Shown here: piece by piece, positions 1 to 64,000 of the stretch
Position numbering within the stretch: position 1 is the first letter of the stretch
Layout: each line of letters starts with the position of its first letter
Source of the DNA: an uncultured Candidatus Saccharibacteria bacterium
Lineage (GTDB): Bacteria; Patescibacteriota; WWE3; UBA101185; UBA10185
Reading direction: 5' to 3'
Length of the DNA: 64,000 nucleotides
NCBI GenBank assembly: GCA_964385105.1
Contig: CAYLMU010000002.1
Span: 122,583 to 186,582, forward strand
Translations under genes and position numbers: made by a program
The notes under the pieces: generated by a model
The model's database searches: none
The model's input: only the letters and a program-made list of their open reading frames with translations
What the model was told of the DNA's origin: nothing

Positions 1-278
1 CTCTGCAAGTTCTGACGTAGTGCCAAGCTCAGATATGTTTTATGAGAATGGTTGGGAGCATTCGTATGACATTGGAAATTATCGAATTAGTGGAGTGAGT
101 GCTTCAGGTGTATTGGGTGAAGAATACGCATATTTATTTCTTAATGATAATTTGATTAAAACTGCAATCGTTAAAATGCAAAAGAATTCGATAATAATTG
201 ACGGTACAAATGAACAGTTACAATATGATTGTCCTTGTTCAATCGACTTCGAAGTATTTGAAAGTGACGAAGTGGATA

Positions 279-2246
279 TTAATGACTATCTCGTACAGTA
301 ACGCCAAAATCAGAGCTTAACTTATTTAATAATTTTTCTTTAACAGTTTCTACATTATTTGTAGTAACTTGATTTCCGTCAAATTCTATTCTTACCAGAA
401 CAGCTTTTTTTGAATCCCCGAATTTATTAGTATCAGTAAATTCTTCAAGTACTGCTATGCTTGAAATCGACTTATCAAATTTTTCTATCATAGAATAAAT
501 GGGGCCAAAAGCCGTCTCACTATCTAAAATTAAAGAAACGTCTTCTGCAATTACGTTTGGAATTTGTTGTTTAATATAAGTGATTTCCTTTTTAGACGCC
601 AAAAGATTTACATTATTCAAAATAATATGGTCATTTTTGATTTTTGCAATCTCCAAGTTTTCCTGAAAAACTATTGCTTCCGATTTATCACTTAATTCAT
701 ATTTAACATTTACGATTCCCAAATTTTTAAGCAACCCCGAAAGCAACCCTCTCAAGTATTTATTATTATCCTCAAAGGACTTTTCTATATGTGTGTAAAT
801 AATTACTGTTTCACGCGTCTCGCTGTAATCTGCTATATCACTGCCATCTCCGGCTAGTTTATATGTTTTTCCTATTTCAAAAAGCCCTGCTTCTTTTTTT
901 CTATGCTTTTTGTAAATATCTACTACAGGTTTTAAAGTTTCATACATAGAAATTCTAAGTGCGTTTTTTTCTGATGATAAAGCGTTTTGCAGCATTACAA
1001 GTTCCCGTTCGTTGTCGTTGTAAGCAACGAGAGGGTCAGTAATGTGTTCGTGTAAGCCGATTTTTACCAACTCATCCCGTAATTTTTCTTCAAAGCGCAC
1101 AATTTTGGGAGTTATTTCTTTTGGAGGGGCTGAGTTAATTGGTCTTTGGGGTATTTTGTTATACCCGTGAATTCTTAAAATATCCGCTGCCAAATCATCT
1201 TCAACTTCAATATCAGTTCTAAAATAAGGCACTTTTAATTTCAAAGAGTTTTCGTGTGTGTTTTCTTCAATAGTTGTGTATTCAAGAGCTATAAGTATTT
1301 CTTTAACCTTTTCTATTCCAAATTCCATGCCGCTTATTTGCTTAATTCTATCAAGTCGAAGTGTCATTTCTTTTAAGCCCCACTCTTCAGGATACCAATC
1401 TTCATTTTCGTAATATTCACCGCCGGCCAGCTCTAAAATTAAATGTGTTGCCCGTTCAATGGCTACTTGTGTTAAATGAGGGTGCAAAAATTTATCGTAT
1501 CTTAGAACCGTCTCATTTTGGATTTTTAATCTGCGTGACGTTCTTCGTACATTTGTTTGATTATAATTACCGGCATCCAAAACAATATTTACCGTTTTTT
1601 CGTCTACTGCAGTTTCTTTGCCTCCTACAACGCCACCAATTACGCTTGGTTTACCGGCTTGTGTGAGTACAAAAGTGTTTTCATCAAGTTTTACCGTTTC
1701 GCCAAGTAAAGTTACAATTTCTTCTCCATGCCTTGCTCGCCTAATGACAATTTCTTTTGCTTCCATTTTATCAGTGTCTTGAGCGTGCATAGGTTGGCCG
1801 TATTCAATCATTACATAATTTGTAATATCAACAATGTTGTTTTTTGACGCAATTCCATACGCTTCTAAACGCTTTTTCAGCCATTCAGGAGATTCACCTA
1901 CTTTTACACCTTTAAAAACTCGTGTATTAAAACGGTTTACCAGGTCTTCACACTGAACTTCTATTTTGATTTTGGATTCTTCTGTCGGTTTATGGCCTTT
2001 TTGTGTGTGACGTGGAGGGTAGTTGATTTCAAGCTGCTCAAACGCTGCCAGGTCTCTTGCACATCCAAGAATAGACAACCAATCAGACCTATCCATTCTG
2101 TGTTCTAAATCAAGAATTGCTTCCTGCTCATCATTCTTTGTGACCTTTTCAAGCATTAATCCAAGCAAAGTAAAAGATTCACCAATTTCACGCGGTGTTT
2201 TTTGTATGTTTACATATTCATTTAGCCATTCTAATGGTATTTTCAT
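279..2246 (-). CDS. pheT: phenylalanine--tRNA ligase beta subunit
   Basis: 655-aa ORF with B5-like middle region and C-terminal FDX-ACB-like domain; immediately downstream of pheS in the conserved operon order. Confidence 0.85.
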   Translation of the reverse strand: MKIPLEWLNEYVNIQKTPREIGESFTLLGLMLEKVTKNDEQEAILDLEHRMDRSDWLSILGCARDLAAFEQLEINYPPRHTQKGHKPTEESKIKIEVQCEDLVNRFNTRVFKGVKVGESPEWLKKRLEAYGIASKNNIVDITNYVMIEYGQPMHAQDTDKMEAKEIVIRRARHGEEIVTLLGETVKLDENTFVLTQAGKPSVIGGVVGGKETAVDEKTVNIVLDAGNYNQTNVRRTSRRLKIQNETVLRYDKFLHPHLTQVAIERATHLILELAGGEYYENEDWYPEEWGLKEMTLRLDRIKQISGMEFGIEKVKEILIALEYTTIEENTHENSLKLKVPYFRTDIEVEDDLAADILRIHGYNKIPQRPINSAPPKEITPKIVRFEEKLRDELVKIGLHEHITDPLVAYNDNERELVMLQNALSSEKNALRISMYETLKPVVDIYKKHRKKEAGLFEIGKTYKLAGDGSDIADYSETRETVIIYTHIEKSFEDNNKYLRGLLSGLLKNLGIVNVKYELSDKSEAIVFQENLEIAKIKNDHIILNNVNLLASKKEITYIKQQIPNVIAEDVSLILDSETAFGPIYSMIEKFDKSISSIAVLEEFTDTNKFGDSKKAVLVRIEFDGNQVTTNNVETVKEKLLNKLSSDFGVTVRDSH

Positions 2247-2249
2247 ATT

Positions 2250-3254
2250 TTATTCGTAAACTATTCCCCCACCATATAATTTTCTAATATCATCAATATT
2301 ATATTTTTGCATTACTAGCCTGTCTAAGCCAATTCCGAACGCATAACCGGTATAAACATCAGGGTCGATTCCACTCATTTGCAATGTGTTGTAGTGAATC
2401 ATGCCACTACCCAAAACCTCAATCCACCCTCTTTCTTTACAAACCGAACAACCTGTACCATTACAAAATTTGCATTTCATATCAACTCCTAAGCCCGGCG
2501 AAACTTCAGGGTAATACTTGTATCTAAATCTCACTTCTGTATCGTTGCCATATAAAAATTTGTGAAAGTCCTCCAAAACAGACATTAAATTTTGAATTGT
2601 AATGCCTTTATCTACTACGACCCCCTGATATTGATGAAAAAAAGCGGCATTTGTAACACTTGTGGTTTCGTTTCTATAAACCTTACCTGAAACAACAACT
2701 CTTATAGGAGGTGAATATTCTTCAAGTACACGTGCCTCAACAGAAGAAGTATGTGTTCTTAATAAAATATCGTCACTGTACACAAAAAGAGAGTCTTGCA
2801 AGTCGGTTGCGGGGTGGCCCTCGGGTAAATTTAAACGTCTAAAATTGTATTCTGCTGTTTCTATCTCAGGACCTTCTGCAATTGAAAATCCATGATACCT
2901 AAAAAACTCATTCATTTCTCTTATTACTTGCGTTGTAGGATGCAAATAGCCGGTTTTAACAGGTTGTTGTGGGATTGTCGGGTCAATTTGTATGTTTGTA
3001 GCTAAATGCAGGTTATATGCGGTTTTAGTGTCTTCCAAGGCATCTTTTAGTTCATCCTGCAGCTCATTAATTAATGGACCATATATCTTTTTCTCCTCAG
3101 TTGTTAGTTTTGGAATTTCCTTAACAATTTCGGTTACAAGCCCATGTGTTTTTGAAAAATATTTTAAATACAGCTCGTCAAACTGTCCGGTTTTAGTTGT
3201 ATTTTGCAAATCTTTTTCAAATCTGTTTTTAATATCTTTTAGTACTTCGTCCAT
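2250..3254 (-). CDS. pheS: phenylalanine--tRNA ligase alpha subunit
   Basis: 334 aa; class II aaRS core motifs (FRYHGF...EGPE, HPATDLQDS), 4-nt gap to pheT. Confidence 0.85.
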   Translation of the reverse strand: MDEVLKDIKNRFEKDLQNTTKTGQFDELYLKYFSKTHGLVTEIVKEIPKLTTEEKKIYGPLINELQDELKDALEDTKTAYNLHLATNIQIDPTIPQQPVKTGYLHPTTQVIREMNEFFRYHGFSIAEGPEIETAEYNFRRLNLPEGHPATDLQDSLFVYSDDILLRTHTSSVEARVLEEYSPPIRVVVSGKVYRNETTSVTNAAFFHQYQGVVVDKGITIQNLMSVLEDFHKFLYGNDTEVRFRYKYYPEVSPGLGVDMKCKFCNGTGCSVCKERGWIEVLGSGMIHYNTLQMSGIDPDVYTGYAFGIGLDRLVMQKYNIDDIRKLYGGGIVYE

Positions 3255-3367
3255 TATCCTTTAGTTTAACAGGAAATTAGTTAAATTTTAATAATTTGGT
3301 ATATGATATGGTAAAGTAGCTGTTTATTAAACTCTTTTAATGAAGGGTATATTGTGTTTTTCTACTT

Positions 3368-3730
3368 TTATTTTTTGGATGATTTCTCTTTTACAGCCTC
3401 GACAATCTGTTTAAAGGCTTCAGTGTCATGAATTGCAATTTCTGACAACATTTTTCTATTTAGCTCTATATTTGAATCTTTCAATCCTTTAATAAATCGG
3501 CTGTAATTTATATCAAATGGAGTTAATGCTGCAGAAATTCTAATAATCCAAAGTTTTCTAATATCTCTTTTTCTTCTTTTCCTACCTGCAAATTGATGCT
3601 CGGTAGCTCTCATTGCAGCTTCTTTAGCTCTTCTAAGCAGTTTGCTTCTGCTTAATCTATAGCCTTTTGTTTGTGTTAATATTTTATTTCTTCTTTGTGT
3701 GCCTCTTGGGCCTCTTTTTACTCTTGTCAT
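3368..3730 (-). CDS. rplT: 50S ribosomal protein L20
   Basis: 120 aa, N-terminus MTRVKRG...RRNKIL..TKGYR typical of L20; position in infC-rpmI-rplT operon. Confidence 0.9.
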   Translation of the reverse strand: MTRVKRGPRGTQRRNKILTQTKGYRLSRSKLLRRAKEAAMRATEHQFAGRKRRKRDIRKLWIIRISAALTPFDINYSRFIKGLKDSNIELNRKMLSEIAIHDTEAFKQIVEAVKEKSSKK

Positions 3731-3731
3731 T

Positions 3732-3938
3732 TTATTTTACATTTTTGGCATGTTTGCCAAGCATTTTCTTAAACTGTTTAATATAACCTTTTGTGTCCAT
3801 TTCTTCAAGACCGGTTTTTCTATGAAACTTATTAGCATTCCATTTTCTTTTCAGATGCCCGGTTCGATTTTGTTTTTTTAAAACTTTACCGCTTTTAGTT
3901 ATTTTTATTCTTTTTAATAATGTTTTTCTTGTTTTCAT
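3732..3938 (-). CDS. rpmI: 50S ribosomal protein L35
   Basis: 68-aa highly basic protein (MKTRKTLLKRIKITKSGKV...), between infC and rplT. Confidence 0.85.
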   Translation of the reverse strand: MKTRKTLLKRIKITKSGKVLKKQNRTGHLKRKWNANKFHRKTGLEEMDTKGYIKQFKKMLGKHAKNVK

Positions 3939-3939
3939 A

Positions 3940-4475
3940 TTATTTTTTTGTAAGCAAAACCGTTAGACTACTACCTACCCTTTTTACTCCGCCTTCGCTT
4001 TTTGCTATATCTTCAAGTTCTTTTATAAATTTATTTACCTTTTCAATGCTCAATTCCGGATAAGCGTTCTCACGCCCTTTCATACGAAGTGTGATTTTTA
4101 CACTGTTTCCATCTTCAATAAATTCTCTTGCCCGTTCTGCTTTGATTTTAATTGCATTTTCATCTATTGAAGCACTTAATCTAACCTCTTTCATTTCGCT
4201 GCTTTTTGATGCTGCTTTTGAATGTGCTTTTTTCTTTTCCTGCTCGTACAAAAACTTATTAAAATCTAAGATTTTTGCAACAGGCGGGTTTGCGCTCTCT
4301 GTTATTACCACTAAGTCAAGTTCTTTATCATATGCTCTTTGTAAAGCTTCATTAGTCTTTATTATTCCTACGTTTTCACCCTCATCCGTAATTAACCGTA
4401 CCTCGGGATATCTTATCTTTTCGTTTATTTTGTAATATTTATTTGCTATACATTCCTCCGTTAACCATGTTAAGT
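3940..4475 (-). CDS. infC: translation initiation factor IF-3; start is non-ATG (candidate ATT at 4475 or ATA at 4439)
   Basis: ORF-track ORF 3940-4311 begins at GTG; manual in-frame extension upstream reads ...KINEKIRYPEVRLITDEGENVGIIKTNEALQRAYDKELDLVVIT, the IF3 N-domain, with no ATG before the in-frame TGA at 4488-4490; IF3 classically uses AUU. Confidence 0.7.
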
Positions 4476-4512
4476 TACCATAAATACAGGCTTTTGGTCA
4501 ATATTATGCTGG

Positions 4513-6309
4513 TTATAGCTCAAGTGATTTCCCTGTTATTTTATCTTTAACTCGATTTATTATCTCGTCAATCGGCAATGCACCTAAATTTTCACCTGTT
4601 CTTAGTCTCACACTTGCAGTGTTATTTTCTACTTCCCTATCGCCCACAATGAGCATATAAGGGATTTTTTGTTCTTGTGCTTCACGGATTTTTGATTGCA
4701 TGGTTGAATCTTTGTCATTCACTTCAGTACGTATACCGCTACTTTCAAATGTACTTTTTAACCTATATACATAATCCACGTGATTTTCAGAAATTGGAAT
4801 TAGTTTTACTTGCACAGGTGAAAGCCATACGGGCAATGCTCCTTTTGTACTTTCAAGCAAATAAGCAATAAATCTATGATATGAGCCCAATATTGCACGG
4901 TGAATCATAACAGGAGTTTTTTCATGACCGTCTTGTGCAATATATGTTAATCCAAATCTTTTTGGCATGGCAAAATCAATTTGAACCGTTCCAAGTTGTC
5001 TGTCGTTTCCAAGTGCATCTTTAAACATAATATCTATTTTTGGACCATAGAGGGCTGCTTCACCTTCCATAACTTTACCCCCCAAACCAAGCGTGTCGTT
5101 AACCTCAAGCAGTATTTTTTGTGCATTTTCCCAGTCGCTATCATTTCCTATATACTTTTCAGGTGTGTCTGGGTCTCTAAATGACAACGAAACCCAGTGT
5201 TCACCCCACATGCCAAAAACCTTATAAAAATTTTCCATGACTTTTATTAGTTTTATAGCTTCATCCTTTACTTGTTCGGGAGTGCAAAATGTATGGCCAT
5301 CATCTATTTCAAATGATCTTGCTCTGTTTAAACCAACCATAGATCCCGGTTTTTCGTCACGATGTTGCTGTGTGGATTCAACATAAGCAATCGGCAAGTC
5401 GCGGTAACTTCTTTGTCTTGATGAGTAAATTTGTGTGTGATGCGGGCAATTTACAGGTTTTAACACAAATTCTTCGTCATAATGACTAATTACCTTAAAT
5501 AACTCATCTTTGAACTTTTCTGCGTGCCCCGAAATTTCGTAAAGATTAATTTTTGCCATGTGAGGTATATCAACTTCTTTTGCCCCAAATTCCTTGCTCA
5601 CTCCCAGCAAATAATTTCTAAGCTCATTCTTTATAATTGTCCCGTTTGGTGTGTACAGTACTAGCCCTTTACCTACAAGTTCAGAAGTCGTAAAAATGTC
5701 TAAAGTATTATTTAGCTTTCTATGATCACGTTCAGCTTGTTCTTCAATAAATTTTAGATATTGAGCAAGATTTTCTTTCGAATCAAAAGCAGTCCCATAA
5801 ATTCTTTGCAGCATCTTGTTTTTTTCGTCGCCTTTGTAATACGCCCCTGCTACGCTAAGCAATTTAAAAGCTTTTATTTCACCGGTGCTGTTAACATGTG
5901 GACCCGCACATAAGTCAAGATCGTAATATTCGTCACCTTCATTTCCAATGCTATATAAAGTAATTTTCTCATTTCTGGATTCAATTTCATTTATAGTGTC
6001 GAGTTTGTAAGGATTGTTTTTAAAAATTTCTCTTGCTTCATCAAAAGTGATTTCATAACATGCTATAGGTAAGTCAGCATCTATAATTTCCTGCATTTTA
6101 GCCTCTATTTTTGCAAAATCTTCCGGGCTAATACTTTCATCTAAATCAAAATCAAAATAAAAGCCATTTTCAATAGGCGGTCCCATAACTTTTTTCAAAT
6201 TCGGATATAATTTCTGCATCGCGGTATGAAGCACATGTTCAGCGCTATGTCTTAAGGGCATTAATGGATCATTTTTAAGTTTGTCTATAACTTTTTGTTT
6301 TTCTGACAT
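4513..6309 (-). CDS. thrS: threonine--tRNA ligase (598 aa, N-terminal TGS-type domain apparently absent)
   Basis: RHSAEHVLHTAMQKLYP start of second additional domain; class II core HRDEKPGSMVGLNRARSFEIDDGHTFC; anticodon-binding C-terminus; upstream of infC. Confidence 0.85.
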   Translation of the reverse strand: MSEKQKVIDKLKNDPLMPLRHSAEHVLHTAMQKLYPNLKKVMGPPIENGFYFDFDLDESISPEDFAKIEAKMQEIIDADLPIACYEITFDEAREIFKNNPYKLDTINEIESRNEKITLYSIGNEGDEYYDLDLCAGPHVNSTGEIKAFKLLSVAGAYYKGDEKNKMLQRIYGTAFDSKENLAQYLKFIEEQAERDHRKLNNTLDIFTTSELVGKGLVLYTPNGTIIKNELRNYLLGVSKEFGAKEVDIPHMAKINLYEISGHAEKFKDELFKVISHYDEEFVLKPVNCPHHTQIYSSRQRSYRDLPIAYVESTQQHRDEKPGSMVGLNRARSFEIDDGHTFCTPEQVKDEAIKLIKVMENFYKVFGMWGEHWVSLSFRDPDTPEKYIGNDSDWENAQKILLEVNDTLGLGGKVMEGEAALYGPKIDIMFKDALGNDRQLGTVQIDFAMPKRFGLTYIAQDGHEKTPVMIHRAILGSYHRFIAYLLESTKGALPVWLSPVQVKLIPISENHVDYVYRLKSTFESSGIRTEVNDKDSTMQSKIREAQEQKIPYMLIVGDREVENNTASVRLRTGENLGALPIDEIINRVKDKITGKSLEL

Positions 6310-6375
6310 GGTTTTGTCCTTTCTTTAATATTGTAACTGATTTTAACCTGTAATTAAACGAAAAGTCATTATTCT

Positions 6376-6822
6376 TTAAACTTTTGTGAGCTTGAATGTT
6401 AAAAGGGCTTTTCTTGCTTCGTCCGTTAAATTTTGCTCCAGCGCTTCTTCGGGTGCTATCCACTTATATTCACTATGTTCTTCGCTCAATTTTACATTGT
6501 GGCTTATAGGTGTTGCTTTATAAGTGATAGAAACTAACGGAAGTCCTTTATATTTGCCATCTCCAATCAAAAAACTCTCAACATATGTTACCGTATCGGA
6601 AACCTTGACTAAAATACCGGTTTCTTCAAGCACCTCACGTTCAAGAGCGTTGTTTATATCTTGCCCTAGATCTAGTTTACCACCGGGGAATTCCCATTTG
6701 TTTGCCTGCCATGAATCTGTTTCTGATCTTTTGATAATTAAGATATCACCATCATTATTTATAATTGCTGTCCGGTTTATTAACACAACTCGTGGTCTGG
6801 ATTTTATATAACTTTTTGCCAT
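6376..6822 (-). CDS. NUDIX hydrolase
   Basis: Nudix box GGKLDLGQDINNALEREVLEETGI. Confidence 0.75.
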   Translation of the reverse strand: MAKSYIKSRPRVVLINRTAIINNDGDILIIKRSETDSWQANKWEFPGGKLDLGQDINNALEREVLEETGILVKVSDTVTYVESFLIGDGKYKGLPLVSITYKATPISHNVKLSEEHSEYKWIAPEEALEQNLTDEARKALLTFKLTKV

Positions 6823-6851
6823 GCGGTTATTCTAACACTATAATCGAGCAA

Positions 6852-7595
6852 ATGATTCTTAATATTTACAAACCAAAAAACTGGACAAGCTTTGATGTTG
6901 TTGCCAAAACCCGGGGTATAATTAGAGAATTTGAAAGTAAAAAAGTAAAAGTAGGCCATGCCGGAACATTAGACCCGCTTGCTACAGGAGTTCTTATAGT
7001 GTTAACTCACAACGATACCAAAAAACAAAGCGAGTTTATGAAAATGGCAAAAGAATATAAAGCAAAAATTGCATTAGGTGCATATTCGGATACATATGAT
7101 TTAGAAGGTAAATTGCATTTCTCAGACTTAGAATTTAATTTACCGCAACTGGAAACCCGCATTCATCAAATTTTACCCGATTTTATTGGTGAAATAGAAC
7201 AAACAGTACCTTTTTACTCTGCTGTTAAAGTTGGAGGTAAAGCATTATACAAAAAGGCAAGGTCAGGAGAAATTTTAGAAAATGAACTTCCCGTCAAAAG
7301 AATTAATATTTATAGTATTGAAATATTAAATTTTGAGTATGAACAATTCTCACAATTTAATGTTAAACTTCCTGTTCTAACTTGCAAAATCAATTGTAGC
7401 AGCGGAACATACATAAGATCGATTGCAAACGATTTGGGGGTCGCTTTAGGAACAAAAGCAGTTCTTACAGACTTAGAAAGAACCAAAGTCGGTGAGTTTT
7501 CTATAAATAATGCAATAAATATAAATGACTTAAAGACTAAAATTTCAGAACTTCACGCTCAACAACTTCCTTCTCAATTTGAAAAAAGCCGGTAG
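6852..7595 (+). CDS. truB: tRNA pseudouridine(55) synthase
   Basis: MILNIYKPKNWTSFDVV...KVGHAGTLDPLATGVLIV catalytic-Asp motif; ATG at 6852 chosen over the longer track ORF that overlaps the NUDIX gene. Confidence 0.8.
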   Translation: MILNIYKPKNWTSFDVVAKTRGIIREFESKKVKVGHAGTLDPLATGVLIVLTHNDTKKQSEFMKMAKEYKAKIALGAYSDTYDLEGKLHFSDLEFNLPQLETRIHQILPDFIGEIEQTVPFYSAVKVGGKALYKKARSGEILENELPVKRINIYSIEILNFEYEQFSQFNVKLPVLTCKINCSSGTYIRSIANDLGVALGTKAVLTDLERTKVGEFSINNAININDLKTKISELHAQQLPSQFEKSR

Positions 7596-8373
7596 ATTTG
7601 GCTAATTTAAACAAAAAGCCCACTGTAGAAGAAAAAATCACCAAAACCAAAAAATTCAGAAATTGTATGAATCCTAAGGCTACAAGGGCTAATAAGGGTA
7701 AAACATAATCTCTGTAGGTAAATACATATTTGTTAACTTCTGTTTCAATCAATTCTTCTACATTTATTAAATTAGAAAAACCATATTGATTTAGAGGCTG
7801 AAACGTGGGGCTTTGCATTATAAAATTCTCAACCTGTTCACCAACTTCTGACGCGATTAAGTTACCAATATCTATATTCTTATTTGAAGGCTCCATTAGT
7901 ATTAAAGCACCGCCTACAAGAGCAAAAATAAATAATAACCCGCGTGTTGATACCCTTAAAATAATTCGGGGATTAAACGAAATGAGCTGACTTTTTAAAC
8001 TTGAGGCAAAATATATGTCATATGTTATTAAAGTTAACCCGATTATTGTCAGTGCAAATGCATACGTTGGGTTAATTTGCACAACTCTAACAAAAATGCC
8101 TAAACATACCGGAATAGATACAACTATATACTGTTCCCACTTATTCCATATACCAATTGTAAGCGCATAGGTGTATGCAAGAAGTAAAAGTCCAATAGCA
8201 AGCAGAATAACCATATTTGTTGGAGGAGAAAAATAATCTCTTAGTTGTGCATATGCGGCCATTAACGAGGTAAGCAGGTATGACTCAATAAATAATAAAA
8301 GTGCCAGAAATACAGTTTTAATGATGGGAACTATATCTTTTTTTTGAGGAAGGTTTTCTGGCATTACATTCAA
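7537..8373 (-). CDS. hypothetical polytopic membrane protein
   Basis: 278-aa ORF with multiple hydrophobic segments. Confidence 0.5.
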   Translation of the reverse strand: MNVMPENLPQKKDIVPIIKTVFLALLLFIESYLLTSLMAAYAQLRDYFSPPTNMVILLAIGLLLLAYTYALTIGIWNKWEQYIVVSIPVCLGIFVRVVQINPTYAFALTIIGLTLITYDIYFASSLKSQLISFNPRIILRVSTRGLLFIFALVGGALILMEPSNKNIDIGNLIASEVGEQVENFIMQSPTFQPLNQYGFSNLINVEELIETEVNKYVFTYRDYVLPLLALVALGFIQFLNFLVLVIFSSTVGFLFKLAKSTGFFQIEKEVVEREVLKF

Positions 8374-8390
8374 TTATGCTCAATAAATGA

Positions 8391-8951
8391 TTAGAGGGCA
8401 AGTAAAATTACAACCGCAATCGTTAATAAGCTTAGTTCAATAATTAATATAGGGCTTGGACGCAGGTAAATATCGCGAATCCAGTTTTCGTTGCCGTACT
8501 TTTTTATTGTTTCTTTAAGTTCTCTCGGATTCCATGTTGAGAAAAGCTTTTTATGTGTAAACTTTCCTTCTGGTGTTGTGAAAAGTTTAATTCGCTTGTG
8601 TGATAAAGGCCAGAACAACTTCATTCCCCAGCCTGTATTAAAGGGCATTATGTCATGCAGTAAATGTGCCGTTATGTTAAGTGTAAACGCTGTACCTATA
8701 ATTTTACCGAAAATTAAGTATACAGCTATAGCTATAGGGATGTATATGGCCGGGTAATGAGTATACTCACCGTGAAATCCCTGAATCTTACCACCTATTC
8801 TTCCCCGTTGAAAAAGTTCAATAGGTGTGTCAAAATCAGGCAAAAGACCAAAAATAATATTTAAAATTATAAATGCGGGAGTTAACGGTACATCAAAGTG
8901 TGATGAAACAAAATATGATATTAAAACACTCATTCCTATATCCCAGAACAT
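8391..8951 (-). CDS. membrane-bound metal-dependent hydrolase-like protein (YdjM/DUF457-like)
   Basis: hydrophobic 186-aa ORF with HLLHD motif. Confidence 0.4.
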   Translation of the reverse strand: MFWDIGMSVLISYFVSSHFDVPLTPAFIILNIIFGLLPDFDTPIELFQRGRIGGKIQGFHGEYTHYPAIYIPIAIAVYLIFGKIIGTAFTLNITAHLLHDIMPFNTGWGMKLFWPLSHKRIKLFTTPEGKFTHKKLFSTWNPRELKETIKKYGNENWIRDIYLRPSPILIIELSLLTIAVVILLAL

Positions 8952-8986
8952 AAGAACATTTTCTCTTATTAAAGTATTTCAGACAA

Positions 8987-9697
8987 GTGATATACATTTT
9001 TTATATGAGCAAACCCTTTACTAAAGACTTTTATTGGGGTGCAAGTACTTCTGCACACCAGGTTGAAGGCAATAATTACAATAGCTGGACAGTTTGGGAA
9101 GAAAGTAAAGAAAATATTGAAAATTCGGGAATTGCATGCGACCACTATAATCGTTTTGAAGAGGATTTTGATTTGGCTAAGAAGTTAAATCACAATGCGC
9201 ACAGATTTTCTATTGAATGGTCAAGAATCGAGCCTGAAGAAGGAATATTTAATAAAAATGAGCTTGAGCATTATAAAAATGTAATTCTTGCTTTGAGAAC
9301 ACGTGTTAATTGGATGTTTGGTAGAAATAAAAATGAAAAGGTGTCAGATTTAGGTTGGGAGTTTTATCCGCAGGGTATTTATAATGTTCTTAAAGATCTT
9401 TACGAAAAATATAAAAAAACGCTATATGTAACTGAAAGTGGTTTGGCTGATGCAAAAGACATACATAGAGTATGGTATATAGAAGAAACGGTGAAGGCTA
9501 TGCACCTTGTACTAGACGAAGGTGTTGATTTAAAGGGATATATGCACTGGTCATTAATTGACAACTTTGAGTGGGCGCATGGATTTTGGCCTCGTTTTGG
9601 CCTTATTGAAATTGACCGAAATAATAATTTACAAAGAAAAGTACGAAAAAGTGCATTAAGATATTCTGAGATTATTAATAATAATGGAGAGCTTTAA
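8987..9697 (+). CDS. glycoside hydrolase family 1-like protein with central in-frame deletion (likely non-catalytic)
   Basis: N-terminal GH1 signature FTKDFYWGASTSAHQVEG and C-terminal YVTESG...HWSLIDNFEWAHGF...RFGLIEID, but only 236 aa; region bearing the NEP acid/base residue is missing. Confidence 0.65.
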   Translation: MIYIFYMSKPFTKDFYWGASTSAHQVEGNNYNSWTVWEESKENIENSGIACDHYNRFEEDFDLAKKLNHNAHRFSIEWSRIEPEEGIFNKNELEHYKNVILALRTRVNWMFGRNKNEKVSDLGWEFYPQGIYNVLKDLYEKYKKTLYVTESGLADAKDIHRVWYIEETVKAMHLVLDEGVDLKGYMHWSLIDNFEWAHGFWPRFGLIEIDRNNNLQRKVRKSALRYSEIINNNGEL

Positions 9698-9765
9698 TTT
9701 TTTTTGAGTGCATACCTTTATAAATCTTGTTTTTTTGCTATTATTTAGGTGTTTTAAAGGGTTCA

Positions 9766-11214
9766 ATGCAAAATCTAATAAATAAATATAAACAATATCA
9801 TCCAGTGCCGGATGAAGAGTTAATAAAAAAGGCCTATGATTTGGCACAACTGGCTTATTCTGATATTAAACGTTTAAACGGCGAAAACTGGCTTAATCAT
9901 GCTCTTGAAGTTGCACATGTTGTAACAGACTTAAAAATGGACACAGAAAGCATTTGTGCCGCCTTACTTCATGACAGTTATCAGTTTGGATTGACACCAA
10001 AAGAAATTGAAGACGAATTAGGTTCTGATGTTAGAGAACTTGTAGACAATATTTATAGTATGAGGTCGATTTCTACAAGAAGAACCCATGAGTTTACTGA
10101 TGAGCAATATGCTGAATATTTAAGACGTGTAATTTTGTCTATGGGAAGAGATTTAAGAGCAGTTGTAATAAGACTTGCAGATAAACTTAGTAACCTTCAC
10201 ACAGCTGATGTTCTTGATGAAAAACTAAAAAAAGAAGTTATAAATAGTGCTTTTACAGTATATGCACCGCTTGCAGATTTAGCAGGTGTTTATGAGCTAA
10301 AATGGCAGATTGAAGATGTGGCGTTTAAACATAAAAGTCCAAATGACTATAAAAAGTATAGACAAGTAATATTTGATCATATATTTGCTAAAGATATTCC
10401 TTTAAAAAAAGTAATAAATAGTTTGTACGATTTGTTATTAGAAAATGGTGTGAATGTTGTTGATATATCAGGAAGACAAAAAGCAACATACTCCTTTTAT
10501 AAAAAGGTGAATAAAAGGGTAAATAAATTGCAGTTATCTGAAGATATGGCTTTAGAGCATATTTACGACAAAGTAGCTTTTAGGGTAATAGTTGAATCGG
10601 TAGAAGATTGCTATGCAGCTTTAGACGTACTTCATCAAAATTACAATTATATCGATGAAGAATTTGATGATTATATAGCAGAACCCAAAACTAACGGGTA
10701 TAGAAGTATTCAAACCACTATAGAGCTTGAACCTTCTTATTTTTCGGAAATTCAGATTAAAACTAAAGAAATGCACGAATATAATGAATTTGGTCCAGCC
10801 AGTCATGTTTTTTATAAATTACATGGTTCGGATACTGCAATATCTACAGAAAAAATTCGCATGCTAAAGCAATTATTGCAATGGAGAGATGATATATTAG
10901 AAGAAAAGTCCCAGGTGTCAGTAAAAGATATTGCTCAGACTATTCTTGTTTTTACGCCAAAAGGAGAAGTTATTGAGTTACCTGTTGGGTCAACTCCTAT
11001 AGACTTTGCTTATGCAATTCACACCGGTATCGGAAATAAGGCCGTTCGAGCACTTGTGGACGGTAAATTACGCGGCTTAGACTACAAACTAAAAAACGGT
11101 GAGGTTGTTAAAATTGTGACCGACCCAAGAAGAACACATCCAAGCATAGACTGGTTGGGATTTGTTAAGACTAAAATCGCAAAAACCTATATTAAGAAAA
11201 ATGCCAAAAGATAA
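9766..11214 (+). CDS. (p)ppGpp synthetase/hydrolase, RelA/SpoT homolog (HD + synthetase + TGS)
   Basis: HD motif HALEVAHVV..LLHD, synthetase region YRSIQTTIEL..EIQIKTKEMHE, C-terminal TGS-like VFTPKGEVIELPVGSTPIDFAYAIH. Confidence 0.8.
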   Translation: MQNLINKYKQYHPVPDEELIKKAYDLAQLAYSDIKRLNGENWLNHALEVAHVVTDLKMDTESICAALLHDSYQFGLTPKEIEDELGSDVRELVDNIYSMRSISTRRTHEFTDEQYAEYLRRVILSMGRDLRAVVIRLADKLSNLHTADVLDEKLKKEVINSAFTVYAPLADLAGVYELKWQIEDVAFKHKSPNDYKKYRQVIFDHIFAKDIPLKKVINSLYDLLLENGVNVVDISGRQKATYSFYKKVNKRVNKLQLSEDMALEHIYDKVAFRVIVESVEDCYAALDVLHQNYNYIDEEFDDYIAEPKTNGYRSIQTTIELEPSYFSEIQIKTKEMHEYNEFGPASHVFYKLHGSDTAISTEKIRMLKQLLQWRDDILEEKSQVSVKDIAQTILVFTPKGEVIELPVGSTPIDFAYAIHTGIGNKAVRALVDGKLRGLDYKLKNGEVVKIVTDPRRTHPSIDWLGFVKTKIAKTYIKKNAKR

Positions 11215-11229
11215 AGCTTTTAACTTAAT

Positions 11230-11904
11230 CTATAATTGAGTAGCTGCTGAACCTTCATAGTAAAAATATTCCACTCTGGCTTCTTGTCTTTTTTGTTGCA
11301 GGTATTTTTCAAATTCTGCTTGTTGTTTTTGACTGCTTAATTGACCTCTTACGTGTTCGCGTACTTCATCTGTTACTTCAGGAAACGAAGCTTCGTTTTG
11401 TTCAATATATTGGTTCAATTCTTCGTCGGTTACTATAAAAGAAGAACCTACAAGACCTTCAAGCATCATTTGCTGTTCAATAAATTGTTCAAGGTTTTCT
11501 CGGGTCATGTTTTGATAAGAAAGAATATCCTGTAGAGTTAGCCCCTGTGTAGCGTATTGAGCTTCTATTTGCTGTATTTCTGCTTGAATTTGTTCATCTG
11601 TTACATTAACATTTCTTCGGGCAGCTTCTTGTTTTATTAATTTTTGAACGATTAAATTTTCAAGTACACTCTCTCCACCCTGTTCTTCAAGTGTTTTTAA
11701 TACTTCAAGGCGTGTAATTTGTTCTCCGTTTACGGTTGCTGCAATAAAGTAGTTTTTATATAAAAAGTAACCTCCAACACCCAATAGCACTAAAAATAAA
11801 ACTAATAGCAATTTTTTTATATTTAATTTTTTTAAGGATTTAAGTTTTGAAACTGTTAACTTACCCGATTTTTCTGTTGATTTTTCGTTGTTATTTTCTT
11901 GCAT
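11230..11904 (-). CDS. membrane-anchored SurA-N-domain-like chaperone / hypothetical
   Basis: N-terminal TM helix then coiled, Q/E-rich domain resembling PpiD/SurA N-domains; no PPIase motif seen. Confidence 0.4.
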   Translation of the reverse strand: MQENNNEKSTEKSGKLTVSKLKSLKKLNIKKLLLVLFLVLLGVGGYFLYKNYFIAATVNGEQITRLEVLKTLEEQGGESVLENLIVQKLIKQEAARRNVNVTDEQIQAEIQQIEAQYATQGLTLQDILSYQNMTRENLEQFIEQQMMLEGLVGSSFIVTDEELNQYIEQNEASFPEVTDEVREHVRGQLSSQKQQAEFEKYLQQKRQEARVEYFYYEGSAATQL

Positions 11905-12467
11905 TAGCTTAGTATATCAGATGAATGGTAATTATATGAAATTAATTGATATCTATTGCCAGTAAAGCAAAAAGTCGGATTTCCAAATATATTTAAGAAT
12001 ATAAAAGTTAATTATATATTGTTACAATAGCACTTAACGATTTTATAAGAAAACGACGTTTTTTACTATTTTGGCATTTTAAGGTGAAAAATTATGTATA
12101 ATACTTTGGTAATGAGATACAAGCCTGTCCTATTCACCTTACTTATACGACTTACAATTTTTGCCTTTTTTAATATTTCTCGTATTGCTAATTCTTCAAT
12201 AGTATTAGCTAGTGAAATCATTGCAGTGACAAGTTTACAAAATTATATAAGGAGATAGTTATGTACAAGAATTCTACTGTTCGGAATTCTCAGATACAGC
12301 AAATCCTAAGACTGCTTTTTCCCGGTTGGGTACTGCAGCCTGCTCCGGTTCGTCGCGATACTCAGCCTGGTAGACGTGCACCTAGGAATCTTTAGAGAAC
12401 TAGCGTTTATTTAATATAATGTAATTCACACTCGTATAGTTTTTGTTGATAAGTAAACCTCTAAATT

Positions 12468-12544
12468 TGGTGGGCTCCACAGGATTCGAACCTGTGACCT
12501 CTTCAATGTCACTGAAGCGCTCTAACCAGCTGAGCTAGGAGCCC
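12468..12544 (-). tRNA. tRNA-Val (anticodon GAC)
   Basis: reverse complement gives GGGCTCCTAGCTCAGCTGGTTAGAGCGCTTCAGTGACATTGAAG...GGTTCGAATCC..GAGCCCACCA: 7-bp acceptor stem, D/T arms, anticodon loop T-GAC-A, encoded CCA. Confidence 0.85.
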
Positions 12545-12621
12545 CTACCGCTATGCAATACTTAAAATAATATAACCTAAGTGCCGGATTTCTCCGGCAC
12601 CCATATTTTAACTTACTTTTC

Positions 12622-13236
12622 TTATTTTTGCTTATTGGATTTATTTATTTTTTGTGGGTCGAGTATGTCATCAATTACGCCGTATTCTTTTGACTCTGTT
12701 GCATCCATCCATTTATCGCGCTCAATATCTTCAAGAACTTTTTCAAGCTTTTGTCCCGATTCTTCAGCAATTATCTGTGCATATTGTTGTTTTAGCTTAA
12801 TCATTTGTCTAGCAGTAATTTCCACGTCGGTGGCTTGTCCTTCAATTCCCCCTAAAGTTTGGTGAATCATAGAATAAGCTCCCGGTAATGAAAATCTTTT
12901 GCCTTTTGTGCCTGCAGATAAAATTAAGGCACCTGCGGAAGCTGCAAGTCCTACGTTTATCGTCGATACCTCGTTTTTAACGTGTTTTATCGTGTCATAC
13001 ATTGCACGACCTGCGTATGCCCCACCCCCCGGTGAGTTAATATAAATGTTTATATCTCTTTCAGGATTTTCGCTTTGCAAAAACAACATTTGCGCAATAA
13101 AAGTATTTGCCACTCCATCATCAATAGGGCCTGTAACAAAAACAATAAAATCCTTTAATAATCTTGAATAAATGTCGTAAGATCGCTCGAAACCTCTAGG
13201 GTCTTTTTCTACGACAACGGGTACTAAAATACTCAT
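12622..13236 (-). CDS. clpP: ATP-dependent Clp protease proteolytic subunit
   Basis: catalytic Ser in TINVGLAASAGALIL and ClpP-typical IYINSPGG. Confidence 0.9.
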   Translation of the reverse strand: MSILVPVVVEKDPRGFERSYDIYSRLLKDFIVFVTGPIDDGVANTFIAQMLFLQSENPERDINIYINSPGGGAYAGRAMYDTIKHVKNEVSTINVGLAASAGALILSAGTKGKRFSLPGAYSMIHQTLGGIEGQATDVEITARQMIKLKQQYAQIIAEESGQKLEKVLEDIERDKWMDATESKEYGVIDDILDPQKINKSNKQK

Positions 13237-13238
13237 AG

Positions 13239-14204
13239 TTAATCCTCCTTTTTAGATTCAACTTTACCACTTTCATCAGCCACATCTTCTTTTTGTTCGT
13301 TGTGGCTGTGCTCACCTTCAATATCTTTTGCGATTTTATTAATTAACTTATTCTTTTCAAGAACACTTTTAATGTACATAATCTGTCTTGGGTCTCTCAT
13401 CGATTCTCTCAATTGCTCATCACCTGACGCATCAATCATTTCGCTTACTTCTTCGTCGGTTACTTCAATTTTTTCTACTTCAATTAAGTGTGACAGTGCC
13501 AATTCAGCTTTCAAATTTCTTTCGGCTACTTGTCCATATTCATATCGCAGTTGTTCTGATGTTTTATTTTGAGCTTTTAAATACTGCTCTAGCGATAATC
13601 CAACAGATTGAGCCTGATCCACTAATCTTGACATCATTCTATCTATTTCATCATCTTTTATAATGTCTGCAATTTCCACATCAGTTACTTTAGTAATCGC
13701 ATTTATTACGTCATCAGCAGTTAAATGCGCATTGTCATGTTCAAGCTTTTCGCCGCGTTTTAATCTTTCTTCATTCTGCTTTCTTAATTCTTTGGTTTTT
13801 TCTTCATGTACTTTTTTAACTTCAGCATTGTAATCCCCTACTTTTATTTCAGGTTTTACAGCTACAGTAGCAATAAACTCAAAATCCTTTTCAAGATCAA
13901 ACTCAGTTATTTCTACATGAGGATTTGATATGGGATGAATATGATTTTCTTTTAGTGCTTGCGGATAGTGTGTTTGGAGCAGGTTATTAATTACCTCCCC
14001 ATAAAGTTTTGAAACATCAACCTTTTCTTTTACCATTTCTGCAGGCGCCTGACCTTTTCTGAATCCCGGCATTTCAGTGTTTTTCACTACTTCGTTAAAA
14101 AGTTTGTCGTATGTTTGTTTAACTTTTTCATTTGGTACCGAAACCTTCAATTCTATTGTTGATTTTGGTAGTATTTTTACTTCTACTTTCATAAGCCAGT
14201 TCAT
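13239..14204 (-). CDS. tig: trigger factor lacking the PPIase (FKBP) domain
   Basis: N-terminal ribosome-binding domain (MKVEVKILPKS...PGFRKGQAP) and helical C-terminal arm; no FKBP segment; upstream of clpP; start may be the internal MKVEV Met at 14192. Confidence 0.7.
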   Translation of the reverse strand: MNWLMKVEVKILPKSTIELKVSVPNEKVKQTYDKLFNEVVKNTEMPGFRKGQAPAEMVKEKVDVSKLYGEVINNLLQTHYPQALKENHIHPISNPHVEITEFDLEKDFEFIATVAVKPEIKVGDYNAEVKKVHEEKTKELRKQNEERLKRGEKLEHDNAHLTADDVINAITKVTDVEIADIIKDDEIDRMMSRLVDQAQSVGLSLEQYLKAQNKTSEQLRYEYGQVAERNLKAELALSHLIEVEKIEVTDEEVSEMIDASGDEQLRESMRDPRQIMYIKSVLEKNKLINKIAKDIEGEHSHNEQKEDVADESGKVESKKED

Positions 14205-14364
14205 TTTAGCATAGGTCGGTTGAGATTGCTAATATTTATTGTATTGCAAATAACCTACGACAGTTGATGGTTATAGGTTATTGTGGTAAGATTCTTGTGT
14301 TAACAATTCACCAGGCGAATCTCTCAAAATTAGTGAATTTTCGCCACATATAGGAGAGTTTATA

Positions 14365-14538
14365 ATGTCTAAAAAGAAATCGAGTTCAGAAAAGAAGGAA
14401 CGTGGTTGGAGCTGGAGGAACAATATTTATGAGCAGATACGCCGACCAAGTTGGTCAGTTGATGAAGCAACCGGTCAAGTGGTAGAAAGAGATAGTTCTC
14501 CGTCAACTCCTACCAAATCCGGTAGTTCTTCCACGTAG
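14365..14538 (+). CDS. small basic hypothetical protein (57 aa)
   Basis: strong RBS (TAGGAGAG) 7 nt upstream of ATG; MSKKKSSSEKKERGWSWRNN...; absent from the ORF track (below its size cutoff). Confidence 0.35.
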   Translation: MSKKKSSSEKKERGWSWRNNIYEQIRRPSWSVDEATGQVVERDSSPSTPTKSGSSST

Positions 14539-14612
14539 ATTCTGATTCTTGCGCCTAGGTTTTTTGTGGTTTAAATAAAGATATCGCAAAAAGCCTAGGT
14601 CAAATTATAATC

Positions 14613-14834
14613 ATGTCAAATAACTTCGACAGATATAAATCAAAAAAAATAAAAAAAATCCTGCACAACATAAACTCACCGCTTACTACAATTAGCGGGT
14701 ACGCCGGCCTACTTCAAAAAAAGCATAATCCTGAATGGGCGGCTATCATAAAAAGTGAAACACAAAGAATTATTGATATGATTAATGAGCTGCAAGGTGA
14801 ATTTGAAGATACCGGTGAAAATGATGAGAAATGA
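14613..14834 (+). CDS. stand-alone HisKA (DHp) domain protein, 73 aa
   Basis: H-box-like LHNINSPLTTISGYAGLL followed by short helix; no ATPase domain. Confidence 0.5.
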   Translation: MSNNFDRYKSKKIKKILHNINSPLTTISGYAGLLQKKHNPEWAAIIKSETQRIIDMINELQGEFEDTGENDEK

Positions 14835-14846
14835 AATGAACCAAAT

Positions 14847-15533
14847 TTACTTCTGATCTTTTAATATATATCCAAAACCTCTAACCGAGTGAATTAATTT
14901 AGGATCATATTCTTCGTCTATTTTTTTACGCAAGTAGCTAATATAGACGTCAACTACTCGTGTTTCAATGTCAAAAGCATTATCCCAGATTTTGTTTAAC
15001 AAAACTTCGCGTGACAAGACTTTTTCTTTATTTAAGAGTAAATAGTTTAATAATTTGTATTCTTGAGGAGTTAAATCTATTTTATTGTTGCTTCTTTTAA
15101 CTTCCATGGTGTTGGTGTTCATCTCAAGATCAGCCGCTTTTAAAAGTTCTGAACCTGCTGCTGTTGACTTAATTCGTGCTTTAATTCTTAAAATAAGCTC
15201 TTCTGCTTCAAAAGGTTTTGTCATGTAGTCATCTGCACCTGATTCAAAAAGTGCTCTTTTAGCTTCAATTTCGGATTTACCTGTTAAAACAATTATAGGA
15301 AGTTCAGAGTACAGGTTTTTTACTTGTTTACAAACTGATTCGCCTTTTATGGTTGGAAGTTCAAGGTCTAAAATTACAATGTCGGGGCTTGTTTTTTCAA
15401 CCACATCAAGCACATCAATACCATCATTAAGAGTTTGTGTTAAAAAACCCTCGGCAGTTAACAGGTCTTTTAGGTATTTTTGAAGCTTAACATCGTCTTC
15501 AACTATTAAGACAAGCTTATTCATGAGCCACAT
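14847..15533 (-). CDS. OmpR-family response regulator (REC + winged-helix)
   Basis: LVLIVEDD...DLELP receiver motifs; C-terminal trans_reg_C-like RVVDVYISYLRKKI. Confidence 0.8.
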   Translation of the reverse strand: MWLMNKLVLIVEDDVKLQKYLKDLLTAEGFLTQTLNDGIDVLDVVEKTSPDIVILDLELPTIKGESVCKQVKNLYSELPIIVLTGKSEIEAKRALFESGADDYMTKPFEAEELILRIKARIKSTAAGSELLKAADLEMNTNTMEVKRSNNKIDLTPQEYKLLNYLLLNKEKVLSREVLLNKIWDNAFDIETRVVDVYISYLRKKIDEEYDPKLIHSVRGFGYILKDQK

Positions 15534-15668
15534 ATTACATTATTTACCTTATTTACACAAATTCTTAGGTGTATCTTATATTATTGGCATTAGTGGTGAT
15601 AAGTATATCTTTTACATCATCCAGCTCAATTGGCCCGAGCCGAATTAATAACATAGAATACCCTTCTT

Positions 15669-15959
15669 TTAATTTTTTTTGGTGGCTGATTCATATTGAT
15701 CAAAAAAGTTAACGGATCTTAAGGCTTTTACTAGACTGTTGTCTTTGTCACGTTGATAACAAATTGCAGGTGCTAAAGGTCCGCTTATATAAACTTTTCC
15801 TGCTTCTTTTGAGCTAAAAGTCTTTGCATTCCTAAATAGTGAATTTTTAGTAATAATTGAAATGTCCGCACCGGTATATCCCCCATCGTATAATTTTTTG
15901 ATGGCTTTTTTTATGTCATCATAAGATTTGTACCATCCATATAGATGTTGCACGTACAT
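15669..15959 (-). CDS. hypothetical protein
   Basis: 96-aa ORF directly downstream of 15959-16414. Confidence 0.4.
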   Translation of the reverse strand: MYVQHLYGWYKSYDDIKKAIKKLYDGGYTGADISIITKNSLFRNAKTFSSKEAGKVYISGPLAPAICYQRDKDNSLVKALRSVNFFDQYESATKKN

Positions 15960-16414
15960 TACACCTCTTCTTGATTAATAAAATATATACTTTTTTGTAT
16001 CTGATCTAGTGTGTCTAAGGATTCATCTGTATTGTTATTTGAAACATTGTTTTCAAGTAAATCAAATTGCGCATTTAGATTATGAAGTTCTGCTTCCCAC
16101 ACAGGATCTTTTGCAGAATCAACTGAAAGATATTCAATATTTTTTCTTATGTTGGAAATCTTTTCGGACGTATCTGATGATATTCCATCTCTTTCAATAT
16201 CATTGTGCAAAGTAGAAATCTCTATATTTATAATGTTCTGTACCGCCACTTTATTTACTCTTTCCTGAACAATAAGCTTGGTGTGCTCAAATTGGTAATT
16301 TGATTTGCTATAAAACCTTTTAATAAATCCTTCAATATCCTCAGATTTAGCTAGTGCATGTTTCTGAAGTACAAATGAAAATATTAGTGTAAATACAATA
16401 AATTTTTTGTACAT
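15959..16414 (-). CDS. hypothetical secreted protein
   Basis: N-terminal signal-peptide-like segment (FIVFTLIFSFVLQKHALA). Confidence 0.45.
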   Translation of the reverse strand: MYKKFIVFTLIFSFVLQKHALAKSEDIEGFIKRFYSKSNYQFEHTKLIVQERVNKVAVQNIINIEISTLHNDIERDGISSDTSEKISNIRKNIEYLSVDSAKDPVWEAELHNLNAQFDLLENNVSNNNTDESLDTLDQIQKSIYFINQEEV

Positions 16415-16492
16415 ATTCCTCCTTTTCCATTGATATTAAGAGTTATATGTTATATGTAATTAATACCTACGTTAAGGGATTGTTAGAGTAGT

Positions 16493-16864
16493 TTAGCTTA
16501 GGTTTTGTTCGACCAAATCAACTAATGCGTCAATATCAAAAGGTTTTTTTAAGTATGAGTTGGCTTTTGCATCCTGATATTTTTTATCAAGATGCATATC
16601 CGCCGACATCAAAATAACGGGAATTTTTTGAAAATCTTCGTCATTTTTAAGATTTCTGCATACATCTATTCCGCTTTCACCTGATAGTAATATATCAAGC
16701 AAAATTAAATCAGGTTTTGTAATACTTAATATTTGCATTAGTTTTTTACTGTTTTCAAAAATTCGTGTTTCATACCCCGCTTCTTTAAGCACAATGTCTA
16801 CTGCATCCAAAATTGGTTTGTCATCATCAACTATCCAGACTTTTTTTGTTTTACTAATTGGCAT
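16493..16864 (-). CDS. single-domain (CheY-like) response regulator
   Basis: VWIVDDD...DLILLDILL receiver motifs; overlaps upstream kinase stop (operon). Confidence 0.75.
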   Translation of the reverse strand: MPISKTKKVWIVDDDKPILDAVDIVLKEAGYETRIFENSKKLMQILSITKPDLILLDILLSGESGIDVCRNLKNDEDFQKIPVILMSADMHLDKKYQDAKANSYLKKPFDIDALVDLVEQNLS

Positions 16865-18566
16865 TGGTTAATGTAAACGAAAACGTGGAGCCTTCCCCTT
16901 GGACGCTTTCAACCCAAATGTCCTCATTATGACGTTTTAAAATTTCATACGATATATATAATCCAATACCAAGCCCTGCATACGTTGATTGATCCTGGCC
17001 TTCTACACGATAAAACTTTTGAAATAACAATTTTTGATGCTCGGGAGATATTCCTATTCCATGGTCAATAACACTGATAATTGTTTTATTGTTGTTTTTT
17101 GATTGTGTGATTTTAACGATAATATCTTTATTAGTTCTAGAATATTTTATTGCATTGTTAACCAAATTATTCAAAACCTGGCCTATTCTGTATTTGTCAC
17201 ACTCGACCATAATATTGGTATTACCTTCTACCCTAATATCATAATCTTCAGAAAGTGTTTTTATGTCAGAAATGGTCTCATCTACAATTTCATAAAGTTT
17301 TATTGGTTGTTTATTAAGTTCCAGTTTTCCTAATTGAATTTTTGATACATCAAGCAAGTCTTCAACCAAATGATTTAGTCTATCTACTTGATTATTTATT
17401 CTTCTTAAGTAATTTTTGGCTTTTAAGTCTTTAGTTTTGCTAAAATGTTTTTCAAGTAATTGTGTAAATGCTTTAACACTCGTTAGTGGGGTTTTTAGTT
17501 CATGGCTTGCTATACTAATAAATTCATCTTTGCGCTTTTCTTCTACTTTATTTTTTGTAATATCAGTCATTACATTTACTGCATATAAAACATTGTTGCT
17601 TGTGTCTCTAATGGGTCTTGCTTTAACAATAGTCCAAAATTCCTGTTTTGTTTTTGTGTCAAAATATCTTAATATTTTTTCTGTTTTTTCAGCGCCTTGA
17701 ATCACTTTTCTCCCCGGTAAGTCAGAAATTGTAACCGGTTTGCCGGATTCATCATATATTTCAAACCTTTTAATTTTAGATGAAAGCTCAATTGTATCTG
17801 CATTTACCATTTCTTGTGCATCCGAAAATCCACATAGACGTGCTGCAACATCGTTTGCAAATACAATTTTTCCTTGGGTATTTTGTACCGTTATGCCATC
17901 AGCGATGCTTTGTAAAATAATTTCAAGTTGTGTGTTTGATCTTTTAAGCTCATCTTCAATTCTTTTTCTTTCATCAATCTCATCTTTTGCTTGTTTATAT
18001 AATTTGGCGTTGCGAATTGCCTGTGCAGCTTTAGTAGCAAATACTTGCGCCAGCTCATAATCTTCGTCAGTGTACTGTACTGGGGCTTCACGTGCAAAGC
18101 TTATGGCACCTATAGATTCATTGTCTACAATAATGGGTAAAATCATCACACTGCCTAAATTTAATTTTAAAATCATTTCGTAATGCTTTTTATCCTTGGC
18201 AGCTGATTTAAGCATCTCATCCTTAATGTCAGGAAAAAATATTCCCTTTTTTGTTTTCATCACTTGATAGGTACCGCCATCCTGGTTCGTATCGGGGTAC
18301 ATTTTTCGAAGTTTATTAAGAAGTTCAATGTTTTGTTTTTCTGAATGCACTAAGGCAATTTCTTCCAAACTTCCACTCTCATCAAGTACATTAATCGCAC
18401 ACCAATCTGCCAAATATGGAACCATCAAATCTGCTATATTTTGCAAAGTATCCTTGTAGTCTAAAGTGGATAATAGCAATTTGCCTGCTTCCATTAAGTA
18501 TTCAGCTGTAGAATGAAAGTCCCTAATGTGAGTATCTTTCACCTTCTTAAGGTTTTTACCCGCCAC
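16854..18566 (-). CDS. GAF/PAS sensor histidine kinase
   Basis: N-terminal GAF-like, central PAS-like, H-box ISIASHELKTPLTSV, C-terminal HATPase (NLVNNAIKYS...GLGIGLYIS). Confidence 0.8.
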   Translation of the reverse strand: MAGKNLKKVKDTHIRDFHSTAEYLMEAGKLLLSTLDYKDTLQNIADLMVPYLADWCAINVLDESGSLEEIALVHSEKQNIELLNKLRKMYPDTNQDGGTYQVMKTKKGIFFPDIKDEMLKSAAKDKKHYEMILKLNLGSVMILPIIVDNESIGAISFAREAPVQYTDEDYELAQVFATKAAQAIRNAKLYKQAKDEIDERKRIEDELKRSNTQLEIILQSIADGITVQNTQGKIVFANDVAARLCGFSDAQEMVNADTIELSSKIKRFEIYDESGKPVTISDLPGRKVIQGAEKTEKILRYFDTKTKQEFWTIVKARPIRDTSNNVLYAVNVMTDITKNKVEEKRKDEFISIASHELKTPLTSVKAFTQLLEKHFSKTKDLKAKNYLRRINNQVDRLNHLVEDLLDVSKIQLGKLELNKQPIKLYEIVDETISDIKTLSEDYDIRVEGNTNIMVECDKYRIGQVLNNLVNNAIKYSRTNKDIIVKITQSKNNNKTIISVIDHGIGISPEHQKLLFQKFYRVEGQDQSTYAGLGIGLYISYEILKRHNEDIWVESVQGEGSTFSFTLTNAN

Positions 18567-18648
18567 GAGGTTATTATAGTACGTATGTGTATTAGAAAAA
18601 AGTTAAGGGTTTGTAAGAAAATTTAAAGTATGAGTTTTGGAACTTTTA

Positions 18649-18733
18649 TGGTGGGCGAGGTGGGAGTCGAACCCACACCCCTTGCGGGACACGGTCCTAA
18701 GCCGTGCGCGTATGCCAGTTCCGCCACTCGCCC
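18649..18733 (-). tRNA. tRNA-Leu (anticodon TAG), long variable arm
   Basis: reverse complement GGGCGAGTGGCGGAACTGGCA...CTTAGGA anticodon loop...GGTTCGACTCCCACCTCGCCCACCA; 85 nt. Confidence 0.8.
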
Positions 18734-18756
18734 AAGGTAATTTGTACCGGCGGAAA

Positions 18757-19389
18757 CTATTTTACCACTAATTTAGGGGAATTTTCTTTGTTATTTATAT
18801 TTTCTATTTCGTTCATAAACTTTGTTACGCCTTTAAGCCAGTTATGAGGATTTGGCGGTGTATAAACTCTTGCCATTTTTTCAGGTGTATCTAGGCCTTT
18901 TGCAGTATAACCATCATGAATACCTTTACCTACTTTTTCAATTCCTTCTTCAAATGAATTAAAATATATGGCATTGTTACCATGTATCCCCCATCCCCAG
19001 CAATTATATGATTTAGGCAGAATTCTTTTACAAAACGTTGATTCCATTCCCGCAATTGCTGGAAGCAGTCGATAATCGAGGTTGTATTTATCGGCTACTT
19101 CAATAAAAACTTTACTTTTTCCTTTTAGTGGGGAATCATACTTTTCAAATAGTGCTTCGAGTGATTCTTCCCTGTTTATTTCTTTGTATTCAATGTAGTG
19201 GTCGGCAATTACTGCCTTTGTCGCCGGAGGGTCTGCTTCTTCGTCGGCGTTTGATTCATCATCTTCGCTTTGAACAAGTTGTAATGGCAGTATTTTAGCT
19301 TCTGCCATATTGTTATGCACAATACCCGATACAAAAGCAAATGTTGCCATACTAATAACAAATATATTATGTTTATTTACGTAATTCAT
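18757..19389 (-). CDS. secreted peptidoglycan hydrolase-like protein (glucosaminidase/GH73-like), paralog 1
   Basis: signal peptide; AGMESTFC resembles GH73 catalytic ESGWG block; conserved NCWGWG and YTPP; paralogous to 19516-20160. Confidence 0.4.
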   Translation of the reverse strand: MNYVNKHNIFVISMATFAFVSGIVHNNMAEAKILPLQLVQSEDDESNADEEADPPATKAVIADHYIEYKEINREESLEALFEKYDSPLKGKSKVFIEVADKYNLDYRLLPAIAGMESTFCKRILPKSYNCWGWGIHGNNAIYFNSFEEGIEKVGKGIHDGYTAKGLDTPEKMARVYTPPNPHNWLKGVTKFMNEIENINNKENSPKLVVK

Positions 19390-19515
19390 AGACTTTTAGC
19401 TTAAAAACAGGCACATAAACCCCACAGCTAAAAGGTTTTGGGGATTTAGAGCTATAATTTAAGCCGAATAATGGTATCACAGTGGTTGGTATATTTCAAA
19501 CCGCTATGTATTTAT

Positions 19516-20160
19516 TTAAAATGGAAGTTTAATAAATAAGGCTGGTGAACTGCTAACAGATTCATAACCCGTGATTTCGTCTCCAAAGTGTTGAACTCCC
19601 CTGCACCATGAACCGTTTGACGGAGGTGTGTATGTTTTCATAATTTCGCACAAATCAGTGACGCCTTTAGAATAAAATGTTTCGCTCATATATTTGGAAA
19701 CAACTGCAATTCCTTCTTCTACAGTTTCAAAAGTTCTAACATTGTTGCCCCAAACTCCCCATCCGTAAAAATTATTTGAAGTTTGGCCATTTAAAGTAGG
19801 TACATTTTTGCCACAGCTTGATTCCTGAAATGCAATTGAAGCAACAAGCCAGTACGGAATATTATTTTTTTCTGCTTCTCTTACAAATGCTTCTCCGTAG
19901 CCTGTTATTGGGCAATTGTACTTTTCAAATACTTCGTTTAGTCTTGCTGCTTTAGAGTCTGCTCCCTCAATATTATTTGTTGATAAACCTAAAATATGCG
20001 GTCTGGCAGAAAATATTGAATATTTTAAATTGCCTGTTAGTTGAGGTTGTAATGTACCTAAAAGTAGAAAAATAAGAGTAAATGCCGATCCCATGGCAGA
20101 AAAAAGCCAGGCAGCCGGTAAGAAAGGTTTAATTTTTTCTAGAGCAGAATGCTTGGGCAT
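19516..20160 (-). CDS. secreted peptidoglycan hydrolase-like protein (glucosaminidase/GH73-like), paralog 2
   Basis: same architecture (AFQESSCGK, FYGWGVWG, YTPPSNGSW). Confidence 0.4.
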   Translation of the reverse strand: MPKHSALEKIKPFLPAAWLFSAMGSAFTLIFLLLGTLQPQLTGNLKYSIFSARPHILGLSTNNIEGADSKAARLNEVFEKYNCPITGYGEAFVREAEKNNIPYWLVASIAFQESSCGKNVPTLNGQTSNNFYGWGVWGNNVRTFETVEEGIAVVSKYMSETFYSKGVTDLCEIMKTYTPPSNGSWCRGVQHFGDEITGYESVSSSPALFIKLPF

Positions 20161-20185
20161 ACTTCAAGACTATTCTACCACATAC

Positions 20186-20668
20186 TTATGCTGTATGTGT
20201 ACCAAATACTTTTGCTATTACAAAACCTATTAATATTGCAATTCCGGCGATTGTAGCCATTCTAAATCCACCGGTTAAGCTTTTTTTCGGAATGAAACCT
20301 AATATAAACAGTGTAGCCAAAGACGACATAATTGAAACTACCATTGCCACATGAACTTCAAACACAACATATGGAAAAAGCGGAATAAACCCCGACACAA
20401 AATATGAAATAAACATTAAAACTCCATCTGTAACTGGATTACTGTTATCAGTGCTTGATTCATCATATTCGTTTGCTGAAGTTTCAGATAAAAAAGAACC
20501 GGCGCCCATTGAGAGTGCTTCAACTGCAATTACTATCAAACCGGTTAAAATAATTGTTTGTTTTTCAACATTTGCTGATGCTACGCCAAAAAGTACACCT
20601 AAAGTAGACACAAGACTATCTTCAGACCCGAAAATTATGTTTCTAAATTGGCTGGAATTAAAGCGCAT
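20186..20668 (-). CDS. VIT1/CCC1-family membrane protein (short)
   Basis: GSEDSLVSTLGVLFGVASAN and GLIVIAVEALSMGAGSFLSE motifs typical of VIT family. Confidence 0.5.
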   Translation of the reverse strand: MRFNSSQFRNIIFGSEDSLVSTLGVLFGVASANVEKQTIILTGLIVIAVEALSMGAGSFLSETSANEYDESSTDNSNPVTDGVLMFISYFVSGFIPLFPYVVFEVHVAMVVSIMSSLATLFILGFIPKKSLTGGFRMATIAGIAILIGFVIAKVFGTHTA

Positions 20669-20695
20669 TGTTTAATTGTTATTGTTTTTGCTTTT

Positions 20696-20998
20696 TCAGT
20701 CAACAAGTTTTTCAACTTCTTTAGCAAGGTCAAAGTCTTTGTATGTTAGCCCGTCTACTTCGTGTGTTGATATTTCAATAAATACGTTTTTATAATCATA
20801 AATTTTGAGGTCGGGATGATGATTTTGTGTTTCGGCTATAGCTGCAATGCGGTTAATGAAGTTAATTGCCTCCATAAAATCTTTAAATTGAATATTTAAG
20901 GTTAATTTATTGCTGTAAGGAGTTTTCCAGTCTTTTTTTAATAATTTTCGTAAGCTGCCTATTTCTGTCCGGCTAAGCTTCTTTGGTTTGTGTACCAT
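20696..20998 (-). CDS. pterin-4a-carbinolamine dehydratase (PCD/DCoH)
   Basis: 100 aa with conserved ...ETQNHHPDL... block. Confidence 0.7.
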   Translation of the reverse strand: MVHKPKKLSRTEIGSLRKLLKKDWKTPYSNKLTLNIQFKDFMEAINFINRIAAIAETQNHHPDLKIYDYKNVFIEISTHEVDGLTYKDFDLAKEVEKLVD

Positions 20999-21614
20999 GT
21001 GCTTCTACTATAGCATCAAGATTGTGTTCGTTAAAAGTCTCTTCATTTATTTGTCCGTTAGCATCTTTTTTAACTCTAACTATTTTGTCATTTACAGCAC
21101 CTACCATGACTCCGTTTAAACCAAGTTGATTTATGAGCTCTTCGGGAATTCTGCTTACATAGGCCGAAACAAGTATTCTGTCGTATGGAGCGTGTTCAGG
21201 TAACCCAAGTGTTTGTGAGGCCGGCTCAACAATTACATTTTTTAATTGTGCCGTGTTAATGTTTCTTCGGCTCATGTCTAGGAGTTCAGGCATAATTTCG
21301 ACACCATAAACAAAGCCTGTATATCCAGTAATATGAGCTAATAACGCTGTCGTCCACCCTGAACCTGTACCAAGGTCTAAAATTTTATTTCCTCTTTGTG
21401 GTTTTAAAAGTTCAAGCATGTGTGCAACTTCTGAGGGTTTTGAAATTGTTTGACCAGCACCGATTTGCAATGTTTTATCTTCATACGCTCTGGCTCTGTA
21501 CTCCGGTCTTACAAAATTAATCCTGTCTATCTTTTGAAAAGCTTCAACAATAAGCGGCGATTTAAGCAAACCTGTTGAAGCTAAGTATTTTACTAAAGAA
21601 ATATTATTATCCAT
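20973..21614 (-). CDS. pcm: protein-L-isoaspartate O-methyltransferase
   Basis: GQTISKPSEVAHMLELL and SAM motif ILDLGTGSGW. Confidence 0.8.
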   Translation of the reverse strand: MDNNISLVKYLASTGLLKSPLIVEAFQKIDRINFVRPEYRARAYEDKTLQIGAGQTISKPSEVAHMLELLKPQRGNKILDLGTGSGWTTALLAHITGYTGFVYGVEIMPELLDMSRRNINTAQLKNVIVEPASQTLGLPEHAPYDRILVSAYVSRIPEELINQLGLNGVMVGAVNDKIVRVKKDANGQINEETFNEHNLDAIVEAHGTQTKEA

Positions 21615-21621
21615 GATTAAA

Positions 21622-23166
21622 TTATACTATTGTTACTTCTCCTTTTTGTGGTTTTACGCCTCTTGTCGGTAACGTAAACCAAAAAGTGGTTCCTTTGCCC
21701 TCTTCGCTTTCAAACCATATTACTCCATCCATCAGTTCAACCAGTGATTTTGCTAAATATAAACCTAAACCCGTTCCATCAGGAATCATTTTTAATGCGT
21801 TTTCAGCCCTAAAAAATTTATTGAATATATCTTGTTTTTGGTTCTCTGGAATACCTATACCCTCATCTTTAATCTCTGAAATTATTTGCTCGTCTTGTTT
21901 TGATAATTTTATTTCAACCTTTTTACCTTCAGGTGAGTATTTGATGGCATTTCCGATTAAATTTAAATAAATCTCTCTAACAAGCTTAGGGTCTATATTT
22001 ATTGAAGGAATTTCTTCAGAAATCACACTAATCTCAACATTTTTATCTTGCGCCTTAACTTTTAGCTCTTTTACAATATCCTCAATCATAGCTTTAATAT
22101 CAGTATTTTTAGGTTCAACAAGTATTCGCCCCGATTCTATACGTGAAACATTTAACAAACCTCCAACAAGGCCAATTAATCGTGAGTTTGAAGTATAAAT
22201 GTCGGTAATATATTCTCGCTGCTTTTCGTTCAAATTACCAAAATCATCGCCCAATATAGCTTCAAGACCCCATTTCATTGAAGTCAAAGGTGTTCTTAAC
22301 TGATGTGAGGCAAGTGAAATAAATTCTGTTTTCATGCGGTCTACCTCTTTTGCCAGGGTAACATCTCGCTCCATAACAACAAAAAATATAACTTCGGAAT
22401 CTTTGTTTAAAATAGGTGAAATATTAATTTCGGCAATATACTCTTCTCCGTTCTTTCGTTTGTTTTTAACGTCTCCTTTATAATTTTGCTTATTTTTCTT
22501 AAGTTCGTTCCAAAATTCATTTGTCATTAGTTCAGGCCAAAATTTATGAGTTTCTTTATCAAGCATTTCTTCCGCCTCGTATCCTGTTATTAACTCACCG
22601 GCATTGTTACTGTATAAAATCACCCCGTTGTGGTCGGTAATTAAAATATGGTCTGAAGCTTTATCTACCGCCAACTTATACTTTTTTAAATCCTGTGCAA
22701 TAACCTCAGAAATTTTCTTTTCTTTTTCAACTTCTTTTAAAACCTCAACCGTTGCTTCTTCCTGAACTTTAAGTTTTTTATCTTTTTCTTCAATTTCTTT
22801 TGTTAAATTTTCAACAGACTTTTTCTTTTCTAAATCTGCCTGTTTTAATAACATTGTTTGCATTTGAACAGCTTTTGCTAATGGAAGTAATTCTTTTGGT
22901 GTGGACTTGCTTGGTTTAAAAGTTTTGTGTTCTTTCTCAGCTACTTTAAGCTCAGAATATAATTCATTGATTGGTTTAAAAATCATAGAAGAGCTCAAAA
23001 GCGACGCTGCTAATACAATAGTAATTAAAGCCAAAACAATTAAAATAAGAAAAGGCAGAAAAAGCACGTGGTTATAAGGAATAAACAAGATTAACAACGT
23101 GAAAAGTATTACAAATGCAATATTGGGCAATAAGATTGTTAAAAATAATCGAATTTTAATATTCAT
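21622..23166 (-). CDS. membrane sensor histidine kinase (2 TM, PAS, HisKA, HATPase)
   Basis: TM helices, coiled coil, PAS-like, H-box ISLASHQLRTPLTSM, ATPase GNAIKYS...GTGLGLYLAK. Confidence 0.8.
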   Translation of the reverse strand: MNIKIRLFLTILLPNIAFVILFTLLILFIPYNHVLFLPFLILIVLALITIVLAASLLSSSMIFKPINELYSELKVAEKEHKTFKPSKSTPKELLPLAKAVQMQTMLLKQADLEKKKSVENLTKEIEEKDKKLKVQEEATVEVLKEVEKEKKISEVIAQDLKKYKLAVDKASDHILITDHNGVILYSNNAGELITGYEAEEMLDKETHKFWPELMTNEFWNELKKNKQNYKGDVKNKRKNGEEYIAEINISPILNKDSEVIFFVVMERDVTLAKEVDRMKTEFISLASHQLRTPLTSMKWGLEAILGDDFGNLNEKQREYITDIYTSNSRLIGLVGGLLNVSRIESGRILVEPKNTDIKAMIEDIVKELKVKAQDKNVEISVISEEIPSINIDPKLVREIYLNLIGNAIKYSPEGKKVEIKLSKQDEQIISEIKDEGIGIPENQKQDIFNKFFRAENALKMIPDGTGLGLYLAKSLVELMDGVIWFESEEGKGTTFWFTLPTRGVKPQKGEVTIV

Positions 23167-23359
23167 GGCAGTTTTTTTATTTTACTTTATATTAACATTT
23201 TGAATTACAGTGACATATACATGTTTTTATTTAATTTACGGCATTTTCTTCGATTCATAAATTTGTTAATTGATTTTGCTTGGTATATAATTCGCCCAAA
23301 CTAAATAAATGCACATTAAAAAAGAATAATAAAAAACAAAAGGTATTTGGAGGATTAAG

Positions 23360-24151
23360 ATGTTTTGGATTAGAGTCATTTTCAGGTTACTAAAGTTAGG
23401 TCTCATTTTGTTTGTATTCGTATACATTATGGGACTATTGGCAGAACCTATTATTTCAATTCCGCTGCCGGGTTTTTTGTCGTTTCTTGAGCCCATCAAG
23501 TTTCTTGCTATATGGGGAAACAGAGAACTCGTTAATTCGGGTTTCTTACCAAGGCTTCTTGGAACAACAACGTCTCAAATTGTGGCTGTTCAAGGCCCTT
23601 TGCAGACATTGGGTCAGTTTGTAGTAAATTTATTCACTACCCCCGGAGGCTGGGCCATTTTATTACTTATAGTGATTTTATGGCTACTTACGGGAGGACA
23701 TCGAAACTTAGGCGGTCGGGTTCGGGGTGCTTTGGATGAACGAAATATTCCGGTTGGAATTTTGGTACTGGCGCTAATTGTGCTTTTGTTCCTCTATTCC
23801 CAAGGTGGAATGCCGTTATTAATTAGTAACCTTATTCCGGCAGGAATTCTGGTAATAGTTTTTGTGGTACTGGCGAAATTTCTGCCCGATATTGCCGGTT
23901 GGATCGGAGAAGTAGCAGGTGCAATTGTTACGTTTTTGCTGGTTGGGTTTGCAGGACTGATATTAGTTCTATCCGCTCTATCAGGAGCAGGCATGTCGAT
24001 TGGTTTTTTTAGTGCCTTACCTATTCCTGGTATGAACTGGGTGGTGGCACTAAGCCGCGAGATTGGATCAATGTTCAGTGCAACATTCATCCTTTTAGTA
24101 ACAATTGTAATTGGTGGCATATTAACAATACGGAGAAGATTAAATGGCTAA
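23360..24151 (+). CDS. hypothetical polytopic membrane protein (GC-rich island)
   Basis: 263 aa, about 7 predicted TM segments; higher-GC codon usage than flanks. Confidence 0.55.
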   Translation: MFWIRVIFRLLKLGLILFVFVYIMGLLAEPIISIPLPGFLSFLEPIKFLAIWGNRELVNSGFLPRLLGTTTSQIVAVQGPLQTLGQFVVNLFTTPGGWAILLLIVILWLLTGGHRNLGGRVRGALDERNIPVGILVLALIVLLFLYSQGGMPLLISNLIPAGILVIVFVVLAKFLPDIAGWIGEVAGAIVTFLLVGFAGLILVLSALSGAGMSIGFFSALPIPGMNWVVALSREIGSMFSATFILLVTIVIGGILTIRRRLNG

Positions 24152-25421
24152 GAAAAAGGCAGTTTTGTTTATAGGTGTGTTGGTTGCCTTACTTATAACT
24201 TTGGCAGGATGTTCAACCAAACTTGAAAAAGGCACTTTGCTATATAAATCTGAACAAGAGGCACTTAACAGACAAAATCCTGTTACAACGGCACAAGAAT
24301 CAGATTTAATGGCTGTTGAGCAAGTTAGCCCGTATGTTGCAAAAGTTACCGTATACAGCGGGATTAATGCTCCAGAGGGTGAGGTTGTTTATTATGCTTA
24401 TCTTCCTGAAGACAGCGTTGTAACACAACCACAAGAGAATGTTGCAGAGCAAGTACCACAGCCACAAGTTGAACAGCAAAATCAAGAAAACCAAAGTGTT
24501 GAAGAATCACCACCGCCGCAAGAAGGTACACCACTTTATGGCAACGTCGAAGATGCCATAAACGGAACAAACCCTCTAAGTACGTTGAGTGATACCGATG
24601 TTGTGATTGTAAGCAATTGGGCTAACCAAGAAAACAACATTGGCTACACCCACATAACCGGACCTGGTCGAGGTGCAACCGGTTTGTATTTTTACTACCG
24701 GATCCCGAATGGTGGGAATTCTAATATTTTCACTGAGACTTTTTCGGGGTTTAGATTAAGCGGTTTTCGTTTAGATGAAATTTCTTGGGGGCTGATTGTA
24801 GCATTTGTATTAGAGGCTCTTGTTATCTATGTTCCAATTCGTCATTATGTTTTGAGGAAAAACGTTCCCGATAATATTCTTATCAAAGTTGAAAATCCTC
24901 AAACTCAAGATGGCTTTGAGTTAGATTGGGTCACTGCGGAACTGCGGTATAGATTATCAACGAACCCTGACGAAGCGGAAGCGTATGAACGTATGGGAAA
25001 GGATGAGGTAATTGATCAAATTCGCATAGCCGTAAACAGGTTTATATACCAAATAACCAGCCAAGTCCCGCTAAAATTTGTAAATGCTTATCTTATCCGG
25101 GAAATCTCTTTGGATAATCCCGGGTTAGTACTCCCGGACGTTGGGATTGTTCCTCTTTCGTTTACGTTTAAGGAATCAAATATTCCACCGGAGTACGAGC
25201 AGTACTTACACGCAGAGACAGCGGCTAGAGAAAGGGGCAGACTGATAAATGATTTATCAGACACGGCAGGTATTCCGCGAAACCTCGCTGCTTTAGTTCA
25301 GATTGCTCAGAGTAGTGAAGGCACAATTCAAGCCTATCTTGCCAACGTATTATCTGGGGGTCAATTTACTGATAATATGTCCGAAGATTCCTCGGATGAT
25401 GAAGTTGAATCGGAGATATAA
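24144..25421 (+). CDS. hypothetical lipoprotein (GC-rich island)
   Basis: signal peptide with lipobox LAGCS; Q/P-rich linker. Confidence 0.55.
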   Translation: MAKKKAVLFIGVLVALLITLAGCSTKLEKGTLLYKSEQEALNRQNPVTTAQESDLMAVEQVSPYVAKVTVYSGINAPEGEVVYYAYLPEDSVVTQPQENVAEQVPQPQVEQQNQENQSVEESPPPQEGTPLYGNVEDAINGTNPLSTLSDTDVVIVSNWANQENNIGYTHITGPGRGATGLYFYYRIPNGGNSNIFTETFSGFRLSGFRLDEISWGLIVAFVLEALVIYVPIRHYVLRKNVPDNILIKVENPQTQDGFELDWVTAELRYRLSTNPDEAEAYERMGKDEVIDQIRIAVNRFIYQITSQVPLKFVNAYLIREISLDNPGLVLPDVGIVPLSFTFKESNIPPEYEQYLHAETAARERGRLINDLSDTAGIPRNLAALVQIAQSSEGTIQAYLANVLSGGQFTDNMSEDSSDDEVESEI

Positions 25422-25424
25422 CAA

Positions 25425-25883
25425 ATGTGGATTTTAATGGATATAGTATTCGCGTTTACCATTATAGGGACTACTCTGTTTATGGCAATTGGTGAACGCT
25501 TGAAAATGCAAGACAATGTAATTTACAGGTTCATATCTATGATGTGGAATAGGCTAAATCTCGTAATTTGGTGGCCATCGATTCAAAAGTATCTCTATAT
25601 TGTCATAACCTACATGACAATAAAAAGACTTTTGTTTTACACACTTACATCAATTGCGAGTACGCCATACTGGTTTGTATTAGCTGAGGTAACATTACCT
25701 CCATTACCCGGAGCACCTCTATCATTTGCATCCTGGTTGGTGCTTACTGTTATAGTGTTATTAATGGAAGCAATTGCGTGGACGAGGCAGACAAAGAATA
25801 AGATGCTAAATCCGGTATGGGTACCACTTCTGTATCTTGCAATTGCGTGGAGAACAACACTTTTGATTTTTCAAAGGTTCTAA
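25425..25883 (+). CDS. hypothetical membrane protein (GC-rich island)
   Basis: 152 aa, about 4 TM. Confidence 0.5.
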   Translation: MWILMDIVFAFTIIGTTLFMAIGERLKMQDNVIYRFISMMWNRLNLVIWWPSIQKYLYIVITYMTIKRLLFYTLTSIASTPYWFVLAEVTLPPLPGAPLSFASWLVLTVIVLLMEAIAWTRQTKNKMLNPVWVPLLYLAIAWRTTLLIFQRF

Positions 25884-26072
25884 TTACACCTCATTAAAAG
25901 GAGAAGATAAACCCGAACCTCAGCTCACATATGAAATATTCAATCGAAAAATTCATGCGTGATCTCAGGTTCGGATCTTTTTCAAGCTTATGATAATTCG
26001 TAAGTTTGAAACGAGATAATACAAATCATAAAAATAAATCAATTCACAAGAATTTGTTAAAAGGAGTGAAAA

Positions 26073-28325
26073 GTGAATAGGTACATTGAAAATCTAATCA
26101 GAAAAGTTGAAGTAAACTCAAGAAAGCTCACACGAAGGGGTTTTTTTGGATTATTGGTTATTAGTTTATTGGTTTCTGCGGGTTACTGGTATTTACCTAA
26201 AGCTGTAACTATTTCTGATGAAATGGATAGTTACTTGTTTTATGGAGTTGTGAGTCTATGGATTGTGTGTGGCTTATATGTTTTTGTTGGTGTTTTAAAC
26301 TTAAGGCGTATAAATCAGTCAGAAAATGTATTTTTTCATTTTTTGAACGCCCTGGATTTTTCGCCACTTGATAACACACCGCAGGATAAAGAGAAGAGTC
26401 GAAACAAATCGCCACTTCTCCTAGACGATACACAACACCGTATCGCTGAACAAAGAAGTTTTATAGCCATGAACAAAAGATTTCTGGTTATAGCATCTTT
26501 GCTAATTGTGAGTATGCTTGTTGTCGTGCTGCCAAGCTTGCTGGGATTTCTCGTTAAATTGAGCATATTCACTGTTATAGCGATTGTTTTTGGCATGTTG
26601 CTTTTAGTACTTTGGATAAATGGCCGCCTTAATATTGCTTTTATAGATAATATTAAGAATAAACTGGTTGCATTAAAATCCATTGTTCAGAGCAAATATC
26701 GTGGCATTAAAAAGCATGCACGCTTTGTGACCTGTGTTGTTCTTGTATTGGCTGTGGGTTTCTATTTTTTGGCAAGAGAAAAAAATTGGAATTTTACATT
26801 GCTAAACAATTCAACGGGTCTAAAAAATGCTTCAGTTGAGGTACGGACTACACCAACACCTTTTCCGCAGTTCACCCCGCAAGTTATAGTTGAACCAACA
26901 GCTGAGCCAGAGCCTTTTGGTGAAGTGCTTCAGCCAAGTGTGATATATGACGTAGACGAGGTAAATGAATTACGCGGAAACATTGCAGCAGAAACTCATT
27001 CTTTGCGCAATATCATTGTAGAAGTATTCAATACTTTTACAGGTATTACCACGGATGCATACAATAATCCAGATGTGAAATATGTTGATTGGAACCTTAT
27101 TGTTGAAAACAATGAGGAATCGCAAGATCACTCACATAATGATCTGGCAGGGTTAAATGCGTTTGTTGCAGAATGGGCAGATGATTTTCGGCGACGCCTT
27201 GATGATGTATTTTCACAAGACTCGCAAGGTGTTGTGTTGAATGAAGAGAGTCATAACCTCTACACCCAACAAACCCGTTTATTGCATCAGGCAATGAATG
27301 ATTTGTTTGAGTTGGCAGTTGCTCTTCAAAGTCTAAACGATCAGCATCCAAACTGGCATTTAGCATCTCAGAGGTTGCACATTTACAACAATACTGCTTT
27401 TCAATACAACAAAGTGGTAAATGATAATGCAAACCTTGGAGGTGCACTTCTTCCGATTTTCGATACAAGTGAAACTTCATTTGTAAAAGTATTGGAAGAA
27501 ATTTACAAGCGGGAGAATAGGGTTGTAATTACGGAGCCTGCACCGGTTCAACCGGCGGTTCCCGTTATAGCAAATCCGATTTTTGAGCTTGAACAAGCAG
27601 CCGGTCTGGGTACACCATCAGCCACATCACAAGACTCAGAAACTCCTATGCCAACTCCGACTCCTGTTCAATACGGAGTTGCAGGTCCTGCAGCATGTGA
27701 ATTTCCGATAGGAGGAAACGCTCGTTACCTAGACGTGGACTTAGTTGATACCAATGGTGATGGTGACGTAGAAGCAATTCCACTTCCTGCAAGTGGGGGT
27801 ATTGAAAAAGCTGTCACTTTAATGATGAAGGAACCCGCAATGTATATAGGGAACATCCAAGGATGCGGTCACGTTGTAGCTTTTTATTTAAATGACGCTC
27901 AACCGACATGGTTTTTGCTTGAAAGACCACCGGGAGTAAATCCTGGTGAGTGCATGATTGCAAATTACTTTGAAGCGGGTGACCCGTTTGATAATAGAAT
28001 TTACAGGGCAGACTGCAATACCGGAGAAAAAGGTGTTCAGATATTTCCGGCAAACGAAACGGTTACAACGTTTGATCCTGTTTGTGATACAAGTAGTACT
28101 AGTTTTCTTTCAGGGATTGGTACGGGATGGTCATTAAACGGGATTTACGATTCAGGACGTGGTGTGAGAGCTAGGTGGTTTGTGTGTTCTAGTGGACAGT
28201 ATCGTATAGATCTGGAAGGGTATGGATGGTATCTTTCAGATACTGTGCCATCAAATATTCCACAGAATACATGGTATCGCACGGTTCAAGCTAATGGCCA
28301 ATGGGTTGCAATTGTAGCCCAGTAA
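26073..28325 (+). CDS. large hypothetical membrane protein, 750 aa (GC-rich island)
   Basis: several N-terminal TM helices then a large Cys-containing extracellular domain. Confidence 0.55.
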   Translation: MNRYIENLIRKVEVNSRKLTRRGFFGLLVISLLVSAGYWYLPKAVTISDEMDSYLFYGVVSLWIVCGLYVFVGVLNLRRINQSENVFFHFLNALDFSPLDNTPQDKEKSRNKSPLLLDDTQHRIAEQRSFIAMNKRFLVIASLLIVSMLVVVLPSLLGFLVKLSIFTVIAIVFGMLLLVLWINGRLNIAFIDNIKNKLVALKSIVQSKYRGIKKHARFVTCVVLVLAVGFYFLAREKNWNFTLLNNSTGLKNASVEVRTTPTPFPQFTPQVIVEPTAEPEPFGEVLQPSVIYDVDEVNELRGNIAAETHSLRNIIVEVFNTFTGITTDAYNNPDVKYVDWNLIVENNEESQDHSHNDLAGLNAFVAEWADDFRRRLDDVFSQDSQGVVLNEESHNLYTQQTRLLHQAMNDLFELAVALQSLNDQHPNWHLASQRLHIYNNTAFQYNKVVNDNANLGGALLPIFDTSETSFVKVLEEIYKRENRVVITEPAPVQPAVPVIANPIFELEQAAGLGTPSATSQDSETPMPTPTPVQYGVAGPAACEFPIGGNARYLDVDLVDTNGDGDVEAIPLPASGGIEKAVTLMMKEPAMYIGNIQGCGHVVAFYLNDAQPTWFLLERPPGVNPGECMIANYFEAGDPFDNRIYRADCNTGEKGVQIFPANETVTTFDPVCDTSSTSFLSGIGTGWSLNGIYDSGRGVRARWFVCSSGQYRIDLEGYGWYLSDTVPSNIPQNTWYRTVQANGQWVAIVAQ

Positions 28326-28329
28326 CTAA

Positions 28330-29625
28330 ATGAGGAAACTTATGTACACACGTGAAAGAACCGAAGAAAAAAATCTTTCCCAGATTTTTTTCACAACTGT
28401 GATTCTAATGACCCTGATAGTAGCTTTGTATCTGCTATATCAGCGAGTCACCACTGAACACAACCAAGGTTCTATGGTAGTAATTGAGACGAGTGAAGCA
28501 GGCAACAACGAGTTCACACAAGAATCAAAGCCTGTTACAATTCCGACTCAAGCAGCATCATTTGAACCTACTATTCAACAGCTTGATGTCTTGTCTATGG
28601 GTCAGTTTGGTGGTTTGAACTTAACCTTTGAGCCAAGCATTAACATGCTTAAAGCAGAAACTGTCACAGTTTTACTACCTTACAGTCCCCCTCTAGTTCA
28701 GAGCGATGAGATCTCTCTAAAGTGGGGATCGTTTATCGCAGCTTTCATTGCAGGCAATCAGCCTGGGATGACAGATCTTGGTACTTGGTTTCTTCGAAAC
28801 TTGCAAAATGTTGATGTAGAAGCCGCAAGAATTGAATTAGTTCTTGCTATTGAAGGAACATCGCGATTTCCGGATAATCCATACTTGATTCACACAAGTG
28901 AAAGATCGAGTCAGAATCCTGGAATAAAAATCAAGTATATTCCTCAATTAGCAAATGCAATTGTGGCGTTGAGAGCTCTTGGTGCTGACGATATAGCAGA
29001 CACGCTGAAATCCGACGCATTAGCAGCTCTTGAACTTGAAGCTCAAATCATAGAGCAAGAACGCCAGGTACAATTGGCGCTACAAGCTCAAGCCTCAGCA
29101 GATGCCGAGCAAGAGCAAAATCAGGCGTTTGAAGCTCCTGAATCGGTTGAATCTCTCCAAGCCGCTCAAGTAACCGAACCGGTTGATGTACCTGTAGAAA
29201 GCACTGCTTCTCAAACCGAAAGCGGAATCGTTGACGGTAGCACATCAGACACCCAAGAGGTAATAGAATTACCTAGAAACCTCAACATTCCTCCTGGCGA
29301 TGTAGACAGTAGTTCGCTTGGTTTTTCGCCATACGGAATTTTAATGGGAGTTTGGGCATTGAGAGATTTCTTTGAGGGTAATCCGGGTATAACATATTGG
29401 GAAGTAACCAACATGGAATATCTGAGCCCTCGCGGCGCTTCTACCGGAGTTGCCGACTTCTTAGGCCTAAGTGAAGTTAAACTGTGGTATGTAACCATGG
29501 TCGGTCACAGGCCTGATGGTTCGGTAACAATTCCTGTGAAAGCAGGACTTTTCTGGTTAGGAGGGTTATCTCCATTTGAGATTGGCGATCAGCTTGAAGT
29601 CAAATCTATTTTGGGATGGCCTTAG
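28330..29625 (+). CDS. hypothetical membrane-anchored protein with low-complexity A/Q/E linker (GC-rich island)
   Basis: N-terminal TM; 5 nt after preceding gene. Confidence 0.5.
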   Translation: MRKLMYTRERTEEKNLSQIFFTTVILMTLIVALYLLYQRVTTEHNQGSMVVIETSEAGNNEFTQESKPVTIPTQAASFEPTIQQLDVLSMGQFGGLNLTFEPSINMLKAETVTVLLPYSPPLVQSDEISLKWGSFIAAFIAGNQPGMTDLGTWFLRNLQNVDVEAARIELVLAIEGTSRFPDNPYLIHTSERSSQNPGIKIKYIPQLANAIVALRALGADDIADTLKSDALAALELEAQIIEQERQVQLALQAQASADAEQEQNQAFEAPESVESLQAAQVTEPVDVPVESTASQTESGIVDGSTSDTQEVIELPRNLNIPPGDVDSSSLGFSPYGILMGVWALRDFFEGNPGITYWEVTNMEYLSPRGASTGVADFLGLSEVKLWYVTMVGHRPDGSVTIPVKAGLFWLGGLSPFEIGDQLEVKSILGWP

Positions 29626-29793
29626 TTAGTAAATCGTAAAAGATTTGTTGTTGAACCGGTAAATCATGCAAGTAAGCATATACCGGTTCAACTTTCCATT
29701 TTGGGCGTGTTGGTTTAAACATACTCAAAAGGGAGAGAAGTTTAAGAAGTACATTAAAAACTCAAAAGCAATAGCCGAAAAAAGGTAAAAAAA

Positions 29794-30678
29794 ATGAAGC
29801 TTAATTTTTTAAGGAAGTTTAAAGCAAAAGGTCACAAACTCATCAGGTTTGTAGTTGTTGGTGTAGTGCTTTGCATGGTTTACTTTGTTGTTTCTAATAC
29901 AGATCAACAAATGAGGGCTAATACATTAAAATCAGCACAAGTTGGAAGGTTAGAAAAATTTACAGCTGTAGCAATATTGCCAACTCCAACCATGGTGCCG
30001 CTATTAGCCCCTACCCCGCTTACATTACCGCAGGTTGAGTTTAATAGTGTAGAAGCCTTGTTGGAATTTGATATCCAAACGATTGAAATTGCAGAGCTTT
30101 ACTTGGGGCAAGTGTATGACCAATATGGCCAAGTGCATTCCGCCGCAGCAAATATAAGTGAGCTTGAGATTCCGGTTAGTGAAATTGCATCACCTTGTGG
30201 CGCAGGAAGGAATCTTGTTCGCACCGGGTACGGTTTTAACTGGTATCCGGGCATGAACTGGAGAACTACCGGGGCTAACTACCACCCGGCTCTTGATGGC
30301 AAGTGTGATGATCAACTTGAGATTTATTCGGCGTCAAAGGCGGTTATATGGCGTGTTTTTGAAGATTTACAACTAAGCGACTATAACAGTGTAGCTTTTT
30401 GGTCTTCAGGACGCACCTATGTCGCGTTATCCTACGCACACGTATGGTTTGACGGCAAATTACAGCAAGTATTGTTGGTTTTTGTTTATGGCCATTTACA
30501 ATACCCCCAACCGGGAGAGGTATTTCCCCAAGTCGGTGATATTGTTGAACAAGGTCAGTTATTGGGGTACATGGGTAAAACCGGAAGAGCTACTGGGCCG
30601 CACTTGCACTATGGTATAGGTATTTTGCAAGATGCTCATACGATTTACTGGTTAGACCCTTTAGACTTAGGAGCATAA
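29794..30678 (+). CDS. M23-family metallopeptidase (LytM-like)
   Basis: C-terminal LLGYMGKTGRATGPHLHYGI; N-terminal TM. Confidence 0.7.
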   Translation: MKLNFLRKFKAKGHKLIRFVVVGVVLCMVYFVVSNTDQQMRANTLKSAQVGRLEKFTAVAILPTPTMVPLLAPTPLTLPQVEFNSVEALLEFDIQTIEIAELYLGQVYDQYGQVHSAAANISELEIPVSEIASPCGAGRNLVRTGYGFNWYPGMNWRTTGANYHPALDGKCDDQLEIYSASKAVIWRVFEDLQLSDYNSVAFWSSGRTYVALSYAHVWFDGKLQQVLLVFVYGHLQYPQPGEVFPQVGDIVEQGQLLGYMGKTGRATGPHLHYGIGILQDAHTIYWLDPLDLGA

Positions 30679-30684
30679 AATCTA

Positions 30685-31464
30685 ATGAGACCAAGTTATA
30701 CGGTGGTCGCCTTCTTAGTATTGATACTGATATTTATTGGCATTTTGGCACAAATCTTTAGTGTTGGGAAAATGGGGTTTGGGTATAAAAATAGCAACGA
30801 ATCAAAACCCAACCGTGTAATTATACCAACTATAGAAACACCATCAATTGAGCCAACAACAACAAGCCCTATATTCGAATGGCGAGCCAGAATGTTTGAT
30901 GAGCAGTTTGGTGAACAAATTGTTGGGTTGCACTTAAGCGTTGAGTTAATTAGCGTTTCAGTAGAAACTCTAACAATTGTGAACCGCCAAGAAGCTCCCG
31001 AAACAGGTGAAGTATTTGTTGTTGACAGCGAAAGTTGTGGTTTGTCAGTTTTAAGCGCTGTTGAACTTGCTCGAACTATTGCCCTTGAACGTGGTATCCC
31101 GTGGAACATCTGGGGGCCATTGATTTTGTCTGAAAGTTCATACAGACAGTTTGTTTCAGATGCATACGGAAATTGTACCGTTATTGAGAATTCTATTGGA
31201 GCTTATTGTCTTGCTCAAGTGTATATGGCGGTTCATCCCCAGTACACCAAACAAGCTCTTGCAGACCCCCGTGCATGTTTAAATGCCGGAGCAGACATTT
31301 TGCTTCAAAAGTATTCCCGAACTCAAGATTGGCATGAAGCAGTTGCCCGGTACAAAGGCATAACTCGTGCTGACTTTACCCAACATCGGGATTACAAAAT
31401 TTTTAACAATTACCATGCTGCCGGAGGATTCATTGAACCTTCGGGTTATTGGATTTCATGGTAG
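30685..31464 (+). CDS. secreted hypothetical protein, possible SLT-like lytic transglycosylase
   Basis: TM/signal; ILSESSYRQF (catalytic Glu-Ser) and IGAYCLAQVYM resemble SLT ES...G.MQ blocks. Confidence 0.35.
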   Translation: MRPSYTVVAFLVLILIFIGILAQIFSVGKMGFGYKNSNESKPNRVIIPTIETPSIEPTTTSPIFEWRARMFDEQFGEQIVGLHLSVELISVSVETLTIVNRQEAPETGEVFVVDSESCGLSVLSAVELARTIALERGIPWNIWGPLILSESSYRQFVSDAYGNCTVIENSIGAYCLAQVYMAVHPQYTKQALADPRACLNAGADILLQKYSRTQDWHEAVARYKGITRADFTQHRDYKIFNNYHAAGGFIEPSGYWISW

Positions 31465-31518
31465 CAATTACCCCTCGCTTGTGTGCTTATGTTTTGGCAT
31501 ACAAAAAGAGGGGTTTTT

Positions 31519-32105
31519 TTATATTTCTAAACTGTGCCAAAGTGCTATTGTGCCATAGGTTTTATACGGTTCCCATTTTGCCACAACTTCAGCTATAGCC
31601 AAATCCGACGGATCTTTTATATCATAAACTTTTTCAAATCCTTTTTTTAAGCCTAGATCACCATATGAAAAAACATTTCGGCAGTCCACTTCCCTATTCC
31701 TTTTACTTTTGTAAGTTCAGCAATTACTTCATCATCACTTAATTTCGCAAGATTATTTAGTTTCACTTCTCTGTTGGCCACCTTTTCGGCCAAATCTTTT
31801 ACATATTTTACTTTAGCCCAAGACAAGCCTAAATCTCTTAGTTCCTGATCTGAAATTTTTAGAATTTGCTGTGGCGTTGCTATGTTGTTTGAAAATAAGT
31901 TACTAAATCTTTCTTTAATTGCACGGGCGGCTTTTCCTGATAATTGTTGACCGATTATATTGCTGCACAGATGCGTAAAATAATATTTTTCATCAATTTT
32001 ATCGCCAAACCATTCGTTATAGTTAACATGCTTTGCAACCACATAAATTTTAGGATCATTTTGTTTAAAGTGGTTTATAATTTTAGTAAGCTGTGCATTT
32101 TTCAT
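31519..32105 (-). pseudogene. HhH-GPD DNA glycosylase (AlkA/3-methyladenine glycosylase II-like), disrupted by a frameshift near 31652
   Basis: ORF 31653-32105 ends right after the HhH motif LTKVKGIGKWTAEMF; a different frame 31519-31651 continues GDLGLKKGFEKVYD...AIAEVVAKWEPYKTYGTIALWHSLEI, the expected C-terminus. Confidence 0.6.
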
Positions 32106-32128
32106 TTATTTTTATAATATAATAAATC

Positions 32129-33043
32129 ATGCAAAAAATTACTCCACACTTATGGTATGACACCCAGGCAGCAGAAGCTGCAGAGTTTTATACTTCTATA
32201 TTTCCAAACTCAAGAGTTACAGGCAAAACAACCTTAACCGGAACCCCATCAGGTGACAGTGAAATTGTAACTTTTGAAATTTTAAATTATAGGTTTATGG
32301 CAATAAGCGCCGGTCCATATTTTAAATTTACTCCTGCAATATCATTTACGGTAAACTTTGACCCATCAAAAGATGCTAATGCCGAAGCAAATTTAGAAGC
32401 AGTATGGAATAAGTTAATAGATGGTGGCGAAGCTTTAATGCCACTTCAAAAATATGAATTTAGTGAAAAATACGGCTGGGTTAAAGATAAATATGGAGTT
32501 TCATGGCAGTTAATTCTTACTAATCCATCAGGTGAAGAAAGACCTGAAATAATGCCCTCATTGATGTTTGTAGGTGATTTGTATGGTAAAACTGAAGAAG
32601 CGACTGACTTTTATATTTCTGTATTTAAAAATTCTAAACGAGGTATTATTGCCCGCTATCCGGCAGGTATGGAGCCTGACAAAGAAGGAGCAGTAATGTT
32701 TACTGATTTTCAGCTTGAAGGTCAGTGGTTTACTGCAATGGAAAGTGCGCATGACCATAAGTTTTCTTTTTCTGAGGCGATTTCACTTTTGGTAAATTGT
32801 GAATCACAGGAAGAAATTGATTATTATTGGAACAAGCTTTCTGCCATACCCGAAGCTGAGCAATGTGGTTGGTTAAAAGATAAATATGGAGTTTCATGGC
32901 AAATCTCACCCGTTGCACTTGAAGAAATGTTAAATAATGGTACACCAGAACAAATTAAACGGGTTACCACAGCCTTCTTATCAATGAAAAAATTTAATTT
33001 AGATAAGCTTAACAAAGCTTACGAGGGAGAAACTAATGAATAA
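32129..33043 (+). CDS. VOC-superfamily protein with duplicated PhnB-like domain
   Basis: two repeats each ending [14 protein letters not shown] / [13 protein letters not shown]. Confidence 0.65.
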
Positions 33044-33449
33044 CATGATTACAATACAAACTACAATAAATGCCCCAATCGAAAAAATTTGGGAATATTG
33101 GATAACGCCTGAACATATTGTGGGCTGGGCATTTGCCTCAGATGACTGGGAGTCTCCCGGTGCCGAAAATGACTTTCGAGTAGACGGAAGATTTAAAACA
33201 CAAATGGCAGCCAAAGATAAAAGCGCAGCTTTTGATTTTACGGGGGTTTACACAGCAATTGATGAACACAAAATTATAGATTATACAATTGATGATGGCA
33301 GAAAAGTACATACTGTTTTTGAACAAACTGAAGATGGTGTGCAGGTTACACAAATGTTTGAACCAGAAGGCGTTTATCCAAAAGAAAAGCAGCAAGAAGG
33401 TTGGCAAGCAATTTTAGATAATTTTAAGAGATATGTTGAGGCTAATTAA
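33036..33449 (+). CDS. SRPBCC/AHSA1-family protein
   Basis: [28 protein letters not shown]... Confidence 0.6.
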
Positions 33450-33463
33450 TTGTCTTAATAGGC

Positions 33464-34510
33464 CTAACTACTAACCTGGTCTAACGAAATCCAAGTGCGG
33501 TCTTTTTGAGATTGCTGTTCTTGTGAAAGATTTGCTTTTTCTACATAAACTCTAACTACCAACCTTGGAGTTAAAACATTGTTTTTATCTAAATCAAATT
33601 CTACTTGTCTTGCCACAGTAGCTCCAACATAATCGTCCGCAATTTTTAACTCATTTCTTAATATTCTTAAAATGGTGTCGTTTAAAGTTTCACCTTGTCG
33701 AATTTTATCCATGTACAATAGTGCAGACTTATCCCAGGCAATCTTGAAAAAATCAGACTTTTCTACATCAAATTCAAGAATGTATGGTTTTATAAATACC
33801 TTGCGCCCGGGATTATTTATATTAAATCCGCTAAAATTCAATATTTTAAATGGCTTGTTGTAGTATTCATAAAAGTTTGTTGGTACAAGTCCAAAATCAA
33901 TCTTTCTTACAAAATCCTCAATGTCTTCAGCAACTTTAAAACTCATTTCTTTTGTAGCAGGAGGATCGTTTTCTGTAAGTATAAAGTGGTATAACAAATT
34001 ATCATTCACAAAATGTATAGTGTTGTCAGTTAAATTTTTGCAATAATAATGATAACTGCCATTTATTAAAAAAATCGGCTCCAAATTAAACCTTTTTAGC
34101 ACTCTTACAGCTTTTTCATGGTTTTCACTTACAAATGAAGCACAATCGATAAGTTCCATGTCACGCGGTAATAGGCATTTGTAAAAAGTGCTATAAATTC
34201 TCATCTCAAATTGAGCAATAAATCTTCGCAGTAAATCCGGAGTTACAAAGTCTGTTTGAGTTGTTTCTATTACAATGCGATTTTTGGGTAATTTCGTAAG
34301 TTTTAACTGTTCATCGGTTGTAATTTCTTCAAAAGTAATTTTTGCTTGATATGGATTGTTGTTGTAATACAAGTATGTAGTATCGGGTTCTCCTTCAGGT
34401 GCGTTAATTATTACGCCCTCAAGTTCATTTAAAACTGATAATAATTTACTTAAATTTTCTGAAGTTATTTGCTCGTTTGGTTTGAATATGTGATATGTAA
34501 CTTTGTTCAT
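33464..34510 (-). CDS. hypothetical protein
   Basis: 348-aa ORF, host-like AT-rich codon usage, 4-nt overlap with upstream ORF. Confidence 0.5.
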   Translation of the reverse strand: MNKVTYHIFKPNEQITSENLSKLLSVLNELEGVIINAPEGEPDTTYLYYNNNPYQAKITFEEITTDEQLKLTKLPKNRIVIETTQTDFVTPDLLRRFIAQFEMRIYSTFYKCLLPRDMELIDCASFVSENHEKAVRVLKRFNLEPIFLINGSYHYYCKNLTDNTIHFVNDNLLYHFILTENDPPATKEMSFKVAEDIEDFVRKIDFGLVPTNFYEYYNKPFKILNFSGFNINNPGRKVFIKPYILEFDVEKSDFFKIAWDKSALLYMDKIRQGETLNDTILRILRNELKIADDYVGATVARQVEFDLDKNNVLTPRLVVRVYVEKANLSQEQQSQKDRTWISLDQVSS

Positions 34511-35091
34511 TTTTCAAGTATATCAGCAATATATAACAAAATCCCTCGTGTAATGTGTTTAACCCTATCTCTAAATCTTGGTGTTCTTAATAAATCAATG
34601 TGGTTATTCCATTTATCAATTGTAACTTCAATTGGATAATATGTTCTATAGTCAAAAATCTTAATTATTGTTAATACGAGTTCCGCAGCAGTAGCATGGC
34701 AGGCAGTTTCATCAGAAACATCAAATTTCTTCCAATAGTTTGGATACAAGTTTGAATTTTTTGTAGGCTCTATCCAGCCCAGTTTAAGCAGTTCATTTTT
34801 CTTATAACTGGATAATTTAAAATCATCCGGATGCTTTTTGGATAACTCACAATGTAAAGTATTTTCTCCATCAGCATAAAACTGAATAAAATAATTGCAC
34901 AAATCTGAGATGTTGCATACAGCAAAATATTCATCATACGTTTCTTCTAAATTGTCTTCAGCCAGAGCTTCCAAATTATAAATTTTGTGGTTGCGTATTG
35001 TTTTTATAGTTTCAGCAAGATGGTAAATGGTATCTGTTGTTTTATATGGTGTAAAGTCCATTTTTTTTGAGTTAATGCTATTATATAACAA
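34507..35091 (-). CDS. hypothetical protein
   Basis: 194-aa ORF co-oriented with 33464-34510. Confidence 0.5.
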   Translation of the reverse strand: MLYNSINSKKMDFTPYKTTDTIYHLAETIKTIRNHKIYNLEALAEDNLEETYDEYFAVCNISDLCNYFIQFYADGENTLHCELSKKHPDDFKLSSYKKNELLKLGWIEPTKNSNLYPNYWKKFDVSDETACHATAAELVLTIIKIFDYRTYYPIEVTIDKWNNHIDLLRTPRFRDRVKHITRGILLYIADILEK

Positions 35092-35102
35092 TAAGATAAA
35101 TT

Positions 35103-35540
35103 ATGACAAAAATAAAGAATATAATATATTGGGCTACTACAGTATTTCTCGCATTAGGTCTTTTTGGTACAGGAATACAACAATTGATGAAAGTTGAAGC
35201 AGAGGGCGCTTTAGGCCCCCCATTTGCTTGGGGTATCGTACAGCTGGGTTATCCTGTTTATATTTTGACTATTTTGGGAACATGGAAGATTCTCGCTGTA
35301 TTGGCATTACTGTCACCTAAATTCCCTTTAATTAAAGAATGGGCATACGCAGGAATATTCTTTTTATTAACCGGAGCATTGGCTTCTCACTATTTTTCAG
35401 GTCATCCGTGGTATGAATTTATTCCCGCAGTTATTCTTTTGATTTTTTCAATGATATCTTGGTATTTTAGGCCTGATGATAGACGGGTTGACAAAAAAAG
35501 CGTTGAGAATAACGTTACTGTGAGTCAAAAAACATCTTGA
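35103..35540 (+). CDS. DoxX-like membrane protein
   Basis: 145 aa, 4 TM. Confidence 0.45.
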   Translation: MTKIKNIIYWATTVFLALGLFGTGIQQLMKVEAEGALGPPFAWGIVQLGYPVYILTILGTWKILAVLALLSPKFPLIKEWAYAGIFFLLTGALASHYFSGHPWYEFIPAVILLIFSMISWYFRPDDRRVDKKSVENNVTVSQKTS

Positions 35541-35591
35541 AAAAAAGAAATAAAATAGAAATCGTTCTAATTGCAGCCATATAACAAAATT

Positions 35592-35882
35592 ATGTGATTG
35601 GCAGTAAAGGTGATTTGCCCTGGGGTAAAATACTCACTGATTTAAATCATTTTAAGGTTATGACTAGTTGGTTTTCCTAACCCGTAAATCTCAGCGACAG
35701 AATTTACATTGTTTTATCTCAAAGTCTTCAAACTACGTCTGAAGTTGTTGTTGTAGAATCATATGATAAAGCTCTTATATATTGCCATGAAATAAATGCA
35801 GAAAGAGTTTTTGTTATTGGTGGCTCAAGTGTGTATAAACTGGAACATGCGCTACTTTTAAAAAAAAGCAAAAATATATCAA
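35592..35882 (+). pseudogene. folA: dihydrofolate reductase remnant (in-frame stop, internal deletion, truncated ends)
   Basis: reads VIGSKGDLPWGKILTDLNHFKVMTSWFS*PVNLSDRIYIVLSQS...ERVFVIGGSSVYKLE: DHFR LPW and VFVIGG blocks, stop at 35676-35678, missing the segment between them; absent from ORF track. Confidence 0.6.
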
Positions 35883-35901
35883 AAAAACCGTGAGACCATG
35901 G

Positions 35902-38900
35902 TTAATAAATTAAAGAAACTGTTGGAAACTCAAATTCTTTTGCAATCTCAACAAAAAAATCCGATTTAACTTTTAATTTTTTTGTTTTATCTAAATCACT
36001 TAAATATCCCTTATATGCAATGTTAAGAGCAGCCTGAACATCGGCATCACTAATGTTTTGACAGTCTATGAAGGGGCATATAAATAAGGCACTATTACCA
36101 CGATTTTCGTAAAATGTTTCAAAATTCAAATTATTAATTTTTAGATATTCCGCATCTTTGGGTGGACGCATAAATTCATATACGCATGTCTTCAATTTTG
36201 ATCCCGGTATATTTGGACCTATAATATCTTTGGAAAAAAACAGTAATTTCTGACCGTTTATATCTGCCTTATAAATATTAGAAGAATCAACATATTTAGA
36301 TGTTTTATATTCTCTTGATGTATCAATATACTTTAAGGGTGAACGTCTGCATTTAGAGCATGTTTGACTTGTTCCATATGCACTTATGTGATTTCCAACT
36401 AATTGGTTTTTGCCCCAGACTTTTTCGCGCTCAGATTTATCAGCATCATTTCTGCCAATGACATCAGTTTTTTTGATTGAGTGATAAATTTTTGCTACTC
36501 TATTACCTGCAGTCTCAAAGGCCGATATCTCATGCTCGTATATTGGTTTTGCATCATATTTCAAAACTAAATCATGAATACGATTTCTTATACCATTTTG
36601 TGCAGATTTTCTTATTCTGCTTAATGCTGAATTAGGAACTGTGAATGTTCCGGTTATTTGCTGATTTTTTATGATATCAATATGATCTCTTATTTTTCTA
36701 ATTTCAGCACTGTAAATAAAACCAGTGTCTACTGTAGTTAAAGCACCTTCAGCAGATAATACATAATATGCCACACCATATTCACCTATATCAAGTCCTA
36801 AATATTTTTTTGCTATTTCAATATTTTTATTAATTTGCGGTTTCTCATTTGGGTTAATATTAAATGGTTGATTAAAATATATCGATTGACTTATCTCAAT
36901 TAGCTCAATTTTACCAGTAAGAAAGTTACAATCAGCATTGTATGTTATTTCTTTAACAATTTGAGGTTCGTCTCTTGTTATATGAACCTTACCCTTTCTT
37001 TTTTGGTCACTCATGAACCATTCAAGGAATTGTCGCTGGTACCTTGAAGTTTTTATTTGGAAAAGATTTATTAACTGTGAATTCTCATCTATTTTGAATT
37101 TATTTGGACTCTTATCAACAGTCTTTTTTACGTTGTATATTTCAAGTTCTGTGAATTGGTTTTTCGTGTTTAGATTGGGAAAACCAACAAAGAAAGCATA
37201 TTTGGTCTCATCTTTGTTTGAAGAGTAATATATGGGGAATTTCTTTTCAGAATTCATTACCTGTGCAACTTCTCGAATATTAAATGTTTTCCTACTAGTC
37301 TGGTTAAAAATACCTCTAACTTCAGAAAATAGAATTGAATTTAATATATAAAAGACTGCATTCTTATCTAATTTGCCGTTTGTTAGAAAAAGAATATTTT
37401 TTAAATGATCAAAATATTTATGAGTAATATTCAATTCAATAAAGTCAAAATTATGTAAGTGCACAAACCATGATGTGGTAAGTTTTTTCATTTCGATATA
37501 ATCAATTCGCTGCGCTGAGTTTAAGTTTTTCCAATCTTTAGTATCATCTAACTCATTGTATAGTTTTTCTAGTTCTGTGTTGAAGTCGCTAATAACCATT
37601 AATATATTTAATATTTTTCTATTTTCTCTTTTTGAATATTTTGATTTATATATTATTTCATATTTTTTGTTCGGAATTTTACCGCAGTATCTTACAAGAA
37701 TTTTCTCCACTTTGTTTTTATACATATTTGTATTAAGTTTATTGTGTAACCTTGAAAGTTTTTCTAATTGGTATATGAAGTAATCACTTTCAACTAATTC
37801 CATTTTTTGTGATGTGTTCATGATTTCGTTTTTTATTATCTCTACAATCTTAAAAGCTTCATCACATCTAATTGCAAAGTTGATATACTTTGAGTTTAAT
37901 TCTTTTTTTGATTCACCATAAAACTTTGGCAAGTATTGGACTTTTTTAAATAGGTTTGGCAAGATCTTATCAATGGTTATCTCTGTTAACACTATTTGTA
38001 AGTGCTCATCTTGATTAATTTTTTCTGTATTATCTTTTTTGTTACCTTTATTCTTTTTTCCTATTTCTTTAGCAAGATTATACTTTTTATTATAGAAAAG
38101 TTTGCCCGACTGGAAATGTCTATTAGTTAATGATTTGATGTTTCCCAGTAATTCAACATAGGTGTTAAATACATCTATGTTAGTTGTATTTTCCGCGGCT
38201 TCTAGTGCAATTAATATTAAAGACTCTAAATCCTTTAAATCACTTTTTTGTACTTCCTCTAGTAGCTCCTGCAATTCGCTTTTTTGTTTAATTATTTGTT
38301 CATGAGATTTAGCTAAGTAATTATTGTAGTTTGAATACCAAGATTTCAGTTTACCCGAGAAAACACTTCTATATTCAGCCCATGTAGTTGCTAACATTGG
38401 TTGTGGCAGTAATTTGGCTCTATTAGATAGAAAGTCCAATCTCTTTTGTAATTCAGCTTCATTACCGACCCATAAGTTTCCAGTAGATAACATTTCATCA
38501 AAGTACTTTTGAGTGTTGCTATTTCTTAAATCATTAATTACTGCGTTAAAGTAGTTTGATAATGCATTTCCATTACTACCGATTCCCAGAAGGTTTTCTG
38601 TATCGTTATTTAAAGCAGTTATCCTACTAATGGCATCAAGTGGCGTCAGCCCTTCAACTAAATTCAAAGAAGGATATATATAAAAAGTAGTACTATATGA
38701 TATATTTTCCGAGTTTATTTCTGTATAGCCAAATGCTTTAGCCAAAATTTCATTCTGTTCTATTTTAGATTTACCAATTATTGAATGTGCTGTATTTTCA
38801 ATTATATTAGTAATCTCTTTGTCATTTTTAAAATCGTCTTTAACAAATTCAAGTAATTGTTTTTTTATTGATTTAGGTGTGCTTGTAGTTTTAAATACAC

Positions 38901-39303
38901 TCTTTAGAAACACTTTTTTAATAAAGCTTACTTCTATTAACTTATTGCGCAAGTCTTCCGGAATTGTGTTAAATGACAGAACATAGGGGTTTGGAATGTT
39001 AGATAAGTCATGTATTAGAGCAAACATTTCCGCAGTGCTCTGCTGAAAAATTACACCAGCACGTAAACTGTCAAGCCAAAAATCTAATAATGAGTAAACT
39101 TTTTGATGTGATAAGTATTGATCTATATTACCTATGCCATCTAAATAAATTGAATCGTGATGAATAGCACCTGATAATGAATTGAAAAGTTCTTGATCTT
39201 GTGTTCTAAGTGGGTATTTTATAGTTCTCTTTATCTTACCACCGACATATTCTGCTCTTTTTGCATGTAGTGTGTATCCTGTTTTACCTAAATATTTTTT
39301 CAT
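35902..39303 (-). CDS. type V CRISPR effector, Cas12 family (Cas12d/CasY-like), 1133 aa
   Basis: RuvC-I KYLGLDIGEYGVAYYVL, RuvC-II PIYEHEISAFETAGNR, zinc ribbon TCSKC...CPFIDC, RuvC-III NISDADVQAALNIAYKGY; N-terminal 800 aa without recognisable domains; abuts the CRISPR array; cas1 lies on the array's other side. Confidence 0.8.
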   Translation of the reverse strand: MKKYLGKTGYTLHAKRAEYVGGKIKRTIKYPLRTQDQELFNSLSGAIHHDSIYLDGIGNIDQYLSHQKVYSLLDFWLDSLRAGVIFQQSTAEMFALIHDLSNIPNPYVLSFNTIPEDLRNKLIEVSFIKKVFLKSVFKTTSTPKSIKKQLLEFVKDDFKNDKEITNIIENTAHSIIGKSKIEQNEILAKAFGYTEINSENISYSTTFYIYPSLNLVEGLTPLDAISRITALNNDTENLLGIGSNGNALSNYFNAVINDLRNSNTQKYFDEMLSTGNLWVGNEAELQKRLDFLSNRAKLLPQPMLATTWAEYRSVFSGKLKSWYSNYNNYLAKSHEQIIKQKSELQELLEEVQKSDLKDLESLILIALEAAENTTNIDVFNTYVELLGNIKSLTNRHFQSGKLFYNKKYNLAKEIGKKNKGNKKDNTEKINQDEHLQIVLTEITIDKILPNLFKKVQYLPKFYGESKKELNSKYINFAIRCDEAFKIVEIIKNEIMNTSQKMELVESDYFIYQLEKLSRLHNKLNTNMYKNKVEKILVRYCGKIPNKKYEIIYKSKYSKRENRKILNILMVISDFNTELEKLYNELDDTKDWKNLNSAQRIDYIEMKKLTTSWFVHLHNFDFIELNITHKYFDHLKNILFLTNGKLDKNAVFYILNSILFSEVRGIFNQTSRKTFNIREVAQVMNSEKKFPIYYSSNKDETKYAFFVGFPNLNTKNQFTELEIYNVKKTVDKSPNKFKIDENSQLINLFQIKTSRYQRQFLEWFMSDQKRKGKVHITRDEPQIVKEITYNADCNFLTGKIELIEISQSIYFNQPFNINPNEKPQINKNIEIAKKYLGLDIGEYGVAYYVLSAEGALTTVDTGFIYSAEIRKIRDHIDIIKNQQITGTFTVPNSALSRIRKSAQNGIRNRIHDLVLKYDAKPIYEHEISAFETAGNRVAKIYHSIKKTDVIGRNDADKSEREKVWGKNQLVGNHISAYGTSQTCSKCRRSPLKYIDTSREYKTSKYVDSSNIYKADINGQKLLFFSKDIIGPNIPGSKLKTCVYEFMRPPKDAEYLKINNLNFETFYENRGNSALFICPFIDCQNISDADVQAALNIAYKGYLSDLDKTKKLKVKSDFFVEIAKEFEFPTVSLIY

Positions 39304-39399
39304 TTATTTTAAAAAGCATATTCGAGAAGGAAGAAGGCATTCTAATAGCACAGGCTATTAGGGACTCCCTTTAATAATCGGTATTTGAAGGGTTTACTC

Positions 39400-40040
39400 T
39401 GTTTAATTTCACTTTTCCCCTACAATTCGGGGCTTGATAAATGCCTCTTTGCCTTTAATCCCCTACAATTCGGGGACTTACATGTTCATCATATGCCTTT
39501 AATCCCCTACAATTCGGGGTGAGACTTGTATCATACTGCCTTTAATCCCCTACAATTCGGGGTACCTCTTTTTGACCCATGCCTTTAATCCCCTACAATT
39601 CGGGGTTGCCCTTGTCAGACGGTAGCCTTTAATCCCCTACAATTCGGGGTATCAGGGTTTGGCTTGTAGCCTTTAATCCCCTACAATTCGGGGAAAATGG
39701 ATAAGGATATAGCCTTTAATCCCCTACAATTCGGGGAGACTTTAGACAGTGCTGAGCCTTTAATCCCCTACAATTCGGGGTGTAGCTCCACAGGGTATTG
39801 CCTTTAATCCCCTACAATTCGGGGTATGGAAAACATGGTCATGCCTTTAATCCCCTACAATTCGGGGAAATCCTACGTTGTTTGACGCCTTTAATCCCCT
39901 ACAATTCGGGGCTAGGGTTAGTTCAGTTTGCCTTTAATCCCCTACAATTCGGGGCACAGTTACCGAGAGTAAGCCTTTAATCCCCTACAATTCGGGGTAA
40001 TGGGTGTTCGTTTTGGCCTTTAATCCCCTACAATTCGGGG
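39400..40040. CRISPR. CRISPR array: 14 identical 25-nt repeats (GCCTTTAATCCCCTACAATTCGGGG) plus a degenerate repeat, 18-19-nt spacers
   Basis: repeats start at 39451, 39495, 39538, 39581, 39625, 39669, 39712, 39756, 39800, 39843, 39887, 39930, 39973 and 40016; degenerate copy with a 9-nt insertion at about 39400-39432; all spacers unique; repeat has CCCC/GGGG hairpin at its 3' end; AT-rich flank 40041-40143. Confidence 0.95.
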
Positions 40041-40143
40041 AGTTTACCCGATATATGCTTTATTTAAAGTACAAATTAATATAATATATATATAAATTAA
40101 CCTCATTAATTGGTTAATTACGCGTGATTATAGCATATTTCTT

Positions 40144-41121
40144 ATGCAGATACCTAAAGATCCTGCTTGGATACCATATTTACAGACAGCAACACTAATA
40201 GGAAACGACAAAGTTAATATTAAATACAATGACGGTGAAACTATAATTCATCCATCTAGTACATTGTCTCTTTTAATTTATGGAGATTGCAATGATTTGC
40301 CAATAGAAGTAATTGAAGAATTTGGTAGATATGGTGTTCCTATTATCTTTCATAAAAGAAATATCTCAAAAAATATATGGATAAGTAATGGTCCTCGGGC
40401 TGATAAAAACGACACACTAACTAAGCAAATATTACTTAGGAATGACTTGAGAAGAAAAACATATATATCAAGAGTACTGATTTATAATAAATTTAAATAT
40501 TTTGATGAGTTATTTAATATAAGTATACCTAAGTTAAGTGGAATGACAGTAAGCCAAATAAGAATCACAGAGGCTAAGGTTTCTAGAGTTTATTGGAGAA
40601 GTTATTATAATGGACTTGAACAACCTTCTTGGACTAGAAGGTCAAATAATCCCGTTTCTTTTGCTTTGGATGCATGTTCAAAATTTATTGCAGGGATAAT
40701 TCTAAGATGGATAAGCTATCACCACATGTCACCATATCACGGATTCTTACATATACCTACTGATTATCCAAGTTTAGTATATGATCTTATGGAACCGTAT
40801 AGATACATTAGTGATCTGGCTGTAGCAAAAGCTTATATTGAAAGCAAAACTCAAGACAAAGAAAAGCTTACGGCAATGTCAATTTCTAATTTAAAAGACG
40901 AATTAAATAAAGAAATATATTGTATTCAAACAAGACAATTGCTTAGAAGACAGCAGCTATTGCATGGCATATGTTTAAGTCTACGGGCATACTTATTAGG
41001 TGAAGGTAAAAGATTTATTGTTCCAACAGAAGGTGAAACAAGAAAGGGTAGACGAATTAAAACTAACTTTGTAATCCCAGGCAAGAGTGCAGGTTACACT
41101 AAATTAGTTTTAGGCAGCTGA
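40144..41121 (+). CDS. cas1: CRISPR-associated endonuclease Cas1
   Basis: 325 aa; HGFLH and SLVYDLMEPYRYI blocks; adjacent to the array. Confidence 0.8.
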   Translation: MQIPKDPAWIPYLQTATLIGNDKVNIKYNDGETIIHPSSTLSLLIYGDCNDLPIEVIEEFGRYGVPIIFHKRNISKNIWISNGPRADKNDTLTKQILLRNDLRRKTYISRVLIYNKFKYFDELFNISIPKLSGMTVSQIRITEAKVSRVYWRSYYNGLEQPSWTRRSNNPVSFALDACSKFIAGIILRWISYHHMSPYHGFLHIPTDYPSLVYDLMEPYRYISDLAVAKAYIESKTQDKEKLTAMSISNLKDELNKEIYCIQTRQLLRRQQLLHGICLSLRAYLLGEGKRFIVPTEGETRKGRRIKTNFVIPGKSAGYTKLVLGS

Positions 41122-41221
41122 AATTTTATATAGAATCTGTTGTTTGTACCCAATAGCTTATTAATAGGTTTGATTATAACTTAGGGAATGAAGTTATTAT
41201 ATGTCGATACCATGCCCATTC

Positions 41222-41299
41222 TGGTCGGGGTGGCAGGACTCGAACCTGCGGCCTCACGGTCCCAAACCGCGCACTCTAGCCAACTGAGCTACACCCCGC
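41222..41299 (-). tRNA. tRNA-Pro (anticodon TGG)
   Basis: reverse complement GCGGGGTGTAGCTCAGTTGGCTAGAGTGCGCGGTTTGGGACCGTGAGG..GGTTCGAGTCCTGCCACCCCGACCA. Confidence 0.8.
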
Positions 41300-41421
41300 A
41301 AAAAGTTCAATGAAAATTAAAAATACAGTTTCACTACACCATTTACACTAGAAACAATCGCTATTGTATCATAATTTCGCATTGTAATTAGGTATCTTAA
41401 TTAAAAAGTAACTACAGGGAT

Positions 41422-42672
41422 TTATTCACTACGCTCTATTGCATAAATCACACCTGCTCTATCATCAGTCACCAAAAGCGTATTACCGTCAATAAATTTT
41501 ACGTCAACAGGTCTTCCCCATGCTTCCCCGTTGTTTTGCAGCCACCCTGTTGCAAAATCTCCAACTACTTTAGGCTCTGTGCTTATGTCAACTAAAACCA
41601 GCTTATAACCTGTTGGAACAGTTCTATTCCATGATCCATGATAAGCAATTAAAACATGTTCTCCGGTAGTCCAATCTGAACCTAATGGTAAAGGGGTAAT
41701 TCCTAGTGGAGCTGAATGTGCTGTCATCTCAACCACCGGAAATGCGGTTTCGTTTTCACAAAAACTCACATGGTCTGGATATTCAGGGCTTACAACACCT
41801 TGACCATGACAATATGGCCATCCGTAATGTTTACCCTTTTCTATTAAGTTAAGCTCCTCTGGAGGAATATTGTCGCCAATTAGGTCGCGTCCGTTATCAA
41901 CGCCCCATAATTTGTCAGATATAAAGGTAAAACCAACAGTATTTCGCAATCCTCGTGCAAATATTTCTTCACCGGAGCCGTCTAGATTATAAGTAACAAT
42001 TGCGGCACGTCTTTCATCGGTTTCATCACAAACATTGCAGCTTGAACCTACCGAAACATACAATTTATTGTCAGAGCCAACCTTTACAGTTCGTGTATTA
42101 TGCCCCGCGCCACTTGGCAAACCGGCAACAAGTACTTCTTTACTGTCATATTGCCCGTCTGCGCGTATGTTGTTATAAACCAAAATCTGATGTTCCTCAC
42201 CTACATATAAATTATTGTTATACCAGTCGATGCCATGAATGTTACGTAAGCCGGTATCAATAACTATTTCTTCATCAGCAACATTGTCTTTGTCGTTGTC
42301 AACAAAAAGTAAAACCTCACCTGTACCTTTGTCGGTTACATAAATATTTCCCGCATCATCGGTATCAAGAGATCTTGGAGCATTCATTCCTGCTGCAAAT
42401 ATATTTATTTTAAATCCCTCCGGAAGATTTACCGTGCGTGGTGTATTAAATGTGTTATTTTGATATTTTTCAGTAACTTCAATTTGTACCGGATGTAACG
42501 TCGTTAAATCTACAACACTAGAATCACTTTCATCCGACCCGAATTTGGGTACTATGCTTCCTTCTCTTACAAACGGAGATCGTGTTGTGTTATTTTGATT
42601 GAGCAGATAAAAATACCACGCTAAAGTTGCTCCACCTGCAAGTAAGATTATTAATAAAATTTTTTTAATCAT
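41422..42672 (-). CDS. PQQ-dependent soluble sugar (glucose/sorbosone) dehydrogenase-like beta-propeller protein
   Basis: signal/TM; motifs ARGLRNTVGFTF and HYGWPYCHG. Confidence 0.6.
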   Translation of the reverse strand: MIKKILLIILLAGGATLAWYFYLLNQNNTTRSPFVREGSIVPKFGSDESDSSVVDLTTLHPVQIEVTEKYQNNTFNTPRTVNLPEGFKINIFAAGMNAPRSLDTDDAGNIYVTDKGTGEVLLFVDNDKDNVADEEIVIDTGLRNIHGIDWYNNNLYVGEEHQILVYNNIRADGQYDSKEVLVAGLPSGAGHNTRTVKVGSDNKLYVSVGSSCNVCDETDERRAAIVTYNLDGSGEEIFARGLRNTVGFTFISDKLWGVDNGRDLIGDNIPPEELNLIEKGKHYGWPYCHGQGVVSPEYPDHVSFCENETAFPVVEMTAHSAPLGITPLPLGSDWTTGEHVLIAYHGSWNRTVPTGYKLVLVDISTEPKVVGDFATGWLQNNGEAWGRPVDVKFIDGNTLLVTDDRAGVIYAIERSE

Positions 42673-42674
42673 AC

Positions 42675-43448
42675 TTATAGTTCTGGAATCGTTTCTGACA
42701 GTATTATATCAAATGGTTTTGATTCATAAACCATACGTGAGTTGTTTATTAAATCTATTAAATGTACTTTGATCGTATAGGTACAGGTTTCTGTTGGTAA
42801 ACAAATAGGTGTTGTTTCATCTTTTTTGTCTATATTTCGCGAAAATTCCGACACAACAAAAACATCATTGCTGTTGTTTAAAAAGTATGCCCGGTCAAAA
42901 TGGCAATTCGCCCTAACAGAACAGTCTACAACACGCGCATCAATAATTTTGTCATCTTTTAAACCATAAATATGTACTTCATTTGGCTCGTACCCGTCAC
43001 GTTGAATACTTCTGTAATCTATAAAAAGTCTATTACTTGGTGCAAAAACCACATGTTCATTTTGCTCTTCAAGCAGCTTCTTTTGTTGAATATTTGTATC
43101 AAATTCTTCTCTTTTACCTTCTTCATCAATTGAGCTTATTGTCAGCCATTTTGTGTTATATATTTCATTTTCTTCAACAAGTGTAAAATCCTCAGCCTCT
43201 ATTTCAAAGCCTTTATTTTTTAAATTGGTCATCCATTTTTGAAATCCTTTGCTTTCTTCTACTTTTTCGGGGAGTCTTGAATTATCAACTGCCCTTTGTT
43301 CTGCATAATTTAACCCAGCACCGGCAAACACGAGTGTAAAAACTGCTACTGTAAGCGCGGATGAAATTAACTTTTTGTTCATGTTTTGATTATACCTTAA
43401 TATAAAAACGCCATGGCTTTTTTGCCCAATTGCCGGCGTAATCAACAT
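42675..43448 (-). CDS. hypothetical secreted protein
   Basis: N-terminal hydrophobic segment. Confidence 0.45.
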   Translation of the reverse strand: MLITPAIGQKSHGVFILRYNQNMNKKLISSALTVAVFTLVFAGAGLNYAEQRAVDNSRLPEKVEESKGFQKWMTNLKNKGFEIEAEDFTLVEENEIYNTKWLTISSIDEEGKREEFDTNIQQKKLLEEQNEHVVFAPSNRLFIDYRSIQRDGYEPNEVHIYGLKDDKIIDARVVDCSVRANCHFDRAYFLNNSNDVFVVSEFSRNIDKKDETTPICLPTETCTYTIKVHLIDLINNSRMVYESKPFDIILSETIPEL

Positions 43449-43908
43449 TTATTCTAGGTGATGTATGGATTATGTGTGGTTCTGTAATGTTTTTGTTGTC
43501 TTCAACCCAAATTCTATTACTTCTCGTAATATCTTCTCCATAAAATGATTTATCAATTTGTAGTGCTCTTGTAAGTTTACCCGGGCCGTCAAACCCTTCT
43601 ATTCCCCTAATTAATACTCCTTGGGGTTCAAGTTTGTTTCCGGTAACAATATTGAGCATGTAGTACATGCCATAAATTAAATAAATATATAAATGTCCTC
43701 CTTGTTCGTACATTATTCTTGTGCGCTCGGTTTTACCTTTACTTGCGTGGCAGGCTAAATCTTCTTCACCACGATAGGCTTCGGTTTCGGTGATCATTGA
43801 TTTTACAATGTTACCGTCAGAAAATTTTCGTACTAAAATTTTTCCAAGTAAGTCGGGAGCAATTTGTAACGCGTCTTGTTTAAAAAATTCTAAATTTAAT
43901 TTATTCAT
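43390..43908 (-). CDS. DNA-3-methyladenine (methylpurine) glycosylase, Mpg/AAG family
   Basis: LLGKILVRKF..ITETEAYRGEEDLACHASKGKTERTRIMY..GGHLYIYLIYGMYYMLNIV. Confidence 0.75.
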   Translation of the reverse strand: MNKLNLEFFKQDALQIAPDLLGKILVRKFSDGNIVKSMITETEAYRGEEDLACHASKGKTERTRIMYEQGGHLYIYLIYGMYYMLNIVTGNKLEPQGVLIRGIEGFDGPGKLTRALQIDKSFYGEDITRSNRIWVEDNKNITEPHIIHTSPRINVDYAGNWAKKPWRFYIKV

Positions 43909-43976
43909 AAAAGTATTGACTTTACCAATTTATTTTGTATTATACATATGCAGGTAAATTTATTTACCTGCAGTAA

Positions 43977-44014
43977 GGAGCTCTTAATTTTTTTTAAGAG
44001 CTCCTTTTTGTTTG
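43977..44014 (+). terminator. perfect 10-bp inverted repeat followed by T-run (intrinsic-terminator-like)
   Basis: GGAGCTCTTAATTTTTTTTAAGAGCTCC then TTTTTGTTTG; preceded by a second perfect hairpin at 43949-43972. Confidence 0.35.
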
Positions 44015-44114
44015 TTACACTTTTTTTACTATACTTTTTATTTTGCATTTTCATGGTTTATGTTTACCTGTCTTTAAAAATCCGTACTTCGTGATAAAAT
44101 CATAGTTGCAATGT

Positions 44115-44190
44115 GCACCTGTAGCTCAGAGGATAGAGCAGTTCCCTTCTAAGGAAAAGGTCGTAGGTTCGACTCCTACCAGGTGCGCCA
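44115..44190 (+). tRNA. tRNA-Arg (anticodon TCT)
   Basis: GCACCTGTAGCTCAGAGGATAGAGCA..CTTCTAA anticodon loop..GTAGGTTCGACTCCTACCAGGTGCGCCA; 76 nt. Confidence 0.8.
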
Positions 44191-44207
44191 TAAATATTGG
44201 CTACAAG

Positions 44208-44294
44208 GCCCGGGTGGCGGAATGGTATACGCGCCAGACTTAAAATCTGGTGGGAGAATATCCCTTGTGGGTTCGAGTCCCACCCTGGGCACCA
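44208..44294 (+). tRNA. tRNA-Leu (anticodon TAA), long variable arm
   Basis: GCCCGGGTGGCGGAATGGTA..CCAGACTTAAAATCTGG..GTGGGTTCGAGTCCCACCCTGGGCACCA; 87 nt. Confidence 0.8.
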
Positions 44295-44419
44295 CTTGTA
44301 CTAAATAGCATTGTAAATTTCAAGTCAAAAATCCATTAAATTTATAGCGAAATTTTTAAAAGAAGCCTTTTCGAAATGAAAAAGGACAGTGTTCTTGGAG
44401 AAAACTGCCCTTTTTGGTA

Positions 44420-44950
44420 TTAAGCGTAGTACACTTTAGAGCCATCCGGAAGTTCCATTGGCTTTGTTCTGCTACTCTTCCACCTTTGTTCCGTAATTCT
44501 CAGCAGATCCGGAGCAAAGATTATCTGTGCCTGTGGCCAGCTGATAAAAGTAACATTTCCGTTAATTCTACCAGACAAGTCCCCATTAACAGGGTGGATT
44601 CCAGGATTGCTATTTTTTCCGAACTCAAATCTGGCACACAGATATGTTTTGTTTTTGGTATCTTCTAACTTATAAACAACGATGTTACCCATTCCTCTAT
44701 TCTTGAATGCTGCAGGTTTTGGATATAACCGATTTCCGCAGGTATTCCAGTACTTAATTATCCTAAATCGCAAATTGGGATGTAGGATACCTTCATCTGA
44801 TGGGAATAGCAAAAATGGCAAATTTGGATCATACTCATCAACAAACAACTCTAAAGAAAGTGGCTCAGAGCCAAATCCAAATATTACATTTTGCAACTTT
44901 CCCGTATTTTGCGGATACGGTCGTCCACACTGCATAAATCTCTTAATCAT
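44420..44950 (-). CDS. hypothetical protein
   Basis: 176-aa ORF in tRNA-bounded block. Confidence 0.45.
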   Translation of the reverse strand: MIKRFMQCGRPYPQNTGKLQNVIFGFGSEPLSLELFVDEYDPNLPFLLFPSDEGILHPNLRFRIIKYWNTCGNRLYPKPAAFKNRGMGNIVVYKLEDTKNKTYLCARFEFGKNSNPGIHPVNGDLSGRINGNVTFISWPQAQIIFAPDLLRITEQRWKSSRTKPMELPDGSKVYYA

Positions 44951-45008
44951 TTCTTTTACTCCTTTTCTGATTTACTACAGTATAGAAAATCCTTATAAAA
45001 ATGCAAAT

Positions 45009-46313
45009 TTAAGATAAAAGTTGTAATAGTCTTCTTATTGAATACAATTTCTCAAGCGTTTCTAAGTCTTCTTCTGAGCCATTTTCAATAATGAAATAGG
45101 TAAGTTTTTCCATATCACTTTCAAATGGTGTATTATTTTCACGTTCAAGGGGTATAACACTTTGTACATTCTCAAAATGTTTTAATTCTTCAATGGCCAT
45201 CATTATTCTCTCATCATCAGGTTGTTCCACTCCCAAAATCCACTCAGAAATTACTTTATTGGCATCAGCAGAACCTTCTATAGGTATTTCGGGAGCCAGT
45301 ACTTTATTAAATGCGACAGTAAGTACATCAGACAACTCAACATTTTCACTGATTGCGTCATTTAATGCATCAAGCAAAGGATGCTTTTCTTGTTCAACAG
45401 GTATGATGTCTTCAACAACTTCCTTATTATTATGCACATGGGAATTATCAGGCATATGAGAACGGGCATTCCTATACATTTTCATCAGTCTCTTTACTCC
45501 TGCCTGATGTTTATTATCAACTACTGAAATATTTTGATTAAATTCAATTCTACCTTCAGTTATATCCTCAGCTAGTACTTTTTCCACAAAATTTATTAAG
45601 AAAACGTGTTGAAATGCTCTAAAATTCGCTTCACTGTCTCCTACATTCAATGAATCTACACTGGTATGTAATCTTTGTGTTCTAAGATTTCCAATTTCTG
45701 CGTCCATCGCAACTATATTGTCTCTTTTTCTGTGCATATCAAGTCTTAACGAGGTTAATTCTGTATTGTGTCCAGTAATAAATCTAAAATTCAGTTGCAT
45801 AGGAATATCTCCGATCACTTCATTACTCTCGCCTGTTCTTATAATTATTTCTGCTCCTGTTACTGTATCTTTGCCTATTTTTCCAAGGTGTACGTCACTG
45901 TCTGATGATCTAAACATTAACCTTACCTCATCAGAGGTATTGGAACTGATTTCAAGAGTAACATTGTCAACGGGAAAATTTTCCTGGTGTAAATTGGCGC
46001 AAAAGTCATTTAAGAATCTTAAAGCTTCTATACCTAATTCAATGCCTTCTTCAAATTCTTTTCTAATAGTTTCATCCAACTTATCATATTGAAGTGTTCT
46101 ATTAGTTGTTGCGATAGTTGCTTTTATAATACCAACAACTTCATCTGTTGCTTTTATAAGCATTTCTCTAGTTTCTGGCGCAAGAGTTGTGGGTGGCTGA
46201 AAAAGATTTTCAAGATTTTCTATAGTTGGAATGGCTTTTTCTTGGAAGAGGGATTCGTCTGGCGGGGTATTACTATTTTGTAAAATTTCCAGATTTGGTT
46301 TTGTTTGAGACAT
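45009..46313 (-). CDS. hypothetical protein (434 aa, no TM)
   Basis: long ORF, no recognisable domain. Confidence 0.5.
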   Translation of the reverse strand: MSQTKPNLEILQNSNTPPDESLFQEKAIPTIENLENLFQPPTTLAPETREMLIKATDEVVGIIKATIATTNRTLQYDKLDETIRKEFEEGIELGIEALRFLNDFCANLHQENFPVDNVTLEISSNTSDEVRLMFRSSDSDVHLGKIGKDTVTGAEIIIRTGESNEVIGDIPMQLNFRFITGHNTELTSLRLDMHRKRDNIVAMDAEIGNLRTQRLHTSVDSLNVGDSEANFRAFQHVFLINFVEKVLAEDITEGRIEFNQNISVVDNKHQAGVKRLMKMYRNARSHMPDNSHVHNNKEVVEDIIPVEQEKHPLLDALNDAISENVELSDVLTVAFNKVLAPEIPIEGSADANKVISEWILGVEQPDDERIMMAIEELKHFENVQSVIPLERENNTPFESDMEKLTYFIIENGSEEDLETLEKLYSIRRLLQLLS

Positions 46314-46395
46314 GGTTCTATTTTAACAGTAGTTTAGTGGGAGCAACAAGTTTAAAGAAAGGACAAGTGTGAGCAAATTCACTTGTCCTTTAAAA

Positions 46396-46635
46396 TTATT
46401 CCAGAGAGGTAATGGTTGTAAATATACTTTCTGCCAAAGCCTCTCGGGCACAGGGTAGCTTTTTAAATGTTTTAACCCACCTTGTAATCTTAAGTTTCAA
46501 ATCTTTTGATTTTGGATCAAATATACGATACCTGTCACCATATGTTACCATAACAGAGTTGCAGGAATTCCCTTTCTCGTAAGTCACGGAGACCCCACAC
46601 AAATTACACAGAGTCATTATATTCTCCTTTTTCAT
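46396..46635 (-). CDS. small hypothetical protein (79 aa, Cys-containing)
   Basis: ORF with CNLC...CNS cysteines. Confidence 0.3.
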   Translation of the reverse strand: MKKENIMTLCNLCGVSVTYEKGNSCNSVMVTYGDRYRIFDPKSKDLKLKITRWVKTFKKLPCAREALAESIFTTITSLE

Positions 46636-46717
46636 TAAATTTTAAATCAATTTATAGAGATTTTACTAAAAATGTGCGTAAGTGTCTATAGCTATAGGTT
46701 AAAAAATTAGACTTACT

Positions 46718-46791
46718 TGGAGCGGGATACGGGAGTCGAACCCGTTTCTTCACCTTGGAAGGGTGATGTTGAGCCGTTCAACTAATCCCGC
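46718..46791 (-). tRNA. tRNA-Gly (anticodon TCC)
   Basis: reverse complement GCGGGATTAGTTGAACGGCTCAACATCACCCTTCCAAGGTGAAG..GGGTTCGACTCCCGTATCCCGCTCCA. Confidence 0.8.
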
Positions 46792-46862
46792 CGATTCATA
46801 GGCAGTTGGCAGATTTCCAAGTGAACACTTCAATTGTTCATCGGCTGCTATAGTATAAATTA

Positions 46863-47324
46863 TCACATACCTTTAAGCAAATCCTTTTTCTTTTTGTTGT
46901 ACTCTTTTTGAGATATTCTTCCTTGGTTAAGCAATTCTTTAAGTCTGTTTAAGCTCATTTCAAAATTATCTATTTGTTTTGCACTATGTGCCCTTGGTTT
47001 ATCAAATAATTCCTGTTTATTGTGAACCTGGTATATTTTTTTATCCATAAAATTTTTTGCTTTTCTGGCTTGTTTGTTCCATATTCCTTTTATAGTGACG
47101 GGTTTATGTGCACCAGCCATAACAATTTCAAATTTAGAAAAAACCAGACCTTTATGAACATAAACATTAACAATATGATTGTAGTTTATTGTTATTTCAT
47201 CCTGGTAAATAAGCTTACGACGACGTTTATAAATCATCAAGTCGTCGTAAATATATAAATGCGGCTTAAACATTGTGTGGTTTACATATTTATTTCCTAC
47301 CAGAGTCATTACTAAATGTCGCAT
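46863..47324 (-). CDS. hypothetical protein with C-terminal SHOCT-like motif
   Basis: C-terminus RISQKEYNKKKKDLL. Confidence 0.35.
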   Translation of the reverse strand: MRHLVMTLVGNKYVNHTMFKPHLYIYDDLMIYKRRRKLIYQDEITINYNHIVNVYVHKGLVFSKFEIVMAGAHKPVTIKGIWNKQARKAKNFMDKKIYQVHNKQELFDKPRAHSAKQIDNFEMSLNRLKELLNQGRISQKEYNKKKKDLLKGM

Positions 47325-47436
47325 GTAAATAAATTATGTCAATTATTGTGTAAAATGCAAAATGGTAGTTATACTTGTTATAAGAATAAATTGAATATAA
47401 AATTTATTCAAGTTTGTAGTATATAATAAATTAGCT

Positions 47437-48396
47437 ATGACAAAAATTTATGATGTAATAATCCTTGGAGGTGGTCCTTCAGGATTGACAGCAGCAATAT
47501 ATGCTTCCCGAGCTGATTTAGACACGCTTGTTTTAGCCGGAAACCCTCCAGGAGGTCAGCTAATGCTTACATCAGATGTTGAAAATTATCCCGGATTCCC
47601 CGATGGAATACTGGGTCCTGAGTTAATTTCTAAATTTAGAAGTCAGGCCGAAAGGTTTAATGCCAATGTTGTAAATGAAAATGCACTATCACTCACCGGA
47701 ACCTTTGACATCGGTTTTACAATTGCAACCGACGAAAATAATGAATATAAAGGAAAAACAGTAATTATAGCTACAGGAGCATCGGCTAGGTGGTTGAATT
47801 TACCAAGTGAGCAAAGGTTAATGGGTAGAGGTGTTTCGGCATGTGCAACGTGTGACGGATTCTTTTTTAAAGATAAAACTGTCGCTGTTGTTGGTGCAGG
47901 TGATGCAGCAATGGAAGAAGCTACATTTTTAACAAAATTTGCATCAAAAGTGTATATTATTTGCAGGGGTGACAAAGAAAGTATGAGAGCGAGTAAAATA
48001 ATGCAAAGACGTGCTTTTGAAAACCCAAAAATTGAATTTTTATTTAATACTGTAGTCGAAGAAGTTTTAGGCGAAGAATCAGTAAATGGTCTGAAAATTA
48101 AAAATACAAACACAGAAGCTACATCTACACTTGATGATGTAAAAGGCTTTTTTGTGGCTATTGGTCACACTCCAAATACAGCGTTTTTAAAAGAATTTAT
48201 TAATCTTGACCCACACGGGTATGCAGTTGCGCAAAACAACACATATTCATCAAAACCCGGAGTTTTTATTGCGGGTGACGTCTATGACCACAGATACAGG
48301 CAAGCAATAACTGCGGCAGGTTATGGATGTATGGCCGCTATTGATGTTGAAAAATTTCTCGCATCCAGCGAAAATGAACTTATCGACAAAAAATAA
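47437..48396 (+). CDS. trxB: thioredoxin-disulfide reductase
   Basis: FAD motif ILGGGPSGLTAAIYA, redox-active CATCDG, NADPH GAGDAAMEEA. Confidence 0.9.
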   Translation: MTKIYDVIILGGGPSGLTAAIYASRADLDTLVLAGNPPGGQLMLTSDVENYPGFPDGILGPELISKFRSQAERFNANVVNENALSLTGTFDIGFTIATDENNEYKGKTVIIATGASARWLNLPSEQRLMGRGVSACATCDGFFFKDKTVAVVGAGDAAMEEATFLTKFASKVYIICRGDKESMRASKIMQRRAFENPKIEFLFNTVVEEVLGEESVNGLKIKNTNTEATSTLDDVKGFFVAIGHTPNTAFLKEFINLDPHGYAVAQNNTYSSKPGVFIAGDVYDHRYRQAITAAGYGCMAAIDVEKFLASSENELIDKK

Positions 48397-49816
48397 GGAA
48401 ATTGTATTATTGTTTTTGCTTTTTGTTATAACTGTAATTCTACGATTTTCTCAGCTGGGTTATTCACACTATTATGGTGACGAAACAAAAGCGCTGTATT
48501 TAAGAAAAGATATATCAGCAACAGATTTTTTGTTTAATCAGCGAAAAGGCCCTGTTCAATTTTTGGTTGCATGGACAATGGAACAACTCACCGGTGGTTA
48601 CAACGAACTTACTACCAGATTACCTTTTGCACTCGCGGGAACAATATCGGTATTTGTAGTTTATTTGTTGGCAAAAAAGCTATACGGTCGAAAAGTCGCG
48701 TTTTTTTCTGCTTTTTTGTTTAGTTTAAACGGCTTTTTTATAGCATTTAGCCGAACCGTACAGTACCAAAGCTTTTTGTGGCTTTTTGGCTTACTGGCTA
48801 TTTACGTCGTTCTTATTGCCTTAGACCAAACTTCAACCAAAACCAAAAATATTTATTTAAGTGTTTCGGGAGCCTTGTTAGGTCTTGCTTTTTTATCTCA
48901 CTGGGATGCGGTATTTTACGCTATTCCTGTTGTTTTTTTAGTTACTCGTGCTTATTTAAATAAAAAAATCAAATTAACAGGCATAATGTACATTTTCATA
49001 CCCTTTTTTGCCATAGCCGCAATATTTTACATTCCATATTTTTTAAACGGCTTTTATGCGGTAAACTTTCACAACTACATTTTACGCAGGGCTTCTGGAA
49101 GCGACCAACTGCCCTCAAGAAGCGTATTTACATTTAACGTTTATAACCCCTATCTTGTAGGAACTTTGCTAATGACATATGCGGTATTTTCACTAAAAAA
49201 AGGTTTAACTTGGAAAAAATACTTTTTGTTTAGCTGGTTTATAGTTCCGTTTTTTGTGTTTGAGATTATTTTTTCAAATCCCGGAACTCATATTCAAAAT
49301 TACATAATTCCGTTAATTTTACTTGCAGCAGTAGGATTTTTTACGTTACATAATTACTTATTTTCAAAAAACAAAGCTCTTGGATTTTTAAATTTTTCGG
49401 TTATGGCTGTTTTGTTTGTAATGTACTTATTATTTCAAGCTCGATTATATGTTCCGGCACTTAATCAAGGAGAACCGTGGAATAGTATCGCACCTTTAAA
49501 AAATAAGTATCAAATGTTTTTGTATGGATTCCCATACAACCGAGGCTGGGATCAAATTAGAGAATATACAAAAGAAAAGAGTATAAGAAGTTTTGATACC
49601 AACGAGAATGTAGTAATTGGAGAATTTTACTTGCATGGTGTTCCGGCAACTAAACTTGTTGAACCGCAACAGTTACCTCATGCATATATATACATTTATA
49701 ATAATCAGGAAAATAAACATTTTAGCGAAGAAAAGCTTTTAGAATATTATGATGCTGAAATGGAATTTTTTGTTGATGGTGATTTGTCTGCAAGATTATA
49801 TAGGCTCAGAAAGTGA
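48374..49816 (+). CDS. GT39/ArnT-like membrane glycosyltransferase
   Basis: about 11 TM helices, HYYGDETKALYL loop; start taken at MNLSTKNK. Confidence 0.55.
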   Translation: MNLSTKNKEIVLLFLLFVITVILRFSQLGYSHYYGDETKALYLRKDISATDFLFNQRKGPVQFLVAWTMEQLTGGYNELTTRLPFALAGTISVFVVYLLAKKLYGRKVAFFSAFLFSLNGFFIAFSRTVQYQSFLWLFGLLAIYVVLIALDQTSTKTKNIYLSVSGALLGLAFLSHWDAVFYAIPVVFLVTRAYLNKKIKLTGIMYIFIPFFAIAAIFYIPYFLNGFYAVNFHNYILRRASGSDQLPSRSVFTFNVYNPYLVGTLLMTYAVFSLKKGLTWKKYFLFSWFIVPFFVFEIIFSNPGTHIQNYIIPLILLAAVGFFTLHNYLFSKNKALGFLNFSVMAVLFVMYLLFQARLYVPALNQGEPWNSIAPLKNKYQMFLYGFPYNRGWDQIREYTKEKSIRSFDTNENVVIGEFYLHGVPATKLVEPQQLPHAYIYIYNNQENKHFSEEKLLEYYDAEMEFFVDGDLSARLYRLRK

Positions 49817-49866
49817 AAATTAGGATGCGCCCACTCAAAAATTTTATGAGCGCATCCACAATCGTA

Positions 49867-49965
49867 TTACTCCCCCGTTCCCCACGGTCCGTTGGGGTCG
49901 TTTTCTTCGCCGGTGCCCCAGGGGCCATTGGGATCGTTTTCGTCTGTTTCGTATGGGTCAAACAT
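49867..49965 (-). CDS. small ORF (32 aa) encoding tandem-repeat acidic peptide MFDPYETDENDPNGPWGTGEENDPNGPWGTGE
   Basis: AGGAG RBS 8 nt upstream; perfect 12-aa repeat; absent from ORF track. Confidence 0.35.
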   Translation of the reverse strand: MFDPYETDENDPNGPWGTGEENDPNGPWGTGE

Positions 49966-49970
49966 CTCAC

Positions 49971-50138
49971 TTAACTCCTATTGTTTTTACAGATACGGCA
50001 GTTACAGTGGTAACCTATATCTGCTCGTGGACAAATCGGTTCATACTTTATTTGTTTTTCTTTCGGTTTCTGATTTTTAGAGTCACTACCAAAGTTCAAT
50101 TCCAATTGTACCGCATTACTTTGTTTTCTCTTTTTCAT
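49971..50138 (-). CDS. small ORF (55 aa) with Cys-rich C-terminus (CPRADIGYHCNCRIC)
   Basis: AAGGAG RBS; basic N-terminus, zinc-ribbon-like C-x8-HC-x-C-x2-C; 5 nt upstream of the repeat-peptide ORF. Confidence 0.35.
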   Translation of the reverse strand: MKKRKQSNAVQLELNFGSDSKNQKPKEKQIKYEPICPRADIGYHCNCRICKNNRS

Positions 50139-50233
50139 CCTACACTCCTTTATTATTTTGTATATTTTACCATGGAAAATCAGTAGAACAAAACGCTATA
50201 GGTCAATGAAAGTGCAAGATTAAAAAAATTTAA

Positions 50234-51163
50234 CTACACCTTATTTCTTCTTCTCGCTTTTTTTATTGCAAAATAAACCAAAACAAGCGGAATCCATATC
50301 ACTGAAAACACTCCAAGCCAAATAATTGCCGAGCCAATACTTTGCATCACACCAATTAATGCTCTTACAGCCAGCTTAAATACAACCTCAGGTCTCCATG
50401 TGTCTTCAGGAGTATAAGGCAGTGCAAGTTCATCCGTTGATAAATAAACTGTAATTAAAGTTGATTGTGATGTTGATTCTAAATAATTTCTTCTTCCAAC
50501 TAATATATCAATTTCATCATCAACCCTAAAAATATATTGCTGAACTTTTAAAATTTCGTCCACATCTGTTGCACTCGCCATAATTTCCTGGTATCGGGCT
50601 TTTGTTTGTTGCAATGTAGCAAGCCTGCCTTCAATATCCATATATTCATCTGTAACATCATTTGAATCAATATTTTCTGAAATTACTTTAATGCCGACTT
50701 CGCGTAAAAATTGCAACATGCTTTCTCTGTTTTCCAAAGGTACTCTAAATGTCACACTTCCTGTTCCGCCCTCTGTTGGAGTACGAACATTTGAATTTAC
50801 CACATATCCATTAAGACTTTGCACATGCTGTTGAATTGAAGTTGTTGCTTCTCTAACATCAAGAACCAATATTGAAAGTCTTGATGAAGTCACGGTCATT
50901 CTATTATTTTCATTTAGTTGTGGTGTCGGGTTATATCCAGAAGAAGGGTTTGATACTCTTGGGCTTCCCATTGATGTGGGAGTACCTAATTCCACCGTAG
51001 ATGGTTCTGCATATCGCACGGAATCACTTACACCATAATTCATGTCAACCATTTGAGTACCCAAAAGCGTAAAAACAGATTGTTTTGCCACAAAATAAAT
51101 TACGGCTATGAGTAAAATAGTTGTGATTTTATTATTACTAATCCAGCTCTTAATTCTGTTCAT
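50234..51163 (-). CDS. hypothetical membrane-anchored protein (N- and C-terminal TM)
   Basis: 309 aa; overlaps sodA stop. Confidence 0.5.
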
Positions 51164-51767
51164 TTAGTGCAGCCATAAGGCTTTCTTCTACCTTATTCCA
51201 GTTTACAACGTTCCACCAGTTTTGTATATATTCAGGTCTTTTATTTTGGTATTTTAAGTAATAAGCATGTTCCCATACATCTAATCCTAAAATAGGCGTC
51301 ATTCCCTCCATCACAGGATTATCCTGGTTAGGGGTTGAGGTTACTTTTAGTTCACCATTATCTATTACAAGCCATGCCCATCCGCTGCCAAATCTTCCGG
51401 CTGCTTCAGCTGCAAATTTGGATTTAAAGTCGTCTAGACTGCCAAAAGGCTCAGATAGCATTTGTTCAAGGGTAGGTGACGGTTTAATCTCACCGGGTGA
51501 CATAAGTTGCCAAAACAATGAGTGATTGTAATGACCTCCTCCATTATTTCTAACCGCATCTCTTTTATCTTCAGAAACTTTTTCAAGGTCACTTAAAATT
51601 TCCAAAATTGTTAAATTTTGCAATTCTTCACTTCCTTCAAGCGCTTCGTTTAATTTATTTACATAGGCCTGGTGATGCTTTGTATAGTGAATTTCCATTG
51701 TTTGGGCATCTATATATGGTTCAAGAGCAGAAAATTCGTAAGGTAGTTCGGGTAATTGATATGCCAT
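51150..51767 (-). CDS. sodA: Fe/Mn superoxide dismutase
   Basis: [36 protein letters not shown]; C-terminal DVWEHAYYL. Confidence 0.9.
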
Positions 51768-51933
51768 TTAGTCTCCTTATTAATTTGCTACTGTGTTTAG
51801 TTTAGCACATGTAATTTGTAATTGTTGTTATGAACTTTTAGGGTCAAAAGAAATCAACTATCCGCTAAGTATTTTTATCGACCCGCAGGTATATTTGTAC
51901 AAAAAGAAATAATCAGTGTGATACCATGTAAAA

Positions 51934-52689
51934 ATGAATAAAATCGAGTATTCGGTAATGAATGAATTTGAAAAAAATTACTGGTGGCATCAGGGAAAAA
52001 AGTTTCTTGTTAATGAGCTTGTAAAAAAATATGGCAGCAATATTAAAAACGAAGACGGTTTAAGAATTCTTGAAATAGGATGTGGTACAGGTGAAATCAC
52101 TGAAAGTTTGCAAAAGTATGGCAATGTCACAGGAATAGACATGTCAAATGAGGCTGCAGATTTTTGCCGTGAACGAGGGCTTGAAAATATTATTGTTGCA
52201 GATATAAACACAATAAACATTGATTCACTTGAAAAATATGACTTGGTTTTGGCATTAGATGTGCTGGAACACATTCAAGATGATATCGAAGCAATAAAAC
52301 GTGTTGGCAAACTTTTGTCACAAGACGGATATTTTATAATAAACGTACCTGCATACAAGTTTTTATGGAGCGAGCATGACGAAGCCCTTCAACATAAACG
52401 CAGATATTCAACTTATGAAATTAAACGAAAGCTTGAAGATAACGGGTTTGAAATTGTTAAAATGTCATATTTTGTATTTGCTGCATTTCCGTTTATAGCA
52501 ATGTTTAAATTTTTGAAAAGTGTTTTTGGCAGGTCAGCCTATCCTAAAACCTCTTATATTCAAATTCCTAACTTTGTAAATAAGATAATGACCAAAGTGC
52601 TTGAAACAGAAGCACATTTATTAAATTACACATATTTGCCATTTGGAACTACAATTACCTTAGTTGCAAAAAAAGCTGATGTTGATTAA
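51934..52689 (+). CDS. class I SAM-dependent methyltransferase
   Basis: ILEIGCGTGEIT motif I, LALDVLEHI. Confidence 0.7.
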   Translation: MNKIEYSVMNEFEKNYWWHQGKKFLVNELVKKYGSNIKNEDGLRILEIGCGTGEITESLQKYGNVTGIDMSNEAADFCRERGLENIIVADINTINIDSLEKYDLVLALDVLEHIQDDIEAIKRVGKLLSQDGYFIINVPAYKFLWSEHDEALQHKRRYSTYEIKRKLEDNGFEIVKMSYFVFAAFPFIAMFKFLKSVFGRSAYPKTSYIQIPNFVNKIMTKVLETEAHLLNYTYLPFGTTITLVAKKADVD

Positions 52690-54160
52690 AAAAGGTCACC
52701 TAATATCTTCACGTATTTTTATCTTTTTTTTATTACTTTTTCTATTGGTGAGACTGCCCGGATTAGGATACGATATATCAAACTCTGACGCTGCAAGGTG
52801 GCACAGAAGGTCTGAAAACTTTTTGACAGCACTTAAACAAAAAGATTTTAAAAGTACATATCAGCACTATCAGCCGGGAGTTACGCTTATGTGGCTTAAT
52901 TCGTTTGTAAAGCAATCAGCTTTTTGGTTTCAACTACAATACACAGATAATCCCAAAACTTTAGAAAATGCAGATTATTACCCAATAATTCATATGATTT
53001 CAAAAGCAACTCTTGTTATTGTTTTAGGTGCTTTGTTTTTTTCACAGCTCAATTTAATTGCTAAATTGTTTTCACACAATACTGCTTATTTTTATGGCAC
53101 ATTTATAATATTTGAACCATATCTAGTCGGAAGCGACCGGTGGTTTCATTTAACTTCACTGGAATCTATGTTTGGATTTACTTCGTTTTTGTTTTTTTTG
53201 TTATGGCACAAAACGTATAGACGCGGTTTTATTATATTTTCATCCGTTTTATTTGTTTTAGCAGTATATTCAAAAATTTCAGCTCTTTTAATATTGCCTG
53301 TTATAGCATTTGTTCATATGTATTATGCTCAAAAAGAACAAAAACTGTATTTAAGAGAGTTTTTATTATTTGTTGGTACTGCTCAGTTTTTCTTTATTTT
53401 ATTATTTCCAGCAATCTGGATAGCTCCTGTTGAAGTTGTTAAAAACTTATTTTTTGCTATCGGGTCTGCTGTTGAAGGCGATTCTCTTGGAAACTATGTT
53501 ACAGGGTATTATGGCCTGTTTTATACATTAGTACTGTTATTTAAATTTTCACCCGTCTTGTTAATTTTTATGATTTTTGGTTCACTAAAGCACAAAAGAG
53601 AAAATATCAACAAAAACACTAAATTTGTGGTTTTATACTTTTTTACATTTTTAATTGCTTTAAGTGCTGCAGACAAAAAAATTGATAGATATGCAATTAC
53701 CTTGTTTCCACCACTTATTTTGCTTACTTCTGAATCTTTGTCCAAAATCCCCAATTTTAATAAACTCATTGTTTTTGTATTTTCAGCTTTATTTTTTGTT
53801 TTTGTCACGTATGTTTACTTTCCGGTGTATTCAGCCTATTACTCTCCCCTTTTCGGAAAAAACAGTATGAAAATTGCACAAAAGTTAAACGTTTATGATA
53901 ATAGCGGAGAATACTATGCTCAGGCTGCTTTTTATTTAAATACAAAAAGCAGGGACACAAATGTTTGGGTTCCGCATAATATTGATTCGTTTAGATATTT
54001 TTATAAAGGTAACTTTAGCCCAATAAAATCTGAAAGTACTGATTTTGCAGTTACATCAATTGATCATTTTGACGAAATTTTTTCAATTTGTGGTGAAGTA
54101 GACAAAAGTTTTGGTTCTAAGCTTAGTGATGTAGTTTATGTTTTTAAGTGCAGGTATTAA
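52664..54160 (+). CDS. GT39/ArnT-like membrane glycosyltransferase
   Basis: 498 aa polytopic; paralogous in architecture to 48374-49816. Confidence 0.5.
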   Translation: MQKKLMLIKKGHLISSRIFIFFLLLFLLVRLPGLGYDISNSDAARWHRRSENFLTALKQKDFKSTYQHYQPGVTLMWLNSFVKQSAFWFQLQYTDNPKTLENADYYPIIHMISKATLVIVLGALFFSQLNLIAKLFSHNTAYFYGTFIIFEPYLVGSDRWFHLTSLESMFGFTSFLFFLLWHKTYRRGFIIFSSVLFVLAVYSKISALLILPVIAFVHMYYAQKEQKLYLREFLLFVGTAQFFFILLFPAIWIAPVEVVKNLFFAIGSAVEGDSLGNYVTGYYGLFYTLVLLFKFSPVLLIFMIFGSLKHKRENINKNTKFVVLYFFTFLIALSAADKKIDRYAITLFPPLILLTSESLSKIPNFNKLIVFVFSALFFVFVTYVYFPVYSAYYSPLFGKNSMKIAQKLNVYDNSGEYYAQAAFYLNTKSRDTNVWVPHNIDSFRYFYKGNFSPIKSESTDFAVTSIDHFDEIFSICGEVDKSFGSKLSDVVYVFKCRY

Positions 54161-54170
54161 AATATATTAA

Positions 54171-55076
54171 ATGACAAAAGTATCGGTCATAATACCTAAC
54201 TACAATACCAAAGACATTTTGCACGAGTGTCTTCAAAATTTATTTTCTATAGGAAAAAATCTAAAAGAAATAACATTTGAAATTATAGTTGTTGATATTG
54301 CATCTGTTGACGGTTCAGTTGAAATGGTTGAGCAAGAGTTTAAAGATGTGATTTTAATTGCAAGCTCCGAAAATAAAGGTTTAGCATACGCAAATAATCT
54401 GGGGCTTGAAAAATCCACATCAAACTATTTACTTTATTTAGGCACGGATGCATTTCCCTCGGAGGAAACCATTGAAGGTATGGTTTCTTACATGGAGAAA
54501 AACCCTAATGTTGGTATTTCTACACCTAAACTACTGCTTAGATCGGGTTTGCCTGACATGGATGCTCATCGCGGATTTCCCACACCTTGGGCGTCATTTA
54601 CGCATTTCACTAAGTTAAATAAGCTATTTCCAAAATCAAAAATCTTTAATAAATATTTTCTCGGATGGGAAAGTCTTCATACACCACATGAAATAGATTT
54701 ATGCATCTCACATTTTATGCTTATTCAAAAAAAAGTATTTGAAAAAATAGGAAAATGGGATGAAGATTTTTTTGTTTTTGGTGAGGATGTTGATTTATGT
54801 TACAGAACAAAAAAAGCAGGATTCAAAATTATGTATTTAGGCCAGTTTACTGCTTTACACTATAAAGGAGTGAGTGTTGGCAGAAAAGAAAGTTCAGATA
54901 TAAAAACAATTTCAAACCAGTCAAGTCAAACACGTAAACGAATGCGCAGCGAAACTACCCGAGCCATGAGACTTTTTTACAACAAACATTACAAAGATAA
55001 ATACCATCCCCTTGTTACTGCTGCAACACTAGCTGCCGTATCGCTTCTTGAAAGAATACGAAATTTACGAGTTTAA
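54171..55076 (+). CDS. family 2 glycosyltransferase
   Basis: N-terminus VSVIIPNYNTKDIL. Confidence 0.7.
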   Translation: MTKVSVIIPNYNTKDILHECLQNLFSIGKNLKEITFEIIVVDIASVDGSVEMVEQEFKDVILIASSENKGLAYANNLGLEKSTSNYLLYLGTDAFPSEETIEGMVSYMEKNPNVGISTPKLLLRSGLPDMDAHRGFPTPWASFTHFTKLNKLFPKSKIFNKYFLGWESLHTPHEIDLCISHFMLIQKKVFEKIGKWDEDFFVFGEDVDLCYRTKKAGFKIMYLGQFTALHYKGVSVGRKESSDIKTISNQSSQTRKRMRSETTRAMRLFYNKHYKDKYHPLVTAATLAAVSLLERIRNLRV

Positions 55077-55091
55077 ACTCAAGCAACTAGT

Positions 55092-55640
55092 GTGCTTTAT
55101 GTGTTAAACTCAATAATTGAGGTTATGAAAAACTTGAGTAAAAAGCTATTAAACGATAAACCGGTATTATTACTGTTAATTTTGTCTGTATTTGGATTAT
55201 TTTTATCTTTATTTTTGGCTTATGAGTATTCTCAACCCCGACCCGTAACCTGTCTTCAAGCTTCAGATGACTGTGAATCTGTCAGAAATAGTGAGTATGC
55301 TGTTTTATTGGGAGTATCAGTTCCTTTTTGGGGAGTGTTGTACTTTATGTTTGTTGCTGTTTATTTATTAGCTATAAAAGGTTTGGACTTGCATGAAAAA
55401 CATCACTATTCATTAATAATACCAATGTCACTTGCCTTTATCTTTGAATCTTATTTAACCTATGTGCAATTTGTGATTATAAACGCTATTTGTACCTGGT
55501 GTCTTATAGTTGAAGCAATTGTGACTATTATGTTTATAATTTACCTTGTTACATTAAATAAGCCGCAAAGTTCAAATGAACAAAATACCGATGAGGCAGA
55601 AATTGCTCCTGCCCCATCAAATATATCATCAAACATCTAA
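55092..55640 (+). CDS. vitamin K epoxide reductase (VKOR)-family membrane protein
   Basis: 4 TM; loop Cys pair CLQASDDC and active-site CTWC. Confidence 0.5.
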   Translation: MLYVLNSIIEVMKNLSKKLLNDKPVLLLLILSVFGLFLSLFLAYEYSQPRPVTCLQASDDCESVRNSEYAVLLGVSVPFWGVLYFMFVAVYLLAIKGLDLHEKHHYSLIIPMSLAFIFESYLTYVQFVIINAICTWCLIVEAIVTIMFIIYLVTLNKPQSSNEQNTDEAEIAPAPSNISSNI

Positions 55641-56170
55641 GTAATAATCATATCAGTAATTACATGTTCAGCATTGTTTTCATCCATTAGTTGTTCTATG
55701 TCATTACCGTCATTTTTTGCATTAACTGCTATCATTACTGCTCCCTCTTCAATTCTCTCCTGATACATTTGTGCTGTAGCTTCATCTACGCCTAATTCTT
55801 TCAAAGCTCCGATTATACCTCCGGCAAGAGCTCCTGTGACTGCACCTGTTGCTGTTGTACCAACTATACCGCTTAATCCTAAGGCCGTTGCAATTGGCCC
55901 TGAAACAAATAAAGCACCAATTCCTGGTAAAGTAAGTGCGCCTACCCCCGCCAATAAACCTAATACTCCGCCAATAACACCTCCGGTTGCAGCTGCATCT
56001 GCAACTCCTTCGGTTGCATCATTTTCAATTTGAACGGCGTCTTCCTGTGTAATAATAGATACCTCATCAGCTGTGTAACCCCTACTTTCAATATCTGCTA
56101 AAAAATTGTTAGCATCAGTTACACTGTCAAATAATCCTGCTATAACATTTGCCATAATAGCTCCTTTCAA
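55637..56170 (-). CDS. glycine-zipper membrane protein (DUF1269-like)
   Basis: Gly/Ala-rich repeats GGVIGGVLGLLAGVGA. Confidence 0.45.
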   Translation of the reverse strand: MKGAIMANVIAGLFDSVTDANNFLADIESRGYTADEVSIITQEDAVQIENDATEGVADAAATGGVIGGVLGLLAGVGALTLPGIGALFVSGPIATALGLSGIVGTTATGAVTGALAGGIIGALKELGVDEATAQMYQERIEEGAVMIAVNAKNDGNDIEQLMDENNAEHVITDMIIT

Positions 56171-56254
56171 AATTTTAAGTTTATACTAATTTTCATAGTA
56201 ATAATCCTGCTTAAGTGTGAAGTTATAAAACTGTTAGAGGTTAATAAGAAAAGT

Positions 56255-57427
56255 TTACTGGCCAATTATATAAAGTTCTTCTTTTGCACGTGTTACAGCG
56301 GTATAAAGCCATCTTTTCCAATTCTCATCATCCATTTTAGAAAATCTTTCTTCAAAAACTATAACTTTTTTTGCTTCGCTACCTTGAGCCTTGTGAACTG
56401 TCAATGCGTACCCAAAATCAAAAATATCATTTTCACCTAAGACTTTTCTATTTTTTGTAAAATTAATGGGCTCAAGGCTATTAAATTGTTGCTTGTAGAT
56501 ATTGCCTTTGTAAAGTGAGCCGCCTTCCATTGTAATTTCACTTGAATACCATTCATCATCTATCGGGTAAATTTTATCAATTGTTCCCAGCATCCCATTA
56601 AAAACCTGCTTATCATGATTGTTTCTTAAGCAAATAACCCGGTCTTTTGCTCCCGGTTCAGGCTCCTCAAATCCAAGTAAATTTCTTATTGTGTTATTAA
56701 GTTTTACTCTTGTTTGATTGTAACCGCATAATATTAGGGTTTCACTATCAAAGCGGTTTAACAGGTTTTCTGTTTTTTCATAAGCATCAAGGCTTTCTGC
56801 TTGTGAAATTTTTGCAACTTTTTTTCCATATTCACCAGCAGGTATTTCACCCGTCTCTCGTGCCATAATTGAGAGCTTAATAATGGGGTTTTCTGCCATC
56901 TGACGGTGTATAGTTTCAAGTTTGAGAATGGGTTCTTTCATTAAATTAAAATTTCCTTCTATTGGAGGTAGCTGTCCATGATCACCAACTGCAATTATAG
57001 GAATTTTATAAGAAACTAAGTCATACCAAATTTGCGCGTCTACCATAGACGCCTCATCAACAATAATTAAGTTTGCTTTAATTTCATCTTTTCGTGACCA
57101 GCCAATTATTTCATGATCCGAACTTTCTATAGGAGAATAAATTAACGAATGTATAGTTCCGACAGTATCGCCTTTATACACAGCCCCCAATTGTTCAAGT
57201 TTGTTTTTTAAAACTAATGAACCTTTTCCGGTATAGCTGCAGAATGCTACCTTTAAAGTTTTATCAACATCATTTTTATATAAAATTTTTCTAAATAATG
57301 AAATTAAAGTTGTTTTTCCGGTACCGGCATACCCCCCTAATGTTATATATGGCGAGCTCTTGAATTGATGCCACTTATATAAATGCTCCAATACAGCTCG
57401 TTGGTCAGGCGTTAGTTCTAAATTCAT
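56255..57427 (-). CDS. SF1 ATP-dependent DNA helicase, RecD/Pif1-like (390 aa)
   Basis: Walker A GGYAGTGKTTLI, DEASMVD motif II, C-terminal UvrD_C_2-like. Confidence 0.7.
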   Translation of the reverse strand: MNLELTPDQRAVLEHLYKWHQFKSSPYITLGGYAGTGKTTLISLFRKILYKNDVDKTLKVAFCSYTGKGSLVLKNKLEQLGAVYKGDTVGTIHSLIYSPIESSDHEIIGWSRKDEIKANLIIVDEASMVDAQIWYDLVSYKIPIIAVGDHGQLPPIEGNFNLMKEPILKLETIHRQMAENPIIKLSIMARETGEIPAGEYGKKVAKISQAESLDAYEKTENLLNRFDSETLILCGYNQTRVKLNNTIRNLLGFEEPEPGAKDRVICLRNNHDKQVFNGMLGTIDKIYPIDDEWYSSEITMEGGSLYKGNIYKQQFNSLEPINFTKNRKVLGENDIFDFGYALTVHKAQGSEAKKVIVFEERFSKMDDENWKRWLYTAVTRAKEELYIIGQ

Positions 57428-57453
57428 AACAAAGCTAGAATATCACAAAAAGT

Positions 57454-57744
57454 TTAAAATTTTTGAATGTTTGAGAATATAAAAAATGCGGTAAATTGTA
57501 TAATTCCAATTCCAATAGTTAAGGGCATTAAGTTAAATACGCGATGAACGGTAAATAACCCAATACACAGAACAATCAAAAATGCAATTTTTACAGGCCA
57601 TGTTTTTTTTAAATATTGAACACTGCCTAGTGAATAATACGCAGCTCCTGCTAATATTAATGTAAGAAAAAAGCCTAAAGGTCCAAGTTTAAATAATATA
57701 ACTCCAAGATTAATAAGCAGCACAACCACAAGTAATTGATTCAT
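57454..57744 (-). CDS. small hypothetical membrane protein (3 TM)
   Basis: 96-aa hydrophobic ORF. Confidence 0.4.
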   Translation of the reverse strand: MNQLLVVVLLINLGVILFKLGPLGFFLTLILAGAAYYSLGSVQYLKKTWPVKIAFLIVLCIGLFTVHRVFNLMPLTIGIGIIQFTAFFIFSNIQKF

Positions 57745-57794
57745 ACTTAAAGATTATCATTTGTAATACTATTTTTCTATATTAAGATTAAGTT

Positions 57795-58610
57795 ATGAGG
57801 TCTCTGCGTTTAAATATTCACTCCGAAATGCCTATTGTAGGATTAGGTACATGGCAATTAAAAGGAAAAAGCTGCCAAAATGCTGTATCTTACGCTTTAG
57901 AAATCGGGTACAGGCATATTGATACAGCCGACGTATATGAAAATCACAACGACATTGGTATAGCAATTAATAATAGCGATGTTCCTCGTGATAAGGTTTT
58001 TATAACCACAAAAGTATGGAGGAGTGATTTAAGGCCAAATACTGCAAAAGAATCAGCTTACAGGTTTTTGGAAGAGCTTGATACTTCCTACATTGATTTA
58101 CTGCTTATTCACTGGCCAAACAAAAGTATTCCAATAAGCGATACTTTAAGCGCTTTTAACGAATTACAGCATGAGGGGGTAATTAGAGCTATTGGTGTTT
58201 CAAACTTCACAATAAGTCATTTAAAAGAAGCTTTAAATACAGGAATTGAAATTGTGAATAATCAGGTTGAGTTTCACCCGACTTTATATCAAAAAGAACT
58301 AAAAGAATTTTGTGATGAAAATAATATCGTACTCACTGCATATTCACCCATTGGTCAGGGTAGAGACTTAAAACTGGATATAATTAAAGATTTGGCCGAC
58401 AAATACAATAAGCTACCTTCGCAAATAGTTTTAAAATGGATTATTTCTAAGAATATAGCTGTAATACCCCGCTCAGGTAATCATGATCATATAAAGCAAA
58501 ATATTGAGCTGTTTGACTGGGAAATCGCCCCGGAAGATTTAAATGAAATTGATAATCTGCATAAAAACAACCGCTTATTTTCACCTCATTACAATGAGTT
58601 TAAGTTTTAA
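57795..58610 (+). CDS. aldo/keto reductase
   Basis: IDTADVYENHNDIG, LLIHWP, VSNF motifs. Confidence 0.8.
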   Translation: MRSLRLNIHSEMPIVGLGTWQLKGKSCQNAVSYALEIGYRHIDTADVYENHNDIGIAINNSDVPRDKVFITTKVWRSDLRPNTAKESAYRFLEELDTSYIDLLLIHWPNKSIPISDTLSAFNELQHEGVIRAIGVSNFTISHLKEALNTGIEIVNNQVEFHPTLYQKELKEFCDENNIVLTAYSPIGQGRDLKLDIIKDLADKYNKLPSQIVLKWIISKNIAVIPRSGNHDHIKQNIELFDWEIAPEDLNEIDNLHKNNRLFSPHYNEFKF

Positions 58611-58614
58611 TTAT

Positions 58615-58645
58615 TAAAAACCCCGCTTAGATGCGGGGTCGCTTA
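58615..58645 (-). terminator. rho-independent terminator downstream of the Hsp20 gene
   Basis: CCCCGC-TTAGAT-GCGGGG hairpin (58621-58638) followed on the minus strand by TTTTT. Confidence 0.6.
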
Positions 58646-58654
58646 AAAAATTAT

Positions 58655-59077
58655 TTACTCTTGGCTTACATTTATTCTTTTTGGTTGTGCTTTTTCGGAT
58701 TTAGGGAAAACTACCGTCATTACGCCGTTTTTGCATTTAGCAGTAGGCTCATTGTTTTCGTCAATATCTCCGGGAAGAGCAACATTATATGAAAAACTAC
58801 GTGCCGCTCTTCTATAATATTTTTTACTTTCATCTTCTTCTTTTGTTTTTGATTCACCTCTAATCCATAGTCTGCCTTTGTCCACTGTAACCTCTACATC
58901 AGACGGATCAACACCTGGAATAGCTGCTTCTACATAAACATTATTTTCGTCCTCGTAAACTGAAAGGCCGCTTTGCGAGCCAAAAGTAATTAAATTATCC
59001 TCTTCGTCATTCCAGATTGAAGGTGATCTGAATGACGGAAATTGCCAAAAAGTACTTGGAATTAAATCAAAAGCCAT
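58655..59077 (-). CDS. Hsp20/alpha-crystallin small heat-shock protein
   Basis: alpha-crystallin domain signature ...VALPGDID...NGVMTVVFPK. Confidence 0.75.
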   Translation of the reverse strand: MAFDLIPSTFWQFPSFRSPSIWNDEEDNLITFGSQSGLSVYEDENNVYVEAAIPGVDPSDVEVTVDKGRLWIRGESKTKEEDESKKYYRRAARSFSYNVALPGDIDENNEPTAKCKNGVMTVVFPKSEKAQPKRINVSQE

Positions 59078-59185
59078 AATTTCCTCCTAATAAACTTTAT
59101 ACTTTTATCACTTTTATATCATGAGTGCTAATTTTATGTCAAGGCATAATATGCTGTACTTACAGGATTCTTACACAACACAAAT

Positions 59186-59608
59186 ATGCTTCTATTATGC
59201 AAAAACTATTTTAATGTTATGGTTTTAAATAATAAGTCGTTTGAAAAAGCAAAAAAATTAATTAATGAAAAAAATTATGATGTTGAATGTGTTGATTGGC
59301 ATGATGTTATGCCTACACCTACAGACGAAAATAATTTTATTGAGTCAAATGGATGGTATGAATATTCCTTGTGGTTTTTAGGTATTGATCATCAAGGCGC
59401 CGAAGATCAGACTGAGTTTGAATTAGGCAGAAGTATCCCGCAAGAAAAGCTTAAGTATAATTTTCAGTATGGTGATTTTTCAAAGATTTATTTGTGTGCT
59501 TTGAAAAAAGCACTTGAAGATGCAAAAGATTTAAATTACTCAGATATCGTCGAAGCCTCCGAAAGCTTAATTAACATGTTAAACATAAAAGAAAGTTTAC
59601 AAAATTAA
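59186..59608 (+). CDS. hypothetical protein
   Basis: 140-aa ORF. Confidence 0.4.
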   Translation: MLLLCKNYFNVMVLNNKSFEKAKKLINEKNYDVECVDWHDVMPTPTDENNFIESNGWYEYSLWFLGIDHQGAEDQTEFELGRSIPQEKLKYNFQYGDFSKIYLCALKKALEDAKDLNYSDIVEASESLINMLNIKESLQN

Positions 59609-59611
59609 TCG

Positions 59612-59845
59612 TTATTCTGCTTTAACCCAATCACCCGAAGCTTCATCTTTTTTGTAAACATTTTTTACGGCAGACCATGCAACTTTATGAGCAGTTTCTT
59701 CACGATCTGAACCTTCATATCGGTCTTCCGGATTAGAATATTGCTCCCATGCATTATTAAATGCTTCTTTGTATATATCTTGAGCATGTTCAGGTAAATT
59801 GTTTTTAACGCTGTCAGGTAAATCAGATAAATTTTTATATGGCAT
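59612..59845 (-). CDS. ChaB-like small protein
   Basis: MPYKNLSDLPDSVKNNLPEHAQDIYKEAFNNAWEQY. Confidence 0.4.
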   Translation of the reverse strand: MPYKNLSDLPDSVKNNLPEHAQDIYKEAFNNAWEQYSNPEDRYEGSDREETAHKVAWSAVKNVYKKDEASGDWVKAE

Positions 59846-59906
59846 TGTGTAATATTAGGTTATTAGTATAAAAGTACCAATATAGCAATGTAATAATTTT
59901 GTAAGT

Positions 59907-60905
59907 TTACTTTGTAGGTACAGGAAGTTTCAAAAATTCAAATGCACTCGTTGTTAGTTCTCTACCTCGCGGAGTTTTTTTTAAAAAGCCAATTTGCATT
60001 AAAAATGGTTCATGCACGGTTTCAATCGTTCCCACGTCTTCACTTATTGTTGCAGCAAGTGTCTCTAAACCTACAGGTCCACCTTGATGTTTTTCGGCTA
60101 TAATTAAAAGTAATTTTCTATCCGAGTTAGTTAAACCATAACTATCTATACTCATTAAATCAAGTGCATCTATGGCTGTTTCATATGTAATCACACCGTT
60201 AGCTTTAACTTGAGCATAATCACGAACCCTCTTCAAAAACCTATTTGCAATTCTTGGTGTTCCACGTGACCTTTTAGCCAGTTCGATAGCTGCTCTATCA
60301 TCAATTTTTACATTTAGCACATTAGCTGATCTTTTAATTATTGTTTTAAGTTCATCTTCTGTGTAAAAAGAAATTTTTTGAATTAAGCCGAATCGGTCTC
60401 TAATTGGTGATGAAAGCATGCCTATTCGAGTTGTAGCACCAACTACTGTAAATTTATTCAATTCAAGTCTTAAAGTTCTTGCACCGGGGCCTTTACCTAT
60501 AATTACATCAAGTCGGTAATCTTCCATAGCAGAGTAAAGTGTTTCTTCAACCGATTTGTTTATTCTATGAATTTCATCAATGAATAAAATATCACCGGGT
60601 TCAAGCGCTGTTAGTAAAGCCGCTATGTCCCCCACTCGTTGAAGTGTCGGACCTGAAGTTACTTTTACACCAACATTCATTTCATGAGCCAATAAACTTG
60701 AAAGGGTGGTTTTTCCTAATCCCGGAGGACCATAAAACATTATATGATCCAGATAATCTTTTCTTTTTTTTGCAGCATCAATTAAAATTCTTATTTGTTT
60801 TTTCAAATCATCCTGGCCTATAAAATCCTCAAGTTGCACAGGTCGCAATGTGTTTTCTATATATAAATCTTCTTGCTGTATTTCGTATGAAACTTCTTTA
60901 TTCAT
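59907..60905 (-). CDS. ruvB: Holliday junction branch migration helicase RuvB
   Basis: Walker A GPPGLGKTT; characteristic C-terminal domains; ruvCAB order. Confidence 0.9.
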   Translation of the reverse strand: MNKEVSYEIQQEDLYIENTLRPVQLEDFIGQDDLKKQIRILIDAAKKRKDYLDHIMFYGPPGLGKTTLSSLLAHEMNVGVKVTSGPTLQRVGDIAALLTALEPGDILFIDEIHRINKSVEETLYSAMEDYRLDVIIGKGPGARTLRLELNKFTVVGATTRIGMLSSPIRDRFGLIQKISFYTEDELKTIIKRSANVLNVKIDDRAAIELAKRSRGTPRIANRFLKRVRDYAQVKANGVITYETAIDALDLMSIDSYGLTNSDRKLLLIIAEKHQGGPVGLETLAATISEDVGTIETVHEPFLMQIGFLKKTPRGRELTTSAFEFLKLPVPTK

Positions 60906-61473
60906 ATTTACTTAAATTTTTAAGCGCGTAGCTAATAATTTTGTCTTCACTTTGCACATCTTTTGGTATATTCGTTAAAGCATTTGAGATTTCTGATCTA
61001 GTAAATCCCATACTTTTTAAGGCTTCCCACACACTCTTATTATAACTCTTTTCTTTTAAATCAAGATCGGACAGATTTTCTGCCTTGCTTTTTAAATCAA
61101 TAATTATTCTTTGTGCGACTTTTGTACCGATTCCTTTGGCCTTTTTAAAAAAATCAGTATCAGCCCTAGAAACGGCGCTCATAATTTGCTCTCCGTTTCC
61201 TGCATTAAAAATTGCTAATGCCGTGCGCGGCCCGATACCCGAAACAGATAATAACATTTTAAAAACACTTTTGTCGTTTCTGTTCAAAAAGCCATATAAA
61301 TCATCGGAAGCTTCAGTTTTATGATGTTCAATATAAATTTCAATTTCATCGTCTATATGAATTTGACTGTAAGTATTTTCATTAATAAATACTTCATAAC
61401 CGACATTATCGCAAAGTATTTCGATTGAATTAAGGCCTTTATACTGAATAATGCCTTTAAGGTATGAAATCAT
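60898..61473 (-). CDS. ruvA: Holliday junction DNA helicase RuvA
   Basis: HhH pair VSGIGPRTALAI.. and GIGTKVAQRII. Confidence 0.85.
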   Translation of the reverse strand: MISYLKGIIQYKGLNSIEILCDNVGYEVFINENTYSQIHIDDEIEIYIEHHKTEASDDLYGFLNRNDKSVFKMLLSVSGIGPRTALAIFNAGNGEQIMSAVSRADTDFFKKAKGIGTKVAQRIIIDLKSKAENLSDLDLKEKSYNKSVWEALKSMGFTRSEISNALTNIPKDVQSEDKIISYALKNLSKYE

Positions 61474-61480
61474 ATTACAA

Positions 61481-61978
61481 TTATAACTCTTTATTTAATA
61501 AGGATTTATTTGTGAATAAATGAGTGAGTGCTATTGCCGCAGCATCCGCAGCATGGTCTGGAGATATTTTTTCTTTTATACCTAATGTTTGTGAGACCAT
61601 ATATGTAACCTGATCTTTGTCTGCGTTGCCATAACCTGTAATTGTTGTTTTTATATTCAAAGGAGTATATTCCACAATCTCCAAATTTGAATAAAAGCAT
61701 GCAAGCTTAATTACCCCAATTGCTTGACCGACTTTTATTGCTGTTTTAGCGTTCTTTGCGAAAAACAGCTCCTCCATTGCAGCAATGGTAGGTTTTTCTT
61801 CACATGTCTCAATTATGTGCTTAACTTCTTCGAATATAAAGTGTAAGCGGGTGTCAAAACCACTTTTGTTGGTTGTTGTTATTACTCCATAGTCAATCAA
61901 TTTTTGTGATTTATGCGTACCTTTTACCACTGACCATCCTACAGATGCAAGTCCAGGATCTATTCCCAAAACTACCAT
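61481..61978 (-). CDS. ruvC: crossover junction endodeoxyribonuclease RuvC
   Basis: MVVLGIDPGLASVGWSVV (catalytic Asp). Confidence 0.85.
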   Translation of the reverse strand: MVVLGIDPGLASVGWSVVKGTHKSQKLIDYGVITTTNKSGFDTRLHFIFEEVKHIIETCEEKPTIAAMEELFFAKNAKTAIKVGQAIGVIKLACFYSNLEIVEYTPLNIKTTITGYGNADKDQVTYMVSQTLGIKEKISPDHAADAAAIALTHLFTNKSLLNKEL

Positions 61979-62136
61979 GATATGAGTATATCATTCTTAC
62001 AAAACTCTAACTCATCCCAAAATACGTTATTACCCAAATGTTAGTTAATATACGTATGACCATAGATAACATGCTATTAGCTGGTCTAATAGGTTCATAC
62101 ATTTTAATAAATTATCTAAGAGTATTGTTTTTATAA

Positions 62137-62601
62137 ATGTTATTTATATATGCTTTACTCATAGGAATAACTGCCGGTGTGGTAGTGGCAAAAATAGACC
62201 CTCAAAAGGTTAAGCTAAATTACATCGGCACTATTATTGCAGGATTGCTGGGTGCATTAATTCCTTCTCAATTATTGGATTTGGTTATTTTAGGCGATTC
62301 GACTTTTCCTATTATTCAAGTTACTGAAACTGCACTAGGAATGATTTTAGCTACATTTAGCGCATTTTTATTTGCATTTGTATATAGAGTAATTTATAGA
62401 AGTGATGATATTTTTAACGCTCTAAAAAGTTCGTTCGGATATTCAAACAGTTCACAATATTCCTATAAAAAAGGAAGACCTGCTTATGTGGGTTTAAAAG
62501 GTGGTAAAACCAATTCCGAGCAAAAAGATAACAATAATACAAATCCCGATTCTCAACCTGATTCCCAGAAAGAACAAGAAAAAAATAATCAAACCTCTTA
62601 A
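62137..62601 (+). CDS. small membrane protein with Q/N-rich C-terminal tail
   Basis: two TM helices with G-x3-G motifs; tail NSEQKDNNNTNPDSQPDSQKEQEKNNQTS. Confidence 0.35.
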   Translation: MLFIYALLIGITAGVVVAKIDPQKVKLNYIGTIIAGLLGALIPSQLLDLVILGDSTFPIIQVTETALGMILATFSAFLFAFVYRVIYRSDDIFNALKSSFGYSNSSQYSYKKGRPAYVGLKGGKTNSEQKDNNNTNPDSQPDSQKEQEKNNQTS

Positions 62602-64000
62602 TCATCATCATCTTCCTTCTCATCATCTTTATCCTTATCGTCACCCTCATCCTCATCACTTTTTTCTTCTGAATCTTTGTCCTCGTCATTATCATCGGGA
62701 GTGCATAATCGCTGTGGTATTGCCGAACCTTGAATAAAGTATTCTCTTGCGCTATTACACTTATCATCTACAAATACGATAATGTCATTTGGCATTTCAA
62801 AGGTTTCGTTAAACCCATTGTTAACCAAATTAGTCATAATTCTGTGCCAAATTGGTGCAGCTCCGCTTAATCCGGATGCCAGCTGTTCATTCATTGGGTC
62901 ATTATTATTGTTACCGACCCATACCCCCACGACGTAGTTTGGAGTGTATCCTAATGTATAGTTGTCCTTTTTGTTATCTGTGGTTCCGGTTTTTACTGCC
63001 ACGCTGTGACCAGGTACATTAAGCATGTTGTTAAACCCAAATTCTCTTGATCTGGCATAAGGGTCTGATAGTATGTTTGTTACCAGCCAGGCAACAGAAG
63101 GAGATATAACCTGTTTTTCAATTTGCTTGCTTTTATATATTTCTTTGCCTGTGTGGTCTTTTATACTCAAAAACGGAGTTGTTTCAATATATTCACCATT
63201 TCTTGCCAATGTGGCATAAACGTTTGCAAGCTCATGTAATGTAACCTCATACCCGCCAAGAGTAACAGATAATCCATAATCATCACTTAAATTCCAGCTC
63301 TTTATTCCCATTTGGTTAGCCAGTGCTGCTACATTGTTTGGCCCTAGCTGATGAGTGATTTTTACAGCAGGTACATTGTATGAGTTAGCCAGTGCTTGTC
63401 TTAAAGTTACATTTCCATGATATGAACGGTCATAGTTTTCGGGCTTGTATGTTTCCCAGTCATTTACGTATGATACTGGAGTATCTGCAATTATTGAAGC
63501 CGGAGAAAATCCGTTTTGAAACGCTAATGAATAAGTAACCGGTTTTAAAGCAGAGCCCGGCTGACGATATGCATTTACCATGTCTACCGCACCGTATGCA
63601 TCATTAAAGTAATCAATTGATCCTACATAAGCCAGAATTTCACCGGTTTTTGGGTCTAAAACAATTGAAGAGCCGTTAGTAATGTTTAAATGAGAACTAT
63701 TATTTACTTCTTCCGTAACAATGTTTTGTGCCATTTCCTGAATTTCAAGATCCAATGTGGTATAAACGTCAAGTCCGTGTGAATTTATATAATTTTCACC
63801 ATACTTTTGTTTTAATTCGGTTAGAACATAAAATACAAAATGTGGAGCTTTTAGTTCTGATGTTTGAGGTGCAAATACTAACTCTTCTTTTAATGCAGTG
63901 TCTGCCTCAGTTTGTGTTATAAAATTTTCTTCCACCATGCGAGTCAAAACATGCTCCTGACGCTTTTTTGCATCATCAAATGAACCATTATAGGGTGAAT
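62598..64000 (-). CDS. penicillin-binding protein (transpeptidase domain; likely class A), N-terminus beyond window; polyacidic C-terminal tail
   Basis: SxxK (PGSALKP), SxN-like, KTGTT; tail DDNDEDKDSEEKSDEDEGDDKDKDDEKEDDDD. Confidence 0.75.
   Translation of the reverse strand, partial: SPYNGSFDDAKKRQEHVLTRMVEENFITQTEADTALKEELVFAPQTSELKAPHFVFYVLTELKQKYGENYINSHGLDVYTTLDLEIQEMAQNIVTEEVNNSSHLNITNGSSIVLDPKTGEILAYVGSIDYFNDAYGAVDMVNAYRQPGSALKPVTYSLAFQNGFSPASIIADTPVSYVNDWETYKPENYDRSYHGNVTLRQALANSYNVPAVKITHQLGPNNVAALANQMGIKSWNLSDDYGLSVTLGGYEVTLHELANVYATLARNGEYIETTPFLSIKDHTGKEIYKSKQIEKQVISPSVAWLVTNILSDPYARSREFGFNNMLNVPGHSVAVKTGTTDNKKDNYTLGYTPNYVVGVWVGNNNNDPMNEQLASGLSGAAPIWHRIMTNLVNNGFNETFEMPNDIIVFVDDKCNSAREYFIQGSAIPQRLCTPDDNDEDKDSEEKSDEDEGDDKDKDDEKEDDDD

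Follow-up and report, generated by a model that had tools for sequence, protein, structure and literature searches.

The window analysed here, a stretch of 64,000 nt from a chromosome that is Patescibacteria (CPR)-like, contains an 8-kb block of seven co-oriented genes that departs in composition from everything around it, which raises the questions of where this block came from and what it encodes. A preliminary description had called it a GC-rich, compositionally foreign island. The GC content of the island (23360-31464, + strand) is 0.411, compared with 0.340 in the remaining window. All 160 non-overlapping 8.1-kb segments together gave 0.341±0.008 with a maximum of 0.360, placing the island approximately 8.7 SD higher, and a maximum-likelihood two-boundary fit set its edges at 23460 and 31600 (2ΔlnL=158). 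The GC3 of the island genes ranged from 0.31 to 0.39, compared with 0.26±0.03 in 55 other ORFs (Mann-Whitney p=7.7e-8), and GC1 and GC2 were likewise elevated. Seventeen host ORFs with TM-like segments showed GC3 values of 0.20-0.31; membrane-protein status therefore does not explain the composition of the island. Additionally, Lys made up 2.8% of the island proteins versus 7.9%, and these proteins were also GARP-rich. The island is thus clearly foreign in composition, as first described.

The island lies between a histidine kinase gene and a DNA glycosylase gene. As already noted in the preliminary description, neither an integrase nor a tRNA gene adjoins it (the nearest, tRNA-Leu, is at 18649-18733), and no flanking or att-like repeats were found at its borders. 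The features of the locus are as follows.

23263..23291, + strand: promoter-like site TTGTTA-17-TATAAT (consensus scan, 10/12 matches)
23360..24151, + strand: gene 1, polytopic membrane protein of 263 aa, 6 TM-like segments, no Cys, GC3 0.36
24144..25421, + strand: gene 2, lipoprotein-like protein of 425 aa, lipobox LTLAGC with Cys23, one internal TM
25425..25883, + strand: gene 3, small membrane protein of 152 aa, 3 TM-like segments (hydropathy)
25913..25974, + strand: long stable hairpin, then a U-rich run (MFE -26.6 kcal/mol, z=-5.3)
26073..28325, + strand: gene 4, protein of 750 aa with a GTG start and an N-terminal block of 4-5 TM-like segments
28330..29625, + strand: gene 5, bitopic protein of 431 aa with an N-terminal TM anchor
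29650..29692, + strand: stable hairpin, then a U-rich run (MFE -23.1 kcal/mol, z=-4.0)
29794..30678, + strand: gene 6, membrane-anchored M23 (LytM-type) metallo-endopeptidase of 294 aa (PF01551)
30685..31464, + strand: gene 7, membrane-anchored SLT family-1-like protein of 259 aa, conserved motifs, sub-threshold family match
31470..31521, unstranded: terminator hairpin with a U-tract that ends the operon (MFE -25.0 kcal/mol, z=-5.8)

The operon is composed of three translationally coupled sub-operons set apart by long hairpins. The promoter-like site, a consensus match of a kind no more numerous in this region than shuffling predicts, lies within the AT-rich 193-nt gap 5' of gene 1, whose ATG is preceded by a GGAGG ribosome-binding site. 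The reading frames of genes 1 and 2 overlap by 8 nt. The hairpin at 25913..25974 occupies the 189-nt gap from sub-operon 1 (genes 1-3) to sub-operon 2 (genes 4-5), that at 29650..29692 the 168-nt gap from sub-operon 2 to sub-operon 3 (genes 6-7), and the terminator lies between the operon and a convergent glycosylase pseudogene.

The distribution check suggested earlier identified one syntenic copy, an 8-gene cluster in Patescibacteria MAG188 (JBMORU010000001.1) encoding proteins of 263, 346, 153, 747, 783, 439, 305 and 308 aa. Homology between the two clusters was detected at 5 of the 7 positions (SW z 6 to 26), with about 25% protein identity. The two internal breaks between sub-operons, with their hairpins, coincide in position between the genomes (in MAG188, a 187-nt gap with z=-6.9 and a 189-nt gap with z=-6.4), and the last MAG188 gene is also trailed by an equivalent hairpin and U-tract (z=-7.8). 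The flanking genes are wholly different: the MAG188 cluster sits between the genes for ribosomal protein L25 and LeuRS. Its GC content is again high (0.45-0.49 versus 0.33-0.35), as is its GC3 (0.35-0.48 versus 0.15-0.25 in the flanks). The operon was not found in the other species representatives scanned with narrow DNA patterns (185,579 in all). It is extremely rare, the same gene order being present, at another site, in only one further known genome. The preliminary description had proposed that a conserved, vertically inherited envelope operon would speak against foreign origin. The operon turned out to be conserved, but its recurrence at an unrelated site, again as a GC-rich block, tells against simple vertical inheritance on grounds of both context and composition.

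Genes 1-5 encode orphan proteins, with no fold or family evidence from Pfam, NCBIfam, PHROG, PADLOC, protein searches or, for gene 4, structure prediction. Hydropathy gave 6, 3 and 4-5 TM-like segments for the 263-, 152- and 750-aa products and a single N-terminal anchor for each of the products of genes 5-7. Gene 1 had no match in any of the four family collections. The MAG188 gene at the same position (L003 5035-5826) also encodes 263 aa with approximately 6 TM segments and has no detectable sequence similarity to it (Smith-Waterman z=-0.2). Besides a Q/E/P-rich outer region, a TM segment (about aa 210-234) and an acidic tail, the gene 2 product has a conserved C-terminal domain with the motif LSTNPD..YE..G.D. 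It is homologous to MAG188 L003 5890-6930 (BLASTP E 8e-13, SW z=20.8), and among 5.8 billion proteins a word-indexed profile search recovered it from these two lineages only. Gene 3 aligned with the 153-aa protein at the same position in MAG188 (L003 6920-7381) with SW z=6.1.

The TM block of gene 4 carries a KNxNF motif. Two Pro/Thr linkers come after it, the first leading into a helical domain (about aa 294-481) and the second into a C-terminal domain (about aa 540-750) that is beta-rich and has repeated GW[YF]L..xP.NI motifs, the secondary structure being taken from a low-confidence AF2 model. Six Cys fall within aa 542-705, in keeping with the Cys-containing ectodomain described before. 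An exhaustive HMMER phmmer search of 1.84 billion representatives returned only two remote matches (E 9e-9 and E 2e-5); both align to the C-terminal domain, and one sits in the MAG188 cluster. MAG188 carries two tandem paralogues of this protein (SW z=26 and z=10 against gene 4), in which the TM block of about 150 residues is identical as protein, at about 87% nucleotide identity over 597 nt, and the C-terminal domains differ. A lone homologue of this tip domain on a third contig has a GC3 of 0.41, compared with 0.20-0.28 for its neighbours, except for one 81-aa ORF at 0.40.

Beyond its TM anchor, the gene 5 protein has an outer domain that an acidic/Q-rich linker connects to a C-terminal domain. 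It had no relative in a word-indexed protein search and is an orphan, and it showed no measurable similarity (SW z=-0.1) to its 439-aa positional counterpart in MAG188 (L003 12367-13686). A short N-proximal module, weakly supported at E 0.055, is common to gene 5 (aa 63-115) and gene 7 (aa 37-99). In MAG188, about 60 aa are common to the 439-aa counterpart and the SLT-like protein (E 6e-8), and three bitopic proteins share this N-proximal module (E 6e-8 and 1e-8).

Gene 6 is the sole island protein above a curated family threshold, and its M23 assignment in the preliminary description was confirmed (PF01551, 38.1 bits, gathering score 28.7, E 1.8e-9). Its zinc/catalytic motifs are intact (H164-x3-D168 and H270-x-H272), corresponding to the HxxxD and HxH zinc-binding motifs of LytM/lysostaphin-type enzymes. 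NCBIfam and PHROG M23 models were also matched, PDB M23 matches were weak (best E about 0.01) with HxxxD in register, and a full-length homologue in MAG188 (E 2e-16) keeps the motifs. It differs from the family in several respects: alignment to the model is confined to the C-terminal part of the domain; the window protein is membrane-anchored, and that of MAG188 is a lipoprotein; and an N-proximal module is present that the operon's two remaining bitopic proteins also carry.

Gene 7 is probably a lysozyme-like (SLT family-1-like) protein, judging from its motifs. The SLT-like blocks reported earlier are present and are conserved in the alignment with the MAG188 orthologue (E150-S151, GAyCLAQ and RYKG), but the family assignment stayed below threshold (Pfam SLT, E 0.004, 17.0 bits versus 21.3), and the orthologue itself gave no SLT match. 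Comparison by hhalign with an E. coli Slt70/MltC/MltD/EmtA profile (P=0.0097) placed the ES and GLMQ motifs in register. It shares three elements, all in register, with family-1 lytic transglycosylases (PF01464), namely the Glu-Ser catalytic block, GA-x-[GC]-[LM]-x-Q and, further downstream, D-P/N-x-G, and the region is predicted to be all-helical in a low-confidence model; gene 7 differs by a Cys-bracketed insert of about 9 residues that separates the ES and GLMQ-like blocks. It had no sequence match in the PDB, and its AF2 model was unusable (pLDDT 40). Elsewhere in the window, a PBP transpeptidase gene (62598-63947) points to peptidoglycan synthesis by the host.

On balance, we lean towards a rare, self-contained envelope operon that was horizontally transferred from a GC-richer, as yet unsampled gene pool and that builds a membrane platform, a surface protein with a variable tip and two anchored hydrolases of the wall. 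The horizontal acquisition proposed in the preliminary description gains support from the GC-rich MAG188 copy at an unrelated site and from the lone tip homologue, which is GC-rich too; the direction and vehicle of the transfer are inferred. Since GC-rich islands persist at about 25% protein identity, a GC-maintaining force acting on these genes could be an alternative. It is unlikely that the island is a remnant or cargo of a mobile element, either part of a Gram-positive-type conjugative mating pore (with VirB6-like polytopic, VirB3/VirB8-like small and bitopic proteins, VirB1-like hydrolases and a surface adhesin) or a prophage lysis/entry cassette, whose ATPases, integrase or structural genes have since been lost. 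The foreign composition and differing insertion sites would fit such an origin, the M23 and SLT-type pair beside polytopic and bitopic proteins may resemble conjugative mating-pair modules, and the M23 domain of gene 6 matches many phage endolysin and tape-measure PHROGs. However, no VirB4/VirD4-type ATPase, relaxase, integrase or phage structural family was found in the island or its surveyed flanks, there was no DNA match in 50,697 phage or 72,556 plasmid records, no significant tblastn match for gene 7 and no relative in 2.9 million viral contigs (four alignment-based scans), and no CRISPR spacer of the window matches the island. The MAG188 copy has the same gene content and likewise lacks such genes, which makes two independent decay products unlikely.

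Still less probable is vertical inheritance of a lineage-specific operon for the envelope or for cell division, its high GC content being intrinsic, through protein composition or local constraint, and its hydrolases working on the cell's own wall during growth or in the separation of daughter cells. Gene order, sub-operon structure and hairpin positions are kept across two very divergent genomes, mobility genes and insertion scars are absent, the codon usage of the island is already near that of the host (RSCU r=0.85), and the host makes peptidoglycan. Against this stand the different neighbours in the two genomes, a rise that includes GC3 and not GC1/GC2 alone while host membrane proteins are unshifted, the absence of the operon from the other representatives scanned with narrow DNA patterns and from protein searches, and the GC-rich tip-domain homologue in a third context. 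Highly improbable is an assembly or binning artefact, in which a GC-richer fragment of another organism was joined into the contig. Both sources are metagenome-assembled genomes, and the right junction is backed by one assembly, an independent Logan contig stopping within gene 6. Nevertheless, host-like sequence lies on both sides of the island within a 319-kb contig, an independent Logan assembly gives an identical left junction, the parallel case in MAG188 is on a contig of 1.11 Mb and its left junction likewise recurs in another run (Logan), and the borders are natural ones, namely AT-rich intergenic/promoter regions and a bidirectional terminator.

For the transferred operon, no donor lineage was found in the exhaustive search with the 750-aa protein (1.84 billion) or in the word-indexed searches with the 431-aa and gene 2 proteins, which returned nothing but the query itself or its MAG188 counterpart. 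Genomic islands are reported to be common in Patescibacteria (PMC12455944), and the present one resembles them as a deviant multi-gene block with a sporadic distribution in a streamlined CPR genome. It differs in having no integrase, tRNA or repeats, in its cargo, a conserved seven-gene envelope operon with nearly all members outside known families, and in being compositionally foreign in two very divergent hosts.

Membrane-anchored wall-remodelling machines include SpoIID/SpoIIM/SpoIIP of Bacillus engulfment and the Gram-positive conjugation channels with PrgK-type VirB1 analogues. The island may be likened to them in combining a polytopic scaffold with tethered bitopic enzymes that cut peptides and glycans, but no sequence relationship to any of their components was detected, and it lacks an ATPase and has an extra stalk-and-tip surface protein. 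Because the AlphaFold models of genes 4 and 7 both have pLDDT values of 39-40 and most island proteins have no known relatives, we infer the role of the operon from the topology, from two hydrolases (a secure M23 and a probable SLT-like one) and from a variable extracellular tip. Genes 1-3 would form a membrane platform made up of the 6-TM product of gene 1, the lipoprotein/TM product of gene 2, whose inner domain is conserved, and the 3-TM product of gene 3. Gene 4 would provide a surface protein anchored by 5 TM segments, its stalk helical and its beta tip rich in Cys, and gene 5 a bitopic outer protein. The M23 endopeptidase would cut peptide cross-links and the SLT-like enzyme glycan strands, the platform keeping hydrolases and stalk protein within a single membrane patch, and the seven products may act as one complex. 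Peptidoglycan would be opened locally by the hydrolases, either in the cell's own wall or in that of a partner cell at a contact site, and the stalk and tip protein could pass through the opening to a target and bind it. The tip would be the diversifying part of an operon that, as the preliminary description had suggested, may serve at the cell surface in attachment or predation.

The seven co-oriented genes at 23360-31464 of the window (+) had a GC content of 0.411, compared with 0.340 in the remaining window, and 160 other 8.1-kb windows gave 0.341±0.008, none exceeding 0.360. The edges fell at 23460 and 31600 in a two-boundary likelihood fit (2ΔlnL=158). The shift was strongest at third codon positions, where GC (GC3) was 0.31-0.39 in the island genes and 0.26±0.03 in 55 other ORFs (Mann-Whitney p=7.7e-8). 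Because the 17 host ORFs with TM-like segments showed GC3 values of only 0.20-0.31, membrane-protein coding was ruled out as the cause. The island proteins were also poor in lysine (2.8% versus 7.9%) and raised in Gly, Ala, Arg and Pro, as expected of genes that evolved under higher GC pressure. The abrupt change in GC content and codon usage reported in the preliminary description was thus borne out, and the lengths and shared orientation of the seven ORFs agreed with it. The block is organized as follows.

23263-23291, promoter-like site TTGTTA-17-TATAAT, upstream of gene 1
23360-31464, plus strand, genes 1-7, encoding proteins of 263, 425, 152, 750, 431, 294 and 259 aa
31470-31521, strong hairpin and U-tract, closing the block

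The promoter-like site, together with the GGAGG ribosome-binding site that precedes gene 1, lies within a host-like AT-rich spacer. The window itself is chromosomal, carrying genes for both PheRS subunits (alpha and beta), ThrRS, RelA/SpoT, a PBP transpeptidase, SodA and thioredoxin reductase, with six tRNAs scattered across it. The looked-up proteins of the island and its flanks sit on a 319-kb NCBI contig and were all singletons at 90% identity; every island protein formed a singleton cluster in exact look-ups. The island is bordered on the left by a PAS histidine kinase gene and on the right by an HhH-GPD glycosylase gene. Neither an integrase nor a transposase was found at these borders, nor a tRNA beside them or a flanking repeat, consistent with the earlier statement that integrase and tRNA are missing there, and no att-like direct or inverted repeats flanked the island.

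The glycosylase gene (31520-32105, minus strand) has a frameshift at a six-T run around 31660, and one added T would reopen the full-length frame (…GIGKWTAEMFFSYGDLGLKKGFEKVY…WHSLEI*). The break marks a pseudogene or a phase-variable gene, or else stems from a homopolymer sequencing error. Truncation by the island was rejected, as the gene reaches its normal C-terminus and the frameshift is unrelated to the island border. Upstream of the island, a region of host-like composition (18757-20160, minus strand) encodes a 214-aa TM-anchored protein and a 210-aa family-less protein; the former had a sub-threshold glucosaminidase match (PF01832, E 2.7e-4) and may represent a further wall hydrolase, native to the host. 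Further away, a 176-aa ORF without a family match (44420-44950, minus strand) adjoins tRNA-Arg and tRNA-Leu (44115-44294). Because its GC3 is island-like (0.379, with GC 0.395), which holds for no other gene outside the island, it may represent a second small foreign insertion. In addition, a 172-aa methylpurine-DNA glycosylase ORF overlaps a 257-aa family-less ORF by ~60 nt (42675-43908, minus strand). Of the two stretches in which the 172-aa ORF matched the Pfam profile Pur_DNA_glyco, the better spanned no more than profile positions 1-96 of 181; the pair of ORFs may be a further case of a split or fused gene. The trigger factor (13239-14204, minus strand) is only 321 aa long; its N- and C-terminal domains were matched by Pfam, and no PPIase domain was detected.

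The window also contains a complete-looking type V CRISPR-Cas locus.

35902-41121, whole CRISPR-Cas locus
about 39408-40041, CRISPR array, 15 copies of the 25-nt repeat GCCTTTAATCCCCTACAATTCGGGG
40144-41121, Cas1

Its effector, encoded on the minus strand, is a 1133-aa Cas12-like protein that matched the Pfam Cas12f1-like TNB domain (E 2.8e-5) and, across the RuvC region, the Cas12c2 structure 7v93 in the PDB (E 6e-5). The 14 spacers are unusually short (18-19 nt). Cas1 was the sole adaptation gene identified, no Cas2 or Cas4 ORF being seen at the locus. Cas12c and Cas12d (CasY) systems have been described in CPR bacteria, and the locus resembles them in its short spacers, its single identified adaptation gene and its ~1100-aa effector. 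None of the spacers matched the island, with up to 2 mismatches allowed, or the related loci.

According to hydropathy, the island encodes three polytopic proteins (263, 152 and 750 aa), a 425-aa protein with a lipobox and an extra TM segment, and three proteins anchored at the N-terminus (431, 294 and 259 aa), much the membrane and lipoprotein make-up first proposed. Searches of all seven against Pfam, NCBIfam, PHROGs and PADLOC returned only an M23 domain and a sub-threshold SLT match, the PHROG matches being confined to the generic M23 domain; genes 1-5 matched nothing in these collections or in the PDB. PDB sequence and profile searches with genes 2, 4, 5 and 7 likewise found nothing. An SPFH/Band-7 domain suggested by eye in gene 2 had no Pfam support at E<=1. 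Three known systems offered analogies only: membership in a T7SS was rejected for want of an FtsK-type ATPase and of any family match, FtsEX-type control for want of FtsE and a family match, and a SpoIIIA/SpoIIQ-like channel for want of an ATPase and of matches to ring-building motifs. The AlphaFold models of gene 4 (pLDDT 39.1, 3-sequence alignment) and gene 7 (pLDDT 39.7, 2 sequences) were unusable. The gene 4 model gives, at low confidence, a secondary-structure outline only: TM helices lead through a disordered Pro/Thr linker into a helical domain, which a second linker joins to the beta-rich C-terminal domain, the Cys-rich tip.

Gene 6 scored 38.1 bits against PF01551 (gathering threshold 28.7, E 1.8e-9), and its HxxxD motif aligned with the same motif in PDB 6yj1. 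Its full-length homologue in Betzabe_MAG188, the Patescibacteria genome described below, reached only 16.1 bits by itself, yet H164-x3-D168 and H270-x-H272 are invariant in both orthologues. Gene 6 thus encodes a bona fide M23 metallopeptidase, as had been proposed, and the intact motifs show M23 competence. For gene 7, the ES...G..Q blocks that had led to its description as SLT-like are present and conserved, whereas its Pfam SLT score (PF01464) was 17.0 bits, below the gathering threshold of 21.3 (E 0.004), and the MAG188 orthologue had no match at E<=1. E150-S151 and GAYCLAQ (GATCMGQ in MAG188) are conserved between the orthologues, and the ES, GAxC[LM]xQ and RYKG blocks are invariant. When the pair was aligned by hhalign with a small profile made from the SLT domains of E. 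coli Slt70, MltC, MltD and EmtA, the catalytic blocks fell in register (P=0.0097, probability 4%, with very shallow profiles). A single-sequence comparison with Slt70 was negative, and PDB sequence searches gave no match. Because the Pfam score is sub-threshold, the PDB gave nothing and the profile alignment reached only P=0.0097, we describe gene 7 as probably SLT-like, with a probable SLT-type activity, and do not call it a family member.

Relatives of the island proteins are clearly rare, even allowing for the narrowness of the DNA-pattern scans. When 5.8 billion proteins were searched by word index, the 750-aa and 431-aa proteins each recovered nothing but their own entry, and the gene-2 alignment nothing beyond the query's own entry or its MAG188 counterpart. 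With the 750-aa protein as query, phmmer was run exhaustively over 1.84 billion cluster representatives and yielded two remote matches, both to the Cys-containing C-terminal domain. One of them is a 319-aa TM-anchored protein that is essentially the tip domain alone (E 9e-9), encoded as follows.

2476-3435 of L002, a 5.6-kb AT-rich Logan contig (SRR28385526), gene for the 319-aa tip protein

This gene has a GC content of 0.45, compared with 0.30-0.40 in the contig's other five genes, and a GC3 of 0.41, most neighbours having 0.20-0.28 and one 81-aa ORF 0.40; the neighbours are unrelated, family-less genes. The other match lies in MAG188, which was also the sole match when 185,579 species, each represented by one genome, were scanned with the SLT-like alignment using a narrow DNA pattern. 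A metagenome scan with the M23 alignment recovered generic M23 genes only, on contigs of 53-68% GC and with no other island gene nearby. Four scans of viral contigs with narrow DNA patterns revealed no relative, blastn no match in phage and plasmid DNA, and tblastn of gene 7 against phages and plasmids nothing significant (best E 0.3).

The MAG188 match belongs to a syntenic cluster on a 1.11-Mb contig of 'Patescibacteria group bacterium isolate Betzabe_MAG188'. Its proteins (263, 346, 153, 747, 783, 439, 305 and 308 aa), all hypothetical in the NCBI annotation and without further Pfam matches, follow the identical order with nearly equal sizes, the large protein being doubled. Pairwise homology was found at genes 2, 3, 4, 6 and 7 (BLASTP E 8e-13 to 2e-16; Smith-Waterman z 6 to 26). 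Genes 1 and 5 had no measurable similarity to their counterparts (z about 0) and agreed with them in size, position and topology. Common to both genomes are tight gene coupling inside three sub-operons (genes 1-3, 4-5 and 6-7), gaps of 168-189 nt at the same two internal positions, each holding a long stable hairpin (z -4 to -7), and a hairpin with a U-tract after the last gene. Apart from a CAAGCTT heptamer present in both genomes, the aligned intergenic regions held no conserved DNA motif that was convincing. The tandem large membrane proteins of 747 and 783 aa (7569-12352 of L003, the MAG188 locus) have in common a ~150-residue TM block, identical as protein and about 87% identical across 597 nt of DNA; their upstream leaders are similar and their C-terminal domains unlike. 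This pattern suggests a recent duplication or gene conversion with exchange of the tip.

The MAG188 cluster lies between the ribosomal protein L25 and LeuRS genes, with flanks unrelated to those of the window, and it too departs from its host in composition and codon usage (GC 0.45-0.49 and GC3 0.35-0.48; flanks 0.33-0.35 and 0.15-0.25). Operon genes thus have a foreign appearance in each of three AT-rich settings: the window, MAG188 and the contig of the lone tip protein. Tetranucleotide signatures were only mildly informative on origin (r=0.71 between the two islands; 0.57-0.63 between the MAG188 island and its own flanks). Horizontal acquisition, raised in the preliminary description, is supported by the unrelated L25/LeuRS site, the recurrence of a GC-rich block and the restriction of the operon to two genomes with unrelated flanks. 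Judged as a genomic island, the block shows deviant composition and a sporadic distribution with differing contexts, and lacks a mobility gene, tRNA or repeats.

Several rival readings were weighed (ALTERNATIVES). The possibility that the block is a conserved, vertically inherited envelope operon with intrinsic GC, which had been named as an outcome that would speak against transfer, is half borne out: the operon is indeed conserved, but its differing contexts, its GC3 and its rarity count against vertical descent, which is disfavoured, and context and composition favour transfer. A conjugative or phage module in decay would account for mobility. Against it, the two copies agree in gene content and neither has an ATPase, relaxase, integrase or structural gene, and no phage or plasmid relative was found. 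Specifically, of a Gram-positive-type conjugative type IV secretion system, no VirB4-family ATPase, coupling protein or relaxase was present among the 7 island, 8 MAG188 and 30 flanking or distant window ORFs scanned. Phage structural, packaging and holin families were likewise absent, with no phage DNA or protein match and no viral-contig relatives. A diversity-generating retroelement target was excluded within the window, where the 3' region of gene 4 is unrepeated in 64 kb and no RT family occurs among the scanned ORFs. An assembly artefact is unlikely, as the second case lies on a 1.11-Mb contig and the left junctions were reproduced independently; because these junctions recur in independent Logan assemblies for both genomes, chimeras are argued against.

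Horizontal transfer of the island is therefore the supported reading. At about 25% sequence identity, the two copies cannot derive from a recent common acquisition, and neither has ameliorated to its host's composition. Either each copy came in on its own, fairly recently, from GC-richer carriers that have not been sampled, or some influence keeps the genes rich in GC.

With regard to function, the MAG188 439-aa, M23 and SLT-like proteins have in common a ~60-residue module immediately following the Pro/Thr linker of each (E 6e-8 and 1e-8), of which genes 5 and 7 of the window carry a weak echo (E 0.055). A module common to three otherwise different ectoproteins suggests a docking or targeting function. 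The tip is the part that diversifies and can be exchanged, as it is in adhesins and receptor-binding proteins, because the MAG188 pair differs C-terminally with an identical TM block and the tip domain stands alone on a third contig. By hydropathy, each hydrolase carries a membrane or lipid anchor in either genome, so the two would act next to the producer's own membrane. We infer a complex in which genes 1-3 would form a membrane platform holding the stalk-and-tip protein of gene 4, with gene 5 helping, and the two enzymes; the tip would serve in binding, and the enzymes would open peptidoglycan locally, either in the cell's own wall or in that of a partner cell at the contact site. A putative attachment or predation function is plausible. 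A bolder and rather improbable reading is that the cassette encodes an unrecognised trans-envelope contact apparatus of ultra-small episymbionts, with a Cys-stabilised exchangeable tip and wall cutters directed against the partner cell, circulating among distant Patescibacteria on an unsampled GC-richer vehicle. If true, such circulation would explain the foreign look of the cassette wherever it is found.

A large part of bacterial diversity belongs to the Patescibacteria, whose lifestyle is believed to be one of attachment to other cells. To our knowledge, the molecules used for attachment and exchange are mostly unknown. Because this compact seven-gene cassette pairs wall-cutting enzymes with a surface protein bearing a diversifying tip, and appears to have been gained independently by two very different Patescibacteria, it offers a specific candidate for such a role that can be put to the test; a merely lineage-specific wall-maintenance operon would be of modest interest. 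Genomic islands are common in Patescibacteria (PMC12455944), and an island with wall hydrolases and surface proteins is known in outline. The gene families, the conserved seven-gene architecture and the repeated foreign composition without a visible vehicle are new. The cassette also poses a population-genetic puzzle, since both ~25%-identical copies are still GC-rich in AT-rich genomes and billions of sampled proteins include no donor. This suggests either a gene pool or vehicle as yet unsampled or a force holding the GC content of these genes high.

Follow-up and report, generated by a model that had tools for sequence, protein, structure and literature searches.

Type V-D CRISPR-Cas systems normally have Cas1 without Cas2 or Cas4, and a CPR host is typical of the Cas12d (CasY) family, though not strictly defining. 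Cas12c loci have longer spacers. TnpB and IscB are compact RuvC proteins of about 400-500 aa found in IS elements, without arrays or cas1. Published descriptions of Cas12d systems give 26-nt repeats and 17-19-nt spacers. Characterised Cas12d orthologues cleave dsDNA under RNA guidance next to a 5'-TA/TG (TR) PAM (PMC7889808 among other sources), and both Cas12c and Cas12d systems depend on a scoutRNA (PMC7889808). In Cas12c, the repeat and anti-repeat form three stems of 4-7 bp (PMC11246509). The mutations D827A and E913A have been published as inactivating KbCas12d (bioRxiv 10.1101/2023.12.12.571249 and work cited there).

The whole stretch of DNA analysed here, the window (64 kb), contains a locus that we read, with a probability of roughly 0.92, as a chromosomal type V-D (Cas12d/CasY) CRISPR-Cas adaptive immunity locus of a WWE3/Katanobacteria-like CPR bacterium. 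It is complete and apparently intact. Leader, array, decayed last repeat, scoutRNA and cas12d follow one another along the minus strand, with cas1 divergent from the leader (Table 1). Effector, array and cas1 were found where the first-pass annotation had located them, and its Cas12d/CasY reading is backed by curated profiles, similarity to KbCas12d, the repeat, the spacer length, the Cas1-only module, the scoutRNA and the CPR host. The scoutRNA gene, however, was missing from its list of parts.

Table 1. Features of the probable type V-D locus, with positions in the window
Feature	Position	Strand	Description and evidence
cas12d (casY) effector gene	35902..39303	-	Uninterrupted ORF of 1133 aa; Cas12d profiles and conserved catalytic residues
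scoutRNA core	39327..39371 (39371→39327)	-	45 nt; KbCas12d-like architecture, descriptor match, folding and covariation
scoutRNA P1	39371-39365 with 39333-39327	-	Paired strands
scoutRNA P2 hairpin	39361-39354 with 39349-39342	-	Paired strands
scoutRNA anti-repeat	39338-39334	-	Conserved GCCUU, complementary to AAGGC at the repeat 3' end
Degenerate terminal (leader-distal) 15th repeat	39408..39432 (39432→39408)	-	CCCCGAATTGTAGGGGAAAAGTGAA; keeps only the first 17 nt
CRISPR array, crRNA orientation	39433..40040	-	25-nt repeat CCCCGAATTGTAGGGGATTAAAGGC in 14 identical copies; 14 unique spacers of 18-19 nt, one after each copy
Putative AT-rich leader and divergent promoter region	40041..40143	-	Between first repeat and cas1 start codon; assigned by position and polarity
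cas1	40144..41121	+	325 aa; Pfam PF01867 (Cas_Cas1) 53.5 bits (cutoff 22.3 bits); PADLOC Cas1 65.7 bits

The Cas12d effector

The NCBIfam Cas12d/CasY equivalog NF033951 matched the effector with 789 bits, over model positions 1-1180 of 1180 and residues 7-1103. This score is three times the cutoff of 250 bits with complete coverage of the model, which argues against a new subtype. The PADLOC Cas12d models gave 513 and 506 bits, compared with 102 bits for PADLOC Cas12c, and the Cas12c profile NF033950 reached 61.5 bits (cutoff 250), confined to residues 750-963 in the RuvC region. The sole Pfam match was a sub-threshold one to the Cas12f1-like TNB domain (24.6 bits). The N-terminal 800 aa had been described as matching nothing, a statement contradicted by the extent of the Cas12d alignment and by a predicted fold that resembles Cas12c.

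A phmmer search with the effector against 1.84 billion representatives yielded 160 relatives at E<1e-30. The nearest, P0002 from locus L035, is about 35% identical, and identities of 25-36% are the usual spread within the Cas12d family. Another relative, P0019, aligns with the effector end to end (32% identity, E 5e-160) and was identified as KbCas12d/CasY.1, since it has 1125 aa and carries D828/E914, against D827A/E913A in the published mutants. D838 and E923 of the effector align with these experimentally validated catalytic positions.

The motifs quoted in the first-pass annotation are all present in the ORF, namely LGLDIGEYG (D838), YEHEIS (E923), CSKC (C982/C985), CPFIDC (C1076/C1081) and SDADVQAALNIA (D1086/D1088). 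No variation was seen in a 13-sequence family alignment at the RuvC residues D838, E923, D1086 and D1088 or at the four zinc-ribbon cysteines, so that the D/E/D triad (D838/E923/D1086), whose possible absence had been considered, is conserved. As expected of Cas12d, the effector has a single C-terminal split RuvC with this triad and a zinc-ribbon insert.

An AlphaFold2 model of the effector (pLDDT 77.7) found its best PDB fold matches in Cas12c1/Cas12c2 (7vyx, 7v94), over the whole chain (TM 0.53-0.58, Foldseek E 3e-26), followed by CasX and Cas12a. By sequence, the best solved structure was again a Cas12c (7v93, E 6e-5), with similarity in the RuvC and zinc-ribbon region. To our knowledge, no Cas12d structure has been solved, which makes Cas12c the nearest solved relative. 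The model and the alignments together suggest a rough domain layout, with WED strands and a helical REC lobe at about 1-670 and a WED beta-sheet at about 673-818, probably followed by RuvC-I (D838), a helical linker, RuvC-II (E923), the zinc-ribbon insert and RuvC-III (D1086, D1088). The insert (C982/C985...C1076/C1081) would be the target-nucleic-acid-binding part.

CRISPR array, putative leader and cas1

Exact parsing placed the perfect repeats at 40040→39451 (minus strand), and Tandem Repeats Finder reported 39450-40040 with a period of 43 and 13.6 copies. The count of 14 repeats made earlier is right for the perfect copies, but a 15th, decayed repeat is also present. It keeps the hairpin half and has lost the 3' ATTAAAGGC with the scoutRNA-pairing AAGGC; decayed last repeats were found at the same array end in four related loci (L035, L003, L007 and L006). 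In all of the 17 related arrays the repeats measure 25-26 nt and, read on the cas12d strand, end in AAGGC, and the spacers are 17-20 nt long. The published KbCas12d crRNA (cuccgaaaguaucggggauaaaggc followed by the spacer) sets the orientation of the array. The spacers are indeed very short, as had been noted.

Seven other loci (L006, L010, L014, L015, L020, L021 and L022) share the arrangement in which cas1 diverges from an AT-rich stretch abutting the first repeat. A simple sigma-70 scan detected no minus-strand promoter in the leader.

The cas1 gene lies beside the array on the side away from the effector. It has the Cas1 active-site motifs, with E in RITEAKVSRVYW, H in GFLH and D/E in DLME, and these are conserved when the protein is aligned with the solved Cas1 7cr6. 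Apart from cas12d and cas1, the ORFs between 29.8 and 47.3 kb (some 6 kb to either side) were scanned with Pfam, NCBIfam and PADLOC and gave no Cas2 or Cas4 match, in agreement with the Cas1-only module proposed earlier.

The scoutRNA gene

A scoutRNA core is located 23 nt upstream of cas12d, with the sequence 5'-AAGGGAG UCC CUAAUAGC CUGU GCUAUUAG AAU GCCUU CUUCCUU-3'; the transcript may extend beyond this core on either side. Nothing else in the window matched the descriptor, for which chance would give 0.003 matches in a random window at such stem strength. Trimmed to the 51 nt around the core (39324-39374), the sequence folds into the scoutRNA structure (z = -2.8). For the whole 107-nt intergenic stretch, fold stability was not significant (z = -0.98) and an alternative stem was favoured, and the window element was missed by a covariance model based on three scoutRNAs of the Saccharibacteria/Vogelbacteria type.

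Related elements, which covary strongly, were found in 23 other loci, located just 5' of cas12d or, in L032, 3' of the array. In the locus of the nearest effector relative the scoutRNA flanks are the same and P2 shows compensatory changes. Among 24 scout cores, 98.7% of cells pair, a fraction biased upward by the hand-built alignment, and the covariation score was 0.96 versus 0.18 for shuffles. This alignment contains 21 G-U pairs against 2 A-C mismatches, and these counts settle which strand is transcribed. The locus has, as is characteristic of Cas12d, a scoutRNA gene with a 5-nt complementarity to the repeat.

Comparison with known systems

The locus resembles that of KbCas12d/CasY.1 (Katanobacteria) in effector size (1133 versus 1125 aa), in the conservation of the RuvC D and E that are essential by mutation in KbCas12d, in a 25-nt repeat of common plan (CCCCGAATTGTAGGGGATTAAAGGC versus CTCCGAAAGTATCGGGGATAAAGGC in KbCas12d), in the number and length of the spacers (14, about 18 nt), in having Cas1 only, and in a host of the same CPR group, as judged by the window ThrRS. 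The scoutRNA also follows the same plan (P1, UUCC, hairpin, WU-GCCUU, P1'), the published functional scoutRNA1 being aaaggguuuccaguuuuuaacuaaacuuuagccuuccacccuuu. However, 68% of the effector residues differ, the scoutRNA P2 has 8 bp instead of 5 bp, and GCCUU directly adjoins the P1 3' strand, with no spacer. The array is upstream of scoutRNA and cas12d, whereas the preprint (bioRxiv 10.1101/2023.12.12.571249) puts the scoutRNA upstream of the array.

Within the wider Cas12d family (NF033951; CasY.1-6, CasY15), the common features are the repeat ending in AAGGC, the short spacers and a scoutRNA immediately 5' of cas12d, a position shared with 24 related loci. The locus nevertheless belongs to a thinly sampled branch, in which only P0002/L035 (35% protein identity) has a closely similar repeat and scoutRNA. 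Its scoutRNA is of a short type, with neither the 5' GGGTYCCTAACCC hairpin nor the additional 3' hairpins of the Microgenomates/Patescibacteria-type loci (L004, L006, L013-L015, L020, L022 and L028). Cas12c1 and Cas12c2 (type V-C; 7vyx, 7v93, 7v94) are the closest solved structures, but the effector falls far below the Cas12c profile cutoff and a single 5-nt repeat:scoutRNA pairing is predicted.

Host and spacer targets

The closest named relatives of the window ThrRS are from candidate division WWE3 and Patescibacteria (60-72% identity), and this gene points to WWE3 (Katanobacteria) or another Patescibacteria lineage as the probable host, consistent with the CPR-like host suggested earlier. 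No rRNA gene was found in the 64-kb window. The related Cas12d loci are mostly in Patescibacteria MAGs.

Eight spacers were compared with IMG/VR, with four independent exact matches, all of them 18-mers and at about chance level. A TR-type 5' flank accompanied only one of the four, a phage lineage with 5'-TG, and no convincing protospacer was identified for the eight spacers scanned.

Alternative readings

The locus might be a relic, a recognisable type V-D locus that has lost its immunity function, for example because it is unexpressed or no longer acquires spacers. The failure of any scanned spacer to find a convincing IMG/VR target, the lack of a consensus promoter in the leader by the simple scan and the presence of Cas1 without Cas2 would fit such a state, but a Cas1-only module is normal for type V-D and the phages of CPR are poorly sampled. 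The 1133-codon ORF is uninterrupted with all catalytic and zinc-binding residues conserved, the 14 repeats are identical, which is unexpected for a decaying array, and the Cas1 active-site motifs, the scoutRNA stems and GCCUU are all intact, making loss of function unlikely.

It is very unlikely that the effector represents a new type V subtype merely resembling Cas12d, the divergent or new type V lineage that the first-pass annotation had kept as a fallback. The protein is divergent (at most 35% identical to any other sequence found, among 1.84 billion representatives) and Pfam gives just the sub-threshold Cas12f1-like TNB match, yet it falls clearly inside Cas12d by its equivalog score and coverage, by its end-to-end alignment with KbCas12d, by an identity usual within the family, and by a repeat type, spacer length, scoutRNA and Cas1-only module that are all Cas12d-typical. 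Least credible is a type V-C system or a transposon-borne TnpB/IscB beside unrelated tandem repeats, since the profile scores rule out both identities. Cas12c gives the best solved-structure matches by sequence and by fold and also uses a scoutRNA, but it is merely the nearest solved relative, and its HMM score is below the cutoff and restricted to the RuvC region. With TnpB/IscB the 1133-aa effector shares only the sub-cutoff TNB match, and its neighbours are a flanking cas1 and repeats separated by unique spacers.

Proposed function

The sequence shows what the components are, that they are intact, how they are oriented, and that the elements for catalysis and RNA pairing are conserved. For the type V-D locus, expression of the components, the requirement for the scoutRNA, the PAM and DNA cleavage are inferred by extension from characterised Cas12d enzymes. 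Cas1, without Cas2 or Cas4, would add spacers of 18-19 nt next to the leader, at the end of the array that adjoins cas1. The array would be transcribed on the cas12d strand, giving crRNAs in which 25 nt of repeat form the 5' handle and the spacer comes after it. GCCUU of the ~45-nt scoutRNA would pair with the AAGGC that closes the handle on its 3' side, directly beside the guide, and scoutRNA, crRNA and Cas12d would form the active ribonucleoprotein. The complex would recognise dsDNA with a short 5' PAM, which is TA or TG for the characterised orthologues, and cut it with the single RuvC site formed by D838, E923 and D1086.

The Cas12d family is already known, and the window locus is a divergent new member of it. 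With an identity of only about 35% to the nearest relative, the effector may differ in its biochemistry from KbCas12d or CasY15.

Assignment of the effector to Cas12d

The effector gene, the CRISPR array and cas1 lie where the first-pass annotation had placed them, and the motifs that it quoted are present in the 1133-codon reading frame.

Features of the type V-D locus and its flank, in window coordinates
Feature	Position	Strand	Remarks
cas12d ORF	35902-39303	-	1133 codons; carries LGLDIGEYG, YEHEIS, CSKC...CPFIDC and SDADVQAALNIA
Putative scoutRNA core	39371->39327	-	AAGGGAG-UCC-CUAAUAGC-CUGU-GCUAUUAG-AAU-GCCUU-CUUCCUU; follows the decayed repeat and precedes the cas12d start codon
Decayed 15th repeat	39432->39408	-	hairpin half kept; 3' ATTAAAGGC lost
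CRISPR repeats	40040->39451	-	14 identical 25-nt copies of CCCCGAATTGTAGGGGATTAAAGGC; exact parsing
cas1	40144-41121	+	325 codons; Pfam PF01867, 53.5 bits (cutoff 22.3)
tRNA-Pro(UGG)	41222-41298	-	100 nt past the cas1 stop codon

NF033951, the NCBI curated equivalog model for Cas12d/CasY, scored 789 bits against a cutoff of 250, with model positions 1-1180 aligned to residues 7-1103, and PADLOC gave 513 bits for Cas12d and 102 bits for Cas12c. These scores bear out the Cas12d/CasY assignment proposed in the first pass. Its statement that the N-terminal 800 residues match nothing is true of Pfam only, where a sub-threshold Cas12f1-like TNB domain was the one relevant match.

When 1.84 billion cluster representatives were searched exhaustively with phmmer, 265 relatives came up at E≤1e-3, of which 160 reached E≤1e-30; the nearest (P0002) has 35% identity. 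Another relative, P0019, was taken to be KbCas12d (CasY.1), the characterised Katanobacteria enzyme, since its 1125 aa equal the length of the reported 3378-bp gene and its residues D828 and E914 are offset by one from the inactivating mutations D827A and E913A (bioRxiv 10.1101/2023.12.12.571249). The 1133-aa window effector and P0019 align end to end with 32% identity (E 5e-160), and D838 and E923 fall on the two catalytic residues of P0019. Together with D1086 these form the RuvC D/E/D triad, whose conservation the first pass had left to be checked; all three are invariant in a 13-sequence family alignment, as are D1088 and the cysteines C982/C985/C1076/C1081. The exact window protein is already present in an NCBI assembly and in a Logan assembly; the locus is found in the Logan assembly of run SRR9016296.

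An AlphaFold2 model built from the 13-sequence alignment (mean pLDDT 77.7, pTM 0.68) had its best whole-chain PDB matches in Cas12c1 (7vyx, E 3e-26, TM 0.58) and Cas12c2 (7v94), followed by CasX and Cas12a; no Cas12d entry was found among solved structures by sequence search or by fold search. The nearest solved folds are those of Cas12c, yet the Cas12c profile reached only 61.5 bits on the window effector, in the RuvC region alone. On profile scores and locus content, a Cas12c, a TnpB/IscB and a new type V subtype, the last of which the first pass had kept as a fallback, were rejected. Judging by its sequence, the effector is a Cas12d. All the defining features of type V-D that can be sought in sequence were found at the locus, namely the score against the Cas12d profile, a RuvC triad accompanied by a zinc ribbon, the type of repeat and the short spacers, a putative scoutRNA and the Cas1-only module. 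The tests for Cas12c and TnpB were negative.

CRISPR array and cas1

Tandem Repeats Finder delimited the array at 39450-40040 with a period of 43, and exact parsing on the minus strand gave 14 spacers, all unique and 18-19 nt long. The count of 14 repeats made in the first pass holds, with the decayed copy in addition. The exact repeat had no match in JGI metagenome contigs. The KbCas12d crRNA active in vitro consists of cuccgaaaguaucggggauaaaggc followed by an 18-nt guide (bioRxiv 10.1101/2023.12.12.571249, supplement). In that polarity the window repeat reads on the minus strand, the same as cas12d, giving the handle CCCCGAAUUGUAGGGGAUUAAAGGC and then the guide. Among 31 related loci taken from GTDB species representatives, 17 have arrays; in every one of these the repeats are 25-26 nt long and end in AAGGC when read on the cas12d strand, and the spacers have 17-20 nt.

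The Cas1 E, H and D/E active-site motifs are conserved in an alignment to the solved Cas1 7cr6, confirming the cas1 gene reported beside the array. A module with Cas1 only had also been proposed, and no match to Cas2 or Cas4 was obtained with Pfam, NCBIfam or PADLOC among the ORFs between ~29.8 and 47.3 kb; the other ORFs scanned there are non-cas (DoxX-like, glucose/sorbosone dehydrogenase-like, 3-methyladenine glycosylase, HhH-GPD and AHSA1-like). The cas1 side of the array is the predicted place of the leader and of spacer acquisition, because the decayed repeat is at the opposite, cas12d-proximal end, an AT-rich 103-nt stretch adjoins the divergently transcribed cas1, and the related loci have the same array polarity.

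A putative scoutRNA

For details of scoutRNAs the analysis relied on reviews as well as on the KbCas12d preprint with its supplement. The KbCas12d scoutRNA1, active in vitro, is aaaggguuuccaguuuuuaacuaaacuuuagccuuccacccuuu (bioRxiv 10.1101/2023.12.12.571249, supplement). The window element shares its plan: a P1 outer stem, a UUCC-like junction, a P2 hairpin, a short junction, GCCUU and the P1 return strand. The short junction before GCCUU has 2-4 nt and is mostly U- or A-terminated, and GCCUU is complementary to the 3' AAGGC of the repeat. A descriptor of this plan matched only once across the two strands of the 64-kb window, at the position of the core. In random sequence of the same composition, 0.003 chance matches per window were obtained at the observed stems (P1 7 bp, P2 8 bp), and 0.94 at the loosest thresholds, which are unspecific. 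The 51-nt stretch 39324-39374, holding the 45-nt core, folds to exactly the predicted structure (-13.8 kcal/mol, z = -2.8).

Other searches were negative. At the gathering threshold, Rfam, which holds no scoutRNA family or model, returned only six tRNAs from the whole window, and nothing at E≤1 from the 951-nt array region. A covariance model (R1) built from three Saccharibacteria/Vogelbacteria-type scoutRNAs (L005, L012 and L019) recovered its own three sequences and missed the window element, being too specific to one clade; its top window match, at 48718-48821 (E 0.13), is probably due to chance. A scan for consensus promoters was negative for the minus strand. Taken whole, the 107-nt intergenic stretch gave no significant fold against shuffles on either strand (minus, z = -0.98; plus, z = -1.59), its minus-strand fold favouring an alternative stem; the strand and structure proposed here therefore rest on homology, on the asymmetry of G-U and A-C pairs and on the published KbCas12d RNAs.

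MAFFT alignments of real scoutRNA sequences (A2 and A7) had helices out of register, owing to length variation in the P2 hairpin and the J3 linker, and were unusable for a general covariance model. The descriptor search and a hand-built, N-padded alignment (A5) of 24 cores in a common register, with helix registers picked by eye, were therefore adopted. Standard pairs filled 98.7% of 307 cells, compared with 48% in shuffles and 36-50% with slid partners, a fraction inflated by the hand alignment. In the same hand alignment all 15 pairs had changes on both sides, the covariation score was 0.96 compared with 0.18 after shuffling, and there were 21 G-U pairs and 2 A-C mismatches. Compensatory changes and the G-U/A-C asymmetry are far less sensitive to the choice of register by eye than the paired fraction. 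Since an excess of G-U over A-C is expected only on the transcribed strand, the cas12d strand would be the one transcribed.

In the P0002 locus (L035) the flanks of the scoutRNA are nearly identical to those of the window (AAGGGAGUCCC...AGAAUGCCUUCUUCCUU), and in its P2 an A-U pair has become U-A and a U-A pair C-G, each by a double compensatory change, and one G-C has become G-U. The descriptor match, the fold of the 51-nt stretch, these changes, the covariation of the 24 cores and the position of the core in related loci together indicate that the likeness of the window element to scoutRNA1 is more than a resemblance. Between the window (39433-40040 and 39327-39371) and L035:1-322, the repeats are identical at 22 of 25 positions and the proteins are only ~35% identical; conservation thus appears much stronger in the RNA components than in the protein.

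In all, 25 loci had a scoutRNA-like core. In 24 of them (the window, at 39304-39371, and L002-L008, L010, L012-L017, L019-L022, L028-L031 and L035) it precedes the cas12d start codon by 20-90 nt and is on the cas12d strand, whatever the position of the array; the sole exception is L032, with the order array, scoutRNA, cas1, cas12d. A U-rich tract often follows the closing stem, and TTGACA/TATAAT-like boxes were seen just 5' of the core in L004, L013 and L022.

In minimum-free-energy folds of L002:4890-4938 and of KbCas12d scoutRNA1, the partner of the 5' AGGGUU is AGCCUU, not the P1 3' strand, and the anti-repeat is sequestered. The scoutRNA 5' AAAGGG resembles the repeat 3' AAAGGC, and the two could compete for GCCUU.

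Spacer targets

A check for self-targeting gave no spacer match elsewhere in the window at ≤2 mismatches. Eight spacers were searched against IMG/VR, where spacers 2, 4, 6, 7, 9 and 10 had no match. Spacer 1 matched two unrelated contigs, with 5' flanks AG and AT. Spacer 3 (AAACTGAACTAACCCTAG) had an exact match in one tailed-phage lineage (L036, L038, L039 and L040) with a 5' TG flank, fitting the TR PAM reported for CasY15, and also matched an unrelated contig, where the flank is CC. The phage match (L038:4793-4810, plus strand) is inside a 114-aa ORF adjoining a head-tail adaptor gene; the GC content of this phage is 0.445, and its genes include those for terminase, portal and major head proteins. 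Four independent matches, all from 18-mers, are roughly the chance level for a database of the size of IMG/VR, and the phage match, indistinguishable from a chance 18-mer match, is a lead rather than a finding.

Host and genomic setting

The window is chromosomal, with genes for PheT, ThrRS, a RelA/SpoT protein, histidine kinases, a penicillin-binding protein and six tRNAs; it holds no rRNA gene. The closest named ThrRS relatives are from candidate division WWE3 (Katanobacteria) and "Patescibacteria group" bacteria, with 60-72% identity, and the related Cas12d loci are mostly in Patescibacteria MAGs, in agreement with the CPR-like host suggested in the first pass. Six of these loci (L003, L010, L015, L024, L026 and L029) come from MAGs with labels outside CPR (Leptonemataceae, Gammaproteobacteria, Bdellovibrionales or Propionibacteriaceae), which could reflect binning errors or real spread beyond CPR. 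In L029, from the Propionibacteriaceae bin, the repeat is GC-rich and the array counts 36 repeats. In the Patescibacteria locus L022, with an array of 30 repeats, cas12d occupies 4962-8622 as two ORFs (4962-7754 and 7969-8622), suggesting a frameshift or a pseudogene.

Housekeeping and repair genes bracket the window locus, whose scanned neighbours include neither an integrase nor a transposase. Between 24000 and 32000 the GC content is 0.39-0.42, compared with ~0.34 elsewhere in the window, and the ORFs at 26073-28325 (750 aa) and 28330-29625 (431 aa) had no Pfam match.

Proposed mechanism and significance

Minus-strand transcription would produce the pre-crRNA, the scoutRNA and the cas12d mRNA, in that order. 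By analogy with KbCas12d and CasY15, Cas12d would bind the scoutRNA and a crRNA with a 25-nt handle and an 18-19-nt guide. The scoutRNA GCCUU would pair with the handle-terminal AAGGC, beside the guide; with A·C at the adjacent positions, this pairing cannot exceed 5 bp. DNA with a 5'-TA/TG PAM would next be recognised by the complex and cleaved at the RuvC site; we infer assembly, PAM recognition and cleavage by the window Cas12d from the same analogy.

The position of the core 5' of cas12d in 24 of the 25 loci, the U-rich tract and the promoter-like boxes suggest that the scoutRNA may be part of the cas12d 5' UTR, or an attenuator within it. A wider proposal makes the array, scoutRNA and cas12d one transcription unit, with the scoutRNA cut from a pre-crRNA 3' tail that is also the 5' UTR of the cas12d mRNA; we consider this rather unlikely. 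If it were true, translation of the effector would be coupled to scoutRNA production, for example by attenuation or processing, and the window and P0002 lineage would have a natural minimal scoutRNA variant of 45 nt, equal in size to the engineered KbCas12d scoutRNA1.

Knowledge of Cas12d/CasY goes back to 2017, and that of its scoutRNA to 2020; the window locus is therefore not new in kind. From its sequence, it appears to be a new, divergent type V-D orthologue, complete and intact, with ≤35% identity to any other sequence found. It is compact: the protein has 1133 aa, the handle 25 nt, the guide 18-19 nt and the predicted natural scoutRNA ~45 nt. Very short guides and a TR PAM are attractive traits. 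Diverse orthologues with defined guide RNAs help structural work and tool development, and the analysis adds a predicted guide RNA set for this orthologue. It also makes the scoutRNA core locatable beside cas12d across the whole family. This comparative result, a core of P1, UUCC, hairpin, WU-GCCUU and P1' that has no Rfam model and lies beside cas12d in essentially all the loci examined, may prove more useful than the locus itself.

Follow-up and report, generated by a model that had tools for sequence, protein, structure and literature searches.

A probable divergent scoutRNA between cas12d and the CRISPR array of a type V-D locus

Results

Cas12d effector, cas1, and CRISPR array

The 64,000-nt stretch of DNA analyzed here (the window), from an uncultured Candidatus Saccharibacteria bacterium, carries a cas12d (casY) gene, a CRISPR array, and a cas1 gene, and an intergenic stretch of 109 nt (positions 39304-39412) separates the cas12d start codon from the array. 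The contig that holds the window also turns up in sequencing run SRR9016296. The features of the locus are listed in Table 1. The full-length effector matched the type-specific NCBIfam model along profile positions 1-1180 with 789 bits (cutoff 250, E = 1e-236), compared with 61.5 bits against the Cas12c model NF033950 (cutoff 250), and it was 32% identical to KbCas12d/CasY.1 over 869 aa. The RuvC motifs were kept as LGLDIGEYG (D838), IYE (E923), and SDADVQAA (D1086/D1088). These residues were invariant in the family alignment and lined up with the Kb motifs. Pfam recognized the C-terminal TNB domain only. The sole relative of the effector found in the PDB by sequence was Cas12c2 (E = 6e-5), with the match confined to the C-terminal RuvC region; a Cas12d structure was not found there by sequence. 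In a search of 5.8 billion proteins the nearest protein was 34% identical. Because the nearest Cas12d is this distant, the conservation of the RNA element described below is to be read as conservation across the family only.

The cas1 gene is the only adaptation gene nearby and lies beyond the far side of the array, divergent from both the array and cas12d, an arrangement that sets the window apart from the KbCas12d locus. Neither cas2 nor cas4 was present among the neighboring ORFs, which encode DoxX, chaperone-like, and GSDH-like proteins instead. Repeats of 25-26 nt, spacers of 17-19 nt, and a cas1-only module are hallmarks of type V-D, of which short spacers are typical, and the array of the window has repeats of 25 nt and spacers of 18-19 nt. 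Judged by sequence, the locus is a type V-D CRISPR-Cas system, with a Cas12d that has intact RuvC residues, short repeats and spacers, and cas1-only adaptation.

Table 1. Features of the cas12d locus and parts of the candidate scoutRNA (positions in the window)
Feature	Positions	Strand	Basis or remark
cas12d (casY) effector gene, 1133 aa, full-length	35902-39303	-	NCBIfam NF033951 equivalog
Spacer between scoutRNA 3′ arm and cas12d ATG, 23 nt, CUCGAAUAUGCUUUUUAAAAUAA	39304-39326	-	Read from the sequence
Candidate scoutRNA 3′ arm CUUCCUU, predicted to pair with the 5′ arm	39327-39333	-	MFE fold; R3 alignment; closing stem covaries
Candidate GCCUU dock, complement of repeat 3′ AAGGC	39334-39338	-	Unpaired in predicted fold; same place in Kb scoutRNA
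Linker AAU, hairpin to dock	39339-39341	-	3-nt format common to L033, L057, and L002
Apical hairpin CUAAUAGC-CUGU-GCUAUUAG (hairpin of the initial annotation)	39342-39361	-	8 bp, 4-nt loop
Linker UCC	39362-39364	-	Family consensus UUCC/UUUC/UCC
Candidate scoutRNA 5′ arm AAGGGAG	39365-39371	-	MFE fold; descriptor; R3 alignment
Repeat-like AUUAAAGG, same-sense copy of repeat 3′ end, overlapping the 5′ arm	39368-39375	-	
Stretch of 32 nt between degenerate repeat and scoutRNA core	39376-39407	-	
Degenerate terminal (leader-distal) repeat CCCCGAAUUGUAGGGGAAAAGUGAA, without AAGGC	39408-39432	-	19 of 25 positions match the repeat
Array of 14 intact 25-nt repeats (CCCCGAAUUGUAGGGGAUUAAAGGC on the minus strand), spacers of 18-19 nt	39451-40041	-	
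AT-rich array leader	40042-40143	-	End opposite the degenerate repeat; unremarkable fold; without GCCTT/AAGGC
cas1	40144-41121	+	Pfam PF01867, E = 2.6e-14; TIGR00287; divergent from array and cas12d

The array holds 14 spacers if the spacer adjoining the degenerate repeat is counted; this repeat matches the 5′ part of the intact repeat at 17 of 17 positions. All 14 intact repeats end in AAGGC. The KbCas12d crRNA consists of cuccgaaaguaucggggauaaaggc followed by the spacer (10.1101/2023.12.12.571249), and the repeat of the window is homologous to it when read on the minus strand (CCCCGAATTGTAGGGGATTAAAGGC). For comparison, 71 loci encoding Cas12d homologs were fetched. In every related locus with a detected array, the main repeat ended in AAGGC on the strand of cas12d, and the spacers were 17-19 nt long. 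From the homology to the Kb crRNA and the AAGGC ends in the related loci it follows that the array is encoded on the minus strand and is transcribed towards cas12d. This orientation makes 40042-40143 the leader and 39408-39432 the leader-distal repeat.

The initial annotation had named the AT-rich flank at 40041-40143 as another place where an accessory RNA might be encoded. Neither the covariance models nor the structural descriptor introduced below matched anywhere in 40042-40143. The flank has no dock motif and its position fits the leader; it was rejected as a scoutRNA locus, and this suggestion was dropped.

The intergenic stretch between cas12d and the array

The 109-nt stretch had been singled out initially on account of a perfect 8-bp hairpin and a fragment resembling the repeat. 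Both were found. On the plus strand, the stem arms CTAATAGC (39342-39349) and GCTATTAG (39354-39361) enclose the loop ACAG (39350-39353), and the fragment CCTTTAAT occupies 39368-39375. The distance from this fragment to the degenerate repeat, given as 25 nt, had to be revised to 32 nt, the repeat spanning 39408-39432. The description of the stretch as non-coding held in so far as it contains no credible ORF; its right edge at 39412, however, runs 5 nt into the degenerate repeat. Only spurious TTG/GTG ORFs (22-45 aa) overlap the stretch, and all of them enter the cas12d start or the array. A small-ORF reading of 39304-39412 was rejected on these grounds.

The fragment CCTTTAAT is identical to positions 2-9 of the plus-strand repeat GCCTTTAATCCCCTACAATTCGGGG. 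As read from the letters, it is no anti-repeat: read as AUUAAAGG on the minus strand, it copies the 3′ end of the repeat in the same sense, and it supplies the 5′ arm of the element. Complementarity to the repeat had been noted at the level of 5-nt matches and set aside. The longest exact antisense match to the repeat was indeed 5 nt, and an extended anti-repeat of the tracr type was rejected. A Smith-Waterman comparison of the window sequence, including 39376-39407, with the reverse-complemented repeat scored no better than shuffles (p = 0.54). The 5-mer dismissed in this way is, however, GCCUU on the minus strand (AAGGC at 39334-39338 on the plus strand), the putative dock itself, which the initial annotation had overlooked.

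Among 5000 dinucleotide-preserving shuffles of the 109-nt region, a perfect stem of at least 8 bp with a loop of 3-8 nt arose in 92 and a same-strand 8-mer of the repeat in 186. The 5-mer AAGGC/GCCUU is by itself not rare (1186 of 5000 shuffles).

The candidate scoutRNA lies on the minus strand, co-directional with cas12d and the crRNAs, which corrects the initial annotation. Its core runs from 39371 to 39327, 23 nt upstream of the cas12d ATG (39303), and the order of parts on the minus strand is ...AUUAAAGGGAG-UCC-(CUAAUAGC CUGU GCUAUUAG)-AAU-GCCUU-CUUCCUU-CUCG..., with the hairpin in parentheses. The minimum free energy fold of 39322-39380 on this strand comprised the 8-bp hairpin and, as a closing stem, 7 bp formed by AAGGGAG and CUUCCUU; it left AAUGCCUU, including GCCUU, unpaired. 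The z-score of the fold reached only -1.8 for the 59-nt core, and only -0.6 when all 109 nt were folded. In the latter fold the closing stem has a rival in another hairpin, CCCUU...AAGGG.

Comparison with the KbCas12d scoutRNA

Kb scoutRNA1 has been published as AAAGGGU-UUCC-(AGUUU UUAACU AAACU)-UUA-GCCUU-CC-ACCCUUU (10.1101/2023.12.12.571249), again with the hairpin in parentheses. It maps to positions 124-167 of the KbCas12d locus in our comparative set (L035), between the last degenerate repeat and the ATG at L035:191. The preprint places it "upstream" of the CRISPR array (10.1101/2023.12.12.571249). By the sequence of L035, and in contrast with this wording, transcription passes the last repeat before it reaches the Kb scoutRNA.

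The element in the window resembles the Kb scoutRNA in several respects. Like the latter, it occupies the interval from the last repeat to the ATG and shares its strand with cas12d and the crRNAs. Its parts follow the same order of 5′ arm, UYC(C) linker, hairpin, GCCUU, and 3′ arm. GCCUU complements the AAGGC at the 3′ end of the repeat, and 23 nt separate the element from the ATG in both loci. The differences concern sequence and dimensions. The sequence in the window is highly diverged, so much so that a covariance model of the Kb and L032 elements misses it and a family model gives it 17 bits. In the window the dock adjoins the 3′ arm directly, where Kb has CC as a linker, and the hairpin has 8 bp and a 4-nt loop, whereas that of Kb has 5 bp and a 6-nt loop. 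With the effector identified as Cas12d and the element recognizable by position, architecture, and motif as a homolog of the KbCas12d scoutRNA, the original proposal of a scout-type accessory RNA of a Cas12c/Cas12d system in this stretch was borne out.

Occurrence of the element across Cas12d loci

A structural descriptor (closing stem of at least 5 bp, linker, hairpin of at least 4 bp, GCCTT, linker of 0-6 nt, 3′ arm) was run over both strands. In 48 of the 54 loci that include the 5′ end of cas12d, the element was found on the cas12d strand, no farther than 260 nt ahead of the ATG. Of the six loci that were missed, five have imperfect or larger versions of the scoutRNA that are visible by eye; in some of these, two additional hairpins separate the dock from the 3′ arm. 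The set contains roughly 35 distinct scoutRNAs, the larger variants included. The background of the descriptor was 0.245 hits per kb per strand at a score of at least 24. The element in the window scored 35 and was the best match in the 64 kb on either strand; only 9 background matches scored 35 or above in the 1.34 Mb scanned.

The scoutRNA thus lies almost always immediately 5′ of cas12d in the comparative set, at a distance to the ATG of 23 nt in L035 and of 5-110 nt in the other loci, and it does so even where the array is downstream of cas12d. The dock GCCUU and the repeat anchor AAGGC are invariant across the family; as both are invariant, covariation cannot speak to their pairing.

The relation of the scoutRNA to the last repeat varied between loci. 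In L032 the last repeat itself provides the 5′ arm and runs straight into the scoutRNA; in this role L035, L001, and L036 have a terminal repeat that is partly decayed and in phase. The window differs from L032, where the scoutRNA is fused to the last repeat, and from L035, where it is fused to a decayed one, in that its core is 32 nt away from the recognizable terminal repeat. Other clades have an antisense repeat fragment of 10-14 nt just 5′ of the scoutRNA core, and this fragment changes in step with the repeat.

Covariance models and covariation

A covariance or fold comparison across homologous loci had been proposed in the initial annotation as a check. In this comparison the element recurred upstream of cas12d in the proportion of loci given above (48/54), and covariation was observed for all 12 modeled pairs. 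MAFFT alignments of diverse scoutRNAs (A2-A4, A7, and A8) put the arms out of register because the lengths of hairpin and linkers vary, and covariance models were therefore seeded from small format-matched sets. A first model (R1), made from the Kb and L032 elements only, proved too narrow to pick up the site in the window. A second (R2) was built from four format-matched loci, L033, L057, L002, and L047 (alignment A9). A search of the 606 kb of loci with R2 gave 14 sites, every one on the cas12d strand and at the expected place; the Kb scoutRNA was among them (E = 0.027).

Covariation was evaluated on alignment A10, which comprises 12 distinct loci, excludes the window, and is model-fitted, a procedure that favors structure. 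Each of the 12 modeled pairs changed on both sides. Of all cells, 89% were paired, as compared with 36-51% when the partner was slid. The covariation score was 0.871 versus 0.236 in shuffles, and none of 500 shuffles reached 0.871. The apical hairpin covaried at 5 of 5 modeled pairs across loci, with 96.6% of cells paired. Compensatory arms are evident in the raw sequences, as in AAAGGGU/ACCCUUU, AACGGU/ACCGUU, GUCGAGA/UCUCGAC, and UUUUAGG/CCUAAAA. These arms and the slid controls lead us to regard the covariation signal as real. Alignment A11 contains some false hits and for this reason did not serve as main covariation evidence.

A third model (R3) was built from A10, again with the window excluded. 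Over both strands of the 64-kb window it ranked 39325-39373 on the minus strand first with 17.2 bits, the next match reaching 12.3 bits. The E value of 0.057, which is based on a rough calibration, is not significant at strict window-wide thresholds; rescaled to the approximately 420 nt of the two flanks it becomes about 2e-4. The R3 alignment of the site contained no non-standard base pair. With filters off, R2 also ranked 39325-39373 on the minus strand first in the window (14.7 bits), and with default filters it missed the site. Without filters, false hits in 91 kb of other loci reached at most 14.5 bits, and held-out true scoutRNAs scored 13-30 bits. Searches of Rfam 15, which has no scoutRNA family, returned only tRNAs and chance matches, both with E up to 10 on 35000-42000 and with gathering thresholds over the whole window.

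Discussion

A scoutRNA as the best explanation of the element

The best explanation, to which we assign a probability of roughly 0.85, is that the minus strand from about 39378 to 39322 encodes a type V-D scoutRNA that pairs with the AAGGC of the crRNA and serves as a cofactor of Cas12d. What was observed in its favor is that the effector is a Cas12d and the array is oriented towards it, that the element has the position, strand, and fold described above and is homologous to the KbCas12d scoutRNA, that both helices covary across the family, and that GCCUU and AAGGC do not vary. The primary transcript would probably run from 39432, in the degenerate terminal repeat, to a point close to the cas12d ATG. 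It would fold into the 7-bp closing stem and the 8-bp apical hairpin and expose GCCUU unpaired in an internal loop. This dock would then pair with AAGGC, the last five nucleotides of the repeat and, in the crRNA, those directly before the spacer. Cas12d would bind the scoutRNA:crRNA pair and so gain the ability to cleave DNA as guided by the crRNA. That the scoutRNA is expressed, that GCCUU pairs with AAGGC, and that Cas12d would need the scoutRNA for DNA cleavage we infer from studies of homologs, for which such a need has been shown.

Short pairing of the "dock:anchor" kind has been described for scoutRNAs (PMC9522604, quoting Harrington et al. 2020). The scoutRNA of Cas12c shows the same 3-5-nt dock:anchor pairing with the spacer-side end of the repeat that is proposed here, and Cas12c is likewise a large Cas12 that needs an accessory RNA and has a cas1-only adaptation module (PMC9522604). 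Unlike in that system, the effector of the window is not a Cas12c, and the RNA of Cas12c2 is longer and forms three repeat:anti-repeat duplexes in the cryo-EM structure (PMC9522604). Canonical tracrRNAs (types II, V-B, V-E, and V-F, among others) share with the element the character of a trans-acting RNA that is encoded beside the array and effector and pairs with the crRNA repeat, the pairing being in our case a predicted one. The window differs from them in having no extended anti-repeat of about 10 nt or more.

Alternative explanations

The closest competitor holds that the conserved structure acts mainly in cis, as a 5′-UTR or autoregulatory element of cas12d, whether or not it also serves as a cofactor in trans. 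In the autoregulatory version, a repeat-like site in RNA or DNA would let Cas12d or the crRNA complex control expression of the effector. Standalone repeat-like sequences beside cas9 and cas12a have been proposed to act in this manner, and repeat-like elements beside effector genes are widespread (PMC10120712). The window resembles these cases in that 8 nt of the repeat recur in the same sense just in front of the effector gene; it is unlike them in that this copy sits inside a conserved, covarying two-helix RNA with a repeat dock. That the element always directly precedes cas12d (by 5-110 nt), also where the array follows the gene, and that its 5′ arm copies the 3′ end of the repeat in the window, L032, L035, and L001 would suit a regulatory site. 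Adjacency to the gene is, however, equally accounted for by co-expression, and the invariant GCCUU matches the invariant end of the repeat and no promoter sequence. Moreover, in vitro the homologous RNA of KbCas12d works in trans when supplied as a molecule of its own, and an sgRNA can be made by joining it to the crRNA. In view of the trans activity of the Kb homolog, we take the scoutRNA role to be primary over a 5′-UTR role, and consider the latter explanation unlikely; given the fixed position beside the gene and the repeat-like arm, regulation of cas12d may be an additional function.

Alternatively, the pre-crRNA transcript might end ahead of cas12d at this hairpin, acting as a terminator or as a signal for processing, with the repeat-like fragment as a functionless, decayed remnant of the array. 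The hairpin does lie just past the last, degenerate repeat, and a pseudo-repeat is found roughly in array phase at about 39391 to 39367. No U-run follows the hairpin on either strand, though, a terminator scan of both strands of 39304-39412 came back empty, and only 3 of the 8 pairs of the stem are G-C. Neutral decay would not keep two helices in which all 12 pairs show compensatory changes, and would not leave GCCUU invariant in loci whose effectors share only some 25-35% identity with the Cas12d of the window. The element is also present where no array adjoins. This makes such a signal highly improbable. The weak single-sequence fold statistics (z = -0.6 to -1.8) and the occurrence of an 8-bp hairpin in about 2% of shuffles would be in line with a chance hairpin in an AT-rich promoter region. 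Against the family-wide evidence of position, motif, and covariation, chance is the explanation that we find hardest to credit.

Significance of the element

ScoutRNAs of Cas12c and Cas12d were reportedly described by Harrington et al. in 2020, so that a scoutRNA in the window was to be expected and does not come as a surprise. The element is most likely a divergent Cas12d scoutRNA of an already known type, that is, a real but expected part of the system. With it, the parts list of a divergent Cas12d system would be complete: a compact scoutRNA core (about 45-57 nt) would join the effector, cas1, the leader, and an array of 14 spacers. Such a completed list is a requirement for reconstitution of the nuclease or for the design of a single-guide RNA.

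Origin and production of the scoutRNA

A scan for a sigma-70-type promoter that could drive a separate transcript detected none. Judged by anatomy only, the array (pre-crRNA) transcript may be the source of the scoutRNA, which comes right behind the last repeat. The 39376-39407 stretch may be the 5′ part of the primary scoutRNA transcript or else a decayed spacer plus repeat.

A further idea, which we put forward tentatively and consider somewhat less probable than its opposite, is that the scoutRNA is a domesticated last repeat-spacer unit, transcribed along with the pre-crRNA and freed in the course of its processing. The 5′ arm would then correspond to the 3′ end of the terminal repeat, and the place of the spacer would be taken by the fold-back body with its free GCCUU. 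The pseudo-repeat of the window is compatible with such an origin, being in phase within about 2 nt and ending in AUUAAAGGG, as are the fusion of repeat and scoutRNA in L032 and the decayed in-phase repeats of L035, L001, and L036. The differences between lineages, in some of which the scoutRNA is fused to the terminal repeat and in others of which a longer anti-repeat is added, bear on both the origin and the production of scoutRNAs.

A thermodynamic duplex between the scoutRNA 3′ arm and the GGGG tract of the repeat was also predicted, and was taken as uninformative without covariation. The 10-14-nt antisense repeat fragments of the other clades, which change with their repeat, point to the possibility that Cas12d scoutRNAs may pair with the repeat beyond the 5-nt dock, by analogy with the Cas12c2 structure.

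Position and Possible Origin of the Scout RNA

Among the 71 fetched loci encoding Cas12d homologs (L001-L071), two architectures were found. In one, which is also that of the window, the order is leader, array, scout, and cas12d; in the other, the scout and cas12d come first and the array lies about 1.2 kb beyond cas12d. In both arrangements, cas12d was directly preceded on its 5' side by the scout, the small helper RNA of Cas12d. For KbCas12d (CasY.1), a preprint places the scoutRNA gene upstream of the array (bioRxiv 10.1101/2023.12.12.571249). Comparison with positions 18-191 of L035 shows that, in the CasY.1 sequence, the scoutRNA given there follows the final, degenerate repeat and that 23 nt separate it from the ATG of cas12d downstream.

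In L032, L035, L001, L036, and the window, the 5' arm of the scout core was located at the position of the 3' end of the terminal repeat. This arrangement suggests that scoutRNAs descend from a terminal repeat-spacer unit.

The CasY.1-type cas12d of L035 (191-3569, metagenome contig) consists of two overlapping ORFs, 191..1003 and 966..3569, a break that points to either a frameshift or a mistake in the assembly. Some Cas12d loci (L002, L009, L014, L023, L025, and L028) come from MAGs labeled Leptonemataceae, Gammaproteobacteria, Bdellovibrionales, or Propionibacteriaceae rather than Patescibacteria/CPR, which could reflect either mis-binning or a real spread of Cas12d beyond CPR.

Positions of antisense repeat copies, scout 5' arms, and tRNA genes
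Feature	Sequence	Locus and position	Remark
Antisense repeat copy	GGGTTCCTAACCC	L013:5863-5875; also L014, L043, L046, L049, L063, L065, L070	
Antisense repeat copy	GGGTCCCTAACCC	L003, L009, L021	
Antisense repeat copy	GCCTTTATCCCC	L041	73 nt upstream of scout GCCTT
Antisense repeat copy	GCCTTTTCTCCC	L006	
Scout 5' arm and terminal repeat		L032:1330-1397	Direct fusion
Scout 5' arm and terminal repeat		L035:100-167, L001:5860-5941, L036:5880-5966	After in-phase repeat, 5' half intact
Scout 5' arm and terminal repeat	AUUAAAGGG	Window 39432->39365 (-)	Recognizable degenerate repeat, then the sequence about one period on
tRNA genes flanking the CRISPR-cas locus		Window 41225-41298 (-), 44115-44291 (+), 46721-46791 (-)	

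A Possible Second Anti-repeat and Larger Scouts in Other Loci

Many Cas12d loci other than the window carry, just 5' of the scout core, a perfect antisense copy (10-14 nt) of part of their own repeat. Copy and repeat vary together across the loci, as evident from the GGTTAGGAACC, GGTTAGGGAC, and AGTTAGGAACT variants. Tested against shuffled sequences, the copy reached p <= 0.01 in a large number of the carrier loci. Such a longer copy was not found in the window (p = 0.54 against shuffles). The antisense copy would supply the scoutRNAs of the carrier loci with another, longer anti-repeat in addition to GCCUU, an arrangement that recalls the additional duplexes in the structure of the type V-C effector Cas12c2.

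Larger scouts, about 90-150 nt upstream of cas12d, were seen in L013, L014, L019, L025, L043, L046, L063, L065, and L027. In these, a GC-rich closing stem of 13 bp, GCGCCCUUGCGCU/AGUGCAAGGGCGC, surrounds the UUCC-hairpin-GCCUU core together with two additional hairpins, which are placed between the GCCUU dock and the 3' arm. Visual inspection showed that most of these loci have a -10-like TAnAAT hexamer at a distance of 6-7 nt upstream from the antisense-repeat hairpin, which suggests that the larger scouts have their own promoter.

Predicted Competing Fold and Surroundings in the Window

When the full 109 nt were folded, AAGGG of the scout 5' arm paired with CCCUU (39392->39388) and not with the 3' arm. 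The predicted alternative hairpin (39392->39367, minus strand) would compete with the closing stem of the scout. The scout of L047 is also preceded by a similar C-rich tract, which is not complementary to the L047 scout arm. One of the flanking tRNA genes lies 104 nt past the cas1 stop, and past position 41200 the GC content climbs to about 0.41, from about 0.30.

Follow-up and report, generated by a model that had tools for sequence, protein, structure and literature searches.

An array of repeats separated by spacers of 18-19 nt raises two questions: whether it marks a CRISPR system of a new kind, and from which strand its guide RNAs would be made. We addressed both within the 64-kb stretch of DNA that contains the array (the window). 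In our reading, to which we assign a probability of about 0.92, the array belongs to a complete chromosomal type V-D system comprising cas1, leader, array, scoutRNA and cas12d, and represents a divergent member of that type rather than a new kind of system. Type V-D CasY was reportedly described in Burstein 2017 and Harrington 2020, and the known Cas12d examples are from bacteria of the Candidate Phyla Radiation.

The array and its neighbouring cas genes

An exact-string search located 14 identical copies of the 25-nt repeat GCCTTTAATCCCCTACAATTCGGGG on the + strand, with starts at 39451, 39495 and onward to 40016 and an end at 40040; no further copy was found on either strand in the rest of the 64-kb window. 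The array has a period of 43 or 44 nt, and the 13 spacers between perfect repeats are 18 nt (n = 7) or 19 nt (n = 6) long, so the count of identical repeats and the spacer lengths given by a first-pass annotation of this DNA are confirmed by exact search. These 13 spacers are all distinct, with a pairwise ungapped identity of at most 50%, which removes the concern that they might prove near-identical to one another. A 14th spacer of 18 nt (39433-39450) separates the perfect repeat at 39451 from a degenerate copy. As a whole, the array (39433-40040, - strand) combines 14 perfect repeats of 25 nt, which read CCCCGAATTGTAGGGGATTAAAGGC in the crRNA sense, with 14 spacers of 18-19 nt, all unique. 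Tandem Repeats Finder and a generic repeat finder each recovered it independently, in agreement with the earlier call, and fourteen exact 25-mers at fixed spacing cannot have arisen by chance.

The array is flanked by a gene for a 1133-aa protein (35902-39303, - strand) and by cas1 (40144-41121, + strand). The 1133-aa protein is the effector, encoded by cas12d (casY): it matches the NCBIfam Cas12d/CasY equivalog model NF033951 with 789 bits (cut-off 250) across profile positions 1-1180 of 1180, while its match to the Cas12c model NF033950 is confined to the RuvC region and, at 61.5 bits, stays far below the cut-off of 250. The RuvC residues D838, E930 and D1088, which make up the Cas12d triad, are invariant in a 13-member alignment, as are the zinc-finger cysteines C982/C985/C1076/C1081. 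Like other Cas12d proteins, the effector carries one RuvC-like nuclease on its C-terminal side, with a zinc-finger (TNB/Nuc) insert. D838 aligns with the RuvC-I motif of Cas12c2 (IDLGERG), and the RuvC positions of the effector correspond to D827/E913 of KbCas12d, mutation of which inactivates that enzyme (bioRxiv 10.1101/2023.12.12.571249). The Pfam TNB model matches the effector with 24.6 bits, slightly below its cut-off. The N-terminus fits the family consensus (G9 Y10 H13 R16), indicating that the start codon at 39303 is right. The solved structures nearest to the effector are those of Cas12c2 and Cas12c1 only; the PDB copy searched held no solved Cas12d structure, and Cas12c alone was matched there.

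The effector is distant from its relatives. In a BLASTP search of 5.8 billion clusters it is 34% identical to its nearest relative (locus L002) and 24-29% identical to the rest; in a multiple alignment the identities are 25-36%. Besides the exact self-match there are 13 homologues, all of 1153-1284 aa. The exact protein and an identical 8.2-kb stretch are already public (NCBI; Logan SRR9016296). A scan of genome contigs with the single effector protein gave no match, and an alignment-based scan of genome contigs returned 31 loci. The homologue loci P0002, P0007, P0012 and P0008, together with the relatives from the genome scan, adjoin cas1 and short-spacer arrays. These relatives are mostly from Patescibacteria MAGs. 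Six loci (L007, L014, L019, L028, L030 and L033) bear the MAG labels Leptonemataceae, Gammaproteobacteria, Bdellovibrionales or Propionibacteriaceae, labels that reflect either binning error or the occurrence of Cas12d outside the Candidate Phyla Radiation. The locus L036 (Spechtbacteria, 3227-5001) has a third V-D gene order, in which cas1 separates array and scout from cas12d and every element is on the same strand.

On the other side of the array, cas1 (325 aa) is oriented divergently from it and is the sole adaptation gene. Its product matches Pfam PF01867 (Cas_Cas1) with E = 2.6e-14, aligns to solved Cas1 structures with the catalytic motifs E (TEAK), GFLH and DLMEPYR present in comparison with 7cr6, and shows a full-length identity of 37-43% with the Cas1 proteins of more than 20 loci where cas1 neighbours cas12d. 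No member of the Cas2 or Cas4 families was found among ORFs of at least 80 aa between 29.8 and 47.3 kb, nor among ORFs of at least 30 aa in the gaps; the adaptation module is cas1 alone, without cas2 or cas4 within about 6-10 kb on either side in the 64-kb window. The proposal that this is a type V CRISPR system with Cas1 and without Cas2 is borne out by the effector, by the PF01867 match and by these ORF searches.

The remainder of the window is ordinary bacterial chromosome (35% GC) carrying thrS, pheT, relA/spoT, histidine kinases, a PBP and tRNAs, and its housekeeping genes are divergent. The PheT homologue (279-2246, - strand, 655 aa) matches only profile positions 159-798 and scores 379.5 bits, slightly below the bacterial pheT cut-off of 402.65; an N-terminally shortened and divergent protein of this kind is in keeping with a reduced genome. 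The window also has a pair of paralogous PhoR/WalK-like sensor histidine kinases (16854-18566 and 21622-23166, both - strand), no more than 5 kb apart. The GC content of cas12d is 27-31%, compared with 35% for the window, and a tRNA-Pro gene (41222-41298) lies just beyond cas1; the low GC and the adjoining tRNA gene are compatible with horizontal acquisition of the locus. A pair of genes for tRNA-Arg(TCT) and tRNA-Leu(TAA) at 44115-44294 and one for tRNA-Gly(TCC) at 46718-46791 form a small tRNA cluster near the locus.

Strand, leader and spacer length

The orientation of the array had been left open, with the degenerate repeat at the 39.4-kb end and an AT-rich flank at the 40.04-kb end; comparison with the KbCas12d crRNA and with relatives now resolves it in favour of the - strand. 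The experimental KbCas12d crRNA is composed of cuccgaaaguaucggggauaaaggc followed by an 18-nt guide (supplement, bioRxiv 10.1101/2023.12.12.571249), and the - strand repeat of the window aligns with cuccgaaaguaucggggauaaaggc base for base, loop differences aside. Since the - strand repeat matches that of KbCas12d, the strand of cas12d carries the AAGGC-ending sense of the repeat in the relatives, the degenerate repeat would then lie downstream and the other flank is AT-rich, we assign the array to the - strand, from which it is predicted to be transcribed. On this strand, the repeat has its hairpin at the 5' end, and its AAGGC 3' end adjoins the spacer. The first-pass annotation had drawn a + strand crRNA in which a CCCC-N8-GGGG hairpin touches the spacer, a layout that is wrong for Cas12d.

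By the same homology, the degenerate repeat is assigned to the trailer end of the array and the AT-rich flank at 40.04 kb to the leader. The predicted leader (40041-40143, - strand) is 103 nt long, has 21% GC and adjoins cas1; its position upstream of the first repeat, in the crRNA sense, follows from the orientation evidence. It contains an extended -10-like element TGCTATAAT at 40135-40127, identified as a consensus match only, and no promoter with both hexamers turned up on the - strand in a strict sigma-70 scan. A putative - strand promoter is accordingly placed in the leader by consensus, and the most recently acquired spacer should be the one at the 40015 end of the array.

The degenerate terminal repeat (39400-39432, - strand) is a fifteenth copy in which the 17-nt hairpin part, CCCCGAATTGTAGGGGA (39432-39416), is intact, 39400-39415 has diverged and the 3' part, including AAGGC, is lost. 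Loss of the 3' part of the terminal repeat is also seen in L002 (216-245), L003 (about 11158-11182), L010, L011, L016 and L026. The degenerate repeat is thus present where it was first noticed; the 9-nt insertion ascribed to it is one possible alignment, and the relatives show a simple loss of the last few bases.

The spacer length had been regarded as anomalous. With an array finder applied to homologue contigs and to the 31 genome loci, we obtained arrays in 22 other Cas12d loci. In 21 of these 22, a 25-nt repeat is called that, read on the strand of cas12d, finishes with AAGGC; spacer lengths range from 17 to 19 nt, with 16 or 20 nt occurring rarely. In the exception (L014) the array is cut by the contig end and its repeat was under-called at 21 nt by the script. 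V-D loci as published combine cas1 and cas12d with an array whose repeats are 26 nt and whose spacers are 17-19 nt long (bioRxiv 10.1101/2023.12.12.571249). Types V-C and V-D are the systems without cas2, and V-C Cas1 integrates spacers alone into a 25-bp repeat, as set out in PMC6977970. The window array, with repeats of 25 nt and spacers of 18-19 nt, falls within the 25-26-nt repeats and 17-19-nt spacers that characterise the type. Short spacers are therefore not an anomaly; they are a defining, published trait of V-D and V-C systems (bioRxiv 10.1101/2023.12.12.571249; PMC6977970) and are shared by the 22 other Cas12d loci. As repeat length, repeat ends, spacer length and strand are all as in these relatives, the array is typical of the Cas12d family.

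A candidate scoutRNA gene

Cas12d requires a short trans RNA, the scoutRNA (bioRxiv 10.1101/2023.12.12.571249; PMC7889808; PMC11127173). In KbCas12d scoutRNA1, an outer stem surrounds a small hairpin and an unpaired GCCUU that is complementary to the AAGGC of the repeat end (bioRxiv 10.1101/2023.12.12.571249). An element of the same architecture, the candidate scoutRNA core (39372-39326, - strand), occupies the space from the terminal repeat to the start of cas12d and has the sequence AAAGGGAG-UCC-CUAAUAGC-CUGU-GCUAUUAG-AAU-GCCUU-CUUCCUUC. Its outer stem is formed by AAGGGAG (39371-39365) and CUUCCUU (39333-39327), and its inner hairpin, CUAAUAGC-CUGU-GCUAUUAG (39361-39342), has 8 bp; the unpaired GCCUU (39338-39334) is the complement of the AAGGC with which each repeat ends on its 3' side. 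The 'conserved five nucleotides' of the scoutRNA in Harrington 2020 are said to be GCCUU. Segment 39372-39326 is probably a scoutRNA gene, a prediction made from its fold, its complementarity to the repeat and its conservation.

The element is conserved in relatives. L002 has the same order as the window (array, degenerate repeat, scout element, cas12d), and its scout element is near-identical outside the hairpin; the hairpin itself differs by two double compensatory changes and by a single change from G-C to G-U. We searched with a strict descriptor (outer stem and inner hairpin each of at least 5 bp, GCCUU unpaired), which is passed by 2 of 106 GCCTT sites in the window, the candidate included, and by 6 of 314 sites in control loci. 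In all 11 relatives examined, GCCTT occurs in the same place and topology just downstream of the terminal repeat, and seven of these pass the strict descriptor. The scout element lies between array and cas12d in ten relatives (L002 included), and in L003 it lies downstream of an array that follows cas1. The V-D trailer-end repeat keeps its 5' hairpin and lacks AAGGC, so the last unit could not recruit a scout on its 3' side.

Other approaches to the element gave the following results. The folding energy of the candidate is no better than that of shuffled sequences (z = -1.0). A MAFFT alignment of scouts from distant loci did not bring them into register, and a covariance model based solely on the scouts of the window and of L002 recovered just L036 (E = 0.06), with L006 and L011 among the noise; since neither could unite the distant scouts, the fold-descriptor scan was relied on. 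Rfam searches (E <= 1 for the region, gathering score for the whole window) returned tRNAs only, and no scoutRNA or CRISPR repeat family. Neither the scout pattern nor the exact repeat had a match in the JGI metagenome contig collection; since the scout pattern is present in L002, the JGI contig of that locus is evidently missing from the collection, and negatives obtained there carry little weight. In the clade with CATCGAAGGTTAGGAAC...AAGGC repeats (L004, L005, L010, L018, L019 and L026), where the arrays lie downstream of cas1, the descriptor found no scout near the array, so the scoutRNA of the CATCGAAGGTTAGGAAC... clade must be elsewhere or differently shaped.

Competing readings, mechanism and place among type V systems

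The search of spacers against viral data that had been proposed was run with seven spacers in IMG/VR, and only spacer 1 matched. This leader-proximal spacer, CAAAACGAACACCCATTA, has two exact 18-nt matches (L037 2123-2140, + strand; L038 12653-12670, - strand), whose 5' flanks, ..GAAG and ..GTAT, hold no TR PAM. No second spacer was found on either contig with up to 3 mismatches; one of the two contigs has 35% GC, like the host. Chance is expected to give roughly 1-2 matches per 18-mer, a rough figure that uses our own estimate of the size of the collection, and the two matches are probably due to chance. The seven spacers thus yielded no convincing protospacer in IMG/VR, and no spacer has a self-target in the window with up to 3 mismatches.

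That the periodic sequence might be a protein-coding or other non-CRISPR tandem repeat can be given practically no credence. A 60-aa + strand ORF (39798-39980) does lie inside the array, and its translation alternates between PLIPYNSG and AFNPLQFG; the period of 43 or 44 nt is, however, not divisible by 3, so successive repeats fall in differing frames, and each of the six frames has 10-18 stops across the array. With the period and the stops, this ORF, which the first-pass annotation had taken for a repeat artefact, is formally excluded as a coding repeat; the segments between the repeats are mutually unrelated, and the flanking cas genes settle the matter. Assignment of the locus to type V-C (Cas12c) is slightly more credible and still very improbable. 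V-C systems also have short spacers, Cas1 without Cas2 and scoutRNA dependence, the nearest solved structures are those of Cas12c2 and Cas12c1, and there is the partial Cas12c NCBIfam match of 61.5 bits; yet that score is far under the cut-off and covers the RuvC region only, the Cas12d model matches end to end, and the database relatives carry Cas12d-type repeats ending in AAGGC.

We also regard transcription of the array from the + strand as most unlikely, though less so than the V-C assignment. The hairpin would then lie directly 5' of the spacer in a Cas12a-like layout without a trans-acting RNA. In this sense the hairpin is indeed directly next to the spacer, and the region's only two sigma-70-like matches are + strand ones; both, however, fall within repeat-spacer units, and such matches are at least as common in shuffled sequences. 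The polarity of the KbCas12d crRNA, to which the - strand repeat aligns, is the opposite one; in all 22 relatives examined, the AAGGC-ending sense of the repeat is the one on the strand of cas12d; a + strand reading would put the degenerate repeat at the leader end, which is atypical; and a conserved GCCUU-bearing RNA element, complementary to the minus-sense repeat end, adjoins the array. The strongest of these rivals, itself improbable, is that the locus is a decayed or silent relic in which the array is unexpressed, or Cas12d or Cas1 inactive. Chance-level protospacer matches, the lack of self-targets and the failure to find the exact repeat in the JGI metagenome collection would all fit such a relic. 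It is opposed by the two full-length cas genes with intact catalytic residues, by the 100% identity of the 14 repeats, which points to recent turnover or homogenisation, and by the conservation of the scout under structural constraint.

With the locus read as an intact type V-D system, we propose the following mechanism, in which the ends of the crRNA and scoutRNA and the position of the promoter are predicted. By analogy with V-C, Cas1 alone would act as a small integrase and insert 18-19-bp spacers at the leader-proximal repeat near 40040. The array, oriented by homology, would be transcribed on the - strand from the leader (40041-40143) towards cas12d, and each crRNA unit would consist of a 5' repeat part (CCCCGAAUUGUAGGGGAUUAAAGGC) and, 3' of it, a guide of 18-19 nt. 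The scoutRNA would be made from the same strand; its candidate gene directly follows the terminal repeat and lies about 20 nt ahead of the cas12d start. As in published Cas12d work, its GCCUU may pair with the AAGGC that ends each perfect repeat, next to the guide, and Cas12d would bind the dual RNA. The transcript may be processed after Cas12d binding; Cas12c processing takes place at the RuvC site, downstream of the spacer (PMC6977970; PMC9723637). If the effector behaves like its family, its single RuvC site (D838/E930/D1088) would cut guide-matching dsDNA beside a 5'-TR-type PAM and may also cleave ssDNA collaterally. Published Cas12d PAMs are 5'-TA or 5'-TR (bioRxiv 10.1101/2023.12.12.571249; PMC7889808; PMC11127173); because the effector is only 24-34% identical to others, its PAM and processing may differ from those of KbCas12d and CasY15.

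The window protein belongs to the same effector family (NCBIfam equivalog) as KbCas12d/CasY.1 and CasY15 of type V-D, and is similar in size to the product of the 3378-bp KbCas12d gene. The locus shares with V-D systems an adaptation module of Cas1 only, repeats of 25-26 nt, spacers of 17-19 nt, a repeat with a 5' hairpin and a 3' AAGGC, and, in the form of the candidate, a scoutRNA with an unpaired GCCUU inside the outer stem. It differs in that its effector is highly divergent, the nearest relative being 34% identical, and in the place of the scout, which lies here downstream of the array, in the array-to-cas12d gap, as is common in relatives, whereas the KbCas12d scout is described as upstream of the array (bioRxiv 10.1101/2023.12.12.571249). 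Type V-C Cas12c systems resemble the locus in having Cas1 without Cas2, a repeat of roughly 25 bp as the integration target and short spacers (PMC6977970; PMC9723637), as well as in their scoutRNA dependence and a RuvC domain homologous to that of the window effector; unlike them, the window effector fails the Cas12c model (61.5 vs 250 bits), and only 5 nt of complementarity are evident where the Cas12c scout/tracr forms three anti-repeat duplexes (PMC9723637; PMC6977970). With type V-A Cas12a the locus has in common a single RuvC effector, a short repeat hairpin and a crRNA with the repeat 5' and the guide 3'. Cas12a systems have repeats of about 36 nt whose hairpin adjoins the guide, much longer spacers, in the 28-40-nt range given as usual by the first-pass annotation, no need of a trans RNA, and Cas1, Cas2 and Cas4. 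In the window, by contrast, the hairpin is distal to the guide, and it is the docking site for the trans RNA that adjoins the guide.

We raise as a tentative and rather doubtful idea that, in a deep-branching sublineage represented by the window and one JGI contig, array, scoutRNA and cas12d form a single transcription unit, with the scoutRNA cut from an array trailer that is at the same time the cas12d 5' UTR. If so, production of guide, cofactor and effector would be mechanically coupled and possibly autoregulated by Cas12d RNA processing, an arrangement not previously described for V-D.

Given that the spacer length is as expected for the Cas12d family, the locus leaves the picture of CRISPR function unchanged. 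Type V-D systems are uncommon, and guides as short as theirs attract interest as a means of targeting DNA with high specificity. To them the locus adds a complete compact example, with an 1133-aa effector, Cas1, an array and a candidate scoutRNA; as an example at only 34% identity to its nearest known relative, it is useful for defining the conserved core of Cas12d, of its scoutRNA and of its Cas1-only integrase.
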